Assembly: GCA_964348215.1 (NCBI GenBank)
Contig: CAYGBS010000001.1
Location: 1 to 52,653, forward strand
Direction of reading: 5' to 3'
Length of the DNA stretch: 52,653 nucleotides
Origin: an uncultured Candidatus Bathyarchaeia archaeon
Lineage (GTDB): Archaea > Thermoproteota > Bathyarchaeia > Bathyarchaeales > SOJC01
Below the pieces are notes generated by a model. That model saw only the letters and a program-made list of their open reading frames with translations, had not been told where the DNA came from and did not search any database. How positions within the stretch are numbered: position 1 is the stretch's first letter; each line of letters opens with the position of its first letter. Below, in pieces: positions 1 to 52,653 of the stretch. The position numbers were made by a program, and so were the translations under genes.

Positions 1-873
1 ATGTGCAACGAAAAGGGCGGAATAAAAGATGACTTCATCCTTTCAAGACAAGAAGTAAACGAATTTTTCATGGTTTACAACGCAGCTAACAGAAAGAAAA
101 ACTATGAATGGCTAACAGAAAAAGCAGAAGGTTTCAACGTAAGGATAGAAGATGTGTCAGATAACATAGCCATGTTCGCGGTCCAGGGTCCGAAGGCTCA
201 GGAAACTCTCCAGAAAATTGCCTCGGAAGACCTAAGCCAAATTGAACGATTTAAATGTAGCTGGACAAATCTTGCAGGCTTTGAAGCCTTTGTATCAAGA
301 ACAGGCTAAACTGGCGAAGACGGGTTTGAAGTCTTCATCTGGAACACTCCAGTTTCAAATCCAGAAAAGGCCGTGTCGGCATGGAACGCCATTCTTGAAG
401 CGGGAAAAGAGTTCAACATTAAGCCTTGTGGTTTAGGTGCTCGGGACACCCTAAGACTGGAAGCAGGTCTGTGTCTCTACGGAAACGACATAAACGAAGA
501 CATTACACCCCTAGAAGCAAGGATAAGCTTTGTGGTGAAGCTGAAAAAGGACAGCTTCATAGGCAAAGGAGCCTTGCTCAGGCAAAAAGCTCAAGGAATA
601 AACAAAAAGCGTATAGGTCTAAAAATGCTCGAAGCTGGAATTCCGCGCCGAAAACATGAAATCTTCAAAGCTGGAAAGAAAATAGGCTACGTAACAAGTG
701 GAACTTTCTCCCCGTTATTAAAGGGGGGCATCGCCATGGCCTACGTCCAAACTGAACACGCTGTCGAAGGTGAGACAGTTAACGTGAAAATAAGAAAGAA
801 AGAGGCAAAAGCAGAGATTGTCAAGTTTCCTTTCTACAATCGCAACCGATATGGTTACGCAAGAAAACGATGA
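1..873 (+). pseudogene. gcvT: Glycine-cleavage aminomethyltransferase (T protein). The 5' end is cut by the window edge. The frame is continuous apart from one in-frame TAA at 307-309.
   Basis: Frame 1 reads ...FEAFVSRTG*TGEDGFEVF...KPCGLGARDTLRLEAGLCLYGND.... This matches the GcvT signature SRTGYTGEDGFE, with the stop where Tyr is expected. ORFs 1..309 and 373..873 are in the same frame. Confidence 0.85.
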
Positions 874-927
874 GGCGGAATTCTTTCCGAAAACCGCAAG
901 GAAAATAAAAGAGTTCTGTCAAGTTGT

Positions 928-3147
928 TTGAACGAACTGGAGACATGGTTATTGGACCTTAGAAGCTTAATAACGCGAGAAGGAGTCTTAGCTGCTCTTC
1001 ATAGTCTGTCAAGAATAAGAATCTCCATATCTCGTTCTACGTTGCTCACATTTTCAGCTGTAACTCTTATCTTCTTTATAGCCTTCTCCATAAGGCTATT
1101 CCCCATCCGTTGGGGACTTGAACTCTCAGAATTCGATCCATATTTTCAATACCAGTTCACGGAGAAAATTGCCAAAGACGGATATTTTGATTGGGTTACA
1201 TGGAAAACCTCTGAAGCTCGTCGATGGTATCCGCTCGAAGTGTCAGTGGGACAAAAAGGCTTTCCAGGCTTACCCATGACCGCGGCAACTCTATACAACA
1301 TACTTTCGATTTTAGGCGTACCTATATCGCTTTATCATCTTTGCATAATATTTCCAGCCATCTTCGGAGCATTGGCGTGTTTGATGGCGTTTTTCTTGGG
1401 AAGTGATGTTGGAGGCAAGGCTGTAGGTCTCCTTTCGGCTTTTTTCCTCGCGTTAAATCCCTCACACATCACCAGAACCTCTGCAGGCTTCTTTGATGAC
1501 GAGACAGTTGGAATAGGGGCAATCATTCTCTTTGGCTTCTTATTTCTTAGAGCTTTGGATAAAGAACGTTCACGAAAACAATCGACAATCTACGCAGTAA
1601 CTGCTGGATTGGCGCTTGGTTACATCACTGCCTCATGGGGAGCTGCGCTCTATCCCATTGCAATGGCAACTCTTTTCGTGTTTGCTTTGATTCTGATCAG
1701 ACGTTACTCGCGTCGTCTACTTATTTCATACAGCATAACGTTTGGTCTAGGTTTGTTCATAGCAATTAACGTGCCCAAAAACTCCGTTACATACCTCACC
1801 TCTTGGGCGATCTTGCCAGCTTTAGGAGTTTTCGGTTTGCTTTGTCTCAAGGAGATACTGAACGCCACAAATACCCAAAAGTGGAAAATCATCATTACAG
1901 TGGTTTTCTTTGCCGCCATAATAGGTGGATTTCTTGCTTTATCATATCTAGGCTATACGCGCTCAATTGCTGGAAAGTTCATTCGCGTTGTGGACCCACT
2001 GCAACGGGGGCAATCACAGATCTATCAATCGGTTCAAGAGCATAGACTTACAGCTTGGGGTTCTATATACTATGACTACGGTATCGGCGTACTTTTCTTT
2101 GCGTTAGGCCTATTCTTTGCAATAAGGGACTTAACCAATCGAAACCTATACATCATTATTTTCGGTTTGACAACATTGTATTTTGCGTCCTCAATGGTTC
2201 GTTTAACCATTTTATTGGCACCAGCGTTTGGCATTTTGATGGCGATAGGGATCGTGAATTTGCTTAGGCCCTTCATCTCTCTAATGAAAAAGGCGCCCAG
2301 CTTATCCTCAGGCAAGAAATATGTCAAGGGACATGTTGGAAAGGAATTCAGCGGATCGGTTGTCATCCTTATATTCCTTCTCTTAACGCTGACATATGCA
2401 TTCCCATCACCAAGAATGTATACACATGCTTACTCGCCACCAACGATACTTTCTGCAAGCGTTCCAATAAAACCCGCAGGGGCGGTAACTGAGTGGACTG
2501 AGATGCTTGAATGGATGAAACTTAATCTTCCGGAAAAAGCAATTGTTTGCAGTTGGTGGGACTATGGGTACTGGATTACAGTGAAGGGAAATCGAACATC
2601 TCTTGCCGACAATGCTACTTTCAACTCCACGCATATAGGACAGATAGGCAGAGTGTTCATGTCCAACGAAACTCAAGCAGTAAGAATCCTGAAAGAAAAG
2701 TTCAACGGTCCAGACGGTCCACCGACACACATACTTGTCTTCACAACATTCAACAGTCTAGGAGGTGACAGTGGTTACGGTGACGAGGGCAAATGGAGAT
2801 GGATGGCTAGGATTGCCAATCAGACCGTGGCAGCTGGATTCTATCATGAGTGGGGAGATCGTGAACAATACAACACCTTTGGAAACGTAACAGAGCAAGG
2901 ACAATGGATGTGGAATGATGTGGGAAAAAACACTACGGTCTTTAAGCTGATGCAGACTGCAAAACACTCCAAAGTTTCTTCAGCAGAAGAAACACAGTTG
3001 AAGTATTTCAAGGTCTCCCACTTCTCGCCTGGAAGAGCTGTAGCGGCCATTGGGCAAGCCGAGGGTCAAACTGTCTATCTTTATGCTTTGGTTGCGCTTT
3101 ACGAAGTGGACTACCAGCAATACGAGATCGACTACCCCTCTTCTTGA
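928..3147 (+). CDS. aglB: Archaeal oligosaccharyltransferase AglB (STT3 family)
   Basis: 739 aa with a multi-TM N-terminal half. Motifs are EFDPYF in the first loop, WWDYGYWI, and DNATFNSTHI after it. TTG start. Confidence 0.9.
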   Translation: MNELETWLLDLRSLITREGVLAALHSLSRIRISISRSTLLTFSAVTLIFFIAFSIRLFPIRWGLELSEFDPYFQYQFTEKIAKDGYFDWVTWKTSEARRWYPLEVSVGQKGFPGLPMTAATLYNILSILGVPISLYHLCIIFPAIFGALACLMAFFLGSDVGGKAVGLLSAFFLALNPSHITRTSAGFFDDETVGIGAIILFGFLFLRALDKERSRKQSTIYAVTAGLALGYITASWGAALYPIAMATLFVFALILIRRYSRRLLISYSITFGLGLFIAINVPKNSVTYLTSWAILPALGVFGLLCLKEILNATNTQKWKIIITVVFFAAIIGGFLALSYLGYTRSIAGKFIRVVDPLQRGQSQIYQSVQEHRLTAWGSIYYDYGIGVLFFALGLFFAIRDLTNRNLYIIIFGLTTLYFASSMVRLTILLAPAFGILMAIGIVNLLRPFISLMKKAPSLSSGKKYVKGHVGKEFSGSVVILIFLLLTLTYAFPSPRMYTHAYSPPTILSASVPIKPAGAVTEWTEMLEWMKLNLPEKAIVCSWWDYGYWITVKGNRTSLADNATFNSTHIGQIGRVFMSNETQAVRILKEKFNGPDGPPTHILVFTTFNSLGGDSGYGDEGKWRWMARIANQTVAAGFYHEWGDREQYNTFGNVTEQGQWMWNDVGKNTTVFKLMQTAKHSKVSSAEETQLKYFKVSHFSPGRAVAAIGQAEGQTVYLYALVALYEVDYQQYEIDYPSS

Positions 3148-4025
3148 AGGCGGATAATTTGTTTCCTAAAGTCGTTGATCAACATAAACCAAATAAACCG
3201 TTAATTCCGAACGGGCTAGGTGTGCTGTATGTTTTGGTAAGCTCCGTTTACCTCTTTCTCCTTTACTATCTTGATTATGCAGCAGCGTTGCCTTTAGCTG
3301 GCTGCATTTTGTTCGGAGGATTTATGGGTCTTCTTGATGACTGGATGGACCTAAGATGGCGGTATAAGGCCTTTCTTCCAATATTTGCGTCTTTGCCCCT
3401 TGCTGTGTTGCGCGAGGGAAAACCAGTAATGGCTACGTACATTTTTGGCAAAGTGGATTTCAGCAAATTCCATCTCGGAGGCTTTCCATTGGGGGAAACA
3501 TTGTTCTATTTTGCGATAATTCCTCTAATTGTAACTGTTGCCACCAATGCTGTAAATCAGCTAGGTGGATTAAACGGCCTAGAAACAATCTGTCCCTCAA
3601 TAGTTATGATAGGTCTAATGTTCACGTCCAGCCGAAGCGTTTTGCTCTTCATTCCTTTGATCGTCTATCTCGTCTTAGCTGCTTTCAATTTTCTCGGGAA
3701 AGTTTTTGTAGGTAATACAGGTTCTTTCGCCATCGGCATCACACTTGCCTCATATTCAATTATAGCCAACAACGAGCAAACATTGCTGCTTTCAATTCTG
3801 CCCTTCATCTTTAACTCTTCTCTAATATTGCTAAACGTTTTCCTATTTGGGAAAACTGCCCACCTCGTCTTGGAAGGAACTAAATTACGTTCAAATAGCA
3901 AGCGTAGCTTAGTAACGCTAATTGCGCACAATAGACTTTTGACAGAGCGAAAACTTGTCTTGGCTGTATCGTCGCTTGTCACGCTTTCAACATTCATAGC
4001 GGTTTTTGTGTGGTCTATATGGTGA
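3144..4025 (+). CDS. Polyprenyl-phosphate HexNAc-1-phosphate transferase (MraY/WecA/Alg7 family, AglH-like)
   Basis: Polytopic membrane protein. The motif NAVNQLGGLNGLE resembles the eukaryotic/archaeal GPT motif NAINxxAGxNGLE. The TTG start overlaps the aglB stop (TTGA). Confidence 0.75.
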   Translation: MKADNLFPKVVDQHKPNKPLIPNGLGVLYVLVSSVYLFLLYYLDYAAALPLAGCILFGGFMGLLDDWMDLRWRYKAFLPIFASLPLAVLREGKPVMATYIFGKVDFSKFHLGGFPLGETLFYFAIIPLIVTVATNAVNQLGGLNGLETICPSIVMIGLMFTSSRSVLLFIPLIVYLVLAAFNFLGKVFVGNTGSFAIGITLASYSIIANNEQTLLLSILPFIFNSSLILLNVFLFGKTAHLVLEGTKLRSNSKRSLVTLIAHNRLLTERKLVLAVSSLVTLSTFIAVFVWSIW

Positions 4026-5095
4026 AAAGAGTCTTGATAACAGGTGCTGGTGGCCCAGCTGGTGTGAACTTCACGAAGTCCTTGAAAATCGCTCCAGAAA
4101 AAATGTTGTTGGTGGGCACTGAAGCAAACCAGCATTACGACAGTCTGGCCCTCACTGATAAAACGTATTTGGTGTCAAAAGCCGGTGATCCTGACTACAT
4201 TGACGAAATAAAGGAAGTTATCAAAAGAGAAAAAATCGAGTTTGTTCATCCACAACCAGATATCGAAGTGAAAGTCATTTCTGAAAACAGAGAAAGATTG
4301 AGCGCAAGCACTTTTCTTCCTTCAAAAACAGCAGTGCGCATTTGCCAAGATAAGCTTGAATCAGCTAAGAAGTGGAAAAGAAGAGATATCCCTACGGCAA
4401 AAACATTTGAGTTAAAGATCGAAAGCGATGTGAAAAGAGCTTTTGAAGAACTTGGCACACCTCTTTGGATAAGAGCCAAAAAGGGGGCGGGAGGAAGAGG
4501 AAGCACCCCTGCAAACAGTCTGGAAACGGCGGTGTCTTGGATAAATTACTGGAAATCCCGTAACATGGAATGGGAGTTCATTGCACAAGAACATTTGCGG
4601 GGAAGGAACATTGGCTTTCACAGCCTTTGGAAAGATGGCAACCTTGTCATTTCCATGGCTCGAGAGCGGTTACAATACATCTACCCACACCTCGCTCCTT
4701 CTGGAATTACTGGAACTCCTTCTGTTCAACGAACAATCCACGATGACGATGTCAACGAGGTCGCCACCGAAGCCGTGCTAGCAATCGACCCGAAATTCAA
4801 TGGCATTGCGTGTGTAGATTTGAAGGAGAACTACAAGGGAATTCCATGTGCCACTGAAATCAACTCGGGACGCATGTTCACTACTTCATTCTTCTTTTCT
4901 TACACGAGCAAGAAATTGCTTAAGAATTATCATGCAAACTTCCCCTATTTCTACATAAAACTCGCCTACAAAGAACACATACCTAACATTCGGAAATACA
5001 ACATTCTGCCAAAGGAACTCTACTGGATCAGACATATCGATGCGCCTGCAAGACTTGTCAAGGCGGGGAAAGTTGTTGGGGCAATGTATAAATGA
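4019..5095 (+). CDS. ATP-grasp family ligase (carbamoyl-phosphate-synthase-like fold), glycan tailoring
   Basis: N-terminal VLITGAGGPAG, then a typical ATP-grasp length and pattern (WIRAKKGAGGRGS). ATG 4019 overlaps the upstream stop. The track ORF begins at GTG 4010. Confidence 0.6.
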   Translation: MVKRVLITGAGGPAGVNFTKSLKIAPEKMLLVGTEANQHYDSLALTDKTYLVSKAGDPDYIDEIKEVIKREKIEFVHPQPDIEVKVISENRERLSASTFLPSKTAVRICQDKLESAKKWKRRDIPTAKTFELKIESDVKRAFEELGTPLWIRAKKGAGGRGSTPANSLETAVSWINYWKSRNMEWEFIAQEHLRGRNIGFHSLWKDGNLVISMARERLQYIYPHLAPSGITGTPSVQRTIHDDDVNEVATEAVLAIDPKFNGIACVDLKENYKGIPCATEINSGRMFTTSFFFSYTSKKLLKNYHANFPYFYIKLAYKEHIPNIRKYNILPKELYWIRHIDAPARLVKAGKVVGAMYK

Positions 5096-5586
5096 CAGTC
5101 GGCGTGGTTTTCGATTTAGAGGGAACTCTGGTTAAGCTTCCCATAGACTATGAAATGTTGTATAGGGAAATTGAAAGAGAGCTGAAAATCCGCAAGGCGA
5201 AGCCGTTGACTCAGACTTTAAAAGAACTGGACGATGAATCCCGGCAGAAAGCCTACAAACTTTGGGAACATGCAGAGCTGGAAGCATTAGCGAATATACG
5301 CCTCAGCGATGAAGGAATAGAACTCTATAAGAACTATTCCAAAAAGCCCCTTGCCCTAGTCACTATGCAAGGCAGGGTGGTTGTCAGAAAAATTCTTGAC
5401 CGTTTTCACCTGTCTTTTGCTGTCATAGTTACAAGGGAAGATGAAATAGATAGGGTGTGGCAAATTAAGAGAGCTATAGCTCAAATGGGTTTGAAGCCCC
5501 GTGATGTACTTTTTATCGGAGACAGGGACAACGATGAAGCCGCTGCGAAACAGATTGGTTGTGGATTCGTCAGGGTGATAACTTGA
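5092..5586 (+). CDS. HAD-superfamily hydrolase/phosphatase
   Basis: Motif I-like VVFDLEGTL and motif IV GDRDNDEAAA. ATGA overlap with the upstream gene. Confidence 0.65.
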   Translation: MTVGVVFDLEGTLVKLPIDYEMLYREIERELKIRKAKPLTQTLKELDDESRQKAYKLWEHAELEALANIRLSDEGIELYKNYSKKPLALVTMQGRVVVRKILDRFHLSFAVIVTREDEIDRVWQIKRAIAQMGLKPRDVLFIGDRDNDEAAAKQIGCGFVRVIT

Positions 5587-6557
5587 AGGTTTGGTACGAC
5601 GCTTGTACCGGAAAACACGTAAGGTATGGAGTAGCAGTAGCTCAGCGGCTTAGAGCGTCAGGGCATGAAGTCATATTCACGACACGAAAACACCCTGACA
5701 CTCTTGCATTATTCAAGCTACATGGCGAAATGTTCAAAGTCGTAGGCGAATATTCACCTGCTTCATCATATTCAAGACTGAAAGAAAGCTTGAAACGTCA
5801 ACTCGCTTTCTCTGAAATGTTCGAGACTGAAATTCCACACTATGCCATCTCCCACGGTTCTATAGAGCTGTGTCGTGTTGCCTTCGGACTCGGCATACCC
5901 ACGATATCAACAGCAGATGCCCCTCATGCTACTGCAGCAAATAAACTCGCACTGCCACTAGTTAATTTCGTAATCGCTTCAAAAGCAATACCAAAACGAG
6001 AATATGAAAGATTTGGAGTTAGGAAAATCATCCAATTCGACGGAGTGGATGAGGTAGCCTGGGTAAGAAACTACAAGCCTAAGCCCACCGAGTATGAAAG
6101 ACCCTTAATCGTCGTTAGACAGATGGAAACTAAAGCATCTTATGCCAAGGGAAAGAGCGACGCTACGGAAGATATAGCCAAGAAACTTGTTTCTCTAGGT
6201 AATGTGCTGTTCATCCCCCGCTATGACAGACATCTCCGATCGGGGTTAGTCGTTCCGCAGACATTTGTTGATTCTGTTAGTCTTTCAGCCGCCGCAGACT
6301 TGGTAATAAGTGTCGGTGGAACCATTTCCAGAGAAGCTGCATTACAGGGAACTCCGAGCATTGTGATTCGCACTTTCGGAATGTCTTATGTCAACAATTA
6401 TCTTTCTGAACAAGGATTTCCTCTATTCACCGTAGGGCTAAGTGAAGTGCTCAAACTAGCAAAGAGGTACCTAGGTCAAAAGTGGGATTTTAAAGAAAAA
6501 ATCGATCAGCTTGAAAATCCAATAGACTACATCGAAAGAATCGTTCGAGAGCCTTGA
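5583..6557 (+). CDS. DUF354-like protein (GT-B / epimerase-like fold) typical of archaeal glycan clusters
   Basis: The N-terminus KVWYDACTGKHVRYGVAVAQRLRASGHEVIFTTR matches my recollection of DUF354 N-termini. The likely TTG start at 5583 overlaps the HAD stop. The track ORF starts at 5559. Confidence 0.5.
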   Translation: MKVWYDACTGKHVRYGVAVAQRLRASGHEVIFTTRKHPDTLALFKLHGEMFKVVGEYSPASSYSRLKESLKRQLAFSEMFETEIPHYAISHGSIELCRVAFGLGIPTISTADAPHATAANKLALPLVNFVIASKAIPKREYERFGVRKIIQFDGVDEVAWVRNYKPKPTEYERPLIVVRQMETKASYAKGKSDATEDIAKKLVSLGNVLFIPRYDRHLRSGLVVPQTFVDSVSLSAAADLVISVGGTISREAALQGTPSIVIRTFGMSYVNNYLSEQGFPLFTVGLSEVLKLAKRYLGQKWDFKEKIDQLENPIDYIERIVREP

Positions 6558-6594
6558 TGAGATTAGACACCATTTAATTTTGCCGGCGTCCACA

Positions 6595-6602
6595 TTTATA
6601 TA
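6595..6602 (+). promoter_or_regulatory. Candidate archaeal TATA box (TTTATATA) upstream of the 6631 gene
   Basis: TTTATATA lies about 29 nt upstream of the TTG at 6631 in a 73-nt intergenic gap. The spacing fits a leaderless or short-leader transcript. Confidence 0.35.
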
Positions 6603-6630
6603 GTCTAGTGTTTTTATTGATTTTTGAGGT

Positions 6631-7494
6631 TTGACGGTGGCTAAACGGAGAGTTATGGTCCTCGGTCTAGGAGAGGTCGGACATCCTTTGTTTCAGCTAT
6701 TGAATGATTGTGGGAGGTTTAGAGTTTATGGCTGGGATATTGATGAAAAGAAGATGAGTACCATTAAGCAGGGGACATTTCCTCAAGAGGTAGAGGTGTT
6801 ACATATCTGTTATCCATGTTATGACCAGGACAAATTTGTGAAGACAACCATAGATTATGTTAGACAGTTTACACCGAAATTGGTTATTATTAATAGCACC
6901 GTTTCTCCGGGCACCACTTTGAAGGTTTATGAGGGCACTAAATGTAATCTGTCTCATTCTCCTGTTCGAGGCATCCATCGAAAGGAGAACACTATGAAAA
7001 AGGATTTGCTCTTTTGGACAAAATATATTGGAGGCGTTAATAGTGAGTCAACTGACCTGACTGTCAAGCATTTCAAAGAAATAGGATTGAAAACGAAGGC
7101 TTTACGTGGACCTGTGGAAACCGAATTGGCAAAGTTATTTGAAACAACCTACCGTGCATGGATGATTGCTGTCTTTCAGGAAATGCATAGGATTTCCCGC
7201 CATTTTGGAGCAGACTTTGACCAGGTTGTTGACATGTTAGCAGATGTACATAGAGTGCGACTAAACAAACCTCCCCATTATCCAGGGGTCATAGGAGGAC
7301 ACTGTTTGATTCCTAACACGAAGTTGCTCTTGAAGAGCTATGATTCAGAGTTCCTTCAGCTCATTTTAAAGTCAAACGAGTTCAGGAAAAAGGAGATTAA
7401 GGATAAAGGTGTTTTAAAGGAAGTGGAGAAGATCGAAAGAAGAGTGAGAGTTTTGGAAGAGAAGCTCCAAAGAAACCTGAAGCTTGCTCAATGA
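6631..7494 (+). CDS. NAD-binding UDP-sugar dehydrogenase-like protein, short form lacking the C-terminal UDP-binding domain
   Basis: Rossmann motif VLGLGEVGHP. Central-domain-like ELAKLFETTYRAWMIAVFQEMHRI and a GGHCLIPN Cys motif. Only 287 aa; an alternative ATG lies at 6655. Confidence 0.5.
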   Translation: MTVAKRRVMVLGLGEVGHPLFQLLNDCGRFRVYGWDIDEKKMSTIKQGTFPQEVEVLHICYPCYDQDKFVKTTIDYVRQFTPKLVIINSTVSPGTTLKVYEGTKCNLSHSPVRGIHRKENTMKKDLLFWTKYIGGVNSESTDLTVKHFKEIGLKTKALRGPVETELAKLFETTYRAWMIAVFQEMHRISRHFGADFDQVVDMLADVHRVRLNKPPHYPGVIGGHCLIPNTKLLLKSYDSEFLQLILKSNEFRKKEIKDKGVLKEVEKIERRVRVLEEKLQRNLKLAQ

Positions 7495-7504
7495 AGGCGC
7501 AACA

Positions 7505-8464
7505 ATGAAAGTAGTTATGATAAACGATTGTTCCTTCGTCGGAGAGACATTGACAAAATACTTTTCAGAGGACTCCAATGTAGTTCATTTGAAAAGAACT
7601 AAAGGGCTCTTTGACAAAACTGTTAAGATCTGCTGGAGGATTCTGAGATCCAACGGAGACGTTTATCATTGCCATTACTTACTTCAAGACTGCTGGCTGG
7701 CACTAAGACTCGGCAAACATCCAATTGTCGGTCATGCACATGGAAGCGATTTGAGGGACAGCATTAAAAGATTTGTCCTAGGAAGAATCGTACGTCACAA
7801 TTTGAAAAACTGCGACAAGATCGTTGTGAGTACACCAAACCTCTTAAAGACAGCAAGAAAATACAACAAAAGCGCAGAGTACGTTCCTAACTTGGTCAAT
7901 GAAAGCATATTCTGCGTTAGAGTTCCGCGAGAAACAGAAGAAAAAATAAGAATTCTGATTGCCTCAGCAAGTGATTGGAGTCTCAGAGGAACGGACAAGA
8001 TCATAAAAGCTCTCAAGAAAATTGAGCGGAATGTCGAGGTCAGTATAGTTGAATATGGAGTTGACATCAACAGAACTTTGAAACTTGCAAAGCTGCTTGG
8101 CTTGCACATGAAGGTTTTGCCCCCAGTCCCCCATTCAGACATGCCGAAATACTACTGGAGCGCTGATGTAGTTATCGGACCAATCGGAGTCGGGGGGAGT
8201 ATAGGAATGGTCGCTCTTGAGGCCATTGCGTGTGGACGACCTGTCATAACACATGTTTCATCTAAGTTTACTGAATACGAAGCCTTTCCCTTGCTGGACA
8301 TATTCACGCCAAAAGACATTGCAGACGCGGTCCTTTCGCTGAGAGACGAAAACGTTTGGGAAAAACAATATGAATACTTCAAGACGTACCATAATCCTGA
8401 AAACGTGGTAAGAAAGTTTATGAAAATCTACGATGACCTGATTGAGTTGAAGAAATGTGATTGA
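7505..8464 (+). CDS. Glycosyltransferase, GT-B fold (Glycos_transf_1 / GT4-like)
   Basis: The C-terminal half contains GMVALEAIACGRPVITH (E-x7-E region). ATG 7505 lies 10 nt after the upstream stop. Confidence 0.7.
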   Translation: MKVVMINDCSFVGETLTKYFSEDSNVVHLKRTKGLFDKTVKICWRILRSNGDVYHCHYLLQDCWLALRLGKHPIVGHAHGSDLRDSIKRFVLGRIVRHNLKNCDKIVVSTPNLLKTARKYNKSAEYVPNLVNESIFCVRVPRETEEKIRILIASASDWSLRGTDKIIKALKKIERNVEVSIVEYGVDINRTLKLAKLLGLHMKVLPPVPHSDMPKYYWSADVVIGPIGVGGSIGMVALEAIACGRPVITHVSSKFTEYEAFPLLDIFTPKDIADAVLSLRDENVWEKQYEYFKTYHNPENVVRKFMKIYDDLIELKKCD

Positions 8465-9269
8465 CTTTAGAGTTAGACTCAGAACACCAGAAGCATTAAG
8501 GGCATGGGTTCCAAAGCCAATTCCCCAATTCAAAAGATATATTGATTTCTACAAGATGAAGCCGAGGCTGACCTATCAGAGCCCTAACGAGACGATACAA
8601 GAAATGAAAGATGTTGGCATAACAAAGGCAGTGTTATGTTCTGGAAGTGCTGAAGGAAACGAACTCATCGCTAAGATGTGTGGCGAGTATGGCGACGTTT
8701 TCATCGGAATCGCAGGGACACGGTTGGAGGATGGGATAATGAAGGCTTATGCAGAATTGGAAAAGTCATTAAGAACAGGTTTTCTAGGCTTTAATTTTGG
8801 TGGGCTCCTTCAAAATCCCCCCATGGCAATAGATGACAGAAAGCTCTACCCATTGTTTGCTCTCTGTGTTGACCACGGCGTGTGTGCAATCATCCATTCT
8901 TCTTTACATTACTACTCTGGAGCAAAACTCCATTTGAACCATCCATTCAGAATTGACAATATTGCAGTTGACTTCCCTGATTTGCGCATAGTAATGTCTC
9001 ACGCGGGTAACGGTTTCGGTGACCTGCCTCTAGTATTAGCAAATCGTCATCCAAACGTTTACCTAGAAGTCAGCGCACTGCGACCAAAACATCTGCCGCA
9101 GTCCTACATCAAGGCTATGAACAAGTATCTCAAGCACAAATTCATTTACGGAAGCGACTATCCTCTGCTACCGTTCACAATAGCTAATGACTGGAAACAG
9201 CATGTTAGGGAAGAGAACCACGCAAGGTTCTTCCATGAAAATGCGATGAACGCCCTTTTGAATCGGTGA
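8457..9269 (+). CDS. Amidohydrolase-2 family metal-dependent hydrolase (TIM barrel)
   Basis: Pattern IIHSSLH ... IVMSHAG ... YGSDYP typical of the amidohydrolase_2 family. GTG start overlaps the upstream gene. Confidence 0.6.
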   Translation: MIDFRVRLRTPEALRAWVPKPIPQFKRYIDFYKMKPRLTYQSPNETIQEMKDVGITKAVLCSGSAEGNELIAKMCGEYGDVFIGIAGTRLEDGIMKAYAELEKSLRTGFLGFNFGGLLQNPPMAIDDRKLYPLFALCVDHGVCAIIHSSLHYYSGAKLHLNHPFRIDNIAVDFPDLRIVMSHAGNGFGDLPLVLANRHPNVYLEVSALRPKHLPQSYIKAMNKYLKHKFIYGSDYPLLPFTIANDWKQHVREENHARFFHENAMNALLNR

Positions 9270-9276
9270 AGGTACC

Positions 9277-10164
9277 GTGAACGCTGAGGAAATAGCCTCT
9301 TTCATCAAGGGAGAGATAATAGGCGATGCAAAAAAGGAGGTAACAAAGCCTGGTTACTTGCACACTGCAAGAAATGATGAGCTAGCGTATTGCTATTTGA
9401 AGAGCGATGAAAAGGATCTGGATGCTATTAGCAACACAAGTGCTGGAATAGTCTTATGCCAAAGACATCTCAAACAAAAACTTGAGCAAATCGAAAACAA
9501 ACCTACCTTGATTCTCAGCGAGTACCCTAAGTACGATTTTGCGAGAGTCCTTCAGGAATTCTTTGTACACGAAACCGCTACTATATCTCCCTCTTCCTAT
9601 ATAGCTTCAAACGTGAAAATCGGGAAGGATGTTGACATACATCCAAATGCAACGATTTATGCAAATTCTCTGATCGGAAATAGAGTAACCATAAGGGCCA
9701 ATGCCGTTTTGGGGGCAGAGGGACTGGATTACGGAAAAAACAGAAAGGGCGAGCTCAGAAGAGTGCCCCATTTGAGTCATCTGATTATTGAAGATGATGT
9801 TGATATAGGAAGCAATACAACGGTTCAAAAGGGAATACTCAGACCTACTGTTGTCCGAAGAGGTACCAAAATCGGACCAAATTGCGACATTGGGCACGAA
9901 GTTGAAATAGGGAAGCACTGCATAATAACTGGAATGACATTAGTGGCAGGAGCAACCGAGATCGGGAATCATACTTACATAGCTCCCCATTCAACAATAA
10001 AAAACAGCATCAAAATAGGGAGCAACGTTTTCATAGGCATCGGTAGCCTAGTACTACGTGATGTTCCTGATGGGGCAAAAATCGTCGGGAGACCTGCTAT
10101 AGACATAGAAAAATTCAGGAAAAACCGAAAAAGATTGAATGAGCTTTTGGGAGAGGTATTATGA
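9277..10164 (+). CDS. Left-handed beta-helix acyl/acetyltransferase, LpxD-like
   Basis: LpxD-like N-terminal domain, followed by many hexapeptide repeats (IGKDVDIHPNATIYANSLIGNRVTI...). Confidence 0.6.
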   Translation: MNAEEIASFIKGEIIGDAKKEVTKPGYLHTARNDELAYCYLKSDEKDLDAISNTSAGIVLCQRHLKQKLEQIENKPTLILSEYPKYDFARVLQEFFVHETATISPSSYIASNVKIGKDVDIHPNATIYANSLIGNRVTIRANAVLGAEGLDYGKNRKGELRRVPHLSHLIIEDDVDIGSNTTVQKGILRPTVVRRGTKIGPNCDIGHEVEIGKHCIITGMTLVAGATEIGNHTYIAPHSTIKNSIKIGSNVFIGIGSLVLRDVPDGAKIVGRPAIDIEKFRKNRKRLNELLGEVL

Positions 10165-11561
10165 AAAAGGCGGCGGTTATAGGTTTAGACGGCATGTCAT
10201 GGAAAATCCTTGACAAGCTTTTTAAATGGAACGTGCTACCAAACCTCCAAGAGATTGCAGAGAAGTCAGTAAGAGGGACATTACCATCGGCAATCCCTCC
10301 AGAATCGGCTCCAGCGTGGACAAGCATTGCAACGGGCGTGAATCCAGGAAAACATGGCATTTTCGGATTTACGAGACCCACGGAAAACTACGATAATACC
10401 TCGATCTTGAGTTCACAGGACGTGAAATACCTTAGAATCCATGAAATGGTAGCAGTTCAAAACCTAAAGAGTGTTTGCGTAAACCAACTACTGACTTACC
10501 CGATAAGAAAAATCCAAGGATCATTCGTCATCACCGATTGGCTATCTCCAGAAATAACATACTCTCCAGAGATTAAGCAATTTGCATTGAACTATCACGG
10601 TCCCTCACTAGGCAGACCTTCACCTTTGCTAAAGAAAGATTGGGATGCCGAGTATGCGGAGGTTTCGAGCCGTGTCGATACAGTCAACAAGCTGCTGCAA
10701 AAGGTCAATTGGGACCTGTTCTGGGTAATATATAGTGAACCGGACCATCTATTTCACAGATATTACGATACGGTTATGAAAAAAGACAGAAGGCTAATGA
10801 AGCTGCTCACTAAGATCGATGAGACTTTCGGTTTAGTTGAAGAAGTCACTGACTTGCTTGTGGTCGTTTCTGACCATGGCTTTGGAAAATTCGGCTATGG
10901 AGTGTATCCTAACACATCTCTCGAAAAACTCGGAGTTGCGAAAAAGGCGAAACGGCAAGTCATCAAGGATATCTCGTGTCATCGACAGGTCGAGGAACAG
11001 AAAGGACAATTTCCTTTGCCTGAGGGATTGTATAAGTATCTTTCTGCTATGCCATCCCCAGTTGAATTTGCATTACTGAAAACTTATAGACAACTTCTGA
11101 GGAAGGCAAACATTAAAGCACGGTTGACAACACACATCGATCCCAAAGCGTCAAGAGCGTTTGCTCATGGGTTTGGAATTTATGTGAAGGAAAAGCAGCT
11201 AATCAATTACATAGTTTCTGCGCTGAAGAAAGAGCATTTTATAGGAGGTATATGGAAGAAGGAAGAGCTTTATGATGGAAAGCAGTTGGAAGTCATGCCC
11301 GATTTGATCATAGTTCCGAACTTCAATTCAGGTTTTGCATTTCGCGGCGACGTGATATCCCCTAAATCGGTTGTAAGGCGAAGTTTTCCCGCACATCATC
11401 CTGACGGTATCATAATGATAAACAAGAGCGATATCCAACCATCTTGGATAAAGGGCACTACAGTATTTGATATAGTTCCAACGATTCTCGATTTTCTTGG
11501 TTTAGATATACCAGAGGATACTGACGGCAACGTGATAAACTTACCCAAAGAGCAGGCTTGA
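10161..11561 (+). CDS. Alkaline-phosphatase superfamily protein (type I phosphodiesterase / nucleotide pyrophosphatase family)
   Basis: IGLDGMSW ... PAWTSIATGVNPGKHGIFGF ... VVSDHGF are typical metal and nucleophile motifs. ATGA overlap with the upstream gene. Confidence 0.6.
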   Translation: MKKAAVIGLDGMSWKILDKLFKWNVLPNLQEIAEKSVRGTLPSAIPPESAPAWTSIATGVNPGKHGIFGFTRPTENYDNTSILSSQDVKYLRIHEMVAVQNLKSVCVNQLLTYPIRKIQGSFVITDWLSPEITYSPEIKQFALNYHGPSLGRPSPLLKKDWDAEYAEVSSRVDTVNKLLQKVNWDLFWVIYSEPDHLFHRYYDTVMKKDRRLMKLLTKIDETFGLVEEVTDLLVVVSDHGFGKFGYGVYPNTSLEKLGVAKKAKRQVIKDISCHRQVEEQKGQFPLPEGLYKYLSAMPSPVEFALLKTYRQLLRKANIKARLTTHIDPKASRAFAHGFGIYVKEKQLINYIVSALKKEHFIGGIWKKEELYDGKQLEVMPDLIIVPNFNSGFAFRGDVISPKSVVRRSFPAHHPDGIIMINKSDIQPSWIKGTTVFDIVPTILDFLGLDIPEDTDGNVINLPKEQA

Positions 11562-11661
11562 GTAAAATCTCTACGTGTGAGACATAAAGCCAGAAATCGA
11601 AAGCGTCGAATGATGGCATGGATCTGAGCATTTTGCGCACAATCAAAACAAGGACTGAAAA

Positions 11662-12786
11662 ATGCTGAACAACATAATTCTTATCACTGTCGATTGCCTG
11701 CGACCTGATCACCTCAACTGCTACGGATATGAACACAAAACATCCCCTTACATTAGCGGGTTGGCTGAAAACGGTCTAGTCTTCTCTAACATGTATGCAA
11801 ACTCCTCTTATACTTGCGCTTCGATAGCATCTCTAATAACAAGCACGTACCCTCTTGACTACGGCGAATATTTTGAATTCAGCACCCCAGCCATAATTTC
11901 AAGAAAAAGGAAACTACTATCTCAAGTGTTAGCGCACTATGGATACACTAACGCTTTTTTCCATGACAACCCTTATCTCTCCCCGATTTTTGGGTACACT
12001 CGCGGATTTGAAAAACATATCGATTTCGGCATGCGAAAAGATGAGGAGAAACCAGTTAAGTTCAACATCCGAAAAACGTTTTTTGCTCGAAACCGAAAGG
12101 TCCGTCGCTTCTTCTCCAGAATAAACAAGCTGCGCCTGCTTCTTGCCAAATGGTACCTAAAGAATATGTCCTTAAATGCTGATGCAGAAACGATCTTGAG
12201 TCAAGCTACCGAGTGGGCTCAACATGTTCAGCCACCGTTCTTCCTTTGGTGTCACCTGATGGATATTCATGTTCCTTACTGCCCCAGCCATGATGCGTTA
12301 CGTCAAATAGGATTCAGCAAATCAAAGGCGTTTTTTTTGATCTACAAACAATGGGGCATAACTTCGAGCTTAACCTCAGGTGAACTCCGATTGTTCAAAA
12401 AACTCTATGACCTTCAGATACTTCACATAGATCAAACTTTAGAAAAATACCTGTCTAAGCTAACGAATGGCGATTTTGGAAACACTATTATCGTTGTTAC
12501 TGCTGATCACGGAGAGGAATTTATGGAAAACGGGGTAGTTGGGCATAGCAAACACCTAACCGAGACTCTTCTCCACGTACCTCTCATTATATCTGGTGGC
12601 GGAATGAAACACAGGAGGATCTCCAAAAAATCTTCTCTCTTAGATGTTGCACCAACAATCATGGATCTTGTTGGGCTCAAAAGCTTTAAGGGGTTTAGAG
12701 GCAAAAGCTTGCTTAGACTAGAAAATGATAGACCTGTTATTGCACAAGGCATTTTTAAAGGAAAGAGGCATCAGCGTGTCTTCTAG
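11662..12786 (+). CDS. Sulfatase-like hydrolase/transferase (AP superfamily) with a non-canonical nucleophile motif
   Basis: ILITVDCLRPDHL ... SSYTCASIASLITS ... VVTADHGEEF. The CxPxR formylglycine motif is degenerate (C-A-S-I-A). Confidence 0.6.
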   Translation: MLNNIILITVDCLRPDHLNCYGYEHKTSPYISGLAENGLVFSNMYANSSYTCASIASLITSTYPLDYGEYFEFSTPAIISRKRKLLSQVLAHYGYTNAFFHDNPYLSPIFGYTRGFEKHIDFGMRKDEEKPVKFNIRKTFFARNRKVRRFFSRINKLRLLLAKWYLKNMSLNADAETILSQATEWAQHVQPPFFLWCHLMDIHVPYCPSHDALRQIGFSKSKAFFLIYKQWGITSSLTSGELRLFKKLYDLQILHIDQTLEKYLSKLTNGDFGNTIIVVTADHGEEFMENGVVGHSKHLTETLLHVPLIISGGGMKHRRISKKSSLLDVAPTIMDLVGLKSFKGFRGKSLLRLENDRPVIAQGIFKGKRHQRVF

Positions 12787-12809
12787 AATGCTGCTGTTTC
12801 ACAACGGCG

Positions 12810-14387
12810 TTATTTTACTCCCGCAATACGACTAAACAAGCTAGCGATCCATCGAAGATTCGAAGGAAGATAATCGCTTAATAATTCTATGTCTTGTTTC
12901 TTTACAGCTTTTAAAGCAATCAGAGAAAGAACGTACACAGCTGCTCCTACGGCCGCATAAATGGGTAGCTGACGCAAACGCAGGACGAGAAACTGGTACG
13001 ATGAAGGGCTGAGGGCCCCTCTTAGAACTTCCAATGCAATGATTGATAGAACCATGAATATGGAAGCTGCAGCTGACTTCCATAGAGCTTCTTTGTCGAA
13101 TTCTATCCTAAGAGACAACCAGAGTACATATGCTCCCAGGCCGAATCCTGCGAGCGCAGCAAAAAACCTTGCGAAGGCGACGCCTGCTAGACCCGCATTT
13201 AAGTGTGCCAAGACAATGTAGGAAAGAACCCCTTCTGAGACAATTGAAATCATCGTGATTGAAGAGGCCACTTTTGTCCTTCTAAGGGTATATAACGTAG
13301 GAAGAATGGCCGAGCCCAAAACAGTTGGAAGAGAAGCCATACACATGACTGCCAATGGAACCACGGCATCTACAAACCTAACAGTTGCAAACAGAACAAT
13401 TATCGGATAAGCCAACGTTGCCACCAATAGAGATATGGGAAAACCCAAAAAAGCAGCGTAGCGAGTAGAAGTCCTAAAAGCGTCTCCTAGACTTCGAACT
13501 CCTTTAACCGAATACAACTCAGACAACTTAGGGAAAAGCGAAGCAATTATCGCCGTCGAGACCAGGTTGGGAACAACGGAAGCTCTAACAGCAAGATTAT
13601 ACACTCCGAGTGCTTCAATCCCCAAAAAAGGAAATACTAGAATCTGATCTACCCAACCAACAATGAAAGTCAAAAGCGCAGAAACATAAATCGGGAAGGA
13701 AAACGCGAGAAGTGGTTTTAGCTCATGAACCTGTGTCGAGAATTCAAAGTAACGAAACGTTATCAGAAAAGCAACAAGGCATACTAAAGTGAGAGCAAAG
13801 ATCCAACTTATGACTATCCCAAGGACGCCAAACCCTGCATAGACGAGAGTTATGGCAAGTGTGTACTGAGCCACGGTATACAAGATGCCTATAGCTGCAA
13901 TTTCACGCATTCTTTGTAGCCCTTGGAGAAAACCCAACGATTGAAAATAAAAGATTTGAAGAGCAGAAGATATAGGAATAAGTTGGAAAAGGATAACTGA
14001 CGTTGCGAGAGTACTGGCAAACAGTCCTGCTAATACAAGAAGCGAGACGACTATGATCAGTGAGGTGACAACAGAAACCTGCAAAACACGAGTCACTACG
14101 GATTTCGCTTCATCTATTTTTCCCTGAGCGATGTAATGTGCTATGTATCGAACAGAAGCGGCTCTAAGCGCGAAAATCCCCAAAGTTGATGTTATTGCTA
14201 AGACAAAGTTCAGGATGCTGAATAGACCGAAATCAGATTCCGTGAACAAAATTTGTCCTGTTATTTCCTTTGTATGTAACAGGAACCAGACATAGAGTAC
14301 TCCTAGCGCCGCGTTTAGAAAGCCTTGGATGAAAATGAAGGTTGCTCCCCGCGCAACGTGTGTTTGCGGGCTTATAGTCTCAGTCAA
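12810..14387 (-). CDS. Polysaccharide/oligosaccharide flippase (MOP/Wzx family)
   Basis: 525 aa, hydrophobic throughout with roughly 12-14 TM segments. Lies in a glycan cluster. Confidence 0.7.
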   Translation of the reverse strand: MTETISPQTHVARGATFIFIQGFLNAALGVLYVWFLLHTKEITGQILFTESDFGLFSILNFVLAITSTLGIFALRAASVRYIAHYIAQGKIDEAKSVVTRVLQVSVVTSLIIVVSLLVLAGLFASTLATSVILFQLIPISSALQIFYFQSLGFLQGLQRMREIAAIGILYTVAQYTLAITLVYAGFGVLGIVISWIFALTLVCLVAFLITFRYFEFSTQVHELKPLLAFSFPIYVSALLTFIVGWVDQILVFPFLGIEALGVYNLAVRASVVPNLVSTAIIASLFPKLSELYSVKGVRSLGDAFRTSTRYAAFLGFPISLLVATLAYPIIVLFATVRFVDAVVPLAVMCMASLPTVLGSAILPTLYTLRRTKVASSITMISIVSEGVLSYIVLAHLNAGLAGVAFARFFAALAGFGLGAYVLWLSLRIEFDKEALWKSAAASIFMVLSIIALEVLRGALSPSSYQFLVLRLRQLPIYAAVGAAVYVLSLIALKAVKKQDIELLSDYLPSNLRWIASLFSRIAGVK

Positions 14388-14432
14388 TAGGCATCTTCAC
14401 CATCTTGACACAGTAGATTACCTTTTACAGAT

Positions 14433-15440
14433 TTAAACTGCACGTTTAAATCTCCAGGGATTATCTACCCTGAAGAAGTCGTCTTTTGCTAAATGGCGCC
14501 ACCACGATTTATTTTTCAGATACCAATCAACTGTTTTTTCCAAACCTTCAGAGAAGACGAAGTTTGGCTTCCAACCAAGCGCTCTCACTCTAGTCGTATC
14601 CAATGAATATCTACGATCGTGGCTCGGTCTATCTGAAACGAATGTGATTAGACTCTCAGGTTTCTTTAGAGTTCTCAGTATTTCTTTCGCCACCTCTATA
14701 TTCATACGTTCCTCGCCTGAACCAATGTTGTATATCCCTCCAGCTTTGCCTTTCTTAGCCACCAAATTTATCGCAGCGCAGTTGTCTATTACGTAGAGCC
14801 AGTCTCGCATCTGCTTTCCGTCGCCATAGATAGGTAGTGGCTGGTCGCCTATGGCCCTCAGTATTAACTTCGGTATGAGTTTCTCAGGGTATTGGAAAGG
14901 TCCGTAGTTGTTGGAACTGCGAGTTACAACTACGGATAGTCCGTATGTCTTGTAGAAGGCCAGAGCGATGTGGTCGCCTGCTGCTTTGCTTGCGGAGTAC
15001 GGACTTGACGGGTTTACTGTGTCTGTTTCTTTAAAAGACCCTTCCTTTATGCTACCGTATACTTCGTCCGTGGAAATTTGGACAAATCTTTCAACATCGA
15101 ATTTTCTTGCAGCATCTAAAAGAACATAAGTTCCAAACGCGTCGGTCAAGACAAAGGAGCCAGCCTCTACAATGCTTCTGTCAACGTGGGTTTCAGCGGC
15201 AAAATTCACGACCAAGTCAAATTTTTCTCTTGTAATCTGTTCTACTGCTTCTCTGTCTCGAATATCCCCTTGAGTGAACCTGTAACGCGAATCGTCTTTT
15301 ACATCTTGCAGATTTTCTAGTCTACCGGCGTAGGTGAGCAGGTCGAAATTGGTGATCTCTACGTCGTCGTAATCTGATAACATGTATCTTATGAAGTTGC
15401 TGCCAATGAAACCCGCTCCGCCTGTGACTAGGACCTGCAT
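14433..15440 (-). CDS. rfbB: dTDP-glucose 4,6-dehydratase
   Basis: MQVLVTGGAGFIGSNF ... YSASKAAGDH (YxxxK) ... DRRYSLD. The start is placed at the ATG after the rfbC stop; the track ORF extends to 15482. Confidence 0.9.
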   Translation of the reverse strand: MQVLVTGGAGFIGSNFIRYMLSDYDDVEITNFDLLTYAGRLENLQDVKDDSRYRFTQGDIRDREAVEQITREKFDLVVNFAAETHVDRSIVEAGSFVLTDAFGTYVLLDAARKFDVERFVQISTDEVYGSIKEGSFKETDTVNPSSPYSASKAAGDHIALAFYKTYGLSVVVTRSSNNYGPFQYPEKLIPKLILRAIGDQPLPIYGDGKQMRDWLYVIDNCAAINLVAKKGKAGGIYNIGSGEERMNIEVAKEILRTLKKPESLITFVSDRPSHDRRYSLDTTRVRALGWKPNFVFSEGLEKTVDWYLKNKSWWRHLAKDDFFRVDNPWRFKRAV

Positions 15441-15448
15441 TCCCTGTT

Positions 15449-15925
15449 TCACCCGTGTTTTAGCCAGGGTGCAAGTTTCCAATCATAGGGGATTTTGTCA
15501 GTGTCTGGTGGTAATCGGTGTTCATCTGGTTCTTTGTAGTTGTACAGATTGGTGGGTACATTCATGACGAGAGCAGCTCCTTCGCTTATGGTTTTGAACC
15601 CATGCCAAATTCGCGGCGGTATTTTCACGAGCATGGGGTTTTTCTCGCCGATGACAAACTCGTTGATTTCTCCCTTAGTTCTCGAATTCTCTCTGCCATC
15701 GCACAGAACAAGTTTAACCATTCCTTCTACGCAAGCTATGTTGTCTGTTTGCGTTCTATGCATGTGCCAAGCCTTCACCACTTGCGGATAAGCTGCTGTT
15801 ACGTATGCTTGTCCAAATCCTTCGAAAAGTTCCCAATCGCTTCTCAGGACTTCCATCAGCCAACCTCTTTCATCGGCTATCAGCTTCAGCTGCCGTGCAA
15901 CTACTCCGTCTATCACTCGTAACAC
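15449..15925 (-). CDS. rfbC: dTDP-4-dehydrorhamnose 3,5-epimerase family cupin (short form)
   Basis: DERGWLMEV ... AWHMHRTQ ... KIPPRIWHGF. Sits between rfbA and rfbB. Confidence 0.7.
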   Translation of the reverse strand: MLRVIDGVVARQLKLIADERGWLMEVLRSDWELFEGFGQAYVTAAYPQVVKAWHMHRTQTDNIACVEGMVKLVLCDGRENSRTKGEINEFVIGEKNPMLVKIPPRIWHGFKTISEGAALVMNVPTNLYNYKEPDEHRLPPDTDKIPYDWKLAPWLKHG

Positions 15926-15926
15926 T

Positions 15927-16997
15927 TCACAAAACTACTCTTGAATACTCTCCTACAACAAGTCTATGCCCTTTCGGGCTTTTCTGATTAGTCGTCAACG
16001 TTGTGCCGGCTCCTATGAGGCTATCAGTTATTTTACCCTCAATTTCTATAGAACAGTCGTCCATGACTATCGAGTTTTCTATTTCGCCCTCATCGATTTT
16101 CACGTTGTTTCCTATGCTTGTGTAAGGACCTATGTAAACACGTTCCCCTATGACTGATTTTTCACCGATTATGACCGGTCCCCTTACCAAAGCACCCTGC
16201 TTGATAACGGTCTCTTTTCCTACCGATACCCTTCCTTGGACCGATGATTTTCCTTCAACTGCACCATCTATTTTCTTTCTTAGGTCGTCTAGGATCAAGC
16301 GGTTTGCTTCCAGTATGTCTTCCACCGTTCCTGTATCCTTCCACCATCCTGTGACGGACTTGTACCCAACTTTATGTCCTGCATCTAGTAAACCCTGTAG
16401 TGCCTCGGTGATTTCCAGTTCTCCCCTCCAAGAGGGCTTTAAACAATCTATCATGTCGAAGATTAAGGGTGTGAAGAAGTATATGCCTGTTAGGGCGTAG
16501 TTGCTGGGCGGCTCTCTTGGCTTTTCCACCAATTTCACCAGTTTTCCATTTTTGTCAAATTCAGCCACCCCGAACTGTCTGGGGTTTTCAACTTCAGAGA
16601 GAAGTATCATTGCTGCACAGTCTGAAATCTTGAATTCTTTTACAAACTCCGCAATTCTACCTTTCAATAAGTTGTCACCAAGATACACAACGAAAGGGCT
16701 GTCATCAACAAAGTCCTTTGCAAGGCTGACTGCTTGGGCGATTCCCCCAGGCTCTTCTTGGTGAATATAAGTCGTTTCTACCCCGAATTCTTGACCATCC
16801 TTGTAATAGTTTTCGACTTTTTCTGGCAAAATGTCTCCAACTATAATCGCAATTTCATCTATACCTGAATCTCTCAAATCTTCTAAAACGTACTGGGACA
16901 TGGGCTTGTTTGCCACGGGGATTAGTTGTTTTGGACCGGTATGGGTCAGCGGTCTAAGTCTTGTGCCATGACCCCCATGCAGAATAACTCCCTTCAT
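15927..16997 (-). CDS. rfbA: Glucose-1-phosphate thymidylyltransferase (long form with C-terminal LbH domain)
   Basis: MKGVILHGGHGTRLRPLTHTGPKQLIPVANKPM. ATGA overlap with the rfbD stop. Confidence 0.85.
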   Translation of the reverse strand: MKGVILHGGHGTRLRPLTHTGPKQLIPVANKPMSQYVLEDLRDSGIDEIAIIVGDILPEKVENYYKDGQEFGVETTYIHQEEPGGIAQAVSLAKDFVDDSPFVVYLGDNLLKGRIAEFVKEFKISDCAAMILLSEVENPRQFGVAEFDKNGKLVKLVEKPREPPSNYALTGIYFFTPLIFDMIDCLKPSWRGELEITEALQGLLDAGHKVGYKSVTGWWKDTGTVEDILEANRLILDDLRKKIDGAVEGKSSVQGRVSVGKETVIKQGALVRGPVIIGEKSVIGERVYIGPYTSIGNNVKIDEGEIENSIVMDDCSIEIEGKITDSLIGAGTTLTTNQKSPKGHRLVVGEYSRVVL

Positions 16998-17878
16998 TTT
17001 GATTCCGCCCATTTTTTATTCATCTCCTTTAAACCTTGCGTAACCCCTAAAAGTTCCTTGTTTATCTTTTTTTTGACTTTATCCACACAGAGAGAAGAGT
17101 CCTTTGGCCTTTTCGCTGTCCAAGCTTTCAATTCCCGCATTTTTATTGGCTTTATAAGACTCTCATCCAAGTCAAAGTTTTCAGCGATCTTCAAGGCAAA
17201 GCCGTATCGGCTTATTCGCTTGCTTCCAGCTGTGTGGTAAACGCCTTCTAATCTCTTGTCGACTATTTCTAGAATGACGTCAGCTAGGTTATCGGCGAGG
17301 GTAGGAGAATTGTAATGGTCTTCCACGACGTCTATTGGCTTTCCTCTGGTCAAGGATTTTATCACCCACTTTGCGAAATTCGACTTCTCGGAGTGCAGGC
17401 CATACAAGACGCTCGTTCGAAGAATCGCGAAGGGTTCACAAATATCTGTAACATATCTTTCCCCCGTCAACTTTGTCAGACCATAGTGGTTTATAGGGTT
17501 CGGCTCGTCATCTTCTGTATAGAGTCCCTTTTTTCCATCAAATACGTAGTCAGTTGAAATGTAGATGATTCTCGCCCCTATCTTATTGCAGGCCTCTGCA
17601 AGAATTCCCGTTCCTTCTGCATTCACTTTTGAAGCGTGGTTCTTGTTAACCTCGCACTTGTCAACATTTGTCACTGCGGCTGTGTGAACTACGATGTCTG
17701 GTTTGACTTTGCTGAAGACCTGCTGTACCTCATCTTCATTTGTGACGTTCATCTTTATCGAGTCTGAAAAAACTGGATGCGTTAAATGCGTCCGACAAAC
17801 TGAGAATCTTTCTTCTGCTCTCTCAGCGATTTTGCTTCCAAGAAGTCCACTCGTACCTGTGACTATCATTCTCTCCAT
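16994..17878 (-). CDS. rfbD: dTDP-4-dehydrorhamnose reductase
   Basis: MIVTGTSGLLGSKI ... YISTDYVFDG ... YGLTKLTGE. RmlD-type SDR. Confidence 0.85.
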   Translation of the reverse strand: MERMIVTGTSGLLGSKIAERAEERFSVCRTHLTHPVFSDSIKMNVTNEDEVQQVFSKVKPDIVVHTAAVTNVDKCEVNKNHASKVNAEGTGILAEACNKIGARIIYISTDYVFDGKKGLYTEDDEPNPINHYGLTKLTGERYVTDICEPFAILRTSVLYGLHSEKSNFAKWVIKSLTRGKPIDVVEDHYNSPTLADNLADVILEIVDKRLEGVYHTAGSKRISRYGFALKIAENFDLDESLIKPIKMRELKAWTAKRPKDSSLCVDKVKKKINKELLGVTQGLKEMNKKWAESK

Positions 17879-17924
17879 TTTCTAGTCCTTCACGAGAAAC
17901 GATTTCGCATTCAACGCAGTCTTA

Positions 17925-18692
17925 CTAGCTTATGTAGGTGGTCTTGTCTTCCTCACCCTTCCGCATTTTCTTTGCATATGTTTCTCTTCGTGCCTCTATC
18001 TGCCGCATTTTCTCCAAAATTTTGTCAGATTTGACAATTTCTTCGTCCAAATGATCCAAGTCAACGGAGATCTCTAGCATTTTCTGCAAAACTTGGAGGA
18101 TGCTTTTCGCAGCTTTTGGATCTGGGAGGTAACCCCGGGTTTCTCCTAAAAGGCACAATGCTGGGATATTCTTGAACTTCGCCATACCGATGAGTAGACC
18201 AGCTGTTCCTACAATGGGGTTTCCAGAGGGACTAGGTGAAGCATCTGCGTTGAGAGCCTTGTTTAGTATTGCAGTATCTGTGGCTGTGGCTATGACTTGA
18301 GGTGTTTCACCGGCTTCCTTACGGTAGCCACCCAATGTAACTATGGTGTCTACTTTGTGTTTTTTGGCGAAGTCTAGGATGGTTTCTGCAATCTCATATT
18401 GACCTTCGATAGTTTGGGCTTGGCTGTCTCCCGTGAAAAGTATTAGGTCGCGGCCTCTCGGATTTTTCCAATAGTGGAACTCGCCACGAAGGAGACGGGC
18501 ATTTCCCTTTTTGTTTACAATGACATAATATGGAAAGTGAGGTGAGTAGAGGAGAGCGAACTTCTCAGCTTTGAGGTGTTTAGCTAGGTAGCGTGTGGCG
18601 ATTCTGCCTACCATTCCTAGGCCTGGGAGGCCTTCTATGAGAACAGGGCTCTCAGGTTTTATTTGGAATTTTTCTTTGATCGTCGTCTTCAT
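17925..18692 (-). CDS. PAC2-family proteasome assembly chaperone-like protein
   Basis: VLIEGLPGLGMVGRIATRYL ... GGY ... GLLIGMA, with a charged C-terminal helix. Conserved neighbour of nop10 and aIF2-alpha. Confidence 0.75.
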   Translation of the reverse strand: MKTTIKEKFQIKPESPVLIEGLPGLGMVGRIATRYLAKHLKAEKFALLYSPHFPYYVIVNKKGNARLLRGEFHYWKNPRGRDLILFTGDSQAQTIEGQYEIAETILDFAKKHKVDTIVTLGGYRKEAGETPQVIATATDTAILNKALNADASPSPSGNPIVGTAGLLIGMAKFKNIPALCLLGETRGYLPDPKAAKSILQVLQKMLEISVDLDHLDEEIVKSDKILEKMRQIEARRETYAKKMRKGEEDKTTYIS

Positions 18693-18859
18693 TTGTGTGA
18701 TTCTTCCTTTCTTAGAGCTATGCGGTTCTTAGCGTACTTGTCGTCTGGCGAAAATTTCGCAGGGTGTGGAATGTGGACCTTGCCACCACAGTGAGGACAT
18801 TTTTTAGTGTGTAAGGTATAGCGGTTACATTTTTCGCATTTTCTGAGAAGCCACACCAT
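18689..18859 (-). CDS. nop10: H/ACA RNP protein Nop10 (56 aa; absent from the ORF track)
   Basis: My translation: MVWLLRKCEKCNRYTLHTKKCPHCGGKVHIPHPAKFSPDDKYAKNRIALRKEESHK. It has a CxxC...CxxC zinc ribbon plus the PAKFSPDDKY motif. Its ATG overlaps the aIF2-alpha stop (ATGA), and its TGA overlaps the PAC2 ATG. Confidence 0.9.
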   Translation of the reverse strand: MVWLLRKCEKCNRYTLHTKKCPHCGGKVHIPHPAKFSPDDKYAKNRIALRKEESHK

Positions 18860-19656
18860 CACTTTTCCCTTTTGAAACTTCCCTTTCCACCAGCTTTCAA
18901 GATCGCTTTTGTAGCTGCTTCTGAAGCCTTTTGAAGAATTGTTTCGGCTTGTTTATAGTTTTCGGCTTCTACCTTCAGACGGTACCTTGGCGACGCAATC
19001 GTGTAAATATGAACCTTTGCTGTGTTTGGGGTTGAGACTCGCTGAGCTGTGTGCAGGGCATCTTTAATTATGTTGACACCGTTTGGTTTGTTGATAGAGA
19101 GCTGTAGAACACCTTTTACTTCGACCAGAGGAGGTCGGATTTTCTCTTGGGCTAACTTAGCCAACGTGTCTGCAATGTCTTGGGGAATGCCAACTTTCGT
19201 CAGTGCATCGGAACCTTGGCGGTTTGCTTCTTCGAGTGCTGTGTAAACGTCACCGTAGGTTTCTTCCATAGGAACGGCTGCTTTTTCTGTTACTTCTTCA
19301 AAAGGTTTGTGGAGTTTTTCAGCAGTGATGCGGAGAAAGGTCTCAGCTTTTCTCTCATGCTTGAAGGCGTAGATTTTGCCTATACGTTGACTTTTGGTGA
19401 CGCGTTTACGGGAGAGATCTATGTGTTTCTTGTTTCGATCGACTCGAAGGACTTTGAGAACGAGCTTTTGGCCTTCACGAACGTGGTTACGTATGTTGCG
19501 AATCCAGCTTGTGCTAATCTCGTTTCGGTGGAGAAGGCCTTCTTTATCGCCGTACTCTTCGAGGGTGACATAGGCGCCATAGTCAGTGACTTTTTTCACC
19601 GTGGCAAGGACAAGTTCACCTCTTTCTGGCCATTCCTGTTTCTGGAGAAGTGGCAT
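18859..19656 (-). CDS. eif2a: Translation initiation factor aIF2 alpha subunit
   Basis: N-terminal S1 domain (GELVLATVKKVTDYGAYVTLEEY), about 265 aa, in the conserved context. Confidence 0.9.
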   Translation of the reverse strand: MPLLQKQEWPERGELVLATVKKVTDYGAYVTLEEYGDKEGLLHRNEISTSWIRNIRNHVREGQKLVLKVLRVDRNKKHIDLSRKRVTKSQRIGKIYAFKHERKAETFLRITAEKLHKPFEEVTEKAAVPMEETYGDVYTALEEANRQGSDALTKVGIPQDIADTLAKLAQEKIRPPLVEVKGVLQLSINKPNGVNIIKDALHTAQRVSTPNTAKVHIYTIASPRYRLKVEAENYKQAETILQKASEAATKAILKAGGKGSFKREK

Positions 19657-19667
19657 TGCTTAGAACC

Positions 19668-19868
19668 TCACTCCAGTTTGGCGGTGATTTCGCCCTTGAT
19701 TTTCGCTTTGCCTCCTGTAGGAATGGCGAGAGTTGTTTGGCATATGTTGCATTTAACGATGTTTGTAGGGTTGCTGAAGACAAGTTGCTCATTACCACAG
19801 TCAGGGCAACGTACTCGCAGGAAGTAGGATCTAGGTTTTGGTATGAGACTTTCCCAGTCTGTGCTCAT
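19668..19868 (-). CDS. rps27e: Ribosomal protein S27e
   Basis: 66 aa, zinc ribbon CPDCGNEQ...CNICQT. Confidence 0.9.
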   Translation of the reverse strand: MSTDWESLIPKPRSYFLRVRCPDCGNEQLVFSNPTNIVKCNICQTTLAIPTGGKAKIKGEITAKLE

Positions 19869-19871
19869 GGT

Positions 19872-20156
19872 TTAGCCTTGACCTCCGATGGTTAGTTTTC
19901 TTAGTCGGATGCCTTTCCTTTGGACTGTATAGCCGCATTGTTTGCATTTAAGCTTGAGAGTTTGTTTTTTGGTCGTTTTGGCGAATCTCTTCTGAAGTGG
20001 CCAGCCTTGGCCGCCGTATCCCTTTTTCTCCCTTTCGTGGCGCCGAGTTCCTAAAGCTAAGGCTCGTCCTTTTCCAGCTTTGTAAAGGCTTACAGAGTGT
20101 TCTGTGTGAGTCTTACATTTCGGACAGTACGTGTTTATTGTCTTCGGAACGTTCAT
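19872..20156 (-). CDS. rpl44e: Ribosomal protein L44e (eL42)
   Basis: 94 aa, CPKCKTHTEH ... KCKQCGY, very basic. Confidence 0.9.
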   Translation of the reverse strand: MNVPKTINTYCPKCKTHTEHSVSLYKAGKGRALALGTRRHEREKKGYGGQGWPLQKRFAKTTKKQTLKLKCKQCGYTVQRKGIRLRKLTIGGQG

Positions 20157-20204
20157 GATTCGTCCACTAGCATCTTGTTGCGTTTAGGTTACACAGAAAC
20201 CAAC

Positions 20205-20212
20205 AATATAAA
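20205..20212 (-). promoter_or_regulatory. Candidate TATA box (TTTATATT on the minus strand) for the rpl44e-rps27e-eif2a-nop10 operon
   Basis: AT-rich box about 50 nt upstream of the rpl44e ATG. Confidence 0.3.
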
Positions 20213-20426
20213 CATTTAATAACCTACATATGACTTTGAGCGCCTCATCATGTGGCAACCCGTAATCTCATAAGCATTAGATCCATGCTTGAGTCATATG
20301 GTAAACGACCGTCATACGAGTTCTCATGCATATATGACGCTGACGGTCAATCAATCTGCGCCTCACAAGACCAACTCAGCTTTGCAAGCCAAACAGAAAC
20401 AGATCAATCACACACGCATGGCAAAG

Positions 20427-21515
20427 TTATTGATTCACACCGTGTTTAGCCCAAATGCAGCAAGTCCCTTCCACAGAAACCATACAAGCTCCTTTTGGTG
20501 ACTCCGGTGTGCAACCATCCATAAACAAGGGACATTCACTCGGTTTAATCTTTCCGATCATAACTAGGTGACATAAACATCCAGGCAAAAGATCGCGTGC
20601 CGATTCCACCTTTACGTTGTGCTTCTTCCGAGCATCCCACTTTTCATATTCACTTTTCAAAGCCAATGCTGAGGCGGGCAACCTTCCTAAACCTCGCCAT
20701 TTACCGTCGACAACATCAAAAACACGGTTGATAAGTTTCAAAGCTTTTGGGTTACCCTCCCACTTAACCACCCTTCCATACTCATTCTCTAATCTAGCCA
20801 CAGAATCCCTGAACTGCTGTAGCAACATGTCAACCGCAAATAGAACATCCAAAGGTTCGAAACCAGCCACCACAACCGGCATTCTATAAGCACTTGAAAA
20901 CACCTCGTAGGGTTTCAAGCCGATTATGGCTGAAACATGACCGGGTGCAATGAATCCATCGATATGTAGATCCCCAATTCCTAACAGCAACTCCATCGCT
21001 GGCGGAATCAAGCGATGGGAAATCAGAAAGCTGAGGTTCTTTGGAGGCCCTTTTAGTATCTCATTTGCTGTTGAAGGCGCTGTTGTCTCAAAACCTGTGG
21101 CGAAGAAAGCAAACTCTTTACGTGGTTCTTCTTTGGCCATCTTCACAGAATTACTCACACTGTAAACAACTCGCACATCACCTCCCTCAGCCCTTGCTTT
21201 CGCTAAAGAAGAGCTTGAACCTGGCACTCGCAAAACATCTCCAAACGTCGTTACAGTGACACCTTTCAAAGCTAACTTAACGGTTTCATCAATCTCTGTT
21301 GCAGGCAGAACACAGACAGGTCATCCGGGTCCAGCGATTACCTCTATTTGTCTTGGCAAAAGACTGCGTAGCCCAAAGTGAGTTACTGTCCACTCATGAG
21401 TTCCACAAACATGACAGAATTTCACCGAATAATCAGGAGCAAGCTCCTGAATGTGCGCTGTAATCTGCTTGGCCAACCCCGGGTCACGGAACCCAGCTAA
21501 CTCTTCCAAGTGCAA
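20427..21515 (-). CDS. hypD: [NiFe]-hydrogenase maturation protein HypD, interrupted by a single in-frame TGA at 21321-21323 (Sec candidate or nonsense lesion)
   Basis: ORFs 21321..21515 and 20427..21269 share one frame. The joined translation reads ...FCHVCGTHEW...IAGPG[TGA]PVCVLPATEID...FGDVLRVPGS...FIAPGHVS...; compare E. coli IHGPGCPVCVLP. Confidence 0.85.
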
Positions 21516-21519
21516 ACCT

Positions 21520-21891
21520 CTAAGTCAGCATTTTGATGCGCTTAATTACGCAGTCTTTTCCGCGCACGATTTCAACTGTACCATCGCATTTTGGACACTG
21601 CAGAGTAGGCACCGGGACATGGAAAGCCTTGTCATCAATGTACTTAAAACCGCCTTCGTATCCACATTTTCTGCAGTGTACAGTACCCTCACTTTCTTCA
21701 ACAACAAGTCTTGAGCCTTCCATGATAGTATCTTTTGTCAACATTTCGTACCAAAACATAATCTGTTCAGGGTTCAGAAAAGTCAAAGAACCTATAACAA
21801 GATTTACTTCAACTACTTTCTTTGCTTTTTGTGTATCCGCTTCTTTCATCACAGATTCGACAATTTGCATAGTTATTGAGCCTTCATGCAT
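21520..21891 (-). CDS. hypA: Hydrogenase nickel-insertion protein HypA
   Basis: Starts MHE. Two CxxC pairs (CRKCGY / CPKCDG). Confidence 0.9.
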   Translation of the reverse strand: MHEGSITMQIVESVMKEADTQKAKKVVEVNLVIGSLTFLNPEQIMFWYEMLTKDTIMEGSRLVVEESEGTVHCRKCGYEGGFKYIDDKAFHVPVPTLQCPKCDGTVEIVRGKDCVIKRIKMLT

Positions 21892-21908
21892 TTCTTTGCA
21901 AAGTCCTT

Positions 21909-22598
21909 TTACAGATTCAGAGCCTTAACCACTTTTTTGACGCCTTTGCCGCTGCGGCAGTTGGTGAAAACGACTCTTGCTTCCGGATTAATATCTTCCA
22001 CATCAGCTCTAAGCTTGTTCAAGTCAATTTTCATAGCCTCTGCTAGATCTATCTTGTTTATGACGACAACTTCGGCATCCATGAAAATGAATGGATGCTT
22101 GATAACCATGTAGGGTCCTTCTGTAACGCTGATAACCACTATCCGCTTTTCGCAGCCCAGAGGAAACTCAGCTGGGCAAATGAGGTTGCCGACGTTTTCT
22201 ATGAAGAGCAGATTTATTATGTTGAGATTGAGCTGCTGTAGTGCTTTCTTCACTAGATTTGCGTCTAAGTGGCATTCCTTACCTGTGTTTATTGCTACAA
22301 CTTCTACACTATGACGTTTGATAATCTCAGCATCAATCGTTGTTGTTAGATCGCCTTTGAAAACAGCTATGTTATGGTCCTTCTTAAGAAGTTTAACAAG
22401 TCTTTCGAGCAGTGATGTTTTTCCAGCTCCAATGGAGCCCATCACATCAATTGCTACGATGCCATGCTTTTTCAGGAGTTCTCTGTTTTTCTCAGCCAGT
22501 TTTCGGTTTTCCCTTAGAACGCTCTCCTCCAATTCTAAGTCGAAAATCTCTCCTTCATCAGCCTTCACAACACGTTCAAAACTCTTTGACATGAACAA
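21909..22598 (-). CDS. hypB: Hydrogenase accessory GTPase HypB
   Basis: P-loop GSIGAGKTSLL, plus ENVGNLICPAEF and NKIDL. Confidence 0.9.
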   Translation of the reverse strand: MFMSKSFERVVKADEGEIFDLELEESVLRENRKLAEKNRELLKKHGIVAIDVMGSIGAGKTSLLERLVKLLKKDHNIAVFKGDLTTTIDAEIIKRHSVEVVAINTGKECHLDANLVKKALQQLNLNIINLLFIENVGNLICPAEFPLGCEKRIVVISVTEGPYMVIKHPFIFMDAEVVVINKIDLAEAMKIDLNKLRADVEDINPEARVVFTNCRSGKGVKKVVKALNL

Positions 22599-22611
22599 AC
22601 TCCTATAGATT

Positions 22612-22842
22612 TTACGCGTTTGGCTCTTCCATTTTTAGAATTTCGTTCCACAGCCTAAGTGTTTCATGAGCCTCTTCTTTATCAATTACTTGGATGGCGT
22701 AGCCTGCGTGAACCAAGACGTATTCGTCAACCTTTGCCTCTACCAGTGCAATGTTTACTTCTCTAAGAACACCTTCTCCAAAGTCCACTTTAGCTACGTC
22801 ACCACGGATTTCCTCAACTCTCGCTGGGATTGCCAAACACAT
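22612..22842 (-). CDS. hypC: Hydrogenase assembly chaperone HypC
   Basis: 76 aa, N-terminal MCLAIPARV. Confidence 0.9.
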   Translation of the reverse strand: MCLAIPARVEEIRGDVAKVDFGEGVLREVNIALVEAKVDEYVLVHAGYAIQVIDKEEAHETLRLWNEILKMEEPNA

Positions 22843-22975
22843 TTTCTATCATTTATCGAAAATCTCTCCTCTAATAAATGAGTTTTGGATTACAGCTGTG
22901 GATGTACAAGGATCTTGGATAAAGAAGAATAGATTTATCTTATAGAAAATACTTACATATTATTATTGGGTAAGC

Positions 22976-23236
22976 ATGGATTTTACATTCAGGAGAAGGG
23001 GGGTACTCGCTATTTCCGTAGCCATTTTGAAGGCAGCAAGGAAGGGAATCAGGACTACCCATTTGCTTTACTCAGCTCGTTTAAGTTGTGAACAGCTTAA
23101 CAGATATATTGATCTTCTGGAAGACGGAGATTTTATTGAAAGGCGTGGCAGACTCTATAGAACTACAGAAAGAGGATTTGAGTTGATTGAAGAATTCGAA
23201 TCTTCACCACTAACACGCAGTATACTAACTACGTGA
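22976..23236 (+). CDS. Small winged-helix DNA-binding protein
   Basis: 86 aa: ILKAARKGIRTTHLLYSARLSCEQLNRYIDLLEDGDFIERRGRLYRTTERG, a wHTH pattern. Lies between hypC and hypF on the opposite strand. Confidence 0.55.
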   Translation: MDFTFRRRGVLAISVAILKAARKGIRTTHLLYSARLSCEQLNRYIDLLEDGDFIERRGRLYRTTERGFELIEEFESSPLTRSILTT

Positions 23237-23266
23237 TACAATGAGAACGCCCACATACGTTTCCCC

Positions 23267-23273
23267 TTTTTTT
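23267..23273 (+). terminator. Oligo-T tract (T7), candidate archaeal terminator for the wHTH gene
   Basis: CCCCTTTTTTTCTC lies 31 nt after the stop codon, in a convergent intergenic gap. Confidence 0.3.
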
Positions 23274-23329
23274 CTCGTAAGTAATGTCTATCTAAAGAGA
23301 AGCTTATCTAGACATCATAGGCCTCAAAA

Positions 23330-25615
23330 TCAGTGGCAATGAGCCGCAGACATCGCGGCTGCAAGGGCTTGCCCGAAGGAAATTCCTCCATCTCCAGCGG
23401 GAAGTGTATGGTGGACGTACAGTCTGACGCCATTTTGTTCCACGTGCTTTTTCATGGTTAACATAATGTGTTCGTTGTAGGCTACTCCGCCTGAGAATCC
23501 TACAGCGTTTACTCCTGTCTCTTGCGCTGCTTCAAGTGCTAGTTGAGCTAAGCCTTTTGCCAAATATGACTGGGCGGAGTAAGCCAGGTTAGCAGTGGAA
23601 AAACTATCTTTTGCTTCAAAAACAGCCCTTGCAATTTCAGTTGTGTTAAGAATTCCGCTGGCGATTTCTGGTTCCAGCTTTAACACATCATGGCCATGGC
23701 TCGCCGCTGACTCCAGCTTCATCGCTGGTTCTCCTTGGTACGTTCTTTCATAACAGATGTCCAGAATAGCTGAAACAGCGTCTAAGACTCGTCCGCAGCT
23801 TGTGGTGGTTAAGGACGAGGAGTGCTTGCTGCAAAGCTGGTTGATTATTGTTTGCGCTTCTTTTTCCCTGTAGGGAAGATGTTTGCTGTTTTTTGAAAGC
23901 CAATCTTCAACGGCCACTGTGTCCCCTAGTATTCCCGCTGCCATTCGAAGGGGATAGCGTGTCGCCAAGTCGCCTCCAATTAAAGGCTGCTCTTGAAGAT
24001 GACCTATTCGCTCAAAGCGATTTTTGCTACAATAGAGAACTTCGCCTCCCCAGGGCCTTCCATCTGTCCCATATCCATATCCGTCACAGATTATTCCCAC
24101 AATTTCGTCTAACCCGTACTCTCCCATTAAGGAAAGCATATGAGCGTGATGATGTTGAACAGGCAAGACTGAGCAACCGTTCTTAACTGCAATTTCCTGC
24201 GCTAGCCTTGCAGTGGCAAACTTCGGGTGCAAATCACACGCAATCATGTCAAGCCTGACGTTTGTCAGAGTCATTAGGTGACGAATCGTGTTCTTCAGGA
24301 ATTTGAAGGTTTCAACCTTCTCTACGTCGCCTATGTATTGGGACACAAAGGCTTTGTCGCGCAATAGAATGCATGAAGTTACGTTTTCGTTTGCACCTAC
24401 GCCTAGTACGCATTTGCCAAACGATTTTTTCAGAATGAGGGGTTTTGGTGCATATCCACGTGATCTGCGGATGAAACATGGTTTTTTGTTATGTAGTCGA
24501 AGGACTGAGTCATCGCATCTTTGAGCGATCACCCTGTTGTGAAGTAAGAAATAATCCACCGTAGAGTGGTACTTCTTCAAAGCTTTACCATCGTCGATGA
24601 CTATCGGTTCGCTCGGGTGGTTAGCACTTGTCATGACAAAGGCTGGCTCTCTCACTTTATCAAACAGCATTACATGTAAACCGGTATACGGCAGCATTAC
24701 ACCGATGTTGTGCAAGCCTGGCGCAATTAATTCTGAGAGGTAATAACTTTCTGCTTTGTCAAGGAGCAGTATAGGTCTGGTATGTGATGATAATTTCTCT
24801 TCTTCTTTGACGCTAACACTTGCGAAAGTGCGAACAGTGTCTAAGTCTCGTGCCATAACCGCAAAGGGTTTGTGGGCTCTATGCTTAACATGCCTGAGTC
24901 TAAGGATAGGCTCATGTTTAGTTGTGGCGGTCGCTACATGAAAGCCGCCATAGCCTTTAATTGCAAGTACATATCCATCCTCCAGTAAACGTCCAGCTTC
25001 CCGTATTGGATCCTTTGAAGAAAGAAGCCGGCCTTCGTTTGTCGTTAAGTATACTTTCGGTCCACATTCAGGACAGGCCATAGTTTGTGCGTGGAACCTT
25101 CTGTTGGCAGGATCGGCATACTCATCTTTGCAGAATTCACACATCTCAAAATTCTGCATTGTGGTGTTTTTCCTATCGTAGCGCAGTTTGCAGATTGTTG
25201 TGTAGCGAGATCCACAATCTGTGCAAGTAATAAAGAAGTAGTTATGTCTCGGGTTTGTTGGATCACGCAGTTCCTTTAGGCATTCGTCACATGTGGCGAT
25301 GTCTGGTGGAACAACTGAGCCTATTAGTTCTTTTGTTTCCGAGCTTTCAAGAATCGTGAATTCTGCGAGAGTTCCTTTTTCCTTGGAATATCGTACAAGC
25401 GTTTTGTAAATGCGTGCTTGGGGTGGCTTCTCCTTTCTCAAGTCGTCTAAAAAGTGTTTCATAGCCTGCTTGCTGCCTTCCACAACTATTTCGACTCCAG
25501 CGTCGCCGCGATTTCTCACATAGCCCTTCAAGCCATTTGCCGTAGCTATGCGGTAGATGAAAGGACGGAATCCTACGCCCTGAACGATGCCTAGTACTTT
25601 GACCTCTGCGCGCAC
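23330..25615 (-). CDS. hypF: Carbamoyltransferase HypF
   Basis: 761 aa. Acylphosphatase domain (VQGVGFRPF), two CxxC-x18-CxxC zinc-finger motifs, then YrdC-like and Kae1-like domains. GTG start. Confidence 0.9.
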   Translation of the reverse strand: MRAEVKVLGIVQGVGFRPFIYRIATANGLKGYVRNRGDAGVEIVVEGSKQAMKHFLDDLRKEKPPQARIYKTLVRYSKEKGTLAEFTILESSETKELIGSVVPPDIATCDECLKELRDPTNPRHNYFFITCTDCGSRYTTICKLRYDRKNTTMQNFEMCEFCKDEYADPANRRFHAQTMACPECGPKVYLTTNEGRLLSSKDPIREAGRLLEDGYVLAIKGYGGFHVATATTKHEPILRLRHVKHRAHKPFAVMARDLDTVRTFASVSVKEEEKLSSHTRPILLLDKAESYYLSELIAPGLHNIGVMLPYTGLHVMLFDKVREPAFVMTSANHPSEPIVIDDGKALKKYHSTVDYFLLHNRVIAQRCDDSVLRLHNKKPCFIRRSRGYAPKPLILKKSFGKCVLGVGANENVTSCILLRDKAFVSQYIGDVEKVETFKFLKNTIRHLMTLTNVRLDMIACDLHPKFATARLAQEIAVKNGCSVLPVQHHHAHMLSLMGEYGLDEIVGIICDGYGYGTDGRPWGGEVLYCSKNRFERIGHLQEQPLIGGDLATRYPLRMAAGILGDTVAVEDWLSKNSKHLPYREKEAQTIINQLCSKHSSSLTTTSCGRVLDAVSAILDICYERTYQGEPAMKLESAASHGHDVLKLEPEIASGILNTTEIARAVFEAKDSFSTANLAYSAQSYLAKGLAQLALEAAQETGVNAVGFSGGVAYNEHIMLTMKKHVEQNGVRLYVHHTLPAGDGGISFGQALAAAMSAAHCH

Positions 25616-26130
25616 TTGTTTGTACTCCTTTTCTGAATTGCAGTTTTGAGACCCAAAATACTTTGCGTTTTCAGTGTCGTAGCGTTGTGGAATTGATCGC
25701 TGAGGAGATTGGCTATTTCGACGTGTAGTACGTGATTGACGGACAAAACATTACGGGTTTTTCCTGTAGTTTTGTTTGAGATATATATCGGTTTTCGAAA
25801 TAAGTCCTTTATTAAGATTTACTATAGCTTATGTTTTAGGCGGGACCTGTGAAAAAGCTTAAGGGGCAACAAACTGTCGACTTGCTTGCTCTTCCACAAA
25901 AAGAAAGAATACGTCTTTGCAAAGAGATCCGTAACATTCTTCAGCAAAGAGTCTTCAGACGAAAGGAATCTGCAACGGAAAGCTAATATAGAAAAGCAAC
26001 GGTCTTGTGGACGCCGAGAGATGTCCGCGAAGAACCTAAAATCCTATCTCATATGGGTCAGCGACTATGGATTATCAAATTACTCAGTTCAGTTGTGTTG
26101 ATACTGTTTCCCAACATGTCTTTCGTTTGA

Positions 26131-28164
26131 TTACACTAGGGCAAATACAACAATGAGCGGGGCAAAGACTGAAGCAACAAGCGACATAACTGTGATCATT
26201 GTGTTTAACGAGGGGCCTGCAGTGTCTTTAAATGGGTCGCCCACAGTGTCGCCTATGACCGCAGCTTTGTGGGCATCTGAACCTTTGCCTCCAAGTTCTC
26301 CTGCTTCAATATACTTCTTAGCGTTGTCCCATAGGCCGCCAGAGTTTGCCATTAGCAAAGCAAAGATTAAGCCTGAGAATATAGTGCCGCCTAGGTAGCC
26401 TCCTAAGGCTTCAATTCCCCCTGCAAAACCTACTATCAAAGTGGCAGCGATTGTAACTATGCTAGCAGGCATCAGTTCTTTCAAAGCTCCTTTTGTCGCA
26501 ATATCCACGCATTTTGCGTAGTCAGGTTTTACTCCTTTTTTTCCTTCCTTTAAGCCAGGAATTTCCCTGAACTGTCTACGGACCTCTTCTATCATTATGA
26601 AAGCGTTCTTTCCGACACTGAGCATGACCATAGCTGAGAAGAGCGGTGGCATGGCTATACCTATAAGGGCACCTGTTAGAACTAGGGGGTTCATCAAGTC
26701 GAAGCTGATGATGTTTCCAGTTGCCCTCTGAATAATTTCTTGATAAGCTGCAAGCAATGCAAGAACGGTAAGCCCTGCAGCTCCAATCGCGAAACCTTTT
26801 GTTATGGCTTTGGCAGTGTTACCTGCAGCGTCAAGACGATCCGCGATATCGATAACTTCTTCCTCCATGCCAGCTTGCTCTGCAATTCCTTTAGAATTGT
26901 CCACTATTGGACCGTATGCGTCACCGGCAACAATCATGCCTACTATTGAAAGCATTCCAACAGCACTCATTCCAACTCCATAGACCCCAAACCCTGGGCC
27001 TAAGCTGTTGCAGATGAAGTATGCCACTGCAGATGCAATGCCTATGCCGAGGAGGGGTGGAAACATGCTGATTAGACCATAAGAGAAGCCGGATATGATG
27101 TTAATCGCAGCACCAGTCTGGGAAGACTCGGCGGTTCTTTTCGCTGGCAATCGATCTATGGACGTGAAATAATCAGTAGTGATACCGATTATGATGCCGG
27201 CAATTAATCCAACTGTGAGTGCTCCCCAAATTTCCACTGGGTATGCCAAATGGTAGACAATTAATAACGTGAGAATAATGAGGATAGTGCAAGTGAAGTA
27301 TGTTCCCCAGTTAAGAGCCTTTCCAGGATTTCCTTCTTTGCCGACTCTTACTACCGCTACTCCAATTATTGAAGCAATTATTCCTAACCCTGCAAATACA
27401 AGGGGCAGATTTGTGTAAGCCCCAGCATCTCCTAAAGAAGATCCTAAGATCATTACTGCAACGATGCTGGCAACGTAAGAGTCGAAGAGGTCAGCGCCCA
27501 TTCCAGCCACATCACCGACGTTATCACCGACATTGTCTGCAATTACAGCGGGGTTTCGAGGATCGTCTTCTGGAATTCCCATTTCAACTTTTCCAACCAA
27601 GTCAGCACCAACATCGGCTGTCTTAGTGTATATCCCTCCACCTGCTTTGGCGAACAAGGCCATCGCGCTGGCTCCGAAGCTGAAACCTAACACCAGTTCA
27701 GGGCTACCTGTAAGAAAGTAAACAACCGAGACTCCTAAGAGTGCTAGACCCACTACAGAAAGCCCCATCACTGCACCTCCTCGGAAAGCTATTGGAAAGG
27801 CTTTGTTTAGTCCCTCGCGAGCAGCATTGGCAGTTCTTACGTTGGCTCGTATGGCAACTTCCATTCCCAGGAAGCCAGCAAGGGCGGAGCAAATTGAACC
27901 GAAAATATAGGCGGGTCCGATTTCGATACCCATATCCATATAAATGCCAAGGGCAACTGTCAAGATTGCTGCCATGATAGCTACGAAGACTGCTAGTGCC
28001 ACGTACTCCCTTTTGAGAAAAGCTCTCGCACCTTCTTTGATTGCATCAGAAATCTCCTGCATTTTTGGTGTTCCGCTGCTTTTGCTGTTTACGTAGAAGT
28101 ATAGATATACCGAGAAAACCACGGCAGCTAACGCTGCTATAGGTGCAACTAAAATCCAAGTCAT
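26131..28164 (-). CDS. hppA: Membrane-bound H+(Na+)-translocating pyrophosphatase
   Basis: About 677 aa and polytopic. Motifs [29 protein letters not shown] and [12 protein letters not shown] prefer ATG 28164 (AAGGTGA 8 nt upstream) over the track GTG at 28176. Confidence 0.9.
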
Positions 28165-28339
28165 TGCCACGTTCACCTTTTAGATAGCTTCATGACTTAC
28201 CATGACCATACTTTTAACATTTTCGAAAGGTTCTGCCCTCCCTCTATCCTAATCAAACACTAGGAATTCACGATTTGGTTACTGAAAAAACCGATTGCGG
28301 GACTTTCGAAGTGGTTCTTTAAGGCAGATCAAAGAGCTT

Positions 28340-28759
28340 TTAGATCGGCTCTATCGGCTCTCTCGGCCTTTGTCTTCGTCTCTTCTCAGCTTCCTCTAAC
28401 ACCTTGCTCTCCTCAGCCTCTTTAAGCTTGGCCAAGGGTATCAGTTCCTTTAACTTCTGGGCAAGTTTTTCTGATTCGTGAGCCTCTAGAGGGATAATAA
28501 TGTCTCTTCGTAGTGGAATCACCAGTCTCAACCGGCCATTATCGTCCACTTTCACAGATTCCACTTCGTGTAACGCGATGTCTAGTGGGATTATAGTTTG
28601 AAATAGAACTCCTACGCTTTCTCTCAGCATAGGGTGAGCCTCAACTACGTCTTCAAGCTCTTTCTTGGCTCCTTCCTTCAAGTCTACTTCGAGTACGTCT
28701 TGATGAAGCTTGACAACAAAGTGAGGCTTGTCAACTTTCAAGACTAGGGTTTCAGGCAT
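28340..28759 (-). CDS. Hypothetical protein (beta-rich N-terminal part, charged helical C-terminal tail)
   Basis: 139-aa ORF directly downstream of the 1101-aa gene. I recognise no motif. Confidence 0.4.
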   Translation of the reverse strand: MPETLVLKVDKPHFVVKLHQDVLEVDLKEGAKKELEDVVEAHPMLRESVGVLFQTIIPLDIALHEVESVKVDDNGRLRLVIPLRRDIIIPLEAHESEKLAQKLKELIPLAKLKEAEESKVLEEAEKRRRQRPREPIEPI

Positions 28760-28904
28760 ATCTATCCCATCTCCATTAGTTGCATTTATTATCCGTGTTG
28801 TGAAGTTAAGCTTTGCCCTAAGTTACTGCAAGAGCCTGTATGATTGAAGAAACTATTACTTAGGACTGAAAGCAAACTTCCCGATGTTTCATCTTGAAGA
28901 ACGG

Positions 28905-31900
28905 CTAACCGGGACCTCGCAGCCAACCACGTATTCCCAGTTCTTTTACAGTTACCGTTACCTGTTCAAGCTGGCAAGACTTGTGTTCCCCAACTTCATC
29001 CATATACTGAATTTTCGGTGTGAAAGTAAATCTTCCTTTCCTTTTAGGCTTTAGTGTGAGCCTCATCTCCTCTGTTGCAAGTGCAGCCAATTTTCTCCCC
29101 TTTAAGTTAAGTATTCCGTCATTAACTACACATCTCTTAGGCCTTTCTATGAGGTTAAATCCTTCCGGAACTATTTCTTCCATTTTAATCAGAAATGCAG
29201 CGTTCTTTCCAAGATTGGCAAGTTGAATCTCCAAGCCAAAGGTTTCACCCACTGCAACCTCTAGCTTGTGCGCAATTAGATTTGCTTGAATAAATGCACG
29301 TTCAAACTTCAGCAAACCAACAGGCTCTTCCACAGTCAGGCCCGGTGCAGACATTATGCTGGTACTTGATGCTTCAGAAGGCACTCCGACAAGTTCCCTC
29401 AAGGACAATGCGAATTCGCTTTTTTCTTTCACTTCTCTCAAAATCTTGAGAACCTCGCTCTTTTTGCCGGTGTGCCCTGCTGTTTCGTAGAGTCCGGCTG
29501 ACCGTTCAAGACATTTCTCGGCGAGAAGGTAGATCTTCATCTTCTTTTCAGGGTCAATCTCTATTTCAGCACTACTCTTGTAGTTATAAGCATCAAACAG
29601 AATTCCTGTGGCGCTTGTCCATATTGAAGCATTCTCAAAGCCAGCTTTCAAGTAGTAGTTAGCCGCGCTCTCAAGGAATTTCTTTGCTTTAGAGAAATCA
29701 TCTTTCTCTCTTTTCTCTTCAAACATGGTTCCATGTTCCAATGCCTTGCAGAAAGCACTGTTGCCCGAAGCTAGCAAGACTGTTTTGTTTTTCGTGCTGT
29801 GTTCCTTTGCTTTAAGAAACAACTCTGACGACTCGCGGTAGAGTTCAGGTGACGCTCTTCCGTCAGCCATCTTCATCTTTTGCCATGCACGATACATAAA
29901 AGCAAATGCCCTTATTTCTTTTCGATCAATTCCTGTCCCCATTGCTTTTAGAATTTTATCGAAAATTGTAGCAGCTGAATCATATTTTTCAGCGCTTTCA
30001 ACATGATCTCCTTTGCGGTCATATATTTTCGCTTCTTCTACGTTTGACCTCGCAAGGCAATAATCCTTTCTCAGTATAGAGGCTTTACTAAGTTCAATCG
30101 CCTTCTCCTTTTCGTCCAGATTTTGGATCTTCTCGATCTGCCTGTCGAAAGCTTCTTTAGCTTCCTTGAAAAGTTCAGCTGCTTTTTTGAAGGCTCCTAT
30201 TGACTCGACGTTACTTTCTTTCCTACTCCAATCTTCTGCCTGTTCAAGAAGTGACCATGCAGAGAAGTTAGAAGATAAATAGTTCCACAAATGTGAGGAT
30301 CTAAGAAGGTTTGCGGTTTTCTCGTAACGTTCCATCGCGGAGAGATATTTTTCGTGCAAGTGGGCATCTTTTGCTCTCTCAATTTCACTCCAAGCTTTCA
30401 TGTAAGTTGCATAATCGAGATAGAAATCTGCGAAATGAGCGATTTTTTGAGCCGCATTCTTGTATTCTGCGAATGCGTTTTCGAACTCTTCTGCAGCCTT
30501 GCGCTGTTTTCCTAAGAGGTCTAAACCCTTTGCCATTTTCCAGTAGGATTCGGCGACACGGCTTGACAGGTCGACTTTCTTAAATCTCTGAGTTGCATCT
30601 TCATAGATTTCAATTGCTCTAGTCAGGGTCGCCTTGTCTTCAGTAAGTAAGTAAAGCTCATTAAGTATTCCTCCAAACCAGTCTTCAAATCGTGCGAAGG
30701 CAGCGATGAGCGTTGGCACAGGGCGAGACAATATCCATCTTCTACACCTTGACAGGCAATCCTCCATGTCCGAGGCAGCACTTTTTAGAAGAGCTATCTT
30801 TTTGTCTCTGTCTGTTTCAACTCTAGCTAACTCTGCCTTTATTAAGCCTTCATAGTTTTTGCCGACACCGCGAGTCCAATCATTTGATGGAAATACAGTT
30901 TCCACAATCTTGTTGTATCCTTCCCTGTGAATGAGAGCTTCTTCGAGCAGCTCCACTTTTTCAGCCTTTCCAATTTCAAGGTCGAATCGCGCCCGAGCAT
31001 CTAGAGCTTTGCTTAGTGCATGAAGATTCGTGCCAGTGGCGTCGGGGGAACCTGAACGAGATGCGTGCTCTAACCCTTTACGCCCGATTTCCACTGCCTT
31101 TCTTAGGAGAATGCGTTTTTCTTCTGATGTGACTTCTACATTGCGTGCCATAGAGGAGTAGCTTTCCGCGTAGTAGGAGTAGACTTGTGCAATGAACAAG
31201 TCATTGGAGACCAACTGAAGGTATTGGTTGGCATCTTGAGCGTATTTGATGATCTTTCTATGCCCCTCTTTCTTTACGTCGGGATCCTCCTCTCTGAGCA
31301 TCATCCAATTGGTGACAAACGCAAGGACATAGGACGCGATACCTTTCAGGTAGTTATCTTTCAAGGTCTTTCCCTGTTTCAGCATCTCTCTTGCATAGTT
31401 AAGCGAGGATTCAACTTCTTCCGTAAAAAAGAGCGTAGAGAAAGCTGCTGCCCAGTTTGACATGGCTTTGCAGTAGGGATTGCTAACCTCCCTGGAAAGC
31501 TCCAACGCCTTCTTTGAGTAACTCACACTTCTTTGGGAAAGCTCTTTTCTTCTCTCCTTTTGCTCACTGATGTTTGCCGCATACCAGCTTTGAAGGCTGG
31601 CTACGGCATAGGCGCGTACGAGTTCACTTTTGTTCTTAAGCCTCGACAAAACTGCAATTGCCTCGTCAGCACATTTGATTCCCTCTTGAGCCACCATCCT
31701 TATCTCCCTCCAGTCAGATGCAACATACAATTTCTCAAAGTGACACAGCAGTAGATCGTTGCATATCTCCGCGTAACCTTGGTCATCCGCAGCATTCTTA
31801 TATGCCTCTAAGCTCTCACTTCCAGACACACAACACTCTTCAAGCATTTTTCTTCTTTCAGGAGCGGTAGAGGCTAACCAAGAAGTCAAGTAAGCGGCAA

Positions 31901-32210
31901 TAGCATTACACTGAGCAACTTTGCCTTTCTTCTTCAAATGGTCTTCTTTTCCAAAAAGCTCAGCGGCACTTTTGTAGGCCTCCACTGCAAGCTTCCTGAA
32001 TTTTCGGAAGTCTTCTTGGGTTCCAGTTTGTCTGGAAGCTAGACGGTAGCAGGAACCAACCTTTCTCCAAGTCTCTGCTGTGCGGGAAACACTTTTCGGT
32101 TCAAGATTTAGTGCTTTTTCATAGGACTTTGCCGCATCAAGCCATTCAAATTTTCCTTCTTGTTCTATGGCCTTTCTTAGAATGGTCTCCATGTCGCCTT
32201 CTGAAGCCAT
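28905..32210 (-). CDS. Large soluble TPR-like helical-repeat protein with a C-terminal beta-sandwich (CARDB-like) domain
   Basis: 1101 aa with no P-loop and no TM segment. About 950 aa of repeated A/Y/K/E-rich helical hairpins. The last ~120 aa (EVAVGETFGLEIQLANLGKNAAFLIKMEEIVPEGF...FTFTPKIQY...VTVTVKE) have a beta-strand pattern. Confidence 0.6.
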   Translation of the reverse strand: MASEGDMETILRKAIEQEGKFEWLDAAKSYEKALNLEPKSVSRTAETWRKVGSCYRLASRQTGTQEDFRKFRKLAVEAYKSAAELFGKEDHLKKKGKVAQCNAIAAYLTSWLASTAPERRKMLEECCVSGSESLEAYKNAADDQGYAEICNDLLLCHFEKLYVASDWREIRMVAQEGIKCADEAIAVLSRLKNKSELVRAYAVASLQSWYAANISEQKERRKELSQRSVSYSKKALELSREVSNPYCKAMSNWAAAFSTLFFTEEVESSLNYAREMLKQGKTLKDNYLKGIASYVLAFVTNWMMLREEDPDVKKEGHRKIIKYAQDANQYLQLVSNDLFIAQVYSYYAESYSSMARNVEVTSEEKRILLRKAVEIGRKGLEHASRSGSPDATGTNLHALSKALDARARFDLEIGKAEKVELLEEALIHREGYNKIVETVFPSNDWTRGVGKNYEGLIKAELARVETDRDKKIALLKSAASDMEDCLSRCRRWILSRPVPTLIAAFARFEDWFGGILNELYLLTEDKATLTRAIEIYEDATQRFKKVDLSSRVAESYWKMAKGLDLLGKQRKAAEEFENAFAEYKNAAQKIAHFADFYLDYATYMKAWSEIERAKDAHLHEKYLSAMERYEKTANLLRSSHLWNYLSSNFSAWSLLEQAEDWSRKESNVESIGAFKKAAELFKEAKEAFDRQIEKIQNLDEKEKAIELSKASILRKDYCLARSNVEEAKIYDRKGDHVESAEKYDSAATIFDKILKAMGTGIDRKEIRAFAFMYRAWQKMKMADGRASPELYRESSELFLKAKEHSTKNKTVLLASGNSAFCKALEHGTMFEEKREKDDFSKAKKFLESAANYYLKAGFENASIWTSATGILFDAYNYKSSAEIEIDPEKKMKIYLLAEKCLERSAGLYETAGHTGKKSEVLKILREVKEKSEFALSLRELVGVPSEASSTSIMSAPGLTVEEPVGLLKFERAFIQANLIAHKLEVAVGETFGLEIQLANLGKNAAFLIKMEEIVPEGFNLIERPKRCVVNDGILNLKGRKLAALATEEMRLTLKPKRKGRFTFTPKIQYMDEVGEHKSCQLEQVTVTVKELGIRGWLRGPG

Positions 32211-32314
32211 TTTTGTTCACTGTAAGTATCATTTTCGGGTATGAAAGGCTTTTAGTGTGCATAGACTTCGCGGCTTCAATGTCATCCGGTCCTCAGGTTG
32301 TTTCTAGCATCCCG

Positions 32315-33121
32315 TTATAAGCTTCGGTGCTTGAGTCGGATAGAGGCCTTCTTGATTTCATCTTTCTCCAGTTTTGCCGCCCGTCTCAATCTTTCAAGAT
32401 ATTCTTTTCCCTTCTCTGTAAGTCGAAACCCAACTCCTATGTTTCTCGGTCCCCAGCTCTCTTGGATTAACCCGTTCTTCACAAAGGTCTTAATCGTTTG
32501 CTTGGAGATGTCGAAACCTGTATGAAGATCCAAATACGACAGTGGTCGATTGCATAGAGCCGTGAATAAAGCTAGCTTTTCAGATGCAGTAAGCGATTTT
32601 GTTCGACCTAGCTTCGCTGGGCGATTAATGGCAAGAAAATGCCGTCTTTTGCTTGTCCTCACTAATCTCTCTTTGCCCATTCCCAGTCTTGGAAATGAAT
32701 GTTGCTCAAGCTCGGGATTTTTCGAATCAGAAATGTCTGCTGTTGTAGACAGGCTGGACTTGTTCGCACTTTTGGAGCTAAACTTGAAGAGGGCTGTTTT
32801 TTGCCTTAGTTCTTCTTTAGCTCTTGCATCTTTCGTTGCAGCGAAGCTTGCCAACCCTCTGGATAATAAGTTACTGCTTCGTGAGATATAGATATGATTT
32901 TTGTGTTGGCCTTTCTTTTGCGATCTTGAATCAGCACCTCTGGAATGTTTACAAATGAGAATTTCGTCTTGTTCGATTTCCTTTTGAATGTAATAACGAG
33001 CCACAGGTTCTGGGACTCCGAAATGCAGGGCAACCTCTTTCAGGCTACGTGGTTCAGACAAGAAATCTAGGAGGTCAGAAGGCTTGAGACCGCGCATTCG
33101 ACTCGAATGATTAAACTCCAT
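32315..33121 (-). CDS. Putative regulator with two winged-helix domains separated by a Ser/Lys-rich linker
   Basis: Start placed at MEFNHSS. N-terminal LLDFLSEPRSLKEVALHFGVPEPVARYYIQKE. C-terminal LALFTALCNRPLSYLDLHTGFDISKQTIKTFVKNGLIQE...RLTEKGKEYL. The track ORF's extension to 33241 looks non-coding. Confidence 0.55.
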   Translation of the reverse strand: MEFNHSSRMRGLKPSDLLDFLSEPRSLKEVALHFGVPEPVARYYIQKEIEQDEILICKHSRGADSRSQKKGQHKNHIYISRSSNLLSRGLASFAATKDARAKEELRQKTALFKFSSKSANKSSLSTTADISDSKNPELEQHSFPRLGMGKERLVRTSKRRHFLAINRPAKLGRTKSLTASEKLALFTALCNRPLSYLDLHTGFDISKQTIKTFVKNGLIQESWGPRNIGVGFRLTEKGKEYLERLRRAAKLEKDEIKKASIRLKHRSL

Positions 33122-33231
33122 CTCTGATATATAAGCATATATAACATATGTATAATGTATCCAAGTTGCACAGGAAGGGAGAATCATTGCCCCAAAAATC
33201 TGTTGAAGCCATCTTAAGAGGAGAATCGAGA

Positions 33232-33378
33232 ATGACATCAAGAGGGCAGATAACAGTACCGATAGAAATCAGGAGAAAGTTCAGGTTACGACCCGGCGAT
33301 GTCATCTGTTTTCTTGAAGTTGATGGTTCCATAGTTCTCAAACTAGGTCCCCTCGTCTTGACGGAGCAGCAGAGGTAG
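33232..33378 (+). CDS. AbrB/SpoVT-type (MazE-like) DNA-binding mini-protein
   Basis: MTSRGQITVPIEIRRKFRLRPGDVICFLEVDGSIVLKLGP is a classic SpoVT-AbrB swapped-hairpin motif. GAGGAG lies 9 nt upstream of ATG 33232, and the next gene starts 4 nt after its stop. Confidence 0.7.
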   Translation: MTSRGQITVPIEIRRKFRLRPGDVICFLEVDGSIVLKLGPLVLTEQQR

Positions 33379-33382
33379 ATAT

Positions 33383-36184
33383 ATGTCTTCAAAAACCGAC
33401 CTTATGTATGAGATCACGTATAACTCACAGTTTGTTCCACGACGCTCTCCAAGGGTCAATATTAAAGAGTTAATCGTTGACGGTAAAGAAACATACATCA
33501 TGAAGAATCACCTTACTGGAATGTACTATGATGTTGATCAGGTTTCTTATGCGATTTGGAATCTAATTGATGGGCAACGAACTTTAGCTGAGATCAGCAA
33601 AGAGGTTTTGGAAAAATGGCCCGACATTGAACCGGACACCGCTGAGCAAGTTATTTTGTTCCTCGCTGAAATCGGCTGTCTTGAATCAGTTGTTGAAGAC
33701 ACTCGAAAGAAGAGAATAAAGGTGCCTTCAGCTTTTGAGATCGATGTGGTCCTAATCGAAAAAAGTAAGGCTTTTCTGGAAAGTATCCATAATGTGTTTC
33801 GCCCTCTGCTCAAAACACCGCTTTTCTGGGGAATCGTCGTCTTCATAATTCTCTGCAGCATTGCATTTGCAGGGCGATTCACAGCTATCTTTGCAGATGG
33901 CAGCAATTTTAGGATACTCGGATCTACTGTTGTAGGTTTTTTCTTCTATTCCTTCATTGTCTTAGGGCCAACAATTGCAATTCACGAAATCGCTCATGGA
34001 TTGGCTTTGGTTCATTACGGAGGGACTCCCGGCGAAATTGGCACTGGCTTGTTCTACTTTGGTCCCATGTTCTATATAGACGCAACCGATTCATGGATTC
34101 TTGGTAGAAGAGAGCGGATCATGGTCATGATGGCCGGCAATCTTTCAACTCTCATCATTGCCTCGTCGATAGTAGCCATCGGATACATCTTCCCTTACCC
34201 TGCCTCGGTCTCTCATCTCCTTTACATGACTGCTTTCTTCTGCTTTTACGCAACTCTAATGAATATGGCGCCTCCTTTTGAAACAGATGGATACTACGTC
34301 CTAGCTGATCTGGTGAACATTTCGAATTTGAGACAAGAATCATATGGCTACGTCAAATCGATATTCAAGAAAGCCCTCAGAATGCATACAGATGAAAACG
34401 CCTTCACTTCAAAGAAAAAGAAAATTCTTATTGGATTTGCATTTTTGTCTGTGGCTTGGATAATTTACACAGCCTTTCAAACGACCCTTTTTACGTTCTA
34501 CATGGCAGGAGACGCACAAGACGCATTCATCACAGTTTACTCAGCCCTTGCATCTTCTGAAGTTTTGAACCTTGCTCCCGTGGTTGTCAGCATAGCTTCA
34601 GTTCTCTATTTTGGAATGACTCTAACTGGGTATGGTGTAATCCTTATATCAGCAATTAAGAAGGCGTTCAAGGCACCTCTGAAGTTTGAAGCCGTTCACG
34701 ATCGAGACCTCTCGATGTTTTTTTATCTCCCTTCCAAAGCAACTGAAACAACAAGACACTTCGAAGATCAAGTGAAGAAAGTTAGCAAGCAATTCACGCA
34801 GAATTATGAGGTCACTCAAGCTGGGTCGGTACTTGCTGCAACGCTTAGAATGGGTGGCACCAAGCTAGCGTTGAACCAGATTAGTACACACCTTCGAAAA
34901 GTTGAACAATCATTCAGTTCAACATACCAAAGCTTCCTTCAGAAAAATGAGGGAACAATCTTCGAGTCCGCAGAAGACTCCAGCTCCAAAGTGGAGCTTG
35001 CATCACTTCTCAGAAAGATGGGAAATGAAGCTGCAGAGGCCAGAATGCCGGAAGCGAAGAATGCCGTAGAGCAAATAATTGATAGGCAAAGAAAGACTTC
35101 CATGCACCTGATAAACTCAGCTTACGGCTCTGTATGGACAATAGAGCTTCCCCCCTTCCTACTTGAGGAGGTTAAGGATACACTATACCCATCCTTTTTC
35201 GTTCAAGATTTCGCAATAACTGATTTATATGGCGAAACCGAGGAGTTTAAGAAAAGTACAATTTACGGATTTGATTCCCTTTCACAACTGTCATCTCGAA
35301 ATCGAACACATCTCCAGAAAGTGCTTAGGAAACCGGAACAATACCAAGTAGTCTCATTTTTTGAACCTATAAAGAGCCGACTTCTCTTTGTCGGCAGAAC
35401 TGAAAGAATTGAAAAAGACATTCACAAATTTGGCACTCTTTTCATTGGTCAGGCTTGGTGTGGATACCTTGACAAGCTTCTTAACGAGGCCAATCTTACT
35501 CTTTCAGCACTAAGGCAACTACCTCTTTTGAATATGGATGATGTTGAAGTTATGAGTGACGGAGAGATCTTTGTTTTGAACCAAAATCTGTCGGCAATCT
35601 CTACTTTCGAAAAAGCAGTCATAAAGGCCTTAGACGAGTCTGAAGATTTCGCAAAAGATGTAGAAGATAACGTCAAGATGTTCAAGACATACTTTGAAGA
35701 AGATAAATCTCTCAAGATAGGCTTGCTGGACGAGATAGTTGCAATAAACAGAGAGAACCTTGCTAGGCTGCCAAGGAGGCTAAAAAAGTTTAGAAAAGAG
35801 TTTCAAAGAATCGCATCTTCGATCGGGGCGATAATTGTGAGAGTGCAAGAAGAGTCTCGGAAAAGAGAACAAGCTGTTAAAAAGAAGAGCCGGAGAAACC
35901 TATATGCCTATCCAATAGTTGCTATTTTGTCAGCTGTGTTAGTTTTAGCAGGTTTCTACGACAGAACCATGTTGTTGATGATATCCTTCACGATAGTTGC
36001 TGCTTTACTGCAAGTCAGCTACTGGGCCGTATTCTATTCAAGATGGAAACGTTTTCACAGAGCTGGGCAATATCCCTCACAGCCTTTTACCAAAGTGCAA
36101 CTATTCACTCTAGCTTTCACTCAGGCTATATATAGATTCATAGCTACTTACGATGTAATCATTCCTACAAAAGAAAGGTTTTGA
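33383..36184 (+). CDS. PqqD/RRE-like domain fused to an M50-like (site-2-protease-type) intramembrane zinc metalloprotease, with a long helical C-terminal domain and two terminal TM helices
   Basis: Residues ~40-100, YDVDQVSYAIWNLIDGQRTLAEISKEVLEKWPDIEPDTAEQVILFLAEIGCLE, look PqqD-like. The TM-embedded HExxH is IAIHEIAHGLALVHYGG. The second M50 motif is NMAPPFETDGYYVLADL. About 6-7 TM segments are followed by ~420 aa of helical sequence. Confidence 0.7.
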   Translation: MSSKTDLMYEITYNSQFVPRRSPRVNIKELIVDGKETYIMKNHLTGMYYDVDQVSYAIWNLIDGQRTLAEISKEVLEKWPDIEPDTAEQVILFLAEIGCLESVVEDTRKKRIKVPSAFEIDVVLIEKSKAFLESIHNVFRPLLKTPLFWGIVVFIILCSIAFAGRFTAIFADGSNFRILGSTVVGFFFYSFIVLGPTIAIHEIAHGLALVHYGGTPGEIGTGLFYFGPMFYIDATDSWILGRRERIMVMMAGNLSTLIIASSIVAIGYIFPYPASVSHLLYMTAFFCFYATLMNMAPPFETDGYYVLADLVNISNLRQESYGYVKSIFKKALRMHTDENAFTSKKKKILIGFAFLSVAWIIYTAFQTTLFTFYMAGDAQDAFITVYSALASSEVLNLAPVVVSIASVLYFGMTLTGYGVILISAIKKAFKAPLKFEAVHDRDLSMFFYLPSKATETTRHFEDQVKKVSKQFTQNYEVTQAGSVLAATLRMGGTKLALNQISTHLRKVEQSFSSTYQSFLQKNEGTIFESAEDSSSKVELASLLRKMGNEAAEARMPEAKNAVEQIIDRQRKTSMHLINSAYGSVWTIELPPFLLEEVKDTLYPSFFVQDFAITDLYGETEEFKKSTIYGFDSLSQLSSRNRTHLQKVLRKPEQYQVVSFFEPIKSRLLFVGRTERIEKDIHKFGTLFIGQAWCGYLDKLLNEANLTLSALRQLPLLNMDDVEVMSDGEIFVLNQNLSAISTFEKAVIKALDESEDFAKDVEDNVKMFKTYFEEDKSLKIGLLDEIVAINRENLARLPRRLKKFRKEFQRIASSIGAIIVRVQEESRKREQAVKKKSRRNLYAYPIVAILSAVLVLAGFYDRTMLLMISFTIVAALLQVSYWAVFYSRWKRFHRAGQYPSQPFTKVQLFTLAFTQAIYRFIATYDVIIPTKERF

Positions 36185-36260
36185 CCATCGACAAGACGCA
36201 AAAAGAAGAAAAAAAACGTGAAAATGCTGTTCTAGAAGAGATGGGCACCGGGTTGGATGT

Positions 36261-36533
36261 TTACGTCTTTGTTACTCTTTCCTTGGCTGTGACGCGTTCT
36301 TTAGCTTTCAATCGTTCTTTTGCTGCCAATCGTCCCTTAGCTGTTACTCTTTCCTTGGCCGTCACTCGACTTTTAGCCGCCACACGCTCTTTGGCTGTTA
36401 CTCTCTCCTTAGCTGTTACTCTTTCCTTAGGTGTCACACGCTCTTTCATAGCGAATTTTGGAAGAGAACGTTCTTTCAACATGATACGCTTAGGTTTCTT
36501 CTCTTCCAGCTTCTTAGCCTTCTTTTTCGGCAT
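36261..36533 (-). CDS. Highly basic 90-aa protein with ten tandem KERVTA-type hexapeptide repeats
   Basis: MPKKKAKKLEEKKPKR...(KERVTA)n...KERVTKT. A GGAGGTGA Shine-Dalgarno sits 7 nt upstream of the ATG. Arg is kept in all 10 repeats through four different codons (AGA, CGA, CGC, CGT). The same changes are L/R replacements in the overlapping plus-strand ORF. Confidence 0.7.
   Translation of the reverse strand: MPKKKAKKLEEKKPKRIMLKERSLPKFAMKERVTPKERVTAKERVTAKERVAAKSRVTAKERVTAKGRLAAKERLKAKERVTAKERVTKT
36271..36450. repeat. Ten degenerate tandem 18-bp repeats (coding repeat of the KERVTA protein)
   Basis: The units start at 36271, 36289, 36307 and so on, every 18 bp, through 36433. Consensus on the plus strand is gttactctttccttagct. 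Confidence 0.9.
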
Positions 36534-36540
36534 TACCTAC

Positions 36541-36548
36541 TCACCTCC
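36541..36548 (-). promoter_or_regulatory. Shine-Dalgarno sequence GGAGGTGA of the repeat-protein gene
   Basis: The minus strand reads GGAGAGGAGGTGAGTAGGTA-ATG. Confidence 0.6.
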
Positions 36549-36718
36549 TCTCCAATTATTCGTTTAGTGTATATCAGACAAATAGGATTTAAAACATCGT
36601 AAGGAAGGTTTGAAAAGTAAGAATAGCTACCTAGATCGTTGCTTCCATTCACAAGCTCAAGGGCTTTGGCTTTGAAGCAGATTCTTATCATTTCAGAACT
36701 AACCTTGTAAGCGAGCTT

Positions 36719-37012
36719 TCAAGCGAAGAACAGTGCAAACACTGACAAAATCGAACATAACAACCCTAGTAAGAAAGTTACGGCTGTACCTGTCCAGAGT
36801 TTTTTGCGCGTTGGGTAAATACTGTAAAAGAATATGAAAAAAGCTGAAAGAAGGAACATCATAGCACCTAACAAGAGTATAACCTTCAAACCTAAAGCGA
36901 TCTCATTTCCGCTAACCTGCACCACTGCTAAGCTTAAGGCGGCTAGTGTTCCTGGATAAGAGGCATTTACAATGGGCTTGATAAACTTCTCCTCAAACTC
37001 CTCAGCCATCAC
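36719..37012 (-). CDS. Small integral membrane protein (2-3 TM)
   Basis: 97 aa. An acidic N-terminus is followed by hydrophobic stretches (LAALSLAVVQV, VILLLGAMMFLLSAFFIFFY, AVTFLLGLLCSILSVFALFF). Confidence 0.45.
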   Translation of the reverse strand: MMAEEFEEKFIKPIVNASYPGTLAALSLAVVQVSGNEIALGLKVILLLGAMMFLLSAFFIFFYSIYPTRKKLWTGTAVTFLLGLLCSILSVFALFFA

Positions 37013-37187
37013 ACCACACCTTCCCGTGCGTCGTCAGTCTATGTTCAGTTGATTTATATTAACTAGGTTCAGTTTTAACCTTTGTTTTCTTCAATGTCAG
37101 CCGAACGTTGATCGTTGCTTCTTGGAAGCACGTTTGCATAGGAGAGAATTATTCATCGAGATTTTCCGCGTAGATGCGAACCGTCAT

Positions 37188-37324
37188 CTAGGTTTTTGGA
37201 GTGAACAACCCGATTAAATTACCGTCTAAGTCGATGAAAAGACCATACCAACCTATGTTTGGAATTCTCCCGACTTCTTTAAGTCAGTAATGGGGATTTC
37301 CAAGTGGCATATGATGTTGGACAT
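37188..37324 (-). pseudogene. Relic of a VOC/glyoxalase-family gene (N-terminal ~20 codons joined out of frame to C-terminal ~28 codons)
   Basis: My translation of one minus frame gives MSNIICHLEIPITDLKKSGEFQT*. The next frame gives ...VGRIPNIGWYGLFIDLDGNLIGLFTPKT*. These match VOC N- and C-terminal motifs, and the middle of the domain is missing. Confidence 0.45.
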
Positions 37325-37470
37325 GTTTTTCCCTCTTTTAGAGCAAAATGCCCTTTCAGGTAATTAATTGTTCCACTTATTGAGCCTTCTGTCTCAATAC
37401 TAAACCAAGAGAAAAGATTTTATTGTCGTGGTTCGCTTTCCATAAGACTCTGAGTCAGAGTGACAGAGCT

Positions 37471-39435
37471 ATGTCAAAACAAGTGAAATGGGTTAAAGAA
37501 GATTCAAATAACAAGTTTGTTTTCTGGCCTACTGCAGAAATGAAAAAAAGAGCTTGGGTGAGTGATGAATCGATCTATGATGAAGCAACTAAAGATCCTG
37601 TGGCCTTTTGGGCTGCGAGAGCAAGAGAAGGACTAGAGTGGTTTCACCCATGGACCAAGACGTACCAATGGAATCCCCCATACTATAAATGGTTTATCAA
37701 CGGCAAAATCAATGCTTCCTACAATGCCGTGGATAGGCATGTAAAAACTTGGCGAAAGAATAAAGCAGCAATCATCTGGGAGCCTGAACCCGTCAACGAG
37801 TTTAGCAGAGTACTTACCTACAATGATCTTTACCGAGAGGTCAACAAATTTGCCAACGTGTTGAAAAGCTTAGGCGTGGAGAGAGGCGACCGTGTAGGAA
37901 TCTATCTACCTATGGTTCCAGAAGTAGTAGTAGCCATGCTTGCTTGTGCCCGAATCGGGGCAGCTCACAGCGTTGTCTTCTCAGCTTTTAGCGGCGAATC
38001 GTTGAGAAGCAGGATGCAAGACGCGGAGGCAAAGGTTCTGGTTACTACAGATGGTTACTATCGGCGAGGTAAGGTTATCAACCTTAAAGCAAACGCAGAC
38101 ATCGGAGTCGAGGACACCAAAATCGAGCATGTTGTGGTCTTTAAACGTGCAGGAAACGACGTCAACATGACTGAAGGTAGAGATCTTTGGTGGCATGAAC
38201 TGATGGCAAGGGCTCCACTTTATTGCGAACCAGAGGCAATGGACAGTGAAGACATGCTTTTCATCCTATATACGAGTGGCACCACAGGAAAGCCAAAGGG
38301 CATAGTTCATGATACAGGGGGCTATTTGACCGTTGCTCATTGGACCGCTAAGTGGGATTTTGACCTTCATGACGATGACGTGTTCTGGTGCACTGCAGAC
38401 ATAGGCTGGATCACAGGACACACGTATGCGTGCTACGGACCACTGCTCAACGGTGCGACTGTTCTGATATACGAAGGCGCCCTAGACTTCCCTGAGGTCG
38501 ACAGATGGTGGGAAATAGTGGAGAAATATGATGTTTCAGTTTTTTACACCGCTCCAACAGCTATACGCATGATATTAAGGTGGGGAAAAAAGTGGCCTGA
38601 AAAACATGACCTGAGCAGCCTACGTCTCCTCGGTACAGTTGGGGAACCAATCAACCAAGATGCGTGGATGTGGTACTTCAATCACATAGGCGGCGGAAGG
38701 TGCCCGGTCATAGACACGTGGTGGCAAACCGAAACAGGAGCAACTCTCATTAATGCTCTACCGGGCATCGGGCCATTTATCCCCACAGTTGCTGGTAGAA
38801 GTTTCCCTGGCACAATTCATGATATCCTAGACGAAACTGGACAGCCCGTTCGGATAGGCCAAGGTGGTTATCTTGTTCAAAAAAGTCCCTTTGCGCCAGG
38901 TATGCTTAGAGGAGTTTACCAAGACCCTGAAAGATACAGGGCTCAGTACTGGAGTGTGTACGGCGACAAAATCTACTATACAAGCGACGGTGCCATATGG
39001 TGGGATGAATCAGGCAACATCCGCTTAACTGGAAGAGTGGACGACGTGATGAAGGTTGCTGGCCATAGGCTTTCAACTGCCGAAGTGGAAAACGCGTTAA
39101 CACAACACATTTCAGTCGCAGAATGTGCAGTGGTGGCCGCGCCCCATGAAGTAAAAGGTGAAGTTCCCATTGCCTTTGTAGTCTTAAAGCGAGGAATAAC
39201 TTCTTCCCCCGAACTTGAACGTGAACTGGTGCAACAAGTGGTCAAAGTCATAGGACCCACAGCAAAGCCAGCAAAAATAGTATTCACAGATGCACTGCCA
39301 AAAACGAGAAGCGGAAAAATCATGCGAAGAATTCTAAAAGCCTTGGTGAAAGGCGAAACGATTGGGGACATTACAACCTTAATGAACCCTGAAACTGTTG
39401 AAGATCTAAAAAGGAAAGTCAAAGCCACAACCTAG
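37471..39435 (+). CDS. acs: Acetyl-CoA synthetase (AMP-forming)
   Basis: YTSGTTGKPKG, WWQTETG, and a C-terminal PKTRSGKIMRR. Start placed at ATG 37471 (the track ORF starts at 37423). Confidence 0.9.
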   Translation: MSKQVKWVKEDSNNKFVFWPTAEMKKRAWVSDESIYDEATKDPVAFWAARAREGLEWFHPWTKTYQWNPPYYKWFINGKINASYNAVDRHVKTWRKNKAAIIWEPEPVNEFSRVLTYNDLYREVNKFANVLKSLGVERGDRVGIYLPMVPEVVVAMLACARIGAAHSVVFSAFSGESLRSRMQDAEAKVLVTTDGYYRRGKVINLKANADIGVEDTKIEHVVVFKRAGNDVNMTEGRDLWWHELMARAPLYCEPEAMDSEDMLFILYTSGTTGKPKGIVHDTGGYLTVAHWTAKWDFDLHDDDVFWCTADIGWITGHTYACYGPLLNGATVLIYEGALDFPEVDRWWEIVEKYDVSVFYTAPTAIRMILRWGKKWPEKHDLSSLRLLGTVGEPINQDAWMWYFNHIGGGRCPVIDTWWQTETGATLINALPGIGPFIPTVAGRSFPGTIHDILDETGQPVRIGQGGYLVQKSPFAPGMLRGVYQDPERYRAQYWSVYGDKIYYTSDGAIWWDESGNIRLTGRVDDVMKVAGHRLSTAEVENALTQHISVAECAVVAAPHEVKGEVPIAFVVLKRGITSSPELERELVQQVVKVIGPTAKPAKIVFTDALPKTRSGKIMRRILKALVKGETIGDITTLMNPETVEDLKRKVKATT

Positions 39436-40087
39436 ATCATAATATAAAAACTATTTTACACAACAGCGAATCGAGGCTGTTCTTAAAGAAAAACAGGGAA
39501 ATCATGGGCAATGAATTATGAAAAGAAACTCCCAGAAGACCATTTAGAACGTGCGTGAAAAGAAACTCTAAGTCGGGAATTCGACATCTAATAATGTTTT
39601 GGTGCGGTCTAATGGAGAACACTGGAAAGCTCTCGCGTGGCGCGCCTTGACCCTAAAAAGAGGTGGTTGTGGTAGGCTTTAGCAAAAACATCACGAAAGG
39701 AGAAAGGAGAATGCTTCCTGACCACAACCCCCTAGGTAGAGCTAAGTTCTATAATTAAGTTCTATATAAAACTTTCACAACAAAACCCATTTCTGGAAGG
39801 AAACAAAAAGGTTTTATCCGAGAATTTTGCTTTTCCTAAACTTCCTTCAGATTGCCGAATGCTCTTAGAACAACTCTGTCATAGCTGGATGGCATACATG
39901 CAATCTGTGACATTCATGATTATGTTGTTTCAGCATTCATTGATTAGATAATTTCTCGTGTGAGACTAAGGTAAGAGGCCTACGATATGTCTTCCTAGAA
40001 TCTTCGAATCTCTTGCTTTACTAAGACTTCATATTCCTTATATAATGAGTTTTACTTGAGTTTTGAAAGCGTTTCCGGAATTCTCTG

Positions 40088-42028
40088 TCACATTTTCTCA
40101 GGAGCTACAATGCCGATCAGATTTAACGCATTTCTGAGTACTTTGCTAACTGCTTCAACCAGCTCTAGTCGAGCGGCGCTTAAAGCTTTCGGCTTCGCTT
40201 TTATAACTGGTAAAGCATTGTAGAAACTGTTGAACTTGTCGGCTAAAGCATTTGCGTAGTCGGCGATTGCGTTGGGTTTGAGTTTTTCTGCGGAGTTGAT
40301 GAAAGTTTCTGGAAAACGTGCCAGCATCAAAACAAGATCTTGCTCTAATGGTTCTGTCAGTAGTGAATAATCTGGGTTTTCAGGTTTCTTCTGCGCTTTT
40401 CTCAAAATGCTGCGAGCCCGTGCATGAGAATACTGAATGTTAGGTGCGCTGTTTCTCTCAAAGTCTATCACTCTATCCCATGTAAAAACCACGGGCTTTA
40501 CGGGATCAACTACAACAAGGGCATATTTGAGGGCTCCAACTCCAACGATCTTCGAGATTTTCATCTTTTCTTCTTCGGATAGTTGAGGTGATCGCTTCTC
40601 CACTTCTTCACGAGCTCTTTTTATGGCTTCAGCCATTACTTCGTCAAGGGCTATGTAGCGTCCTCTACGGCTGGACATCTTGTATCCTGGTAGTGTTACT
40701 AGATTGTATGCGAAATGCGTAAGGTTCCTTGCTTGCTCAGCATGCCCTAACGCCCATACGGCCAGTTTCAATTGTAGTTGTGGCAGCTTTTGTTCCATTC
40801 CGACGACGTTGATCACTTTTGTTGCCCTCTTGAATTTCCACAGAGTGTAGGGGATGTCTCGGGTCGTGTAGAGGGTTGTGCCGTCTGCGCGTACCAATGT
40901 CAAAGAGGGGATCTCGTAGTCGTCTCTTATGCCAAGGGAGCGTTTCAGCTTGTAGTCTTCTGCGACTTTGTTGGCGTCGAATTCTAGAACGGGGCCTTCT
41001 CGAAAAACGTAGTTAGTCTTTTTCAAAGTTTCCAACGTTTTTGCTGTATCACTATTCCAGGTGAACTTGCTTTCCCAATCCCAAGAGTTGAAGAGAATCT
41101 CTGCTTGAGTAAGAGTTTCTTTTATGCCTTCTAGTGAGAGCTTGCATACTTCGCGAACAAGTTTTTTGGCTTCTTCTTCGCCATTTTCATATGCACGGTT
41201 CAAATTATCAGCTATAGTCTCGATGTCTTTGCTGGCTCTTTCGAGAAGTTGGTAAAAGAGTTTTGGGTGTTTTCTTTCCAATTCAGCTGCAATCGAAGTC
41301 CATTCGCCCAGTTGTCTATGTAACTGCTGAACAGTTTCAGATGCTGGGTTGTTTTCTCTTTCTATTGCCTTCTTAAGTCTCTGGATTTCCATAATACAGC
41401 TGGCTAGAGTATAGATTAGACCGATATAGTGGTCCGGCTTTTCCTCTACGGTTGGTCTACCCAGTTTCTTGTATCCATATGCAGCCACTGCAGTTTGGCG
41501 TCCAACATCGTCAACATAAAAATGCCTAAAGACCGTGTGACCCCTTGCAGCCAAGATCCGCGCAAGTGCGTCTCCCAGGAAGGGATTTCTTGCTTGACCA
41601 ATGTGGATGGGTGATATGGGGTTCGCGCTTGTGTGTTCTACAATAATCTTCTCCGGCTCTTCTGTTTTGACATGGCCATATGCTACATCCAAAGCCGTAA
41701 CAGACTCAATTGTTATCTTCAAGAGTCTACCAAAGTCCACGTAAAAGTTCGTATATCCTCCCCCAGCGGCTTTTACAGCACTTATGAGTGGGAAATCTTT
41801 TACTTTGATGGAACTCACGATTTGCTCTGCCAATTTGCGCGGTTGCCTTTTCAGCTTCTTTCCAAGTTCAAAAAAAACTGCTGAAGACAGGTTTCCAAAC
41901 TTAGGGTTAGCTGGAATTTCCAGCAAAAACGATTCGATAGAGATGGATGGATAAAGACTAGTGAACGACTTTTTCAAAGCTCTCCTGCAATCTCTTCGAA
42001 AGTTGCCGAAAGGATTCACGGAGACCAT
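40088..42028 (-). CDS. argS: Arginine--tRNA ligase
   Basis: HTSANPISPIHIGQARN (HIGH region), a class I fold, and a C-terminal DALR-type anticodon-binding domain. Start placed at MVSVNPFG; the track ORF's upstream extension looks non-ArgRS. Confidence 0.9.
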   Translation of the reverse strand: MVSVNPFGNFRRDCRRALKKSFTSLYPSISIESFLLEIPANPKFGNLSSAVFFELGKKLKRQPRKLAEQIVSSIKVKDFPLISAVKAAGGGYTNFYVDFGRLLKITIESVTALDVAYGHVKTEEPEKIIVEHTSANPISPIHIGQARNPFLGDALARILAARGHTVFRHFYVDDVGRQTAVAAYGYKKLGRPTVEEKPDHYIGLIYTLASCIMEIQRLKKAIERENNPASETVQQLHRQLGEWTSIAAELERKHPKLFYQLLERASKDIETIADNLNRAYENGEEEAKKLVREVCKLSLEGIKETLTQAEILFNSWDWESKFTWNSDTAKTLETLKKTNYVFREGPVLEFDANKVAEDYKLKRSLGIRDDYEIPSLTLVRADGTTLYTTRDIPYTLWKFKRATKVINVVGMEQKLPQLQLKLAVWALGHAEQARNLTHFAYNLVTLPGYKMSSRRGRYIALDEVMAEAIKRAREEVEKRSPQLSEEEKMKISKIVGVGALKYALVVVDPVKPVVFTWDRVIDFERNSAPNIQYSHARARSILRKAQKKPENPDYSLLTEPLEQDLVLMLARFPETFINSAEKLKPNAIADYANALADKFNSFYNALPVIKAKPKALSAARLELVEAVSKVLRNALNLIGIVAPEKM

Positions 42029-42150
42029 GCTGCAATTACCTGTGAAAGCATATCCAACCTCACAAACCTTGCAGACACCCTTTTCCGAGGTAACTAATAA
42101 ACTGTTTGACAGGTAAGGAAACAAGAAAACTGGTAAGGCTCTTTCCCAAG

Positions 42151-42363
42151 CTATGTTCTCAGCGATTTTGGCGGGATATTGTCTAGGTCCAAACTTGCTT
42201 GTTTCCCCGAAATCTTCTGCACGGTCCAATGTAGAACTTCATGACTTAGAACGTCTTCAATCTTGCCGTCGTGTTCACCAAAAATATAGATCTCCCCTCC
42301 GCCTGTGTCGTAAATCCCATAGATTGGAGGAAAATGAAAGTGAAATCGCAGCCTCCTACGCAT
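42151..42363 (-). CDS. Small hypothetical ORF with an HExxH motif (uncertain)
   Basis: 70 aa containing ...EIYIFGEHDGKIEDVLSHEVLHW.... Lies between tRNA-Arg and argS. Its 3' end overlaps the open frame upstream of argS, which itself encodes CKVCEVGYAFTGNC. Confidence 0.25.
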   Translation of the reverse strand: MRRRLRFHFHFPPIYGIYDTGGGEIYIFGEHDGKIEDVLSHEVLHWTVQKISGKQASLDLDNIPPKSLRT

Positions 42364-42493
42364 CTTCAGAGACCCTCTTAAACTAGTGTGTGAAACACGG
42401 AAGATATATCCATATTTGCGAAATGCGGAATATTCCTGTTACAGATACAGCTCTAGAACTCACCGTAAGTGTTTATCCTGGGGGAAGATATTT

Positions 42494-42572
42494 TGGCGGG
42501 CCCGTGGGGATTTGAACCCCAGATCTCCGGCTCCGCAGGCCAGCGTCCTAATCCAGACTAGACCACGGGCCC
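42494..42572 (-). tRNA. tRNA-Arg (anticodon GCG), CCA encoded
   Basis: Minus strand: GGGCCCG-UG-GUCU-AGUCUGGAUUA-GGAC-G-CUGGC-CUGCGGA-GCCGG-AGAUC-UGGGG-UUCAAAU-CCCCA-CGGGCCC-G-CCA. It folds by hand into a full cloverleaf with anticodon loop CU-GCG-GA. Confidence 0.9.
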
Positions 42573-42840
42573 TTAGGACGAACTAAGGTATTCTGGATGA
42601 TCCGAGGAATGTAAGTTTTTTCTTCTTAAAGAGTTTGCAGTTGTCTACGTCTGCCAAGCATTTGAAATCCTGCTTCCGCCAACTTTTTTTCATCCCTAAA
42701 CTGTTCTAGCACTTCAAGATTGCTCTCAAGAAACAGCGGTCTGCGTGTGATAGTTCCATTCTAATCACGGCCTTGGGCAGATTGCATGTCACCCGTCAGA
42801 ATATGTGTTTGCATAAGAGCAGTTTTTGGTGGAAAGGAAT

Positions 42841-43277
42841 CTATCTAGCCTTTTGTCCAGTCTTCTTATAGTATTCCTGTGCAACTTTCATGGCTTTTTC
42901 CGCGTTTTTCTTCTTGCTATAGAATCTGAAGTGTTTTACGAACAGAGAATCAGGATTTAGTTCAACATATTTCTTGAAGCACTCTCTAGCCAGCTTGAGA
43001 TCTCCTTCAAACATTGCTACTCTTCCTGATTCCAGTAGTGTGCCCCTGCGATCTTCGGGTTCTTATTCTCGCCCTTTTCACATTTCTTGGCTAGTTCAAG
43101 ATAATAGTCTGCGCCTTTTGCAGCTAAACTGCTTGGATCTGAGGAAACCGTGAAACTAACAGCATCAGACAATTCCTTATCGTCTCCAAACATGTTGAAG
43201 CAAGTTCTACGCAACGATAAAGTCTCTTGGTCTGCTATATGCATACCTTCTTTCATCTTTCCAACTCGAACCTTCAA
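42841..43277 (-). pseudogene. Small TPR-repeat gene, either split by a frameshift near 43015-43025 or two adjacent mini-ORFs
   Basis: ORF 43017..43277 ends ...NPKIAGAHYWNQEE*. The adjacent frame continues GRVAMFEGDLKLARECFKKYVELNPDSLFVKHF...KKTGQKAR* down to 42841. Joined, the two read as a contiguous TPR unit. Confidence 0.4.
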
Positions 43278-43317
43278 CTCGTCTCAGGCGAGAGTTGCCT
43301 GTCACAGTATAAAACTA

Positions 43318-44946
43318 TTACGGGGATTGTTCTTCCAGCCTGTTCTTCAACGCTCTGACTAATGCTTCTATGACTCTATGTTTTCCCATTGCAACTATGT
43401 ACGGTCCCAATCTGGGACCTCTAGGTGTTCCAAGAAGAATTGTGTAGAGTGTTCTGAAGAATCGCTTGGGCGACATATTGTGCTTTCTTGCAGTGGCAAA
43501 TATTGCACCTTGAATGGTCTCGGCATCTACTTCGCTCTGGAGAAATGTTACAAGCTCTTCTATCGCCTTTCTTTCATTTGTTCTTAGCTTAAGTGAAGTT
43601 TCTTTTATTTCCGCGAAATCATGATTCCAGTTAGAAGCATATTCGATTCTCTCCTCCAGGGCAGGGGGCACTCGTTCTTGTTCTTTGCCTTCTATGTAAC
43701 CATATTCTTGAAGTTTCTGAATGACATATTCTGTTTTTCTGCCTATGGGAGCGATCTTGACTAGATATGCAAGTAGATTGTAGGGTACGTGGATGGAAGG
43801 TTCGGATGGGGAGTTGAGCCACCAGCAATACTTGTAGAGTCCTGTAAGTTTGGCAAGCTCCTTTTGATTGGCGATTTGCTTCTTGCCGAAGTATATATCT
43901 TCTAACTCATCGAATTCGTTCATGTACGTAGGAATGTCAAAGACTGAAACAGCGCGTGCACCTACAAAGCGTTTCAGCATAAGCAGGATGAGGGATTGTG
44001 GTGAACCGTAGCGAAACCAATTTTGCGGAGATAATACTACACCAGCTGATTTAGAGAACCTCTCTCCACTCTTTGGCAGAAACAGCTCGTATTTTGAGTG
44101 ATACGGCGGCGGCCAGCTTAGGATTTCTGTGCAGATTCGGTCGTTTACCCTTACCGAATCAGCTATGTCTTTTCCGTAGGCTTCGAATCTGATATCGAGG
44201 GCTTTCCATCGTGCAGCGAACTCTGCCTTCCAGGCTAGTTTTCCTTCAGCCTTCGTGTAGTCGACTTCACCTTTGTGTCCGCATCCTTGGAACTGTTGTC
44301 CCTTAATCTCCATTCCTTCACAAGTGTATAGAACCTTGTTTTCTTTTGGAAGTAGCTCATGGGCTTTCGTTGTGTAGATTCTGCCGCAGTTTGCACAAAT
44401 GGCAAAGTAGGGAAGTACTTCCTCAAACTTTTCCTGTCCGACCTCTTCTCTAATTATCTCACCTACACGCTTCGCGTTCAAGAGTATGGTTTTTATTTCC
44501 TCGTTGAGGAGTCCGCGTTCATACACGTCTGTAGCTGACATAAATGTATATTTGACTCCGCATTTATCAAAGGCTTCAAGCATCAGCGAGGTAGCGTGTT
44601 CACCGAAGCTTCTATGACATTTATGCGGGTCCGGAATGGAGGTTACTGGATACCCCAAGTACTTTCTCATTGTTTCAGGCATTCCAGCTGGGACTTTGCG
44701 CAGGCCATCTTTGTCATCGGCGAACGCTATCAGCTCAGAAGGATAATCCTGTGCTTCCAATGCAACAGTTACGGCGTAGGATCTTATGGCGTCGCTTAAA
44801 TTTCCTATGTGAGGGATGCCTGAAGCGCTGACTCCCATTTCTGTTCGGATAGAGTCGAGACTGCGATCTAATTCGCGTTCTCTTTCTATGATGCTGGCTG
44901 CTGTCTTGTCGTACCATGTGCCGTGGCCGATGATTTCTTCAGTCAT
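43318..44946 (-). CDS. lysK: Class I lysine--tRNA ligase
   Basis: SGIPHIGNLSDAIR (HIGH-like), ERFSKSAG (KMSKS-like), ~540 aa. Start at MTEEIIGHGTWYDK. Confidence 0.85.
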   Translation of the reverse strand: MTEEIIGHGTWYDKTAASIIERERELDRSLDSIRTEMGVSASGIPHIGNLSDAIRSYAVTVALEAQDYPSELIAFADDKDGLRKVPAGMPETMRKYLGYPVTSIPDPHKCHRSFGEHATSLMLEAFDKCGVKYTFMSATDVYERGLLNEEIKTILLNAKRVGEIIREEVGQEKFEEVLPYFAICANCGRIYTTKAHELLPKENKVLYTCEGMEIKGQQFQGCGHKGEVDYTKAEGKLAWKAEFAARWKALDIRFEAYGKDIADSVRVNDRICTEILSWPPPYHSKYELFLPKSGERFSKSAGVVLSPQNWFRYGSPQSLILLMLKRFVGARAVSVFDIPTYMNEFDELEDIYFGKKQIANQKELAKLTGLYKYCWWLNSPSEPSIHVPYNLLAYLVKIAPIGRKTEYVIQKLQEYGYIEGKEQERVPPALEERIEYASNWNHDFAEIKETSLKLRTNERKAIEELVTFLQSEVDAETIQGAIFATARKHNMSPKRFFRTLYTILLGTPRGPRLGPYIVAMGKHRVIEALVRALKNRLEEQSP

Positions 44947-45006
44947 TAATACTTCAATCCACGAAACTATGAGCGTTGGAAAATAAAAATTGTTGTGCAT
45001 AGAAGC

Positions 45007-46290
45007 CTAAGGAGCATTCTGAGTCTCAATCATACCTACTCGTTCTTCGGGTTCATGTATGAGAAAGAGAACTATGGAAAGCTGCGGGATGACCATGCCA
45101 AGAGTTATCCAAAATGGCAACTGAGGCACACCCATCTTCATCCCTTCGATGAAGAGAAAGTTACCCAGAAGCATGCCAAAGCCCATTACTATGTAACCTG
45201 TGAAGTTTATGAATCCATTTACCTTTCCTCTGTTCTGAGGTTGGACGAGATCGGTTGAAAGAGCTACCGCTGCCGACATCACCAACAACTGGGCAATTCC
45301 GAAAAGAACCATCGAAATTGCAACTGTCAGAAGGTTGCCCGTGACAAAGATCAAAGTGGCTGCGCCAAGTGTGAGTAGCCCGAGAGTTAGCGGGATTTTT
45401 CTTCCAAATTTGTCGACAACTTTACCTATTGGGATTGAAGCCACAACCATGGTCAACAGAAGGGGAATAAAGACAAGCCACCACTGTTCTTCAGGTATTA
45501 AGAGCACATCCCTCGCATAGAGCGCGTTGATAACTTGAGTGATGGACATCCCAAACATTACGGTGATCTGGCCGATAAACATCCAGAACATCGATCGGGG
45601 CACAACCTTCCAAACGGCAACACTCTCTCTGATGGCCTTAGGATATGAAGATATGAAATATCTGAAGCGAATGGGATCTTTATTTGTCATTGTTTCTTTT
45701 AGCTGAAGTCGCCATACTGCAGCAGTGAGATAGAGAGCAGTCATGATGAGGTAGATAATTCGCATGCTGCCCTCAAGTCCAAACTGCAACAGAAGAAATC
45801 CAGCGATTATAGGACCAGGGGTGTTGAAGGTGCCGTGGATGAGCATGATGATTGAGGAGCCCATACCGCGACGCTCTGGAGGAAGCGAATCCTGAACCAT
45901 TGCAAATAAGGCGGGCTGATAAATTAAACAAAGACTACTCACCACTGAACCTATCAACACAAAATGCCACGTGGGCGCAAGTGCAAAGAACAGCCAAGAC
46001 AAGGCCATTCCGAAAGTCATGGTTGTTATTAGCCAACGTCTTCCATATTTGTCTGTAAGGTAACCGCCTGGGAAGGCTACCGCTGCCATCGCAAGAAAGC
46101 CAGCCAGACCTATGACCCCCAAAGACATAGGTGGCCCACCCAAAACGTCCTGTACATAGTACTGAAAGTTCGGAGTGGGCATTTCCATGGCTAGATCCAT
46201 TATTATCCAACTTATCACAAGAATTCGATAGTTGCCTGTGATGAAGGAGAACTCTTGCCTGAGAAGGTCAATCATGCCCATGAATTTCAC
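45007..46290 (-). CDS. MFS transporter
   Basis: 427 aa with 12 predicted TM segments. The loop motif GYLTDKYGRRW lies between TM2 and TM3. Confidence 0.8.
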   Translation of the reverse strand: MKFMGMIDLLRQEFSFITGNYRILVISWIIMDLAMEMPTPNFQYYVQDVLGGPPMSLGVIGLAGFLAMAAVAFPGGYLTDKYGRRWLITTMTFGMALSWLFFALAPTWHFVLIGSVVSSLCLIYQPALFAMVQDSLPPERRGMGSSIIMLIHGTFNTPGPIIAGFLLLQFGLEGSMRIIYLIMTALYLTAAVWRLQLKETMTNKDPIRFRYFISSYPKAIRESVAVWKVVPRSMFWMFIGQITVMFGMSITQVINALYARDVLLIPEEQWWLVFIPLLLTMVVASIPIGKVVDKFGRKIPLTLGLLTLGAATLIFVTGNLLTVAISMVLFGIAQLLVMSAAVALSTDLVQPQNRGKVNGFINFTGYIVMGFGMLLGNFLFIEGMKMGVPQLPFWITLGMVIPQLSIVLFLIHEPEERVGMIETQNAP

Positions 46291-46414
46291 TCTTTGAGAT
46301 GAAACGGTTGCTCATTTAAGTCTTAACCTGCACTCTCAGCTCATCGGATCAGCGGAGAAGCGTTTTTCTGCAGATTCCAACGATATATCTACAGCAGCCT
46401 TGATGTGAAAAGGA

Positions 46415-47872
46415 ATGAAAAAAGAGACAAGCACTGAACGTGTCTGGCCTTATGTTTTGCCATTTCCCTTAGACCCTGCAAAGCGCGCATTGATCTGGGC
46501 CATTCTCCAGTCCAGGGTTGGGCTCAGAATCTTGGAAAATCTAAGCGTTGACAAGAGAACCTATCAGCATGATTTGATTCAGGACCTACCGTACTCTAAC
46601 AAGTCGATTATTAAGTATCTGAAGAAGATGGTGAAGGCTGAGGTTCTCGAGCAAGGTATGGAGACAAGCAGGGAAAAGGGAAGAGCCGTTTGGATCAAGT
46701 GGTACAAACCAACAAGGTTCGGCAAGTGGCTTATTCTCTTTTTGAAGACTCCAAGTGAGGTTTCTTCAGATCTGAAGAAAACTGTTATTGAAGAGCTTTT
46801 CCGCCTCTACTCATCTAGCATTGTTGGGGTCTGCCAAAGGTATGGCATGAACATTGATTCGTTTCATCAAATTCTCAATAAGCAGCATCTACTTGAAATC
46901 GTTAGGGAACAGCTTGAAAATAAACCTGAAGTAACTGTTTTCGGAAGCGTCGCCCTTGATATTTATGGAGTCTTGAAAAGGCTGCCAAGTTCCGATGAAC
47001 TGGTTTACGTTGAGGAGACGGGGCGTTATCCTGGAGGAATGGGTGCAAATGTAGCAGTTGCCCTTGCCAAACTCGGCGTTCCGGTCACCTTTTTCGGTAG
47101 AATCGGAAATGACTTTGCCGGAAGTATGCTCCTAGAGAATCTAAGCAAAAGCAATGTGGATGTGTCGAATGTTCAACTTGTTGATGCACATTCTGTTCAA
47201 ACTCTGATTCTCAGCGACAAAGAAGAGCGTCGCTGGCTGTTAGATATAAGCTCTCGCCAGGCCGCAATCTCTCTAAGATTGCCTGAAGAAGTCAACTGGA
47301 AAATCATCAAGGACTGCAAAGTCGTTTACATAGGAGAAGTTTTCAGTGAAATTGCTTCAGCTATAGGCCAGTACGCAAGAGCAAGAGGCAAAACTGTCAT
47401 CTATCGACCTGGCGCTCCTTTCATGGAGTTTGGCATCAAAAATCTCCACAGAACACTCGATTATACGACAATATTCATCCTGAACCAAACAAGCTGGAAG
47501 CAACTGCAATCTTCATCTAGACAAAGTCTGGAAAATCCTGCCGGTCTGCTGAAATATGGTCCGAGAAACGTGATTCTCACCAAGGGCGCCGAAGGATGCG
47601 AAATCTTTTCCATCGATAGACATCAAGAGTTCTCCGTGTCGTCTCAGTTGAAGACGGAGTTTAAACCTGTTGATCCGACAGGAGCCGGAGATGCTTTTTC
47701 TGCCGGCTTAATCAAAGGGCTACTCAGCAACTGGAGCCTTGACAAAGCTGCTGGTTACGGACAGGTTGTTGCATCCATTGCGTGCTCTCGAGTTGGCGCC
47801 AGCCCTTCATTTCCCGCCGAAGAAGAAGCTAAAGCAGCATGGGACCTTCTTCTTCACCAGCACGATCCATAG
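46415..47872 (+). CDS. Fusion protein: N-terminal winged-helix (ArsR-like) domain plus C-terminal PfkB/ribokinase-family sugar kinase
   Basis: N-terminal RILENLSVDKRTYQHDLIQDLPYSNKSIIKYLKKMVKAEVLEQ. C-terminal GGMGANVAVALAKLG ... DPTGAGDAFSAGLI (PfkB signature). Confidence 0.75.
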   Translation: MKKETSTERVWPYVLPFPLDPAKRALIWAILQSRVGLRILENLSVDKRTYQHDLIQDLPYSNKSIIKYLKKMVKAEVLEQGMETSREKGRAVWIKWYKPTRFGKWLILFLKTPSEVSSDLKKTVIEELFRLYSSSIVGVCQRYGMNIDSFHQILNKQHLLEIVREQLENKPEVTVFGSVALDIYGVLKRLPSSDELVYVEETGRYPGGMGANVAVALAKLGVPVTFFGRIGNDFAGSMLLENLSKSNVDVSNVQLVDAHSVQTLILSDKEERRWLLDISSRQAAISLRLPEEVNWKIIKDCKVVYIGEVFSEIASAIGQYARARGKTVIYRPGAPFMEFGIKNLHRTLDYTTIFILNQTSWKQLQSSSRQSLENPAGLLKYGPRNVILTKGAEGCEIFSIDRHQEFSVSSQLKTEFKPVDPTGAGDAFSAGLIKGLLSNWSLDKAAGYGQVVASIACSRVGASPSFPAEEEAKAAWDLLLHQHDP

Positions 47873-48196
47873 CCTGTATCAATTATTACAACAACTTGTC
47901 GATTTTTCCTTTATGATAGCTGAAGTAGTTCTCATCTGATAACAAAGAATATACGTGTGTCACACACCTATCATGACAGCGAGTGTGAGGCATCGACACA
48001 ATACATGTATGTAAAACGTCGATTTTCTAGAAAGACTCTTCATCTTTCTTTCTCCCCCCTCCACTCGCTACATTCAATGCAGTTTTTCAAGCGCAAGAGT
48101 CTTTTCACCTGAAGTATCTCCACATTTGTCAAAATTAGACTATTTAGGTGTGAGGCTGTTCAGACAATACATCAGCAACACAACAACAGCAAATCT

Positions 48197-48979
48197 CTAC
48201 CAACGTTCGCCGACCAACTCCAAGACCCGACGTGGAGAAAAAAACGCAAAAACCGTTTGAGGCAATCGTCTTCCAAGTTTCGGTGCTAACCCAACACCGT
48301 CTGTTCCCAGCTTGCAAACAACAACGTGCTCCGAGGGAGACAGAGACTCAACCCCCAATACATCACGGCTAAGCCTTGCCTTATGAACTGCCCTCTTCAC
48401 ATTTTCAGCAAACGTCCCTAAAACAATCAAGCGATCGACCCGGCTATCAATCCAATGGCTGTAAAGCTCTAGCTGCTTCTCCGTTAGCTCTGCTACAAAT
48501 CCTTCACTACCGATCTCTCTTATTCGAATCTCCATAGGGAAGTTTTCTACAAGTCCAAATAGCTCAGCAATACGCTTTAGCGCAAACTTTCTACCGTCAA
48601 CTAACTGCCCCTGCAAGCGCTGAAGTGGCACGATTGCATAGGTAGGTTTTGGCGAGACGACTCCGACATCCACAGAAATTCCCATTTTGCTTCGGTTTGG
48701 AAGTGTAATTCTTCCACGCAGCACAGAAAACCGTTCAATGCACTCAGCAACGATTGGAGCTAAGCCTACTTTTTGCTCCAAGAAACGTAGAGTAACAATT
48801 TCATCCTCGCCGGAAACCGAAAGCTTAACCCAGCCAGTCTCTATCCGACTGAAATTGGATAACGTGACTCTCACTCCTTCGCATAATCCTTTCAAATATT
48901 CCTCGAATCCTTCAAGAGAAACTCTCCCGTAAATCCTTTGAAGAAGCACTACCTCATGCAAAAAAGATTCCTTCTTCAA
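48197..48979 (-). CDS. Conserved archaeal hypothetical protein
   Basis: 260-aa ORF with a TTG start abutting the stop of the HD gene. No motif that I can name with confidence. Confidence 0.4.
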   Translation of the reverse strand: MKKESFLHEVVLLQRIYGRVSLEGFEEYLKGLCEGVRVTLSNFSRIETGWVKLSVSGEDEIVTLRFLEQKVGLAPIVAECIERFSVLRGRITLPNRSKMGISVDVGVVSPKPTYAIVPLQRLQGQLVDGRKFALKRIAELFGLVENFPMEIRIREIGSEGFVAELTEKQLELYSHWIDSRVDRLIVLGTFAENVKRAVHKARLSRDVLGVESLSPSEHVVVCKLGTDGVGLAPKLGRRLPQTVFAFFSPRRVLELVGERW

Positions 48980-49504
48980 TCAAAGGCAAATTGAGAAATC
49001 TTCATGCCACTGTTTCAAACGTTCAACTGCTTCTTCTGGAACGTTCTCATCTTGCCAAAACCTTTCAACAGCCACCTCAATAGGCACTCGTATTAGACCT
49101 TCAATCAGCTTATCAGCATAGGCCACAATCTGCTCTTCTATGGACGTGGGAACGTAACTCTTCACAGGAAACCCCAATCGCTCAGCCTCACTTTCTGCGA
49201 TCCCCCCACCAACATGCCGCTCTATAATCAAAACCACCTCATTTGGCAGGTTCAACTCCCTTGCAATTTGAGCCCCAACAAGACCATGATCAACCTTATG
49301 AGTCCTCGCCCGACCACCATCATGTAAAAGCGCGCCGATTCGTACAAGCTCAACATCAACTGCCAAACCCTTTTCCTCACAGGCTTCAGCGATTTCCACC
49401 GCGAATTCTGCCACAACCTTACAGTGGTTCACAACATTATTCGAACAACCAGCCTTCTCCATGAGCTTCAGCGCTGTCCTCTCTGATGGTAACGGCTTAC
49501 TCAC
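48980..49504 (-). CDS. HD-domain metal-dependent phosphohydrolase
   Basis: HCKVV...LLHDGGR...H motifs, 174 aa. GTG start overlaps the tfe stop. Confidence 0.7.
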   Translation of the reverse strand: MSKPLPSERTALKLMEKAGCSNNVVNHCKVVAEFAVEIAEACEEKGLAVDVELVRIGALLHDGGRARTHKVDHGLVGAQIARELNLPNEVVLIIERHVGGGIAESEAERLGFPVKSYVPTSIEEQIVAYADKLIEGLIRVPIEVAVERFWQDENVPEEAVERLKQWHEDFSICL

Positions 49505-50009
49505 CTAGCTCTGTCCTCAATTGGCCAATCTTTCTAGACAAAACATCAACGACTTTGCCATTGTCAAAGTGCATCATAGGTTTACTGCAAGTTGGACATC
49601 TGAAAATCAGTTCCATTGCTTCCTCGAAGGGCACTCGCCTGCATCCAGGTGTGCCACAATAGTAGAAATCATGATTTTTCTCATAGCTGAGCCGTGCATC
49701 TAGCTTCTGCAAGACATGTTTCTTTTGATTCGTGATGAAACCTTCAAGCTGGTCTGGTTGAAGCTTCCAATGGAATATGAACCAACCTGTGTTTTCGTCT
49801 CTCGACCTCCTCAAGGACACAAGCGAATGGTCATACAGCTTGTAAAGTATCTTGCGAACGGAATTCAGCCGTATTCCAGTTTTGTTCGCTATCTGATCGT
49901 CCGTAATTTCGCCTGCATCTTTTAACGTGTAGATGATTTCAATAGCTTCTTCTTGTCCTAAAACTTCTGCGACTTTGACCAATGTCTCATCGTCTACGAA
50001 AGCCAACAT
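49497..50009 (-). CDS. tfe: Transcription factor E (TFE / TFIIE-alpha homolog)
   Basis: N-terminal winged helix (ITDDQIANKTGIRLNSVRKILYKLYDHSLV) plus a zinc ribbon (YYCGTPGCRR...RCPTCSKP). Confidence 0.8.
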   Translation of the reverse strand: MLAFVDDETLVKVAEVLGQEEAIEIIYTLKDAGEITDDQIANKTGIRLNSVRKILYKLYDHSLVSLRRSRDENTGWFIFHWKLQPDQLEGFITNQKKHVLQKLDARLSYEKNHDFYYCGTPGCRRVPFEEAMELIFRCPTCSKPMMHFDNGKVVDVLSRKIGQLRTELGE

Positions 50010-50085
50010 AGAGTACCTCGATCACCAATTAATATAATACTTACATGAAACATAAATCTCTTTATCGAAAATCTAAGATTGCCTT

Positions 50086-50616
50086 TTAAACTTTACTTTT
50101 CAAGACAACCTTTTTTCCGTGTTTTTGCGGAACGATCCTCAGTTTAGCGTCTTTGTGCCTCTTGGCTAGTTCTTTACCTTGGAAAAATCGATCTAGAAAG
50201 ATTGCGAGGCTGGAACATTCAGAGTGAGGCTGATTCCCGACAGCAACATTGAAATCTGAAATCTCGGGGGAAAAAAACTCGCTTGGGACCTTCTGGCTGC
50301 CGACGATGACCAATATGTCTCTTTCAGTCGCATTGATTCGTGGTATGATATCGCTTGTCTGAATATTCTCACCATAGGCAGTCAGATGGACAACTACGCC
50401 GGCTTTGGCCTTCCACTTTTTCACAGCTGTTTTCCAAGGGATACCCATTTCGAAAAAGAAAGAGCCACCCCAATTTTTGACAACTCCATCTACGGCTTCT
50501 TTGATTCTTCTGTCTTTTACATCTGATAGTATTATTCCAGATGCGCCCAGTGCTCTAGCAGTGAGAGCTACATGCGTTGTTAATCTCTCATCTCTCGATC
50601 GGTAGCCCCATCTCAA
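50086..50616 (-). CDS. trm56: tRNA (cytidine56-2'-O)-methyltransferase aTrm56 (SPOUT)
   Basis: LRWGYRSRDERLTTHVALTARALGASGIIL is typical of aTrm56. TTG start. Confidence 0.75.
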   Translation of the reverse strand: MRWGYRSRDERLTTHVALTARALGASGIILSDVKDRRIKEAVDGVVKNWGGSFFFEMGIPWKTAVKKWKAKAGVVVHLTAYGENIQTSDIIPRINATERDILVIVGSQKVPSEFFSPEISDFNVAVGNQPHSECSSLAIFLDRFFQGKELAKRHKDAKLRIVPQKHGKKVVLKSKV

Positions 50617-50650
50617 AACTACAACTTCAGGCAGGTTTGCTCCCTCTTAT

Positions 50651-51874
50651 CTATTTCAACTGAACAAGCTCTTTGACAACTCCACCGTGCTTTTTCACAC
50701 GCGCGAGGACTTTATCAGTGAATGTTGTCACTGCTTCAAAGACAATATCAGCCTGATCATTCTCATATTTTACGTCTTTCACGTCAGCGTAGTCGAAGAG
50801 CCATGAAAGGAAGGAAAGAGTCTCAGTTGAAAGAGGGATAGAGAAGGCAGCTTTGACGTAGTTTCTGAGATGCTTTGACAGCTCTTGCTTAAGACCGCTG
50901 ATATTCACGTTGTGCAATGCAGAGATAGGGACGACGTTTGGCGCCAAGGCTTTCACTGCTTCTGTTCTTTGTCGAGTTTCCAACTCTGTTAGCAGATCTA
51001 TTTTGTTAAGTGCGATTACCACAGGAATTCCGTTGGCGCCGATCTTTTGGATAGTGTCAAGGCCTACTGAAAGTTTTCTCTCAATCTCCAATAGCGGCTC
51101 ACCCGCGTCTACTATCAAGAGTATTAAGTCTGAGAATACCGTCTCTTCGAGAGTTGATCTGAAGGCTTCTATCAGCGCGAGTGGAAGTCGGTCGATAAAC
51201 CCCACTGTATCGGTTAAGAGAACTCGTTTTCCGAGTAACTCTACCATTCGAGTAGTAGTGGAGAGCGTTGTAAACAACCCTTCTCCTGTAGGCACTGTTT
51301 CTTGCACTAACAGGTTGAAAAGAGTGCTCTTTCCAGCATACGTATAACCTGCTAGCGAAATGGATGGAAAACCAAGCTCTCGCCTCCGCTTTCTATGCAA
51401 CCCCCTCTTTCTTCTCACTTTTCTCAGCTTTTCTTGTATTGTGTGAACTTGCCTCTGCACTGTCTCATGGTAACGGTCTACTTCATATGCACCTAGCCCC
51501 ATGAATCCTGGTTGTTCTTCCATCCTTGCAAGCCGAACCTTTTCCTTAGCATGTGCCAGTTCGTAGCGGAGTTTAGCTAGTTGAATCTGGAGCTTAGCCT
51601 CAGTCGTTGATGCTCTGCGGGTAAATATCTCGAGAATTAGGTGAAACCTGTCTATGGCCTCTACACTTGTCTCTTTTGCAAGATTGTAAGCCTGAACAGA
51701 TTTGAGCTTGTTGTCGAAGATTATTTTTTGGGCATTGTGCTCTTCGACTAACCGTGCAAGTTCTCTTACTTTGCCTCTTCCCACCTGAAAGCGTGGGTCA
51801 GCCCTACGTATTTGCTCAACATCTGCAACAACAGTGTATCCAGCCGCTTCCGCTAAGCTTTTGAGCTCTTTCAA
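50651..51874 (-). CDS. hflX: GTPase HflX (start codon uncertain; HflX-like sequence continues upstream of the first canonical start)
   Basis: HflX N-domain and helical linker, then the G domain SLAGYTYAGKSTLFN, DTVGF, NKIDL. The upstream in-frame sequence ...NKIRAIIAQRRLRNEPSS has no ATG, GTG or TTG. Confidence 0.85.
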   Translation of the reverse strand: MKELKSLAEAAGYTVVADVEQIRRADPRFQVGRGKVRELARLVEEHNAQKIIFDNKLKSVQAYNLAKETSVEAIDRFHLILEIFTRRASTTEAKLQIQLAKLRYELAHAKEKVRLARMEEQPGFMGLGAYEVDRYHETVQRQVHTIQEKLRKVRRKRGLHRKRRRELGFPSISLAGYTYAGKSTLFNLLVQETVPTGEGLFTTLSTTTRMVELLGKRVLLTDTVGFIDRLPLALIEAFRSTLEETVFSDLILLIVDAGEPLLEIERKLSVGLDTIQKIGANGIPVVIALNKIDLLTELETRQRTEAVKALAPNVVPISALHNVNISGLKQELSKHLRNYVKAAFSIPLSTETLSFLSWLFDYADVKDVKYENDQADIVFEAVTTFTDKVLARVKKHGGVVKELVQLK

Positions 51875-51918
51875 GCTACTGGGTTCGTTTCTTAGACGCC
51901 GTTGTGCAATGATGGCTC

Positions 51919-52452
51919 TTATTTTGTTGCCTCCGACGGTTTTTTCCTTTTTTTCACCAAATCACCTAATGTAAGGCTCTTTGATATAGGGGTCTTGGTT
52001 AGGAGCTTTTCTGGAAACTTCTCTTTGGTTGCTGGAACGAGAAGTTTAACCTTCAATGCATACTGAATCTTCTCAGCTAGCTTGTTATCAGGTCTCATTT
52101 TACGGCTTTCAAGCTTTCTAAGCACGGAGACTTTTTCGTTAATTTTTCGGCCCAAATCCTCATGGCTTAGTCCTTGGGCTTCTCTCGCTTGACGTATGCG
52201 AGCATCGAAATCCTCAACGAGTTCCAGACTAGGTTCTAAGGGAGATTGCTGCCTTGCCGGAGCTTTGAATCGCCGTTTCAAAGGTCTTTGCATCTTAGCG
52301 AACTGCTTAGTAGGTTTCTGAGCTTTCAGCTCCCAGCTTATTGAACCTAGCGGTGCACAATTGCTACAGACTACGAGCCGTGCTCCTTCAATTATGGCCT
52401 TGTAAGCTTTGCCTGTTACTTGACGACCACAAACCTCACATTGCAAAGCCAT
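51919..52452 (-). CDS. mbf1: Archaeal multiprotein bridging factor 1 (zinc ribbon plus cro/C1 HTH)
   Basis: MALQCEVCGRQV...VVCSNCAPLG, followed by an HTH_3 region (IRQAREAQGLSHEDLGRKINEKVSVLRKLESRK). Confidence 0.85.
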   Translation of the reverse strand: MALQCEVCGRQVTGKAYKAIIEGARLVVCSNCAPLGSISWELKAQKPTKQFAKMQRPLKRRFKAPARQQSPLEPSLELVEDFDARIRQAREAQGLSHEDLGRKINEKVSVLRKLESRKMRPDNKLAEKIQYALKVKLLVPATKEKFPEKLLTKTPISKSLTLGDLVKKRKKPSEATK

Positions 52453-52515
52453 GTCACCTAAACTGTTTTACATGTCTTGGTTCTTTATAGTTGTTGTACT
52501 AGTCGTGGTGCAACC

Positions 52516-52653
52516 ATGCTACATAATTCTTTGCAGAAAATCCGTTCTGTTGCCGATTATCAGTTTGGACGGGGCGCCGGAGAAGTGCTTTTTCCCAATA
52601 ATGTGGAAATTTCTCTTTTAATAATATTAATATTTGATTTTTCTGTTTTCGAT
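52516..52653 (+). CDS. 5' fragment of an ORF cut by the window end; the N-terminus resembles pre-PUA/PUA-type RNA-binding proteins (uncertain)
   Basis: MLHNSLQKIRSVADYQFGRGAGEVLFPNNVE.... I recall the ADYQFGxGAG motif from archaeal PUA-domain proteins. The last ~35 nt are AT-rich and unlike that family. Confidence 0.3.
   Translation, partial: MLHNSLQKIRSVADYQFGRGAGEVLFPNNVEISLLIILIFDFSVFD

Follow-up and report, generated by a model that had tools for sequence, protein, structure and literature searches.

A TGA at the first GPGCPVC cysteine of a Bathyarchaeial hypD gene is very probably a recently derived nonsense allele, not a selenocysteine codon

An interrupted hypD gene within the hyp cluster

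The stretch of DNA that we analyzed (the window) comprises 52,653 nucleotides of contig CAYGBS010000001.1 (assembly GCA_964348215.1), from an uncultured Candidatus Bathyarchaeia archaeon. Its minus strand carries at 20427..21515 a hypD frame (PF01924) of 362 codons with an internal TGA and, at its end, the terminal TAA; the frame begins with the TTG at 21515 or with the TTG at 21509 that is called in sibling assemblies. When 21515..20427 is translated in one frame, the sole interruption is the TGA at 21321..21323 (...QIEVIAGPG*PVCVLPATEID...). This codon separates an N-terminal HypD fragment of 64 codons bearing the CHVCGTHE motif (21324..21515, minus strand) from a remainder of 297 codons plus stop (20427..21320, minus strand), and PF01924 was recorded on both fragments.

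Read directly from the window, positions 21332..21312 of the minus strand are GGA CCC GGA TGA CCT GTC TGT. These seven codons constitute a GPG-[TGA]-PVC motif (21312..21332; G60 P61 G62 C63 P64 V65 C66) in which the TGA takes the place of the first cysteine of GPGCPVC, Cys63 in the numbering of the 360-residue protein and C69 in Escherichia coli. With a cysteine placed at the stop, the window HypD aligns to Thermococcus kodakarensis HypD (PDB 2Z1D) over residues 7-360 (E = 9e-94), with GPGCPVC in register. The CHVCGTHE, GFETT, and PGHVSAIIG motifs are all present in the frame, and cysteines at 311, 326, 333, and 350 have the spacing of the C-terminal CX14CX6CX16C Fe-S ligands. A preliminary description of this DNA had proposed that two minus-strand open reading frames share one frame and together give a full-length HypD, and that the TGA replaces the first Cys of GPGCPVC; the single stop in the 362-codon frame and the alignment to 2Z1D bear out the first proposal, and the sequence itself, with the same in-register alignment, bears out the second.

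Directly upstream on the minus strand, Pfam identifies intact hypA (21520..21891; PF01155, E = 2.8e-27), hypB (21909..22598; PF02492), and hypC (22612..22842; PF01455), and also an intact hypF with six HypF domains (23330..25615), in agreement with the earlier statement that the hypC-hypB-hypA-hypD operon is otherwise undamaged. On the 3' side, a spacer of 270 nucleotides (20157..20426, minus strand) lies between hypD and rpl44e, and the minus-strand genes downstream of hypD belong to the ribosome and to translation; none is a selenoprotein gene. The spacer could be aligned only with that of one near relative (L005) among the relatives compared. A TATA-like TTTATATT box that lies in the spacer ahead of rpl44e is kept in L005 and presumably serves as promoter for the ribosomal-protein genes that follow. 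The spacer also contains an AUGAUGA element (RUGAUGA, C-box or k-turn-like) at 20245-20251 of the minus strand, likewise kept in L005, for which a matching D box was not seen there. Both the AUGAUGA element and the TTTATATT box may be part of the leader that precedes the rpl44e-rps27e-aIF2alpha genes.

Elsewhere in the window, an HD-domain ORF (49504..48983) and a DUF2110 ORF (48979..48200) lie in one frame with a single TGA between them at 48980-48982 of the minus strand, and these are probably two abutting genes. An ORF of 1101 residues at 28905-32210 (minus strand) has no Pfam match, and for another of 933 residues at 33383-36184 (plus strand) the sole matches are a PqqD-like domain and, at the C terminus, DUF2207.

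Sequence variation among sibling assemblies

The nearest proteins to the window HypD are the HypD proteins of Candidatus Bathyarchaeota/Bathyarchaeia MAGs. One of them (P0001; 360 residues, PF01924), encoded on three contigs, is full length, carries an uninterrupted GPGCPVC, and is otherwise 100% identical to the window HypD. A sibling contig (L001/L002; GCA_012975005.1, JABAOC010008394.1) aligns to window positions 31509..10427 with 99.886% identity over 21,083 bp (24 mismatches, no gaps); its codon at the site is TGC instead of TGA, and it shows zero differences in the 270-nucleotide spacer 3' of hypD. The TGA recurs in a second sibling contig (L003/L004; GCA_012974965.1, JABAOF010006264.1), whose hypD was called as a 280-residue fragment (P0121) from the TTG at 21269. 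The codon is thus polymorphic: the GPGCPVC redox pair is intact in L001/L002 and fails in the window and in L003, where its first Cys is TGA. Within hypD, the TGA and TGC alleles have one synonymous difference besides the stop codon. Because the two alleles are too recent for decay, the otherwise undamaged reading frame is uninformative as to whether the TGA is a selenocysteine (Sec) codon or a lesion.

Across a 21.5-kb alignment of the window, L002, and L003, we counted 57 substitutions, of which 32 are synonymous, 22 are missense, 2 create stops (nonsense), and 1 is intergenic, a pattern that fits real, selected strain variation and not random error. Mosaic blocks are visible in window positions 1-21561 relative to L002 and L003 (e.g., 2493-3001, 3638-3671, 4379-4423, and 16056-16145), and they suggest recombining strains of one population. 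Several L003 genes (GT4, DUF354, and amidohydrolase) are broken by indels or N runs.

The hypD TGA is linked to a second stop. The gcvT gene (1..873, plus strand) contains an in-frame TAA at 307..309, a stop present in L003 as well, while L002 reads TAC (Tyr) there; that gcvT carries a one-step TAA had been remarked on before, and a TAC-to-TAA change relative to the sibling is indeed what we see. The two stops lie 21 kb apart, and both are third-position C-to-A changes on the coding strand. Two stops among approximately 20 haplotype-specific SNPs are more than purifying selection normally leaves, and this coincidence tells against the nonsense-allele explanation. To our knowledge, neither Sec insertion nor any other recoding occurs at TAA, and the gcvT TAA cannot be Sec. 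A general reassignment of stop codons (TAA to Tyr and TGA to Cys), which the third-position C-to-A origin of both stops brought to mind, was considered and rejected, as the genes of the window end normally, hypD itself on TAA and gcvT on TGA.

The main technical alternative, weighed within the verdict that the hypD TGA is not Sec, is that the true codon is TGC and that its A is a consensus or sequencing error (e.g., oxidative damage of the G-to-T/C-to-A type at low coverage) carried by two assemblies of overlapping data. The C-to-A character of both stops is what such damage would leave, and among the 20 differences specific to the haplotype, 8 are G<->T or C<->A exchanges. The P0121 fragment, moreover, is recorded only from NCBI assemblies, whereas Logan assemblies, made from raw runs, contain the Cys form as well, and L002 and L003 are draft-quality scaffolds with N runs and small indels. 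The window and L003, however, differ at 37 substitution sites in 21.5 kb and yet have both the hypD TGA and the gcvT TAA in common, and the remaining differences are 57% synonymous, as selected biological variation would be. We infer that the TGA is biological and regard a consensus artefact as unlikely, though by no means negligible.

The codon in wider relatives

Beyond the sibling assemblies, Cys63 and the whole GPGCPVC motif are invariant in 120 of the 120 nearest HypD proteins. At all nine relative hypD loci for which the DNA was read (~79-90% amino-acid identity), the codon is TGC or TGT. The comparison of sister genomes that the preliminary description had recommended thus came out on the side of cysteine, with TGC in the 99.9%-identical sibling, TGC or TGT at the nine loci, and TGA never found beyond L003, and the TGA is the derived state.

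The position of the stop might seem to call for a special explanation. Cys codons, however, account for 11 (23%) of the 47 one-step changes that could create a TGA in hypD, and invariance among the 120 nearest homologues holds for 10 of the 11 HypD cysteines; because of these two proportions, the landing of the TGA on an invariant Cys is not statistically striking.

We also scanned 241 million metagenome contigs with the pattern GPG-TGA-PVC-[VI..]-x-P-xxx-ID. The scan returned six matches, all of them otherwise-open hypD genes whose products are 31-43% identical to the window protein, and it brought up no Bathyarchaeia-type hypD with TGA at the first GPGCPVC Cys from those contigs. A looser pattern applied to species-representative genomes matched at least 119 loci, and the one hypD among the matches listed belongs to a Campylobacter MAG (L065). 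Three unrelated hypD genes on metagenome contigs (L128, L130, and L132, with 62%, 36%, and 54% GC, respectively), each a singleton, are open throughout apart from a single TGA at the same Cys.

Recoding signals in the window

The preliminary description had named archaeal Sec use as known from only a few lineages, a premise that is corrected by the report of a Sec system in "diverse Bathyarchaeota" (PMC8762117). The system in those archaea includes a PSTK-aSelB fusion (PMC8762117, PMC9499178). Because some Bathyarchaeota have a Sec system, lineage alone cannot exclude Sec at this locus.

The window itself was without detectable recoding signals. Rfam found no SECIS element in the whole window or in the hyp region (E <= 10), yielding two chance-level matches only. 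We wrote two relaxed descriptors of our own from the description in PMC4989117, one for the canonical SECIS of archaea, with its GC-rich stem, GAA/A bulge, and GC stem of 3 bp, and one for the kink-turn SECIS of the Lokiarchaeota/eukaryote AUGA..AA..GA type. Neither had a match on the strand of the hyp mRNA anywhere in the window, although the SECIS of Bathyarchaeia is undescribed and a new type could escape both descriptors. The sole descriptor match lies on the opposite strand, within an unrelated gene. The search of 20157..20426 for a SECIS element that had been suggested earlier was consequently negative by Rfam and by both descriptors. The fold of the 270-nucleotide spacer has no extra stability relative to shuffled sequences (z = -0.30). 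A candidate SECIS hairpin in the spacer (GACCGUCA/UGACGGUC) was rejected, as it has alternative pairings and is broken without compensation in L005. The genes 3' of hypD vary among relatives, being phosphoribosyltransferase-like, Band-7, or rpl44e; since these neighbors differ, no 3' element is conserved with hypD.

Genes of the decoding machinery were likewise not found within the 52.6-kb window: there is no PSTK, SepSecS, aSelB, or SPS, and no tRNA-Sec, the single tRNA present being a tRNA-Arg.

TGA-bearing hypD genes in Bacteria

A lineage of high-GC (~70%) Bacteria (L127, L129/L131, L139-L144, and P0123) has a TGA at the first GPGCPVC Cys of hypD, at 6295-6297 of the L127 locus and at 6178-6180 of the L129 locus, on the minus strand in both. 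L127 and L129/L131 share 81.5% nucleotide identity (18.5% divergence) and both have the TGA. Downstream of it, 199 codons are identical between the two, alongside 76 synonymous and 44 non-synonymous differences, and dN/dS for the pair is 0.15 (305 codons, dS 0.48), compared with 0.24 upstream of the TGA. The L129 form recurs across many samples, on at least 18 contigs; its frame is always split at the TGA, and a hypX-like gene follows it. The nearest Cys-type relatives of these genes are from Alphaproteobacteria, at 76% identity. Since hypD of L129 also has TGA as its terminator, TGA is not a general sense codon in that lineage.

Because the TGA has been kept across this divergence with purifying selection acting downstream of it, the lineage would appear to translate through the codon, most plausibly as Sec. 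The stability of hairpins downstream of the UGA in TGA-hypD equals that of shuffled sequences and of Cys-type controls, so a search for a bacterial SECIS by this measure was negative. Neither a tRNA-Sec nor a match to any Rfam family was found near the TGA-hypD loci, and no sel genes were shown there. Our search of the literature found no published description of HypD as a selenoprotein. On the comparative pattern of conservation, a genuine Sec-HypD with a UxxC pair probably exists in that bacterial lineage and not at the window locus. The reasoning from the UxxC layout that was first offered for the window thus gains support in general from the conserved bacterial lineage and loses it at the locus for which it was made. 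If confirmed, Sec-HypD would provide independent evolutionary evidence of redox or nucleophilic chemistry at the Cys pair during the assembly of the cyanide or CO ligands, a role that a 2025 review describes as still not directly demonstrated (PMC12134894).

The Campylobacter example is of another kind. In the MAG of Campylobacter sp. RGIG5201 (L065), hypD has the same lone TGA, at 133-135, and the rest of the gene is intact; the 98%-identical cluster to which it belongs, which comprises 196 sequences (P0243), has Cys. By this comparison, the L065 TGA reads either as a lesion private to that MAG or as a product of faulty assembly.

The window TGA as a probable nonsense allele

These comparisons allow the Sec interpretation of the window to be weighed as a whole. 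It would have a Bathyarchaeial system decode the UGA and thereby place a UxxC pair beside the [4Fe-4S] cluster of HypD, and the TGC and TGA alleles would then be a Sec/Cys polymorphism. In its favor, C69 and C72 of E. coli HypD form a thiol-disulfide exchange pair between the [4Fe-4S] cluster and C41 and the window TGA falls on the first Cys of just such a pair (PMC12134894). Sec machinery has been reported in diverse Bathyarchaeota (PMC8762117), the TGA allele occurs in two assemblies, and the high-GC bacterial lineage maintains a TGA at this exact codon under purifying selection. Against it, the sibling with TGC has an identical hypD 3' UTR; neither known archaeal SECIS type was detected, and the sole candidate hairpin is not compensated in L005; no other Bathyarchaeial TGA-hypD emerged from protein searches or the pattern scan; and the strand continues downstream into genes of the ribosome and of translation, none of them for a selenoprotein, with the allele itself linked to the gcvT TAA. 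Were the Sec interpretation correct, the archaeon would need an atypical PSTK-aSelB system together with a SECIS type that is still undescribed, and the window would hold the first archaeal Sec-HypD. We consider the Sec interpretation very improbable, and a first archaeal Sec-HypD at this locus is accordingly something that we scarcely expect. The candidate selenoprotein reading of the preliminary description is not upheld, given relatives with Cys and no SECIS-like element, whereas the plain nonsense lesion that it offered in the same breath agrees with the TGC of siblings and relatives, the lack of a SECIS-like element, and the linked gcvT stop.

We are confident that the window TGA is not a Sec codon but a nonsense allele of recent origin, carried by a single haplotype within a natural population of Bathyarchaeia. 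In the scenario that we propose, a third-position C-to-A change on the coding strand, one step from the ancestral codon, would have converted TGC to TGA. The resulting stop would end HypD after 64 residues. Cells with the allele would then be unable to build the Fe(CN)2CO moiety of the [NiFe]-hydrogenase cofactor, save through low-level leakage at the UGA, and HypD function would most likely be abolished in them.

The extent of that leakage is the subject of a refinement of the nonsense-allele explanation, rather than an alternative to it. The codon context is UGA-C, a weak termination context in bacteria and eukaryotes, and near-cognate tRNA-Cys or tRNA-Trp might occasionally read through it, so that a trickle of partly wild-type HypD would let the allele persist. 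The presence of the allele at consensus level in two assemblies would be in keeping with such persistence; the linked gcvT TAA, however, needs no explanation of this sort, and we think it rather improbable that leaky termination accounts for the allele.

For annotation, the window would be a case of a strain-level knockout or of a flaw in draft assemblies, and both hypD and gcvT of this assembly should be marked as disrupted genes, with no recoding proposed.

Comparison with known systems

The window frame shares with the HypD proteins of T. kodakarensis (2Z1D, 3VYR-3VYU) and E. coli the CGTHE, GPGCPVC, GFETT, PGHVS, and CX14CX6CX16C motifs. It departs from both in the window haplotype, where the first Cys of GPGCPVC is a TGA, whereas the sibling haplotype encodes a normal HypD. 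The likeness to redox selenoproteins of the CxxC type (UxxC) is one of position, as the window TGA stands where homologues have a redox-active Cys. Unlike the archaeal selenoprotein genes that have a SECIS in the 3' UTR, however, the window gene has no SECIS match and its TGA is not kept in orthologues, and, again unlike selenoprotein genes, its TGA segregates within a population of 99.9%-identical sequences.

Among the TGA-bearing hypD genes, those of the high-GC bacterial lineage have the TGA at the same Cys as the window, but there it is fixed across diverged sequences, whereas the window TGA is confined to a single haplotype. The Campylobacter gene (L065), with its private TGA in a draft MAG, is the case nearest to that of the window. 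Campylobacter is a bacterial genus that uses Sec. A TGA that is fixed across divergence points to recoding and a private TGA points to a lesion, and the hypD gene of the window falls into the second class.

Follow-up and report, generated by a model that had tools for sequence, protein, structure and literature searches.

A candidate leader-guided intramembrane metalloprotease and its conserved gene neighbourhood in Bathyarchaeia

A 52,653-nt stretch of DNA from an uncultured Candidatus Bathyarchaeia archaeon (contig CAYGBS010000001.1, hereafter the window) encodes a 933-aa protein in which a PqqD-type RiPP recognition element (RRE) precedes a membrane core resembling a site-2 protease (S2P), raising the question of which peptide such an enzyme might recognize and cut. 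Bathyarchaeia are an abundant uncultured sediment lineage, and RRE-guided proteolysis has, to our knowledge, so far been a bacterial natural-product theme. The gene and its parts are listed below with the basis of each assignment.

33383..36184, plus strand: 933-aa protein combining an RRE, an S2P-like intramembrane metalloprotease and a family-specific C-terminal domain (ORF, homologues, AF2)
33455..33670, plus strand: RRE, PqqD-like winged helix, residues 25-96 (PF05402, AF2, Foldseek, PDB profile match)
33815..34666, plus strand: six-helix membrane protease core, residues 145-428 (NF041824, invariant residues, fold match to 3b4r)
33983..33997, plus strand: HEIAH motif, residues 201-205 (ORF translation)
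34262..34291, plus strand: NMAPPFETDG motif (ORF translation)
34694..35905, plus strand: family-exclusive, predicted cytoplasmic domain, residues 438-841, with two alpha+beta modules and long helices (profile search, AF2)
35909..36148, plus strand: two or three C-terminal hydrophobic helices, residues 843-922 (AF2; weak DUF2207_C similarity)

The reading frame reported by the first-pass annotation of this DNA is real, and the strings it had quoted, YAIWNLIDG...GCLE (residues 56-101), HEIAH (201-205) and NMAPPFETDGY (294-304), were found in the translation. Homologues form 170 full-length clusters (about 925-960 aa); those with names come from Bathyarchaeia MAGs, and distant family members occur in Thaumarchaeota-labelled MAGs. 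The AF2 model of the protein had a mean pLDDT of 81.9. Pfam PF05402 (PqqD) matched with an E of 5.9e-8 (33.4 bits; cut-off 23.4) and also matched 19 of 20 homologues. The model displays a b1b2b3-a1a2a3 arrangement across residues 25-96 (strands 25-32, 35-42 and 47-51; helices 53-61, 68-78 and 86-96), and a PqqD-type RRE is thus confirmed by HMM and predicted fold. The best Foldseek match in the PDB was the leader-bound lasso-peptide RRE TbiB1 (5v1v; TM 0.71, prob 1.0), followed by PqqD, lasso B1 and CteB, with probabilities of 0.92-1.0 across the set and TM values of about 0.7 for the small RRE chains. A PDB profile search with the protease also matched TbiB1 through the RRE (E 0.006).

In the membrane core, HEIAH lies inside helix 182-211 of the AF2 model, and the second S2P motif, NxxPxxxxDG, from which the third zinc ligand derives, is present as N294-MAPPFET-D302-G303. 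Residues H201, E202, H205, P297, D302 and G303 were invariant across 89 protease homologues, and N294 was nearly so. The NCBIfam model daptide_HExxH (NF041824) aligned with residues 38-369 over profile positions 18-343 of 379 (E 1.2e-44), at a score of 153 bits that falls below its 300-bit equivalog cut-off; the most divergent family members gave E values of 4e-48 and 1e-49 (164 and 170 bits). The YydH/LiaK model (NF058609) matched the core with an E of 5.6e-13. The proposed M50 affiliation received mixed backing from Pfam: Peptidase_M50 (PF02163) did not match the window protein at E<=1, but matched 8 of 20 homologues at E<=0.01 (best 1.3e-6). For residues 108-432 of the model, the only high-probability fold match was the Methanocaldococcus jannaschii S2P 3b4r (prob 1.0 and 0.99, E 1.6e-3), at a TM of just 0.43-0.45. 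HExxH and NxxPxxxxDG are located at the cytoplasmic helix ends of the core, and by the positive-inside rule the N-terminus, both motifs and the C-terminal domain are predicted to face the cytoplasm. The fusion of an RRE to an S2P-like intramembrane metalloprotease is borne out by HMMs and predicted fold, and such an enzyme would be expected to recognise and cut a particular peptide.

The C-terminal half had been described as about 420 aa of helical sequence followed by two transmembrane (TM) helices. It is not simply helical, as AF2 predicts two alpha+beta modules plus helices, and the hydrophobic end comprises two or three helices (843-859, 863-892 and 900-922) with weak similarity to DUF2207_C (Pfam, E 5e-4). 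The domain preceding them is about 410 aa long, and many of its polar residues are invariant among homologues. When its profile was searched against 1.84 billion representatives, 47 clusters were matched, all from this archaeal family; 23 matches of at least 880 aa aligned around residues 400-860, and the shorter matches resemble fragments. Searches of Pfam and the PDB with this domain gave no significant match. The cytoplasmic domain and the terminal TM helices are thus a new element, restricted to this archaeal family.

The neighbouring genes provide candidates for partners and substrate.

33148..33378, plus strand: AbrB/SpoVT-fold protein, 76 aa as called (HMMs, coding extension, NCBI contig call)
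32315..33121, minus strand: 268-aa winged-helix protein, divergent from the AbrB-protease pair (weak Pfam matches, adjacency, alignment, gene call)
36261..36533, minus strand: small basic protein, 90 aa, candidate RRE substrate (tandem repeat, NCBI call, conserved equivalents)
28905..32210, minus strand: 1101-aa helical-repeat protein with a C-terminal beta-sandwich, accessory neighbour (weak DUF11, MIT and TPR matches)
28340..28759, minus strand: 139-aa conserved protein of unknown function, accessory (cluster C4, 23 loci)
36719..37009, minus strand: 96-aa small membrane protein, accessory neighbour (NCBI contig call, 96 aa)

We collected 94 related loci; the presence of AbrB, winged-helix and accessory genes was counted in 37 complete ones, and repeat genes were scored in 57 loci. 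The AbrB/MazE fold of the upstream gene product held up, with PF04014 at 31-32 bits (cut-off 24.7) and TIGR01439 at 35.6 bits (cut-off 28.3); PrlF and MazE equivalog scores were far below cut-off. The first-pass annotation correctly placed it 4 nt before the protease gene (TAG stop at 33376-33378, ATG at 33383), but its 48-aa length very probably reflects a wrong start, the ATG at 33232 being internal to a gene of about 60-76 aa. The true start very probably lies between 33148 and about 33196. The segment upstream of 33232, VEAI[LF]RG[EQ]S[KR][MI]T, is conserved and shows a clear third-codon-position pattern (entropy 5.7/3.6/20.0), and the Met of the shorter call is Ile in many of 45 listed loci (for example L001, L011, L015 and L017). 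Homologues fall into 138 clusters, mostly of 59-72 aa among the gene calls listed, and on the NCBI contig carrying an identical 933-aa gene, AbrB is called as 76 aa at 33148..33378.

AbrB is a real, conserved partner, present in 35 of the 37 complete loci. The translational coupling to the protease proposed by the first-pass annotation was seen in the window's own clade (8 loci) but not elsewhere: in 44 loci the AbrB gene follows the protease gene on the same strand at a distance of 420-970 nt, and in three it lies upstream on the opposite strand, so coupling does not characterise the system as a whole. The AbrB and repeat genes are divergently oriented in most loci. The winged-helix gene adjoins in 36 of 37 complete loci, upstream and divergent in 77 loci and downstream in five; its product gave weak Pfam matches to HVO_A0261_N and HTH_45, and its conservation across the family is confined to the C-terminal wHTH of ~95 aa in the alignment.

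Other neighbours are less constant. Among the 37 complete loci, 15 have the 1101-aa gene and 19 the 96-aa membrane protein gene within 5 kb; the 139-aa gene usually lies beside the 1101-aa gene. The 1101-aa protein had no match among PDB sequences, and the 139-aa protein none in Pfam, NCBIfam or the PDB. In a Thaumarchaeota locus (L013) the protease is accompanied by the 1101-aa and small membrane proteins, with no recognisable repeat gene, AbrB or wHTH, and the deepest conserved partners may thus be different ones.

A check for a co-occurring small repeat or peptide gene, suggested at the outset, gave a positive result. In the window, the 90-aa protein, also called on the NCBI contig, has a Lys-rich N-terminal leader with an LPKF motif followed by about 10 KERVTA-type hexapeptide repeats, encoded by a tandem repeat of 18/72 nt. 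Its gene has a strong Shine-Dalgarno sequence (GGAGGTGA, 8 nt ahead of the ATG) and a terminator, with an oligo-T run beyond the stop. An equivalent small convergent leader and repeat gene adjoins the protease gene in 53 of 57 loci; the coding tandem repeat lies within about 500 nt downstream in 49 and upstream in four more. These loci each carry a single gene of this kind, invariably beside the protease gene, and repeat periods across loci are all multiples of 3. The protease, the divergent winged-helix protein, the AbrB-fold protein and the small repeat gene form a conserved module.

The leader of the repeat proteins is Lys/Glu-rich and conserved, ending in [YFL]PK[LMF], and is followed by hypervariable, lineage-specific basic tandem repeats. 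Codon-position entropy (8.6/8.8/23.3) indicates that the N-terminal ~25 aa are under purifying selection. Several leader types occur among the loci, with just a short [YFL]PK[LMF]-like motif in common; 44 ORFs were scored for it and 35 contained it, a few of the failures being wrong-frame picks. A profile search with the leader returned nothing significant, the profile being too short. A conserved leader with a hypervariable remainder is a hallmark of an RRE-recognised precursor, and the position of its gene suggests that the tiny basic repeat protein is probably the protease substrate. The repeat proteins are strongly basic (median pI 11.6, K+R 25%) and contain no signal peptide or TM segment, which would place them in the cytoplasm, like the RRE and the active site. 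They are also very hydrophilic (GRAVY -0.8), which counts against reading them as substrates; S2P substrates are normally membrane-embedded or strongly hydrophobic, daptide cores included.

Our preferred reading, to which we assign a probability of roughly 0.5, is that the protease belongs to an archaeal family of intramembrane metalloproteases guided by leader peptides, in which the repeat protein is the substrate and AbrB and the winged-helix protein are regulators. By gene position and analogy, the RRE would bind the conserved leader of the small repeat protein, and the protease would cut between leader and repeats at the cytoplasmic membrane face, releasing or activating the polycationic repeat part. 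This cleavage would resemble that of daptide precursors by MpaP, or of pro-sigma-K by SpoIVFB. AbrB and the winged-helix protein would act as transcription regulators of the module, and the C-terminal domain may regulate or oligomerise the protease. A candidate precursor is present, but a recognisable modifying enzyme is absent from the module, which points to proteolytic maturation and not to a classical RiPP pathway. A more specific and tentative version is an RRE-dependent archaeal maturation pathway operating without any tailoring enzyme, in which the protease frees polycationic tandem-repeat peptides, possibly many per precursor. The repeats could then evolve freely while the leader stays fixed, and the C-terminal domain might serve as a new module for regulation or catalysis. 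We found no published description of such a pathway.

An alternative that we consider unlikely is regulated proteolysis of a transcription factor: the RRE would recognise the N-terminal extension of AbrB (or part of the winged-helix protein), and the factor so bound would be trimmed or degraded by the protease. Module expression would thereby be switched, much as pro-sigma-K is activated by SpoIVFB or RseA removed by RseP, and the repeat protein would be a regulated target gene instead of the substrate. AbrB is linked to the protease as tightly as the repeat gene (35/37) and is far more conserved than the protease: tblastn with the window and L011 queries, taking the better of the two, gave AbrB identities of 66-88% (median 78%) where the protease is 40-45% identical. 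No toxin partner explains it as an antitoxin, and its conserved coding extension, KTE[IV]EPSVEAI[FL]RGQS[KR], placed before the swapped-hairpin domain, is a plausible linear recognition motif. However, this extension is contiguous with the folded domain and lacks the hypervariable part typical of RRE substrates, and two separate DNA-binding proteins are more simply taken as regulators. The constant leader and repeat gene beside the protease would also be left unexplained.

It is likewise improbable that the locus is a genuine RiPP cluster, with the repeats as a multi-core precursor modified by unrecognised enzymes (the C-terminal domain, or the 1101-aa or 139-aa protein) and the protease as leader peptidase, possibly excising many short cationic peptides. 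An RRE occurs together with a precursor-like gene, the genes for the 1101-aa and 139-aa proteins are recurrent neighbours, at 15 and about 23 loci, and the invariant polar residues of the C-terminal domain (H439, R441, E508, E588, D609, K623, R672, E674, D697, N789, E791 and N792) suggest catalysis or specific binding. Against this, no known tailoring-enzyme family was detected by Pfam or NCBIfam in the window or among conserved neighbours, and the 1101-aa and 139-aa genes are missing from more than half of the complete loci. The repeat units themselves share no common modifiable residue, are almost Cys-free and are unrelated between lineages.

The protease might instead be a housekeeping enzyme whose neighbours are kept by lineage-specific synteny alone, its RRE-like domain binding, for instance, the strongly conserved N-terminus of the same protein (SKTDLMYEIxYNP), which would then be autoinhibitory. 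In the homologue alignment the N-terminal 24 residues do exceed the RRE in conservation, the family is narrow and the sampled genomes are related, so that synteny may partly reflect shared ancestry; the flanking genes in the window are housekeeping ones (H+-PPase, HypF, ACS and ArgRS). We regard this as quite improbable, since the positions of AbrB, wHTH and repeat gene have been rearranged repeatedly and the outer flanks differ while linkage is kept, which argues for selection and not inertia, and the closest characterised relatives are dedicated peptide-maturation proteases.

A toxin-antitoxin or defence module, in which AbrB is the antitoxin and the Lys/Glu-rich pro-region neutralises a toxic or antimicrobial polycationic peptide until the protease releases it, would suit the antitoxin-like AbrB/MazE/PrlF fold, the strongly cationic repeats and the mixed-charge leader, but is very improbable: the giant protease is not detectably a toxin partner of AbrB (no toxin, PADLOC or TA-type match), Pfam, NCBIfam and PADLOC showed no toxin family or known toxin domain among conserved neighbours, PADLOC matched none of the five core gene products (the 1101-aa neighbour gave a marginal CARF_TM match, E 0.01), and the module is chromosomal, among housekeeping genes, with similar cluster numbers (170 protease, 138 AbrB) that suggest about one copy of each per genome and not a mobile element.

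If the leader-guided reading is correct, a logic of recognition plus S2P cleavage operates across Bathyarchaeia, with a candidate substrate and two candidate regulators, and offers a possible route to archaeal cationic peptides. The RRE (residues 1-135) and the leader peptide of about 25 aa constitute a directly testable enzyme-substrate pair, and the C-terminal domain would add a new accessory domain for S2P regulation. Because short leader and repeat genes are easily missed by annotation and can end contigs, such systems are under-counted.

Among known systems, the M. jannaschii enzyme (3b4r) has an archaeal S2P core and matched residues 108-432 with high probability at a TM of 0.43-0.45, but its chains of just about 216-218 residues leave no room for an RRE or a C-terminal domain. 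In lasso-peptide systems, leaders with a Tyr/Pro/Leu motif are bound by the RRE and direct the leader peptidase, and TbiB1 of the B1/B2 pair is the best structural match of the archaeal RRE; B2, however, is a soluble cysteine protease, and the macrolactam synthetase is absent from the archaeal locus. YydH/LiaK, which belongs to a radical-SAM epimerase operon, is likewise a HExxH protease of the membrane whose dedicated role is the maturation of a small ribosomal peptide, but its 246-position model aligns with the TM core only (residues 151-317), leaving the archaeal RRE outside. SpoIVFB, the Bacillus subtilis S2P that removes the N-terminal pro-sequence from the cytoplasmic, non-transmembrane pro-sigma-K, carries a C-terminal cytoplasmic regulatory CBS domain and so resembles the archaeal protease in combining an S2P with a C-terminal cytoplasmic domain. 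In the archaeal family, recognition would proceed through the RRE, the C-terminal domain bears no relation to CBS, and the candidate substrate is not a sigma factor.

The closest characterised relatives include the bacterial daptide leader peptidase MpaP/DapP, an RRE fused N-terminally to a site-2 protease (Ren et al., bioRxiv 10.1101/2023.03.08.531785). Homology between it and the archaeal protease spans the RRE and the entire TM core (E 1e-44 to 1e-50), and both are encoded beside small genes with a conserved N-terminal leader motif. MpaP/DapP occur in Actinomycetota or Bacillota, whereas the present family is archaeal, scores 153-170 bits against the 300-bit cut-off of NF041824 and carries about 560 extra C-terminal residues with the unique cytoplasmic domain and TM helices. 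We searched for a daptide context consisting of a DUF-RRE (MpaB), an alcohol-dehydrogenase-type decarboxylase, an aminotransferase, a methyltransferase and precursors that start with an ELExMEAP leader and end in Thr; window neighbours and conserved neighbour families included no enzyme of the MpaB, C, D or M type. The archaeal candidates are hydrophilic polycationic repeats lacking the ELExMEAP leader, the hydrophobic helical core and the C-terminal Thr. Score, gene context and precursors do not fit a daptide leader peptidase equivalog. The initial statement that no characterised archaeal system has such an architecture holds for archaea and for the C-terminal half, whereas the RRE-S2P fusion itself is already known from MpaP/DapP; also new is the conserved neighbourhood of AbrB, a winged-helix protein and a small convergent leader and repeat gene.

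The 933-aa protein consists of an RRE and an S2P-type protease with a unique C-terminal extension, and is homologous to a bacterial leader peptidase. Its translation contains every protein string quoted in the first-pass annotation, and the PqqD/RRE-like N-terminal domain proposed there is supported by both profile and fold. The protein scores 33.4 bits against Pfam PqqD (cut-off 23.4), PqqD is matched by 19/20 protease homologues, and residues 25-96 show the canonical RRE topology in an AF2 model built from 89 homologues (mean pLDDT 81.9). The best Foldseek matches of the RRE in the PDB were leader-bound lasso-peptide RREs, TbiB1 5v1v/5v1u (TM 0.70-0.71, prob 1.0) and 6jx3, followed by PqqD and then the CteB RRE. 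Residues 1-24 (33383..33454; SKTDLMYEIxYNPxFVPxRSP), which precede the RRE, are more strongly conserved than the RRE itself; an autoinhibitory pseudo-leader and a segment for partner binding are both possible roles.

The assignment as an M50-like intramembrane metalloprotease holds, although the window protein gave no match to Pfam M50 itself, and rests instead on both catalytic motifs and a related NCBIfam profile. NF041824, 'daptide biosynthesis intramembrane metalloprotease', is matched at E 1.2e-44 (residues 38-369, profile positions 18-343 of 379), and the core matches the YydH/LiaK epipeptide protease at E 5.6e-13. H201, E202 and H205 lie within helix 182-211, and an alignment of 89 sequences shows no variation at P297, D302 or G303. 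When residues 108-432 were modelled separately (AF2; pLDDT 80.3, pTM 0.77), the sole high-probability fold match was the S2P of M. jannaschii (3b4r; prob 1.0, TM only 0.43-0.45). The positive-inside rule, applied to the AF2 helix limits, would put both catalytic motifs on the cytoplasmic side, along with the N-terminus and all of the protein past residue 428.

Conservation is also strong in the C-terminal half, where many polar positions do not vary, H439, R441, E674, N789, E791 and N792 among them. AF2 predicts a pair of alpha+beta modules plus long helices for residues 438-841, after which come two to three hydrophobic helices. The two beta-alpha-beta-beta-alpha modules ('LRMGGT', 'VGRTE') have a palm- or cyclase-like look, which is unsupported, as a Pfam search of this domain at E<=5 returned coiled-coil noise only and no cyclase, GGDEF or palm match. 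A PDB profile search and Foldseek with the full model likewise gave nothing significant outside the RRE. A profile of the domain run against 1.84 billion representative proteins found 47 matches only; the 23 of at least 880 aa align at approximately residues 400-860, and the rest are shorter and apparently fragmentary. The RRE and the two protease motifs persist in all four distant members inspected, two of which still match NF041824 at ~1e-48 to 1e-50. The C-terminal domain is confined to this protease family.

Homologues of the protease form 170 clusters at 90% identity; nearly all of the 120 clusters listed are full length (~925-960 aa), and the named ones are Bathyarchaeia MAGs. GTDB genomes contributed 14 loci, 13 from Bathyarchaeia and one, L013, from a Thaumarchaeota-labelled MAG (30% identity), and metagenomes a further 80. 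The assembly GCA_012975005.1 holds two versions of the module, L023 and L096, whose proteases share 48% and 100% identity with that of the window, indicating that several system-bearing lineages co-occur in one sample. In the closed MAG chromosome CP070679.1 (locus L010, 7992..9857), the protease is shortened to a 621-aa ORF matching residues 2-566 and both the AbrB and repeat genes are missing, which suggests that the copy may be in decay.

The protease gene is part of a conserved module, together with genes for two DNA-binding proteins and for a small protein made of a leader and tandem repeats.

Genes of the module and its neighbours in the window. Presence counts refer to the 37 Bathyarchaeia loci with a complete protease gene and enough flank.
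28340..28759, minus strand: 139-aa protein, recurring with the 1101-aa gene (23 loci overall)
28905..32210, minus strand: 1101-aa helical-repeat protein, 15/37
32315..33121, minus strand: winged-helix protein, likely start Met at 33121 giving 268 aa, 36/37
33148..33378, plus strand: AbrB-fold protein, called at 76 aa, 35/37
33383..36184, plus strand: protease, 933 aa
36261..36533, minus strand: repeat protein, 90 aa with about ten KERVTA-type units, convergent with the protease
36719..37009, minus strand: membrane protein, 96 aa (~97 aa in the family), 19/37

G+C is uniform over the window (~42-47%) and the outer flanks carry housekeeping genes (acetyl-CoA synthetase, H+-pyrophosphatase, HypF and arginyl-tRNA synthetase), so the region is chromosomal, with no obvious island. 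The arginyl-tRNA synthetase gene at 40088..42229(-) has a tRNA-Arg(GCG) gene ~260 nt away on the same strand (42494..42572(-)), an ordinary but tidy pairing. A defence origin was rejected, PADLOC giving only a marginal CARF_TM match (E 0.01) on the 1101-aa neighbour, as was a phage origin: PHROGs matches were weak (an AbrB antitoxin-like family at E 2.6e-4), those of the winged-helix and repeat proteins being to families of unknown function (E 0.001-0.003).

The first-pass annotation had named an AbrB gene and a small repeat or peptide gene as possible recurrent companions of the protease, and the census found both, the former at the frequency listed and the latter in most loci. The gene order varies between loci. 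In 77 loci the winged-helix gene is upstream and divergent, and in 5 it is downstream. For AbrB, 44 loci have a downstream, same-strand gene 420-970 nt away, 3 have it upstream on the opposite strand, and it is immediately upstream of the protease in 8 (the window, L001, L002, L007, L015, L025, L063 and L070), which make up the window's own clade. In the window the AbrB stop codon TAG (33376-33378) lies 4 nt ahead of the protease ATG, which has an AGAGGT Shine-Dalgarno-like element 5' of it; given the order in other loci, the translational coupling first proposed is a local feature rather than a property of the system.

The AbrB protein is very probably larger than the 48 aa originally assigned. 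Conserved coding sequence extends 5' of that ATG (VEAI[LF]RG[EQ]S[KR][MI]T; codon-position entropy 5.7/3.6/20.0), the supposed start Met is Ile in many loci, and most of the gene calls listed from its 138 homologue clusters measure 59-72 aa. Conservation of the winged-helix protein is limited to the C-terminal winged helix of ~95 aa, and its N-terminal part is variable and of low complexity. In the window, 26 AT-rich nt at 33122..33147, with TATA-like elements, separate its likely start from the AbrB ORF. In the commonest arrangement AbrB is transcribed divergently from the repeat gene, as regulators classically are from their targets, and the two may stand in that relation here.

The window repeat gene, which lay outside the region first flagged, is probably the key partner of the protease. 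Almost every locus has a small opposite-strand ORF between the protease stop and AbrB. TRF detected a repeat within ~500 nt downstream of the protease in 49/57 loci, with all periods multiples of 3; among the remaining eight, four have the repeat upstream, and in three of these the contig ends inside it. These three contigs (L005 1..88, L060 1..123, L065 1..122) belong to the clade with the winged-helix gene downstream and break off within perfect tandem repeats of 24 or 36 nt that lie just 5' of the protease gene. The repeats thus appear to break assemblies, leaving the small repeat genes under-sampled.

The N-terminal ~25 aa of the repeat proteins are conserved, while the repeat unit is wholly different between lineages. 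The leader is a Lys/Glu-rich stretch, most commonly MEEKKxxKPxEKVKI[YF]PKLxTP, and other types retain a [YFL]PK[LMF]-like motif. Near-perfect tandem repeats follow, with units such as ARAP/AKAP, SRAP, TRAS, GRAT, PMKT, ARPQ, KLAGGP, AKSGLG, KVGLKAAP, TKTLARLD, ELKPRG and RLTPNQLAAM. The proteins have a median length of ~99 aa, 25% K+R, pI 11.6 and GRAVY -0.8, and are almost Cys-free (a few entries being wrong-frame picks). The leader is coding on its strand (summed codon-position entropy 8.6/8.8/23.3, 19 distinct sequences), and leader-HMM matches at E < 1e-3 number at most one per locus, always adjoining the protease gene. A search of 5.8 billion proteins with the leader profile gave no match at E<=0.001, since so short a profile lacks the power for so large a database. 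The window protein opens MPKKKAKKLEEKKPKRIMLKERSLPKF, and its first 40 aa start MPKKKAKKLEEKKPKRIMLKERSLPKFAMKERV; its gene has GGAGGTGA 8 nt ahead of the ATG and an oligo-T tract past the stop. The 90-aa gene is called on an NCBI contig with an identical protease, and a 60-aa equivalent in another locus was missed by JGI gene calling. The hydrophobic 128-aa ORF at 36181..36567(+) was rejected as an antisense shadow, based on the codon-position pattern of homologues, the Shine-Dalgarno element and terminator, and the minus-strand gene call; because it overlaps the protease stop, annotation might mistake it for a downstream gene coupled to the protease. In locus L009, the 218-aa repeat protein (10870..11526(-), RLTPNQLAAM units) matches Pfam PF25296 'Decapeptide repeat' at E 3e-18, with Pentapeptide_4 also above threshold, so some variants may fold as beta-helices rather than being disordered; the other variants matched no known family.

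We infer that the repeat protein is a substrate recognized by the RRE and would be cleaved at the cytoplasmic membrane face, with AbrB and the winged-helix protein as putative regulators of the module and the C-terminal domain as a candidate control element of the protease. The strongest argument for this substrate is its precursor-like anatomy, a fixed leader and a free-running remainder, together with its near-obligatory adjacency to the protease. Weighing most against it, the candidate is hydrophilic, whereas S2P substrates usually are not, and L013 retains only the 1101-aa and membrane-protein neighbours. The 96-aa membrane protein (conserved N-terminus EEFEEKFIxPIxNASYPGT; within 5 kb of the protease in L013 as well) could be an alternative, membrane-embedded substrate. 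The 1101-aa protein, with helical repeats and a C-terminal beta-sandwich, had no family match, nor had the 139-aa protein, and PDB sequence searches with both were empty. At L013 (JAPCJK010000051.1, 4444..11137), the place of the winged-helix and AbrB genes upstream is taken by a 657-aa TPR-rich protein and a TrmB-like regulator, both identified by visual inspection of the sequence, and the two small ORFs that flank the protease gene, on opposite strands to each other, share GHGSK..SKET.VE, one also having AYPRL.

Among other explanations, AbrB could itself be the protease substrate, a role that we consider unlikely; taking whichever of the window and L011 queries matches better, it is 66-88% identical in loci whose protease is only 40-45% identical. 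Equally unlikely is a true RiPP cluster with unrecognized enzymes. Retention of the neighbours by mere synteny is slightly less probable still, as linkage that outlives rearrangement argues for a functional connection. A toxin-like cationic peptide, to which the basic composition of the repeat protein might point, is very improbable; HMM, PADLOC and PHROGs searches near the module detected no toxin-like partner for AbrB.

The first-pass remark that no characterized archaeal system has this architecture passed over a precedent in bacteria, where the fusion of RRE and protease is described for the daptide protease, the daptide discovery paper having started from RRE domains (bioRxiv 10.1101/2023.03.08.531785). 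Literature searches for an RRE-protease in Archaea, or for a RiPP system in Bathyarchaeia, returned nothing specific. The archaeal family falls outside the daptide proteases: its members reach 153-170 bits against the 300-bit cut-off of NF041824, and the enzymes and precursors of daptide clusters are all missing near them, so that HMM score and gene context together rule out a daptide cluster. With the repeat protein as substrate, the whole system would represent an archaeal variant of leader-guided intramembrane proteolysis, for which the leader and repeat protein provides a concrete candidate substrate.

What the first reader, a model, noticed from the sequence alone, without database searches (positions are those of the whole stretch)
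36261..36548. Ten tandem 18-bp repeats encode a very basic KERVTA hexapeptide-repeat protein; both strands are open, but codon usage identifies the minus strand as coding
The repeat array 36271-36450 is open on both strands, giving plus LAVTRS-type and minus KERVTA-type repeats. The two frames share their third-codon positions, so simple wobble analysis is uninformative. However, all ten units keep Arg on the minus strand through four different codons (AGA x4, CGA x3, CGT x2, CGC x1). The same substitutions toggle Leu/Arg on the plus strand. The minus ORF also has a strong GGAGGTGA Shine-Dalgarno 7 nt from its ATG. The product, MPKKKAKKLEEKKPKR...(KERVTA)10, is a 90-aa lysine/arginine-rich repeat polypeptide with no family I recognise. 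It lies convergent to the RRE-M50 protease gene, about 77 nt away. It could be a nucleic-acid-binding or disordered scaffold protein. More speculatively, it could be a multi-core precursor cut at the repeated basic sites.
Basis: partly seen in the sequence, partly recalled or inferred. Interest (0 to 1): 0.65.

Follow-up and report, generated by a model that had tools for sequence, protein, structure and literature searches.

The report
Repeat-tailed peptide paired with RRE-protease
The ten 18-bp repeats belong to a real, minus-strand gene for a 90-residue peptide, one member of an apparently undescribed Bathyarchaeia family (conserved leader plus a fast-changing tandem-repeat tail) that almost always sits next to a membrane protease carrying a leader-peptide-binding domain and is probably that protease's substrate.

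Summary
Window 36261-36533 (-) encodes a 90-aa protein: a 29-aa leader, then ten KERVTA-type hexapeptides. It has a GGAGGTGA ribosome-binding site, its own TATA box and an oligo-T terminator.

It is not an orphan. About 70 of 96 related Bathyarchaeia loci carry a small gene with a related leader (Lys/Glu-rich, ending hydrophobic-x-Pro-Lys-hydrophobic). The tails are tandem repeats of about 40 unit types, 4-12 aa long (APAK, ARPQ, MKPT, KERIAA, MRLTPNQLAA and others). The gene lies beside the 933-aa protease gene in three different gene orders.

Substitution patterns fit protein-level selection in the minus frame. Leader pN/pS is 0.07-0.12, and 68% of differences between repeat units fall at third codon positions.

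The neighbour has an RRE domain fused to an M50/site-2 protease. Its best family match is the daptide leader peptidase (E 1e-44, below that model's cut-off), and its RRE fold matches lasso-peptide B1 proteins. No tailoring enzymes are present.

Best reading: the RRE binds the leader and the protease cleaves it from the repeat tail. What the tail does is unknown. The small-protein family has no Pfam or NCBIfam model, and all ten members looked up are missing from the 15-billion-protein collection.

The parts
36261..36533 (-). CDS of the 90-aa leader-plus-repeat peptide (stop codon included): MPKKKAKKLEEKKPKRIMLKERSLPKFAM + 10 KERVTA-type units + T
   Evidence: ORF list and translation. The gene is called on two other assemblies, L001 and L002. 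Orthologues in L003 and L004 show leader pN/pS 0.07-0.12.
36447..36533 (-). Leader-coding part (aa 1-29). It is Lys/Glu-rich and ends in the family's conserved motif, here S-L-P-K-F-A-M.
   Evidence: A leader HMM built from 23 relatives scores this ORF at E 8.8e-9.
36267..36446 (-). Ten tandem 18-nt units encoding K-E-R-V-T-A variants (aa 30-89), with a higher-order 72-nt (4-unit) periodicity
   Evidence: Tandem Repeats Finder. Unit and codon table. 26 synonymous against 13 non-synonymous differences from the unit consensus.
36541..36548 (-). Shine-Dalgarno sequence GGAGGTGA, 7 nt upstream of the ATG
   Evidence: The same motif precedes the ATG in all 51 strictly filtered family members.
36587..36600 (-). 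Archaeal promoter block ACGATG-TTTTAAAT (BRE-like element plus TATA box), 54-67 nt upstream of the ATG
   Evidence: Coordinates. The block (TTTCGTACAATnTTTTAAAT) is conserved upstream of nearly all family members. It occurs only once in the window. The promoter role is inferred.
36200..36216 (-). Oligo-T runs (T8 and T5) 45-61 nt after the stop codon; candidate archaeal terminator in the 76-nt gap between the convergent genes
   Evidence: The terminator role is inferred from the known use of oligo-T signals in archaeal termination.
33383..36184 (+). 933-aa RRE-fused M50/site-2 intramembrane metalloprotease. RRE at about aa 20-100; HEIAH at aa 201-205; NMAPPFETDG at aa 293-303; about 414-aa soluble domain, probably cytoplasmic; two C-terminal transmembrane helices.
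   Evidence: Pfam PqqD E 5.9e-8. NCBIfam daptide intramembrane metalloprotease E 1.2e-44, and YydH/LiaK family E 5.6e-13. AlphaFold2 model pLDDT 77. Foldseek top hits are lasso B1 RREs bound to leader peptide. Hydropathy and topology.
33148..33378 (+). 76-aa AbrB/SpoVT-type DNA-binding protein, a constant member of the gene neighbourhood
   Evidence: Pfam MazE_antitoxin E 2.1e-7. NCBIfam AbrB family E 9.1e-9. Homologues sit beside the peptide gene or the protease gene in related loci.
32315..33121 (-). 268-aa winged-helix protein, a recurrent neighbour divergent from the AbrB-protease pair
   Evidence: Weak HTH_45 and HVO_A0261_N hits. Called as 268 aa on L001. Homologues in L005, L007, L008, L011, L012, L013 and L016.

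Best explanation
The minus-strand ORF is a real, separately transcribed gene for a small two-part peptide. The first part is a conserved N-terminal leader of about 29 residues. The second is a tail of tandem peptide repeats. This peptide is the cognate partner, most likely the substrate, of the adjacent RRE-fused M50/site-2 intramembrane metalloprotease.

Proposed steps:
1. The gene is transcribed from its own conserved BRE/TATA promoter and translated from a near-perfect Shine-Dalgarno site. The sequence signals are shown; their activity is inferred. There is weak RNA evidence from a relative.
2. The N-terminal PqqD-like RRE domain of the protease, inferred to face the cytoplasm, binds the leader's conserved hydrophobic-x-Pro-Lys-hydrophobic motif. 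This is inferred from homology to the daptide leader peptidase MpaP and to lasso-peptide B1 proteins.
3. The HExxH site cleaves the leader from the tail, either freeing or destroying the repeat tail. This is inferred.
4. The tail is a charged low-complexity polymer. In the window it has net charge +23 and is predicted helical. In most relatives it is Pro/Ala/Lys/Arg-rich and probably extended. The unit is held constant within a lineage and replaced between lineages, with copy number changing by whole units. The pattern is shown; the role is unknown.

No tailoring enzyme belongs to the module. If this is RiPP-like, the product is an unmodified, proteolytically matured peptide. Otherwise the system is a regulated-proteolysis switch, possibly feeding the conserved AbrB-type and winged-helix regulators next door.
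For: Gene reality and strand:
- Leader pN/pS is 0.07-0.12, with pS 0.52-0.93, in window/L003/L004 comparisons.
- An ATG follows a GGAGGTGA-type site in 51 loci.
- Of 2052 within-array differences in 45 arrays, 68% are at codon position 3 and 70% are synonymous in the sense frame.
- All repeat periods are multiples of 3 nt: 12, 15, 18, 21, 24, 27, 30 and 36.

Family and linkage:
- About 70 of 96 loci fetched through the protease carry the peptide gene. Most of the rest lack flanking sequence or are N-masked.
- Adjacency survives three gene orders: convergent downstream of the protease (window and most loci), and co-directional immediately upstream of it in L008, L007/L069 and L077.
- Protease identity to the window ranges from 37% to 100%.
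- Leader divergence tracks protease divergence (rho 0.79 for the core, 0.70 for the RRE). There is a small extra partial correlation with the RRE (r 0.16, p about 0.009) and none with the C-terminal domain.

Protease nature:
- Pfam PqqD hit.
- NCBIfam daptide intramembrane metalloprotease, E 1.2e-44 over residues 38-369, and YydH/LiaK epipeptide protease, E 5.6e-13.
- Foldseek's best hits are TbiB1 and another lasso B1 RRE in complex with leader peptides (prob 1.0, target TM 0.68). A PDB profile search agrees.
- The RRE strand 'Y-x-M-K-N-H' is invariant or nearly so in the 28-sequence alignment and conserved with rare exceptions in the 39 loci.

Precedent: RRE-fused S2P MpaP removes the daptide leader, whose key residues are L(-7) and M(-4) flanking P(-5) (10.1101/2023.03.08.531785). 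M50 proteases EpeP, TglG and TmoG act in other RiPP pathways (PMC10885120).

Expression: in one peat metatranscriptome, contigs cover the leader-coding part of the L006/L067 orthologue at word depth 105, 35 and 9, against 2.1 for the protease gene.
Against: - No binding or cleavage has been shown. The link rests on synteny and homology.
- The match to the daptide protease model (153 bits) is well below its 300-bit equivalog cut-off.
- This protein carries an extra C-terminal half of about 500 residues with no recognisable relative.
- In most loci the two genes are convergent, which is not the usual layout for a precursor-protease pair.
- No tailoring enzyme or dedicated exporter is conserved nearby.
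- The module sits among housekeeping genes and was recovered on each of the three closed Bathyarchaeota chromosomes among the genome hits. That looks more like core physiology than a sporadic natural-product cluster.
- S2P proteases usually cut membrane-associated segments, and the peptide has no hydrophobic stretch.
- Leader classes coincide with clades, so the RRE-leader co-variation cannot be separated from shared ancestry.
- The RNA evidence comes from assembled contigs of a relative, without strand information.
Confidence: 0.58

Rival explanations
1. The peptide is a free-standing basic, disordered nucleic-acid- or polyanion-binding protein of the histone-H1-tail / AlgP type. It lies next to the protease only through inherited gene order or shared regulation, and is not a substrate.
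For: The tails carry one Lys or Arg every 4-6 residues. In most relatives they are APAK/APAR/ARPQ-type Ala/Pro/Lys repeats, which resemble the KPAA/AAKP repeats of bacterial H1-like proteins (my own knowledge). The strong conserved promoter and ribosome-binding site suit an abundant structural protein. The module looks like a core-genome feature.
Against: This reading does not explain why a 29-residue non-repeat leader with a conserved Pro motif is under strong purifying selection. It does not explain why adjacency to an RRE-bearing protease survives three rearrangements. The decapeptide tails of L011, L031 and L072 are only about 14% basic. The window tail carries one Glu per unit. There is no sequence match to any H1, HC2 or AlgP family.
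Confidence: 0.17
2. The peptide is a multi-core precursor: after leader recognition the tail is cut at every basic residue into many identical tetra- to decapeptides that act as signals or antimicrobials. This is the reader's speculative option and a special case of the best explanation.
For: The layout is conserved leader plus repeated short units, each with one Lys or Arg. Within a lineage the unit's amino-acid sequence is kept despite synonymous drift, as expected if each unit is a product.
Against: Units abut directly, with no recognition or spacer sequences. No trypsin-, subtilisin- or Kex2-like protease, cyclase or exporter is conserved nearby. Unmodified linear 4-mers such as APAK are unlikely stable signals. 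M50 proteases are not known to cut processively at basic sites (my own knowledge).
Confidence: 0.1
3. The peptide regulates the protease rather than serving as its substrate. It would act as a pseudo-substrate or gate bound through the RRE, analogous to the way BofA and SpoIVFA hold SpoIVFB inactive, controlling cleavage of some other membrane or regulatory target.
For: There is tight genetic linkage to an RRE-S2P. The conserved AbrB-type and winged-helix regulators nearby suggest a signalling circuit. RRE-bound leaders are known to activate a peptidase in lasso systems (reference cited).
Against: There is no similarity to known S2P inhibitors. A hypervariable repeat tail is not obviously needed for gating. 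No candidate alternative substrate was identified.
Confidence: 0.1
4. The array is not the minus-strand gene: either the plus-strand 128-aa ORF (LAVTRS repeats) is the gene, or the repeats are non-coding DNA or RNA elements.
For: The plus frame is open across the array, and antisense frames are open in many relatives.
Against: The plus ORF has only a TTG start. No ATG with a Shine-Dalgarno motif was found in it, and the same is generally true of antisense frames in relatives. Its pN/pS is 2-4 times higher than that of the minus frame. All periods are multiples of 3, and 68% of unit differences fall at minus-frame third positions. There is no Rfam match.
Confidence: 0.02

Closest known systems
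Daptide system: precursor MpaA/DapA plus RRE-fused intramembrane site-2 protease MpaP/DapP (Actinomycetota, Bacillota)
   Same: Both have an N-terminal PqqD-like RRE fused to an M50 core. The NCBIfam model for this protease is the best hit (E 1.2e-44). Both have a short precursor with a conserved leader built around a Pro flanked by hydrophobic residues, and a cationic product. In daptides the protease removes the leader.
   Different: The score is below the equivalog cut-off. None of MpaB (DUF-RRE), the oxidative decarboxylase, the aminotransferase or the methyltransferase is present. The C-terminal Thr is not invariant in the family. The cores are tandem repeats. The protease has an extra C-terminal half of about 500 residues. 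The host is archaeal and the setting is core-genome.
Lasso-peptide B1 (RRE) / B2 (leader peptidase), e.g. TbiB1, FusE/FusB
   Same: These are the best structural match for the N-terminal domain (5v1u, 6jx3). The logic matches: the RRE binds a Tyr/Pro/Leu-containing leader motif and hands it to a protease, and RRE and protease are fused in some systems.
   Different: The lasso protease is a cysteine transglutaminase-like enzyme, not M50. There is no lasso cyclase here. The motif spacing differs (Y-x-x-P-x-L in lasso leaders, from my own knowledge, against Phi-P-K-Phi here).
Epipeptide protease EpeP/YydH with EpeX/YydF, and pearlin proteases TglG/TmoG
   Same: These are membrane M50 proteases that mature ribosomal peptides. 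The window protein matches the YydH/LiaK model at E 5.6e-13. JGI names several homologues 'putative peptide zinc metalloprotease protein'.
   Different: No RRE fusion is noted for these proteases in the passages of the review that I read. Radical-SAM or other tailoring enzymes accompany them. Their substrates are not repetitive.
SpoIVFB / pro-sigma-K and other S2P regulated-proteolysis pairs
   Same: An M50 protease removes an N-terminal pro-sequence of about 20 residues from a protein that is not an integral membrane protein. DNA-binding regulators lie nearby.
   Different: SpoIVFB has a CBS domain rather than an RRE. Its substrate is a folded sigma factor, not a repeat peptide.
Bacterial histone-H1-like basic repeat proteins (AlgP KPAA repeats, chlamydial Hc2, HupB tail)
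   Same: Tandem Ala/Pro/Lys-rich basic repeats with variable copy number resemble the APAK/APAR tails of most family members.
   Different: There is no detectable homology. Those proteins lack a conserved leader and any linkage to an RRE protease. The window's KERVTA unit contains Glu and is predicted helical.
Amino-acid tandem repeats of Borg elements (PMC9879509)
   Same: Archaeal tandem repeats in multiples of 3 nt evolve rapidly and create low-complexity protein regions (abstract).
   Different: Borg repeats are scattered through many genes of an extrachromosomal element. Here there is one dedicated chromosomal gene with a fixed leader and a fixed protease partner.

Membership tests
RRE-dependent leader-peptide (RiPP-type) precursor | Short gene product with a conserved N-terminal leader and a variable C-terminal core | tested here: met
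   The leader HMM hits 37 loci. Leaders are conserved while tails show about 40 unit types.
RRE-dependent leader-peptide (RiPP-type) precursor | A protein with a RiPP recognition element encoded next to the precursor | tested here: met
   PqqD domain at residues 42-89. The RRE fold matches TbiB1. The genes are adjacent in about 70 loci.
RRE-dependent leader-peptide (RiPP-type) precursor | Physical binding of the leader to the RRE | not testable with these tools
   No complex prediction or assay was available. The only support is indirect co-variation, confounded by phylogeny.
RRE-dependent leader-peptide (RiPP-type) precursor | One or more post-translational tailoring enzymes in the cluster | tested here: not met
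   The conserved neighbours are only an AbrB-type and a winged-helix protein. Window neighbours within about 13 kb are HypF, H+-PPase, ACS, ArgRS, LysRS, MFS and PfkB.
Daptides | RRE-fused intramembrane metalloprotease (NF041824 equivalog) | tested here: inconclusive
   E 1.2e-44 and 153 bits, but the curated cut-off is 300. The match covers only residues 38-369 of 933.
Daptides | [quoted passage not shown] | tested here: not met
   None is found in the window around the locus.
Daptides | Invariant C-terminal Thr on the precursor | tested here: not met
   The window peptide ends in Thr, but relatives end in K, V, P, A, Q or R.
Peptidase family M50 (site-2 protease) | HExxH motif within a transmembrane helix | tested here: met
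   HEIAH at residues 201-205 lies inside the hydrophobic segment 182-210. H201, E202 and H205 are invariant in 28 homologues.
Peptidase family M50 (site-2 protease) | Second motif NxxPxxxxDG supplying the third zinc ligand | tested here: met
   NMAPPFETDG at residues 293-303. P297, D302 and G303 are invariant.
Peptidase family M50 (site-2 protease) | Match to the Pfam model PF02163 | tested here: inconclusive
   The window protein gives no PF02163 hit at E <= 0.01. Several close homologues carry precomputed PF02163 hits, and NCBI names one 'M50 family metallopeptidase'.
Histone-H1-like / AlgP-type basic repeat proteins | Sequence membership in a known basic-repeat DNA-binding family | tested here: not met
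   No Pfam, NCBIfam or PDB hit for the window peptide. Eight diverse relatives give nothing above cut-offs.
Histone-H1-like / AlgP-type basic repeat proteins | Binding to nucleic acid | not testable with these tools
   Composition only: 34 K+R against 11 D+E in 90 residues.
Multi-core RiPP precursors (cyanobactin / dikaritin type) | Each core flanked by recognition or cleavage sequences, with a dedicated repeat-cutting protease | tested here: not met
   Units are contiguous, with no spacers. No subtilisin- or Kex2-like protease is found in the neighbourhood.

The most novel reading that the evidence does not exclude
Bathyarchaeia carry, as a near-universal core module, a new class of ribosomal peptide system. 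A highly expressed precursor has a fixed leader and a lineage-specific tandem-repeat core. It is matured solely by an RRE-guided intramembrane metalloprotease, with no tailoring enzymes. The released repeat polymer has a physiological role: a polycationic effector, an envelope or nucleoid component, or a signal read by the adjacent AbrB and winged-helix regulators. This would be the first RRE-S2P/peptide pair described in Archaea, and the first in which the 'core' is a homopolymer of a short peptide unit.
Probability: 0.35. Interest if true: 0.85.

Novelty: new variant of a known kind. Interest (0 to 1): 0.72.

Why it matters
Bathyarchaeia are among the most abundant archaea in anoxic sediments and peat (abstract of PMC9534799, and my own knowledge), and they remain largely uncultivated (my own knowledge). 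This module recurs across much of the sampled group, with the partner protease at 37-100% identity, yet it has escaped description.

Several things probably hide the small gene. It is short and low-complexity. Assemblies often break inside it. It has no Pfam or NCBIfam model. None of the ten members I looked up is in a 15-billion-protein collection.

The finding pairs an RRE-fused site-2 protease, a type so far tied to bacterial daptide natural products, with a new kind of partner peptide. The resulting hypothesis can be tested with two recombinant components: does the RRE bind the leader, and does the protease cut it?

It also offers a clean natural example of peptide tandem repeats that are conserved within a lineage at the amino-acid level while being replaced wholesale between lineages. 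Finally, it shows that repeat-filtered protein databases can hide whole gene families.

Tried and rejected
Searches that led nowhere:
- A direct homology search with the 90-aa protein against 5.8 billion clusters found nothing, not even the query itself.
- Exact look-ups of 10 family members were all absent. The first attempt, with DNA references, and the second, with plain sequences, both failed.
- phmmer against 1.84 billion representatives gave 21 hits, all to the repeat segment of the query (best stretches within residues 14-89). The five I read were unrelated repeat proteins. These collections apparently exclude the family, so I ran no further search on it.
- Pfam, NCBIfam, PADLOC and PDB sequence searches on the peptide gave nothing. 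Rfam gave nothing credible.
- An exact look-up of the window's protease failed, because the deposited copy differs by a few residues.
- RNA runs for the window itself: none found. Only a relative (L006/L067) had metatranscriptome contigs.
- The viral contig scan for the protease found nothing.
- Five full-text literature searches and look-ups in four papers found no description of this peptide family.

Readings rejected:
- The plus-strand ORF and non-coding repeats (see rivals).
- Daptide membership: tailoring genes and the invariant C-terminal Thr are absent.
- A defence-system reading: no PADLOC hit.
- A viral or mobile origin: no viral relatives, and a housekeeping gene context.

Results I do not over-read:
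- The Mantel and partial-Mantel test for RRE-leader co-evolution gave only a weak signal, confounded by phylogeny.
- The AlphaFold2 single-sequence model of the peptide (one long helix over residues 35-89, pLDDT about 80, pTM 0.27) is a weak prediction.
Full report
**1. The observation**

Tandem Repeats Finder reports an 18-nt array at 36270-36437 (9.3 copies, 70% matches, score 105). It also reports a higher-order 72-nt period (2.2 copies, 79% matches, score 190).

Both strands are open over the array. The plus ORF is 36181-36567: 128 aa, TTG start, LAVTRS/LAVTLS units. The minus ORF is 36261-36533: 90 aa, ATG start. The minus product reads MPKKKAKKLEEKKPKRIMLKERSLPKFAM, then ten K-E-R-V-T-A-type units, then a final Thr.

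The ten Arg codons are AGA x4, CGA x3, CGT x2 and CGC x1. GGAGGTGA lies at 36541-36548, 7 nt before the ATG. The stop codon is 76 nt from the end of the convergent 933-aa gene.

**2. Context and organism**

The window is from a Bathyarchaeia archaeon. Homologues of the 933-aa neighbour are named Bathyarchaeota or Bathyarchaeia in NCBI records, and all but one of the genome loci recovered carry that label. An identical peptide gene is called on two other assemblies.

Surrounding genes are housekeeping: HypF, HypD, HypB, H+-pyrophosphatase, acetyl-CoA synthetase, ArgRS with a tRNA-Arg, class-I LysRS, an MFS transporter and a PfkB kinase.

**3. The peptide belongs to a large family**

Direct protein searches fail:
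- The 5.8-billion-cluster search returned nothing, not even the query.
- Ten family members are all absent from the 15-billion-sequence collection.
- phmmer against 1.84 billion representatives found only matches to the repeat segment. The five I read were unrelated repeat proteins.

I therefore went through the neighbour. Its homologues are numerous: 170 clusters, with identity down to about 41% among the 120 listed. An alignment of 28 of them retrieved 14 genome loci and 80 metagenome loci.

A filter-free tblastn and a motif scan then showed a small ORF next to the protease gene in locus after locus. Each has a related N-terminus. The commonest form is MEEKK..KPEEKVKIYPKL. The window's form is ..EKKPKRIMLKERSLPKFAM. 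Each is followed by tandem peptide repeats that differ completely between lineages. Examples:
- 4-residue units: APAR/APAK, ARPK/ARPQ, ATGR, ASTR, MKPT, MKTP, SPAR, APSR, AQTR, KVAP
- 5-residue units: TRAAA, APKTI
- 6-residue units: KERVTA/KERIAA/KERLAA, KPRGEL, KARTQI, PKLAGG, LKTGQA, GAKSGL
- 7-residue units: GPTLAGK, TRKPVSM
- 8-residue units: DTKTLARL, APKVGLKA
- 9-residue unit: AQLRVPTAK
- 10-residue unit: MRLTPNQLAA
- 12-residue units also occur.

*Census.* A leader HMM hits 37 of 68 loci that have a complete protease 3' end and at least 350 nt downstream. Inspection of the other 31 finds the gene, with more divergent leaders, in most of them.

A strict filter required an ATG behind a GGAGGTGA-type site, at least 17% Lys+Arg, and strong periodicity. 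It keeps 51 loci including the window, which is 46 distinct proteins. Thirteen more are partial or relaxed cases, and seven were found by eye. The total is about 70 of 96 loci.

Most remaining loci end within 200 nt of the protease gene or are N-masked. The only clear absences are:
- L014, labelled Thaumarchaeota, 30% protease identity
- L085, 37% identity
- L017, which has an N gap at that position.

Many contigs end inside the array, so the repeats break assemblies.

**4. Coding strand and selection**

Window, L003 and L004 share a 26-codon leader block. In the minus frame pS is 0.52-0.93 and pN is 0.064-0.098, so pN/pS is 0.07-0.12. The plus frame that shares the wobble positions gives 0.23-0.33. 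Other frames are worse or contain stops.

Across 45 arrays I counted 2052 differences between individual units and their array consensus:
- 68% are at sense-frame third positions.
- 70% are synonymous in the sense frame.
- 60% are synonymous in the same-wobble antisense frame.
- 10-20% are synonymous in the other frames.

For the window array the counts are 26 synonymous and 13 non-synonymous in the sense frame, against 21 and 18 in the antisense frame.

All repeat periods are multiples of 3 nt. By inspection, antisense frames generally lack an ATG preceded by a ribosome-binding site. The minus-strand reading is secure.

The data also show more than compositional constraint. Within a lineage the unit's amino-acid sequence is held while its DNA drifts. 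Between lineages the unit is replaced.

**5. Expression signals**

Upstream of nearly every family member lies a conserved block, TTTCGTACAATnTTTTAAAT, about 54-67 nt before the ATG. An ATAT-rich patch follows about 20 nt further on, and then the Shine-Dalgarno site.

In the window the block is ACGATG-TTTTAAAT at 36587-36600, and it occurs only once in 52.6 kb. I read this as a BRE/TATA promoter giving a 5' UTR of about 30 nt. That reading is inferred.

T8 and T5 runs follow the stop codon at 36200-36216.

In a peat metatranscriptome, contigs cover the leader-coding 60 nt of the L006/L067 orthologue at word depths 105, 35 and 9. The protease gene has depth 2.1. This is contig-level evidence without strand information, so it is only weak support for high expression.

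**6. The neighbour**

The 933-aa protein has these features:
- A PqqD-type domain at residues 42-89.
- HEIAH at 201-205 inside a hydrophobic helix.
- NMAPPFETDG at 293-303. The metal ligands are invariant in 28 homologues.
- About six transmembrane segments up to residue 425.
- A soluble region of about 414 residues that the positive-inside rule places in the cytoplasm.
- Two C-terminal transmembrane helices.

NCBIfam's best match is the 'daptide biosynthesis intramembrane metalloprotease' (E 1.2e-44, 153 bits, residues 38-369, cut-off 300). The YydH/LiaK epipeptide protease model follows (E 5.6e-13), then several PqqD-type RRE models.

The AlphaFold2 model has pLDDT 77. Its best Foldseek hits are the lasso-peptide RREs TbiB1 and a B1 homologue, both crystallised with leader peptides (prob 1.0, target TM 0.68). 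A PDB profile search agrees.

[quoted passage not shown] It assigns that enzyme the removal of the leader, whose recognition motif centres on L(-7), P(-5) and M(-4). A review lists the M50 enzymes EpeP, TglG and TmoG as RiPP proteases.

**7. Linkage**

The peptide gene keeps its place beside the protease through three gene orders:
- Window clade: winged-helix (reverse), AbrB, protease, then peptide (reverse).
- Most loci: protease, peptide (reverse), then AbrB.
- L008: AbrB (reverse), peptide, protease, winged-helix, so the peptide gene sits directly upstream of the protease and co-directional with it. In L007/L069 and L077 the peptide gene is likewise co-directional and directly upstream, at the contig start.

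Leader divergence tracks protease divergence: Spearman 0.79 for the core, 0.70 for the RRE and 0.62 for the C-terminal domain. After controlling for the core, a small correlation with the RRE remains (r 0.16, p about 0.009). None remains with the C-terminal domain (r 0.04).

Four leader classes each pair with a distinct RRE variant. The predicted peptide-binding strand Y-x-M-K-N-H is conserved with rare exceptions and is invariant or nearly so in the 28-sequence alignment. The classes coincide with clades, so this is consistent with co-evolution but does not prove it.

**8. Mechanism**

The best-supported account has three parts:
- The peptide is the cognate ligand, and most likely the substrate, of the RRE-S2P.
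- The RRE binds the hydrophobic-x-Pro-Lys-hydrophobic leader motif.
- The M50 site separates leader from tail.

No tailoring enzymes are conserved, so the product would be unmodified.

What the tail does is open. It is polycationic in most lineages. In the window it has 34 K+R against 11 D+E, and a weak single-sequence model predicts one long helix. Most relatives have Pro-rich tails that cannot be helical. The decapeptide class weakly matches Pfam decapeptide and pentapeptide repeat models.

Points against a classical natural-product reading: the convergent orientation, the core-genome setting, the adjacent AbrB and winged-helix regulators, and the absence of an exporter. A regulated-proteolysis role is equally plausible.

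Rivals are scored in the Rival explanations section. They are an independent H1-like polycation, a multi-core precursor, a protease gate, and a plus-strand or non-coding reading.

**9. Novelty**

The RRE-S2P-plus-leader logic is known from daptides. The following are new as far as my searches reach:
- tandem-repeat cores
- the lack of tailoring genes
- the extra C-terminal half of the protease
- the archaeal host
- the apparent near-universality in Bathyarchaeia.

Five full-text literature searches found no description of the peptide family. It has no Pfam or NCBIfam model.

I classify it as a new variant of a known kind. About one chance in three, it represents a distinct class of ribosomal peptide system.

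Noticed in passing
window 36587-36600 (-); upstream regions of about 45 family members in L003-L096: A 20-nt promoter block (TTTCGTACAATnTTTTAAAT) is conserved upstream of the peptide gene in loci whose protease is only about 40% identical. That is more conservation than a generic TATA box needs. It may include an operator for the adjacent AbrB or winged-helix protein. It is unique in the window.
   Followed up: partly
window 33148-33378 (+); e.g. L019 4303-4584, L008 about 5300-5450 (-): A highly conserved AbrB/SpoVT-type protein of about 76 aa (..RGQITVPxEVRKKFGLKxGD..FLEVDGSIVLKLGPLVLTE) always accompanies the module. It changes position: upstream of the protease in the window, and divergent from the peptide gene in most relatives.
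   Followed up: partly
window 36719-37012 (-): A 97-aa predicted membrane protein lies just upstream of the peptide gene on the same strand. It has homologues in L003, L012 and L017 but is not part of the module in distant relatives. It has no family hit.
   Followed up: partly
L024, L035, L038, L040, L056, L071, L007, L069, L077 (contig ends); L005, L012, L016, L017 (N runs): Contigs often stop inside the repeat array, or carry N gaps at or near it. Repeat copy numbers in short-read assemblies are therefore unreliable, and the gene is systematically under-assembled.
   Followed up: no
L006 8771-9106 (-) versus L067 5526-5723 (-): These two near-identical orthologues differ at the 3' end of the MKPT array. 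L067 stops after ..MKPTKTA. L006 reads on for about 40 unrelated residues into the protease gene's 3' end. This is probably a frameshift or assembly error within the repeats.
   Followed up: no
L011 8870-9526 (-), L031 3759-4106 (-), L072 4059-4409 (-): One clade has 10-residue units (MRLTPNQLAA, LSLKPEQxxA) with a hydrophobic residue every fifth position and only about 14% Lys+Arg. L072 weakly matches the Pfam 'Decapeptide repeat' model (E 1.3e-8, below cut-off) and Pentapeptide_4. This tail may fold rather than stay disordered.
   Followed up: partly
L006 9036-9098 / L067 5653-5715: Three metatranscriptome contigs all end at the same base, 8 nt inside the ORF within an A-run. One of them runs straight into Illumina adapter sequence. 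This could be a defined RNA end or an assembly artefact.
   Followed up: no
window 28905-32210 (-): A 1101-aa protein with only weak MIT-domain and DUF11 hits. It is conserved next to the module in the closest assembly (L001).
   Followed up: no
protein collections: Gene calls for the 90-aa peptide exist on two contigs, yet the sequence and nine relatives are missing from the clustered 15-billion-protein collection. The cause is unknown; some filtering of short or low-complexity proteins is my guess.
   Followed up: partly
window 40088-42229 (-) and 42494-42572 (-): The arginyl-tRNA synthetase gene lies next to a tRNA-Arg(GCG) gene, an ordinary but tidy pairing.
   Followed up: no
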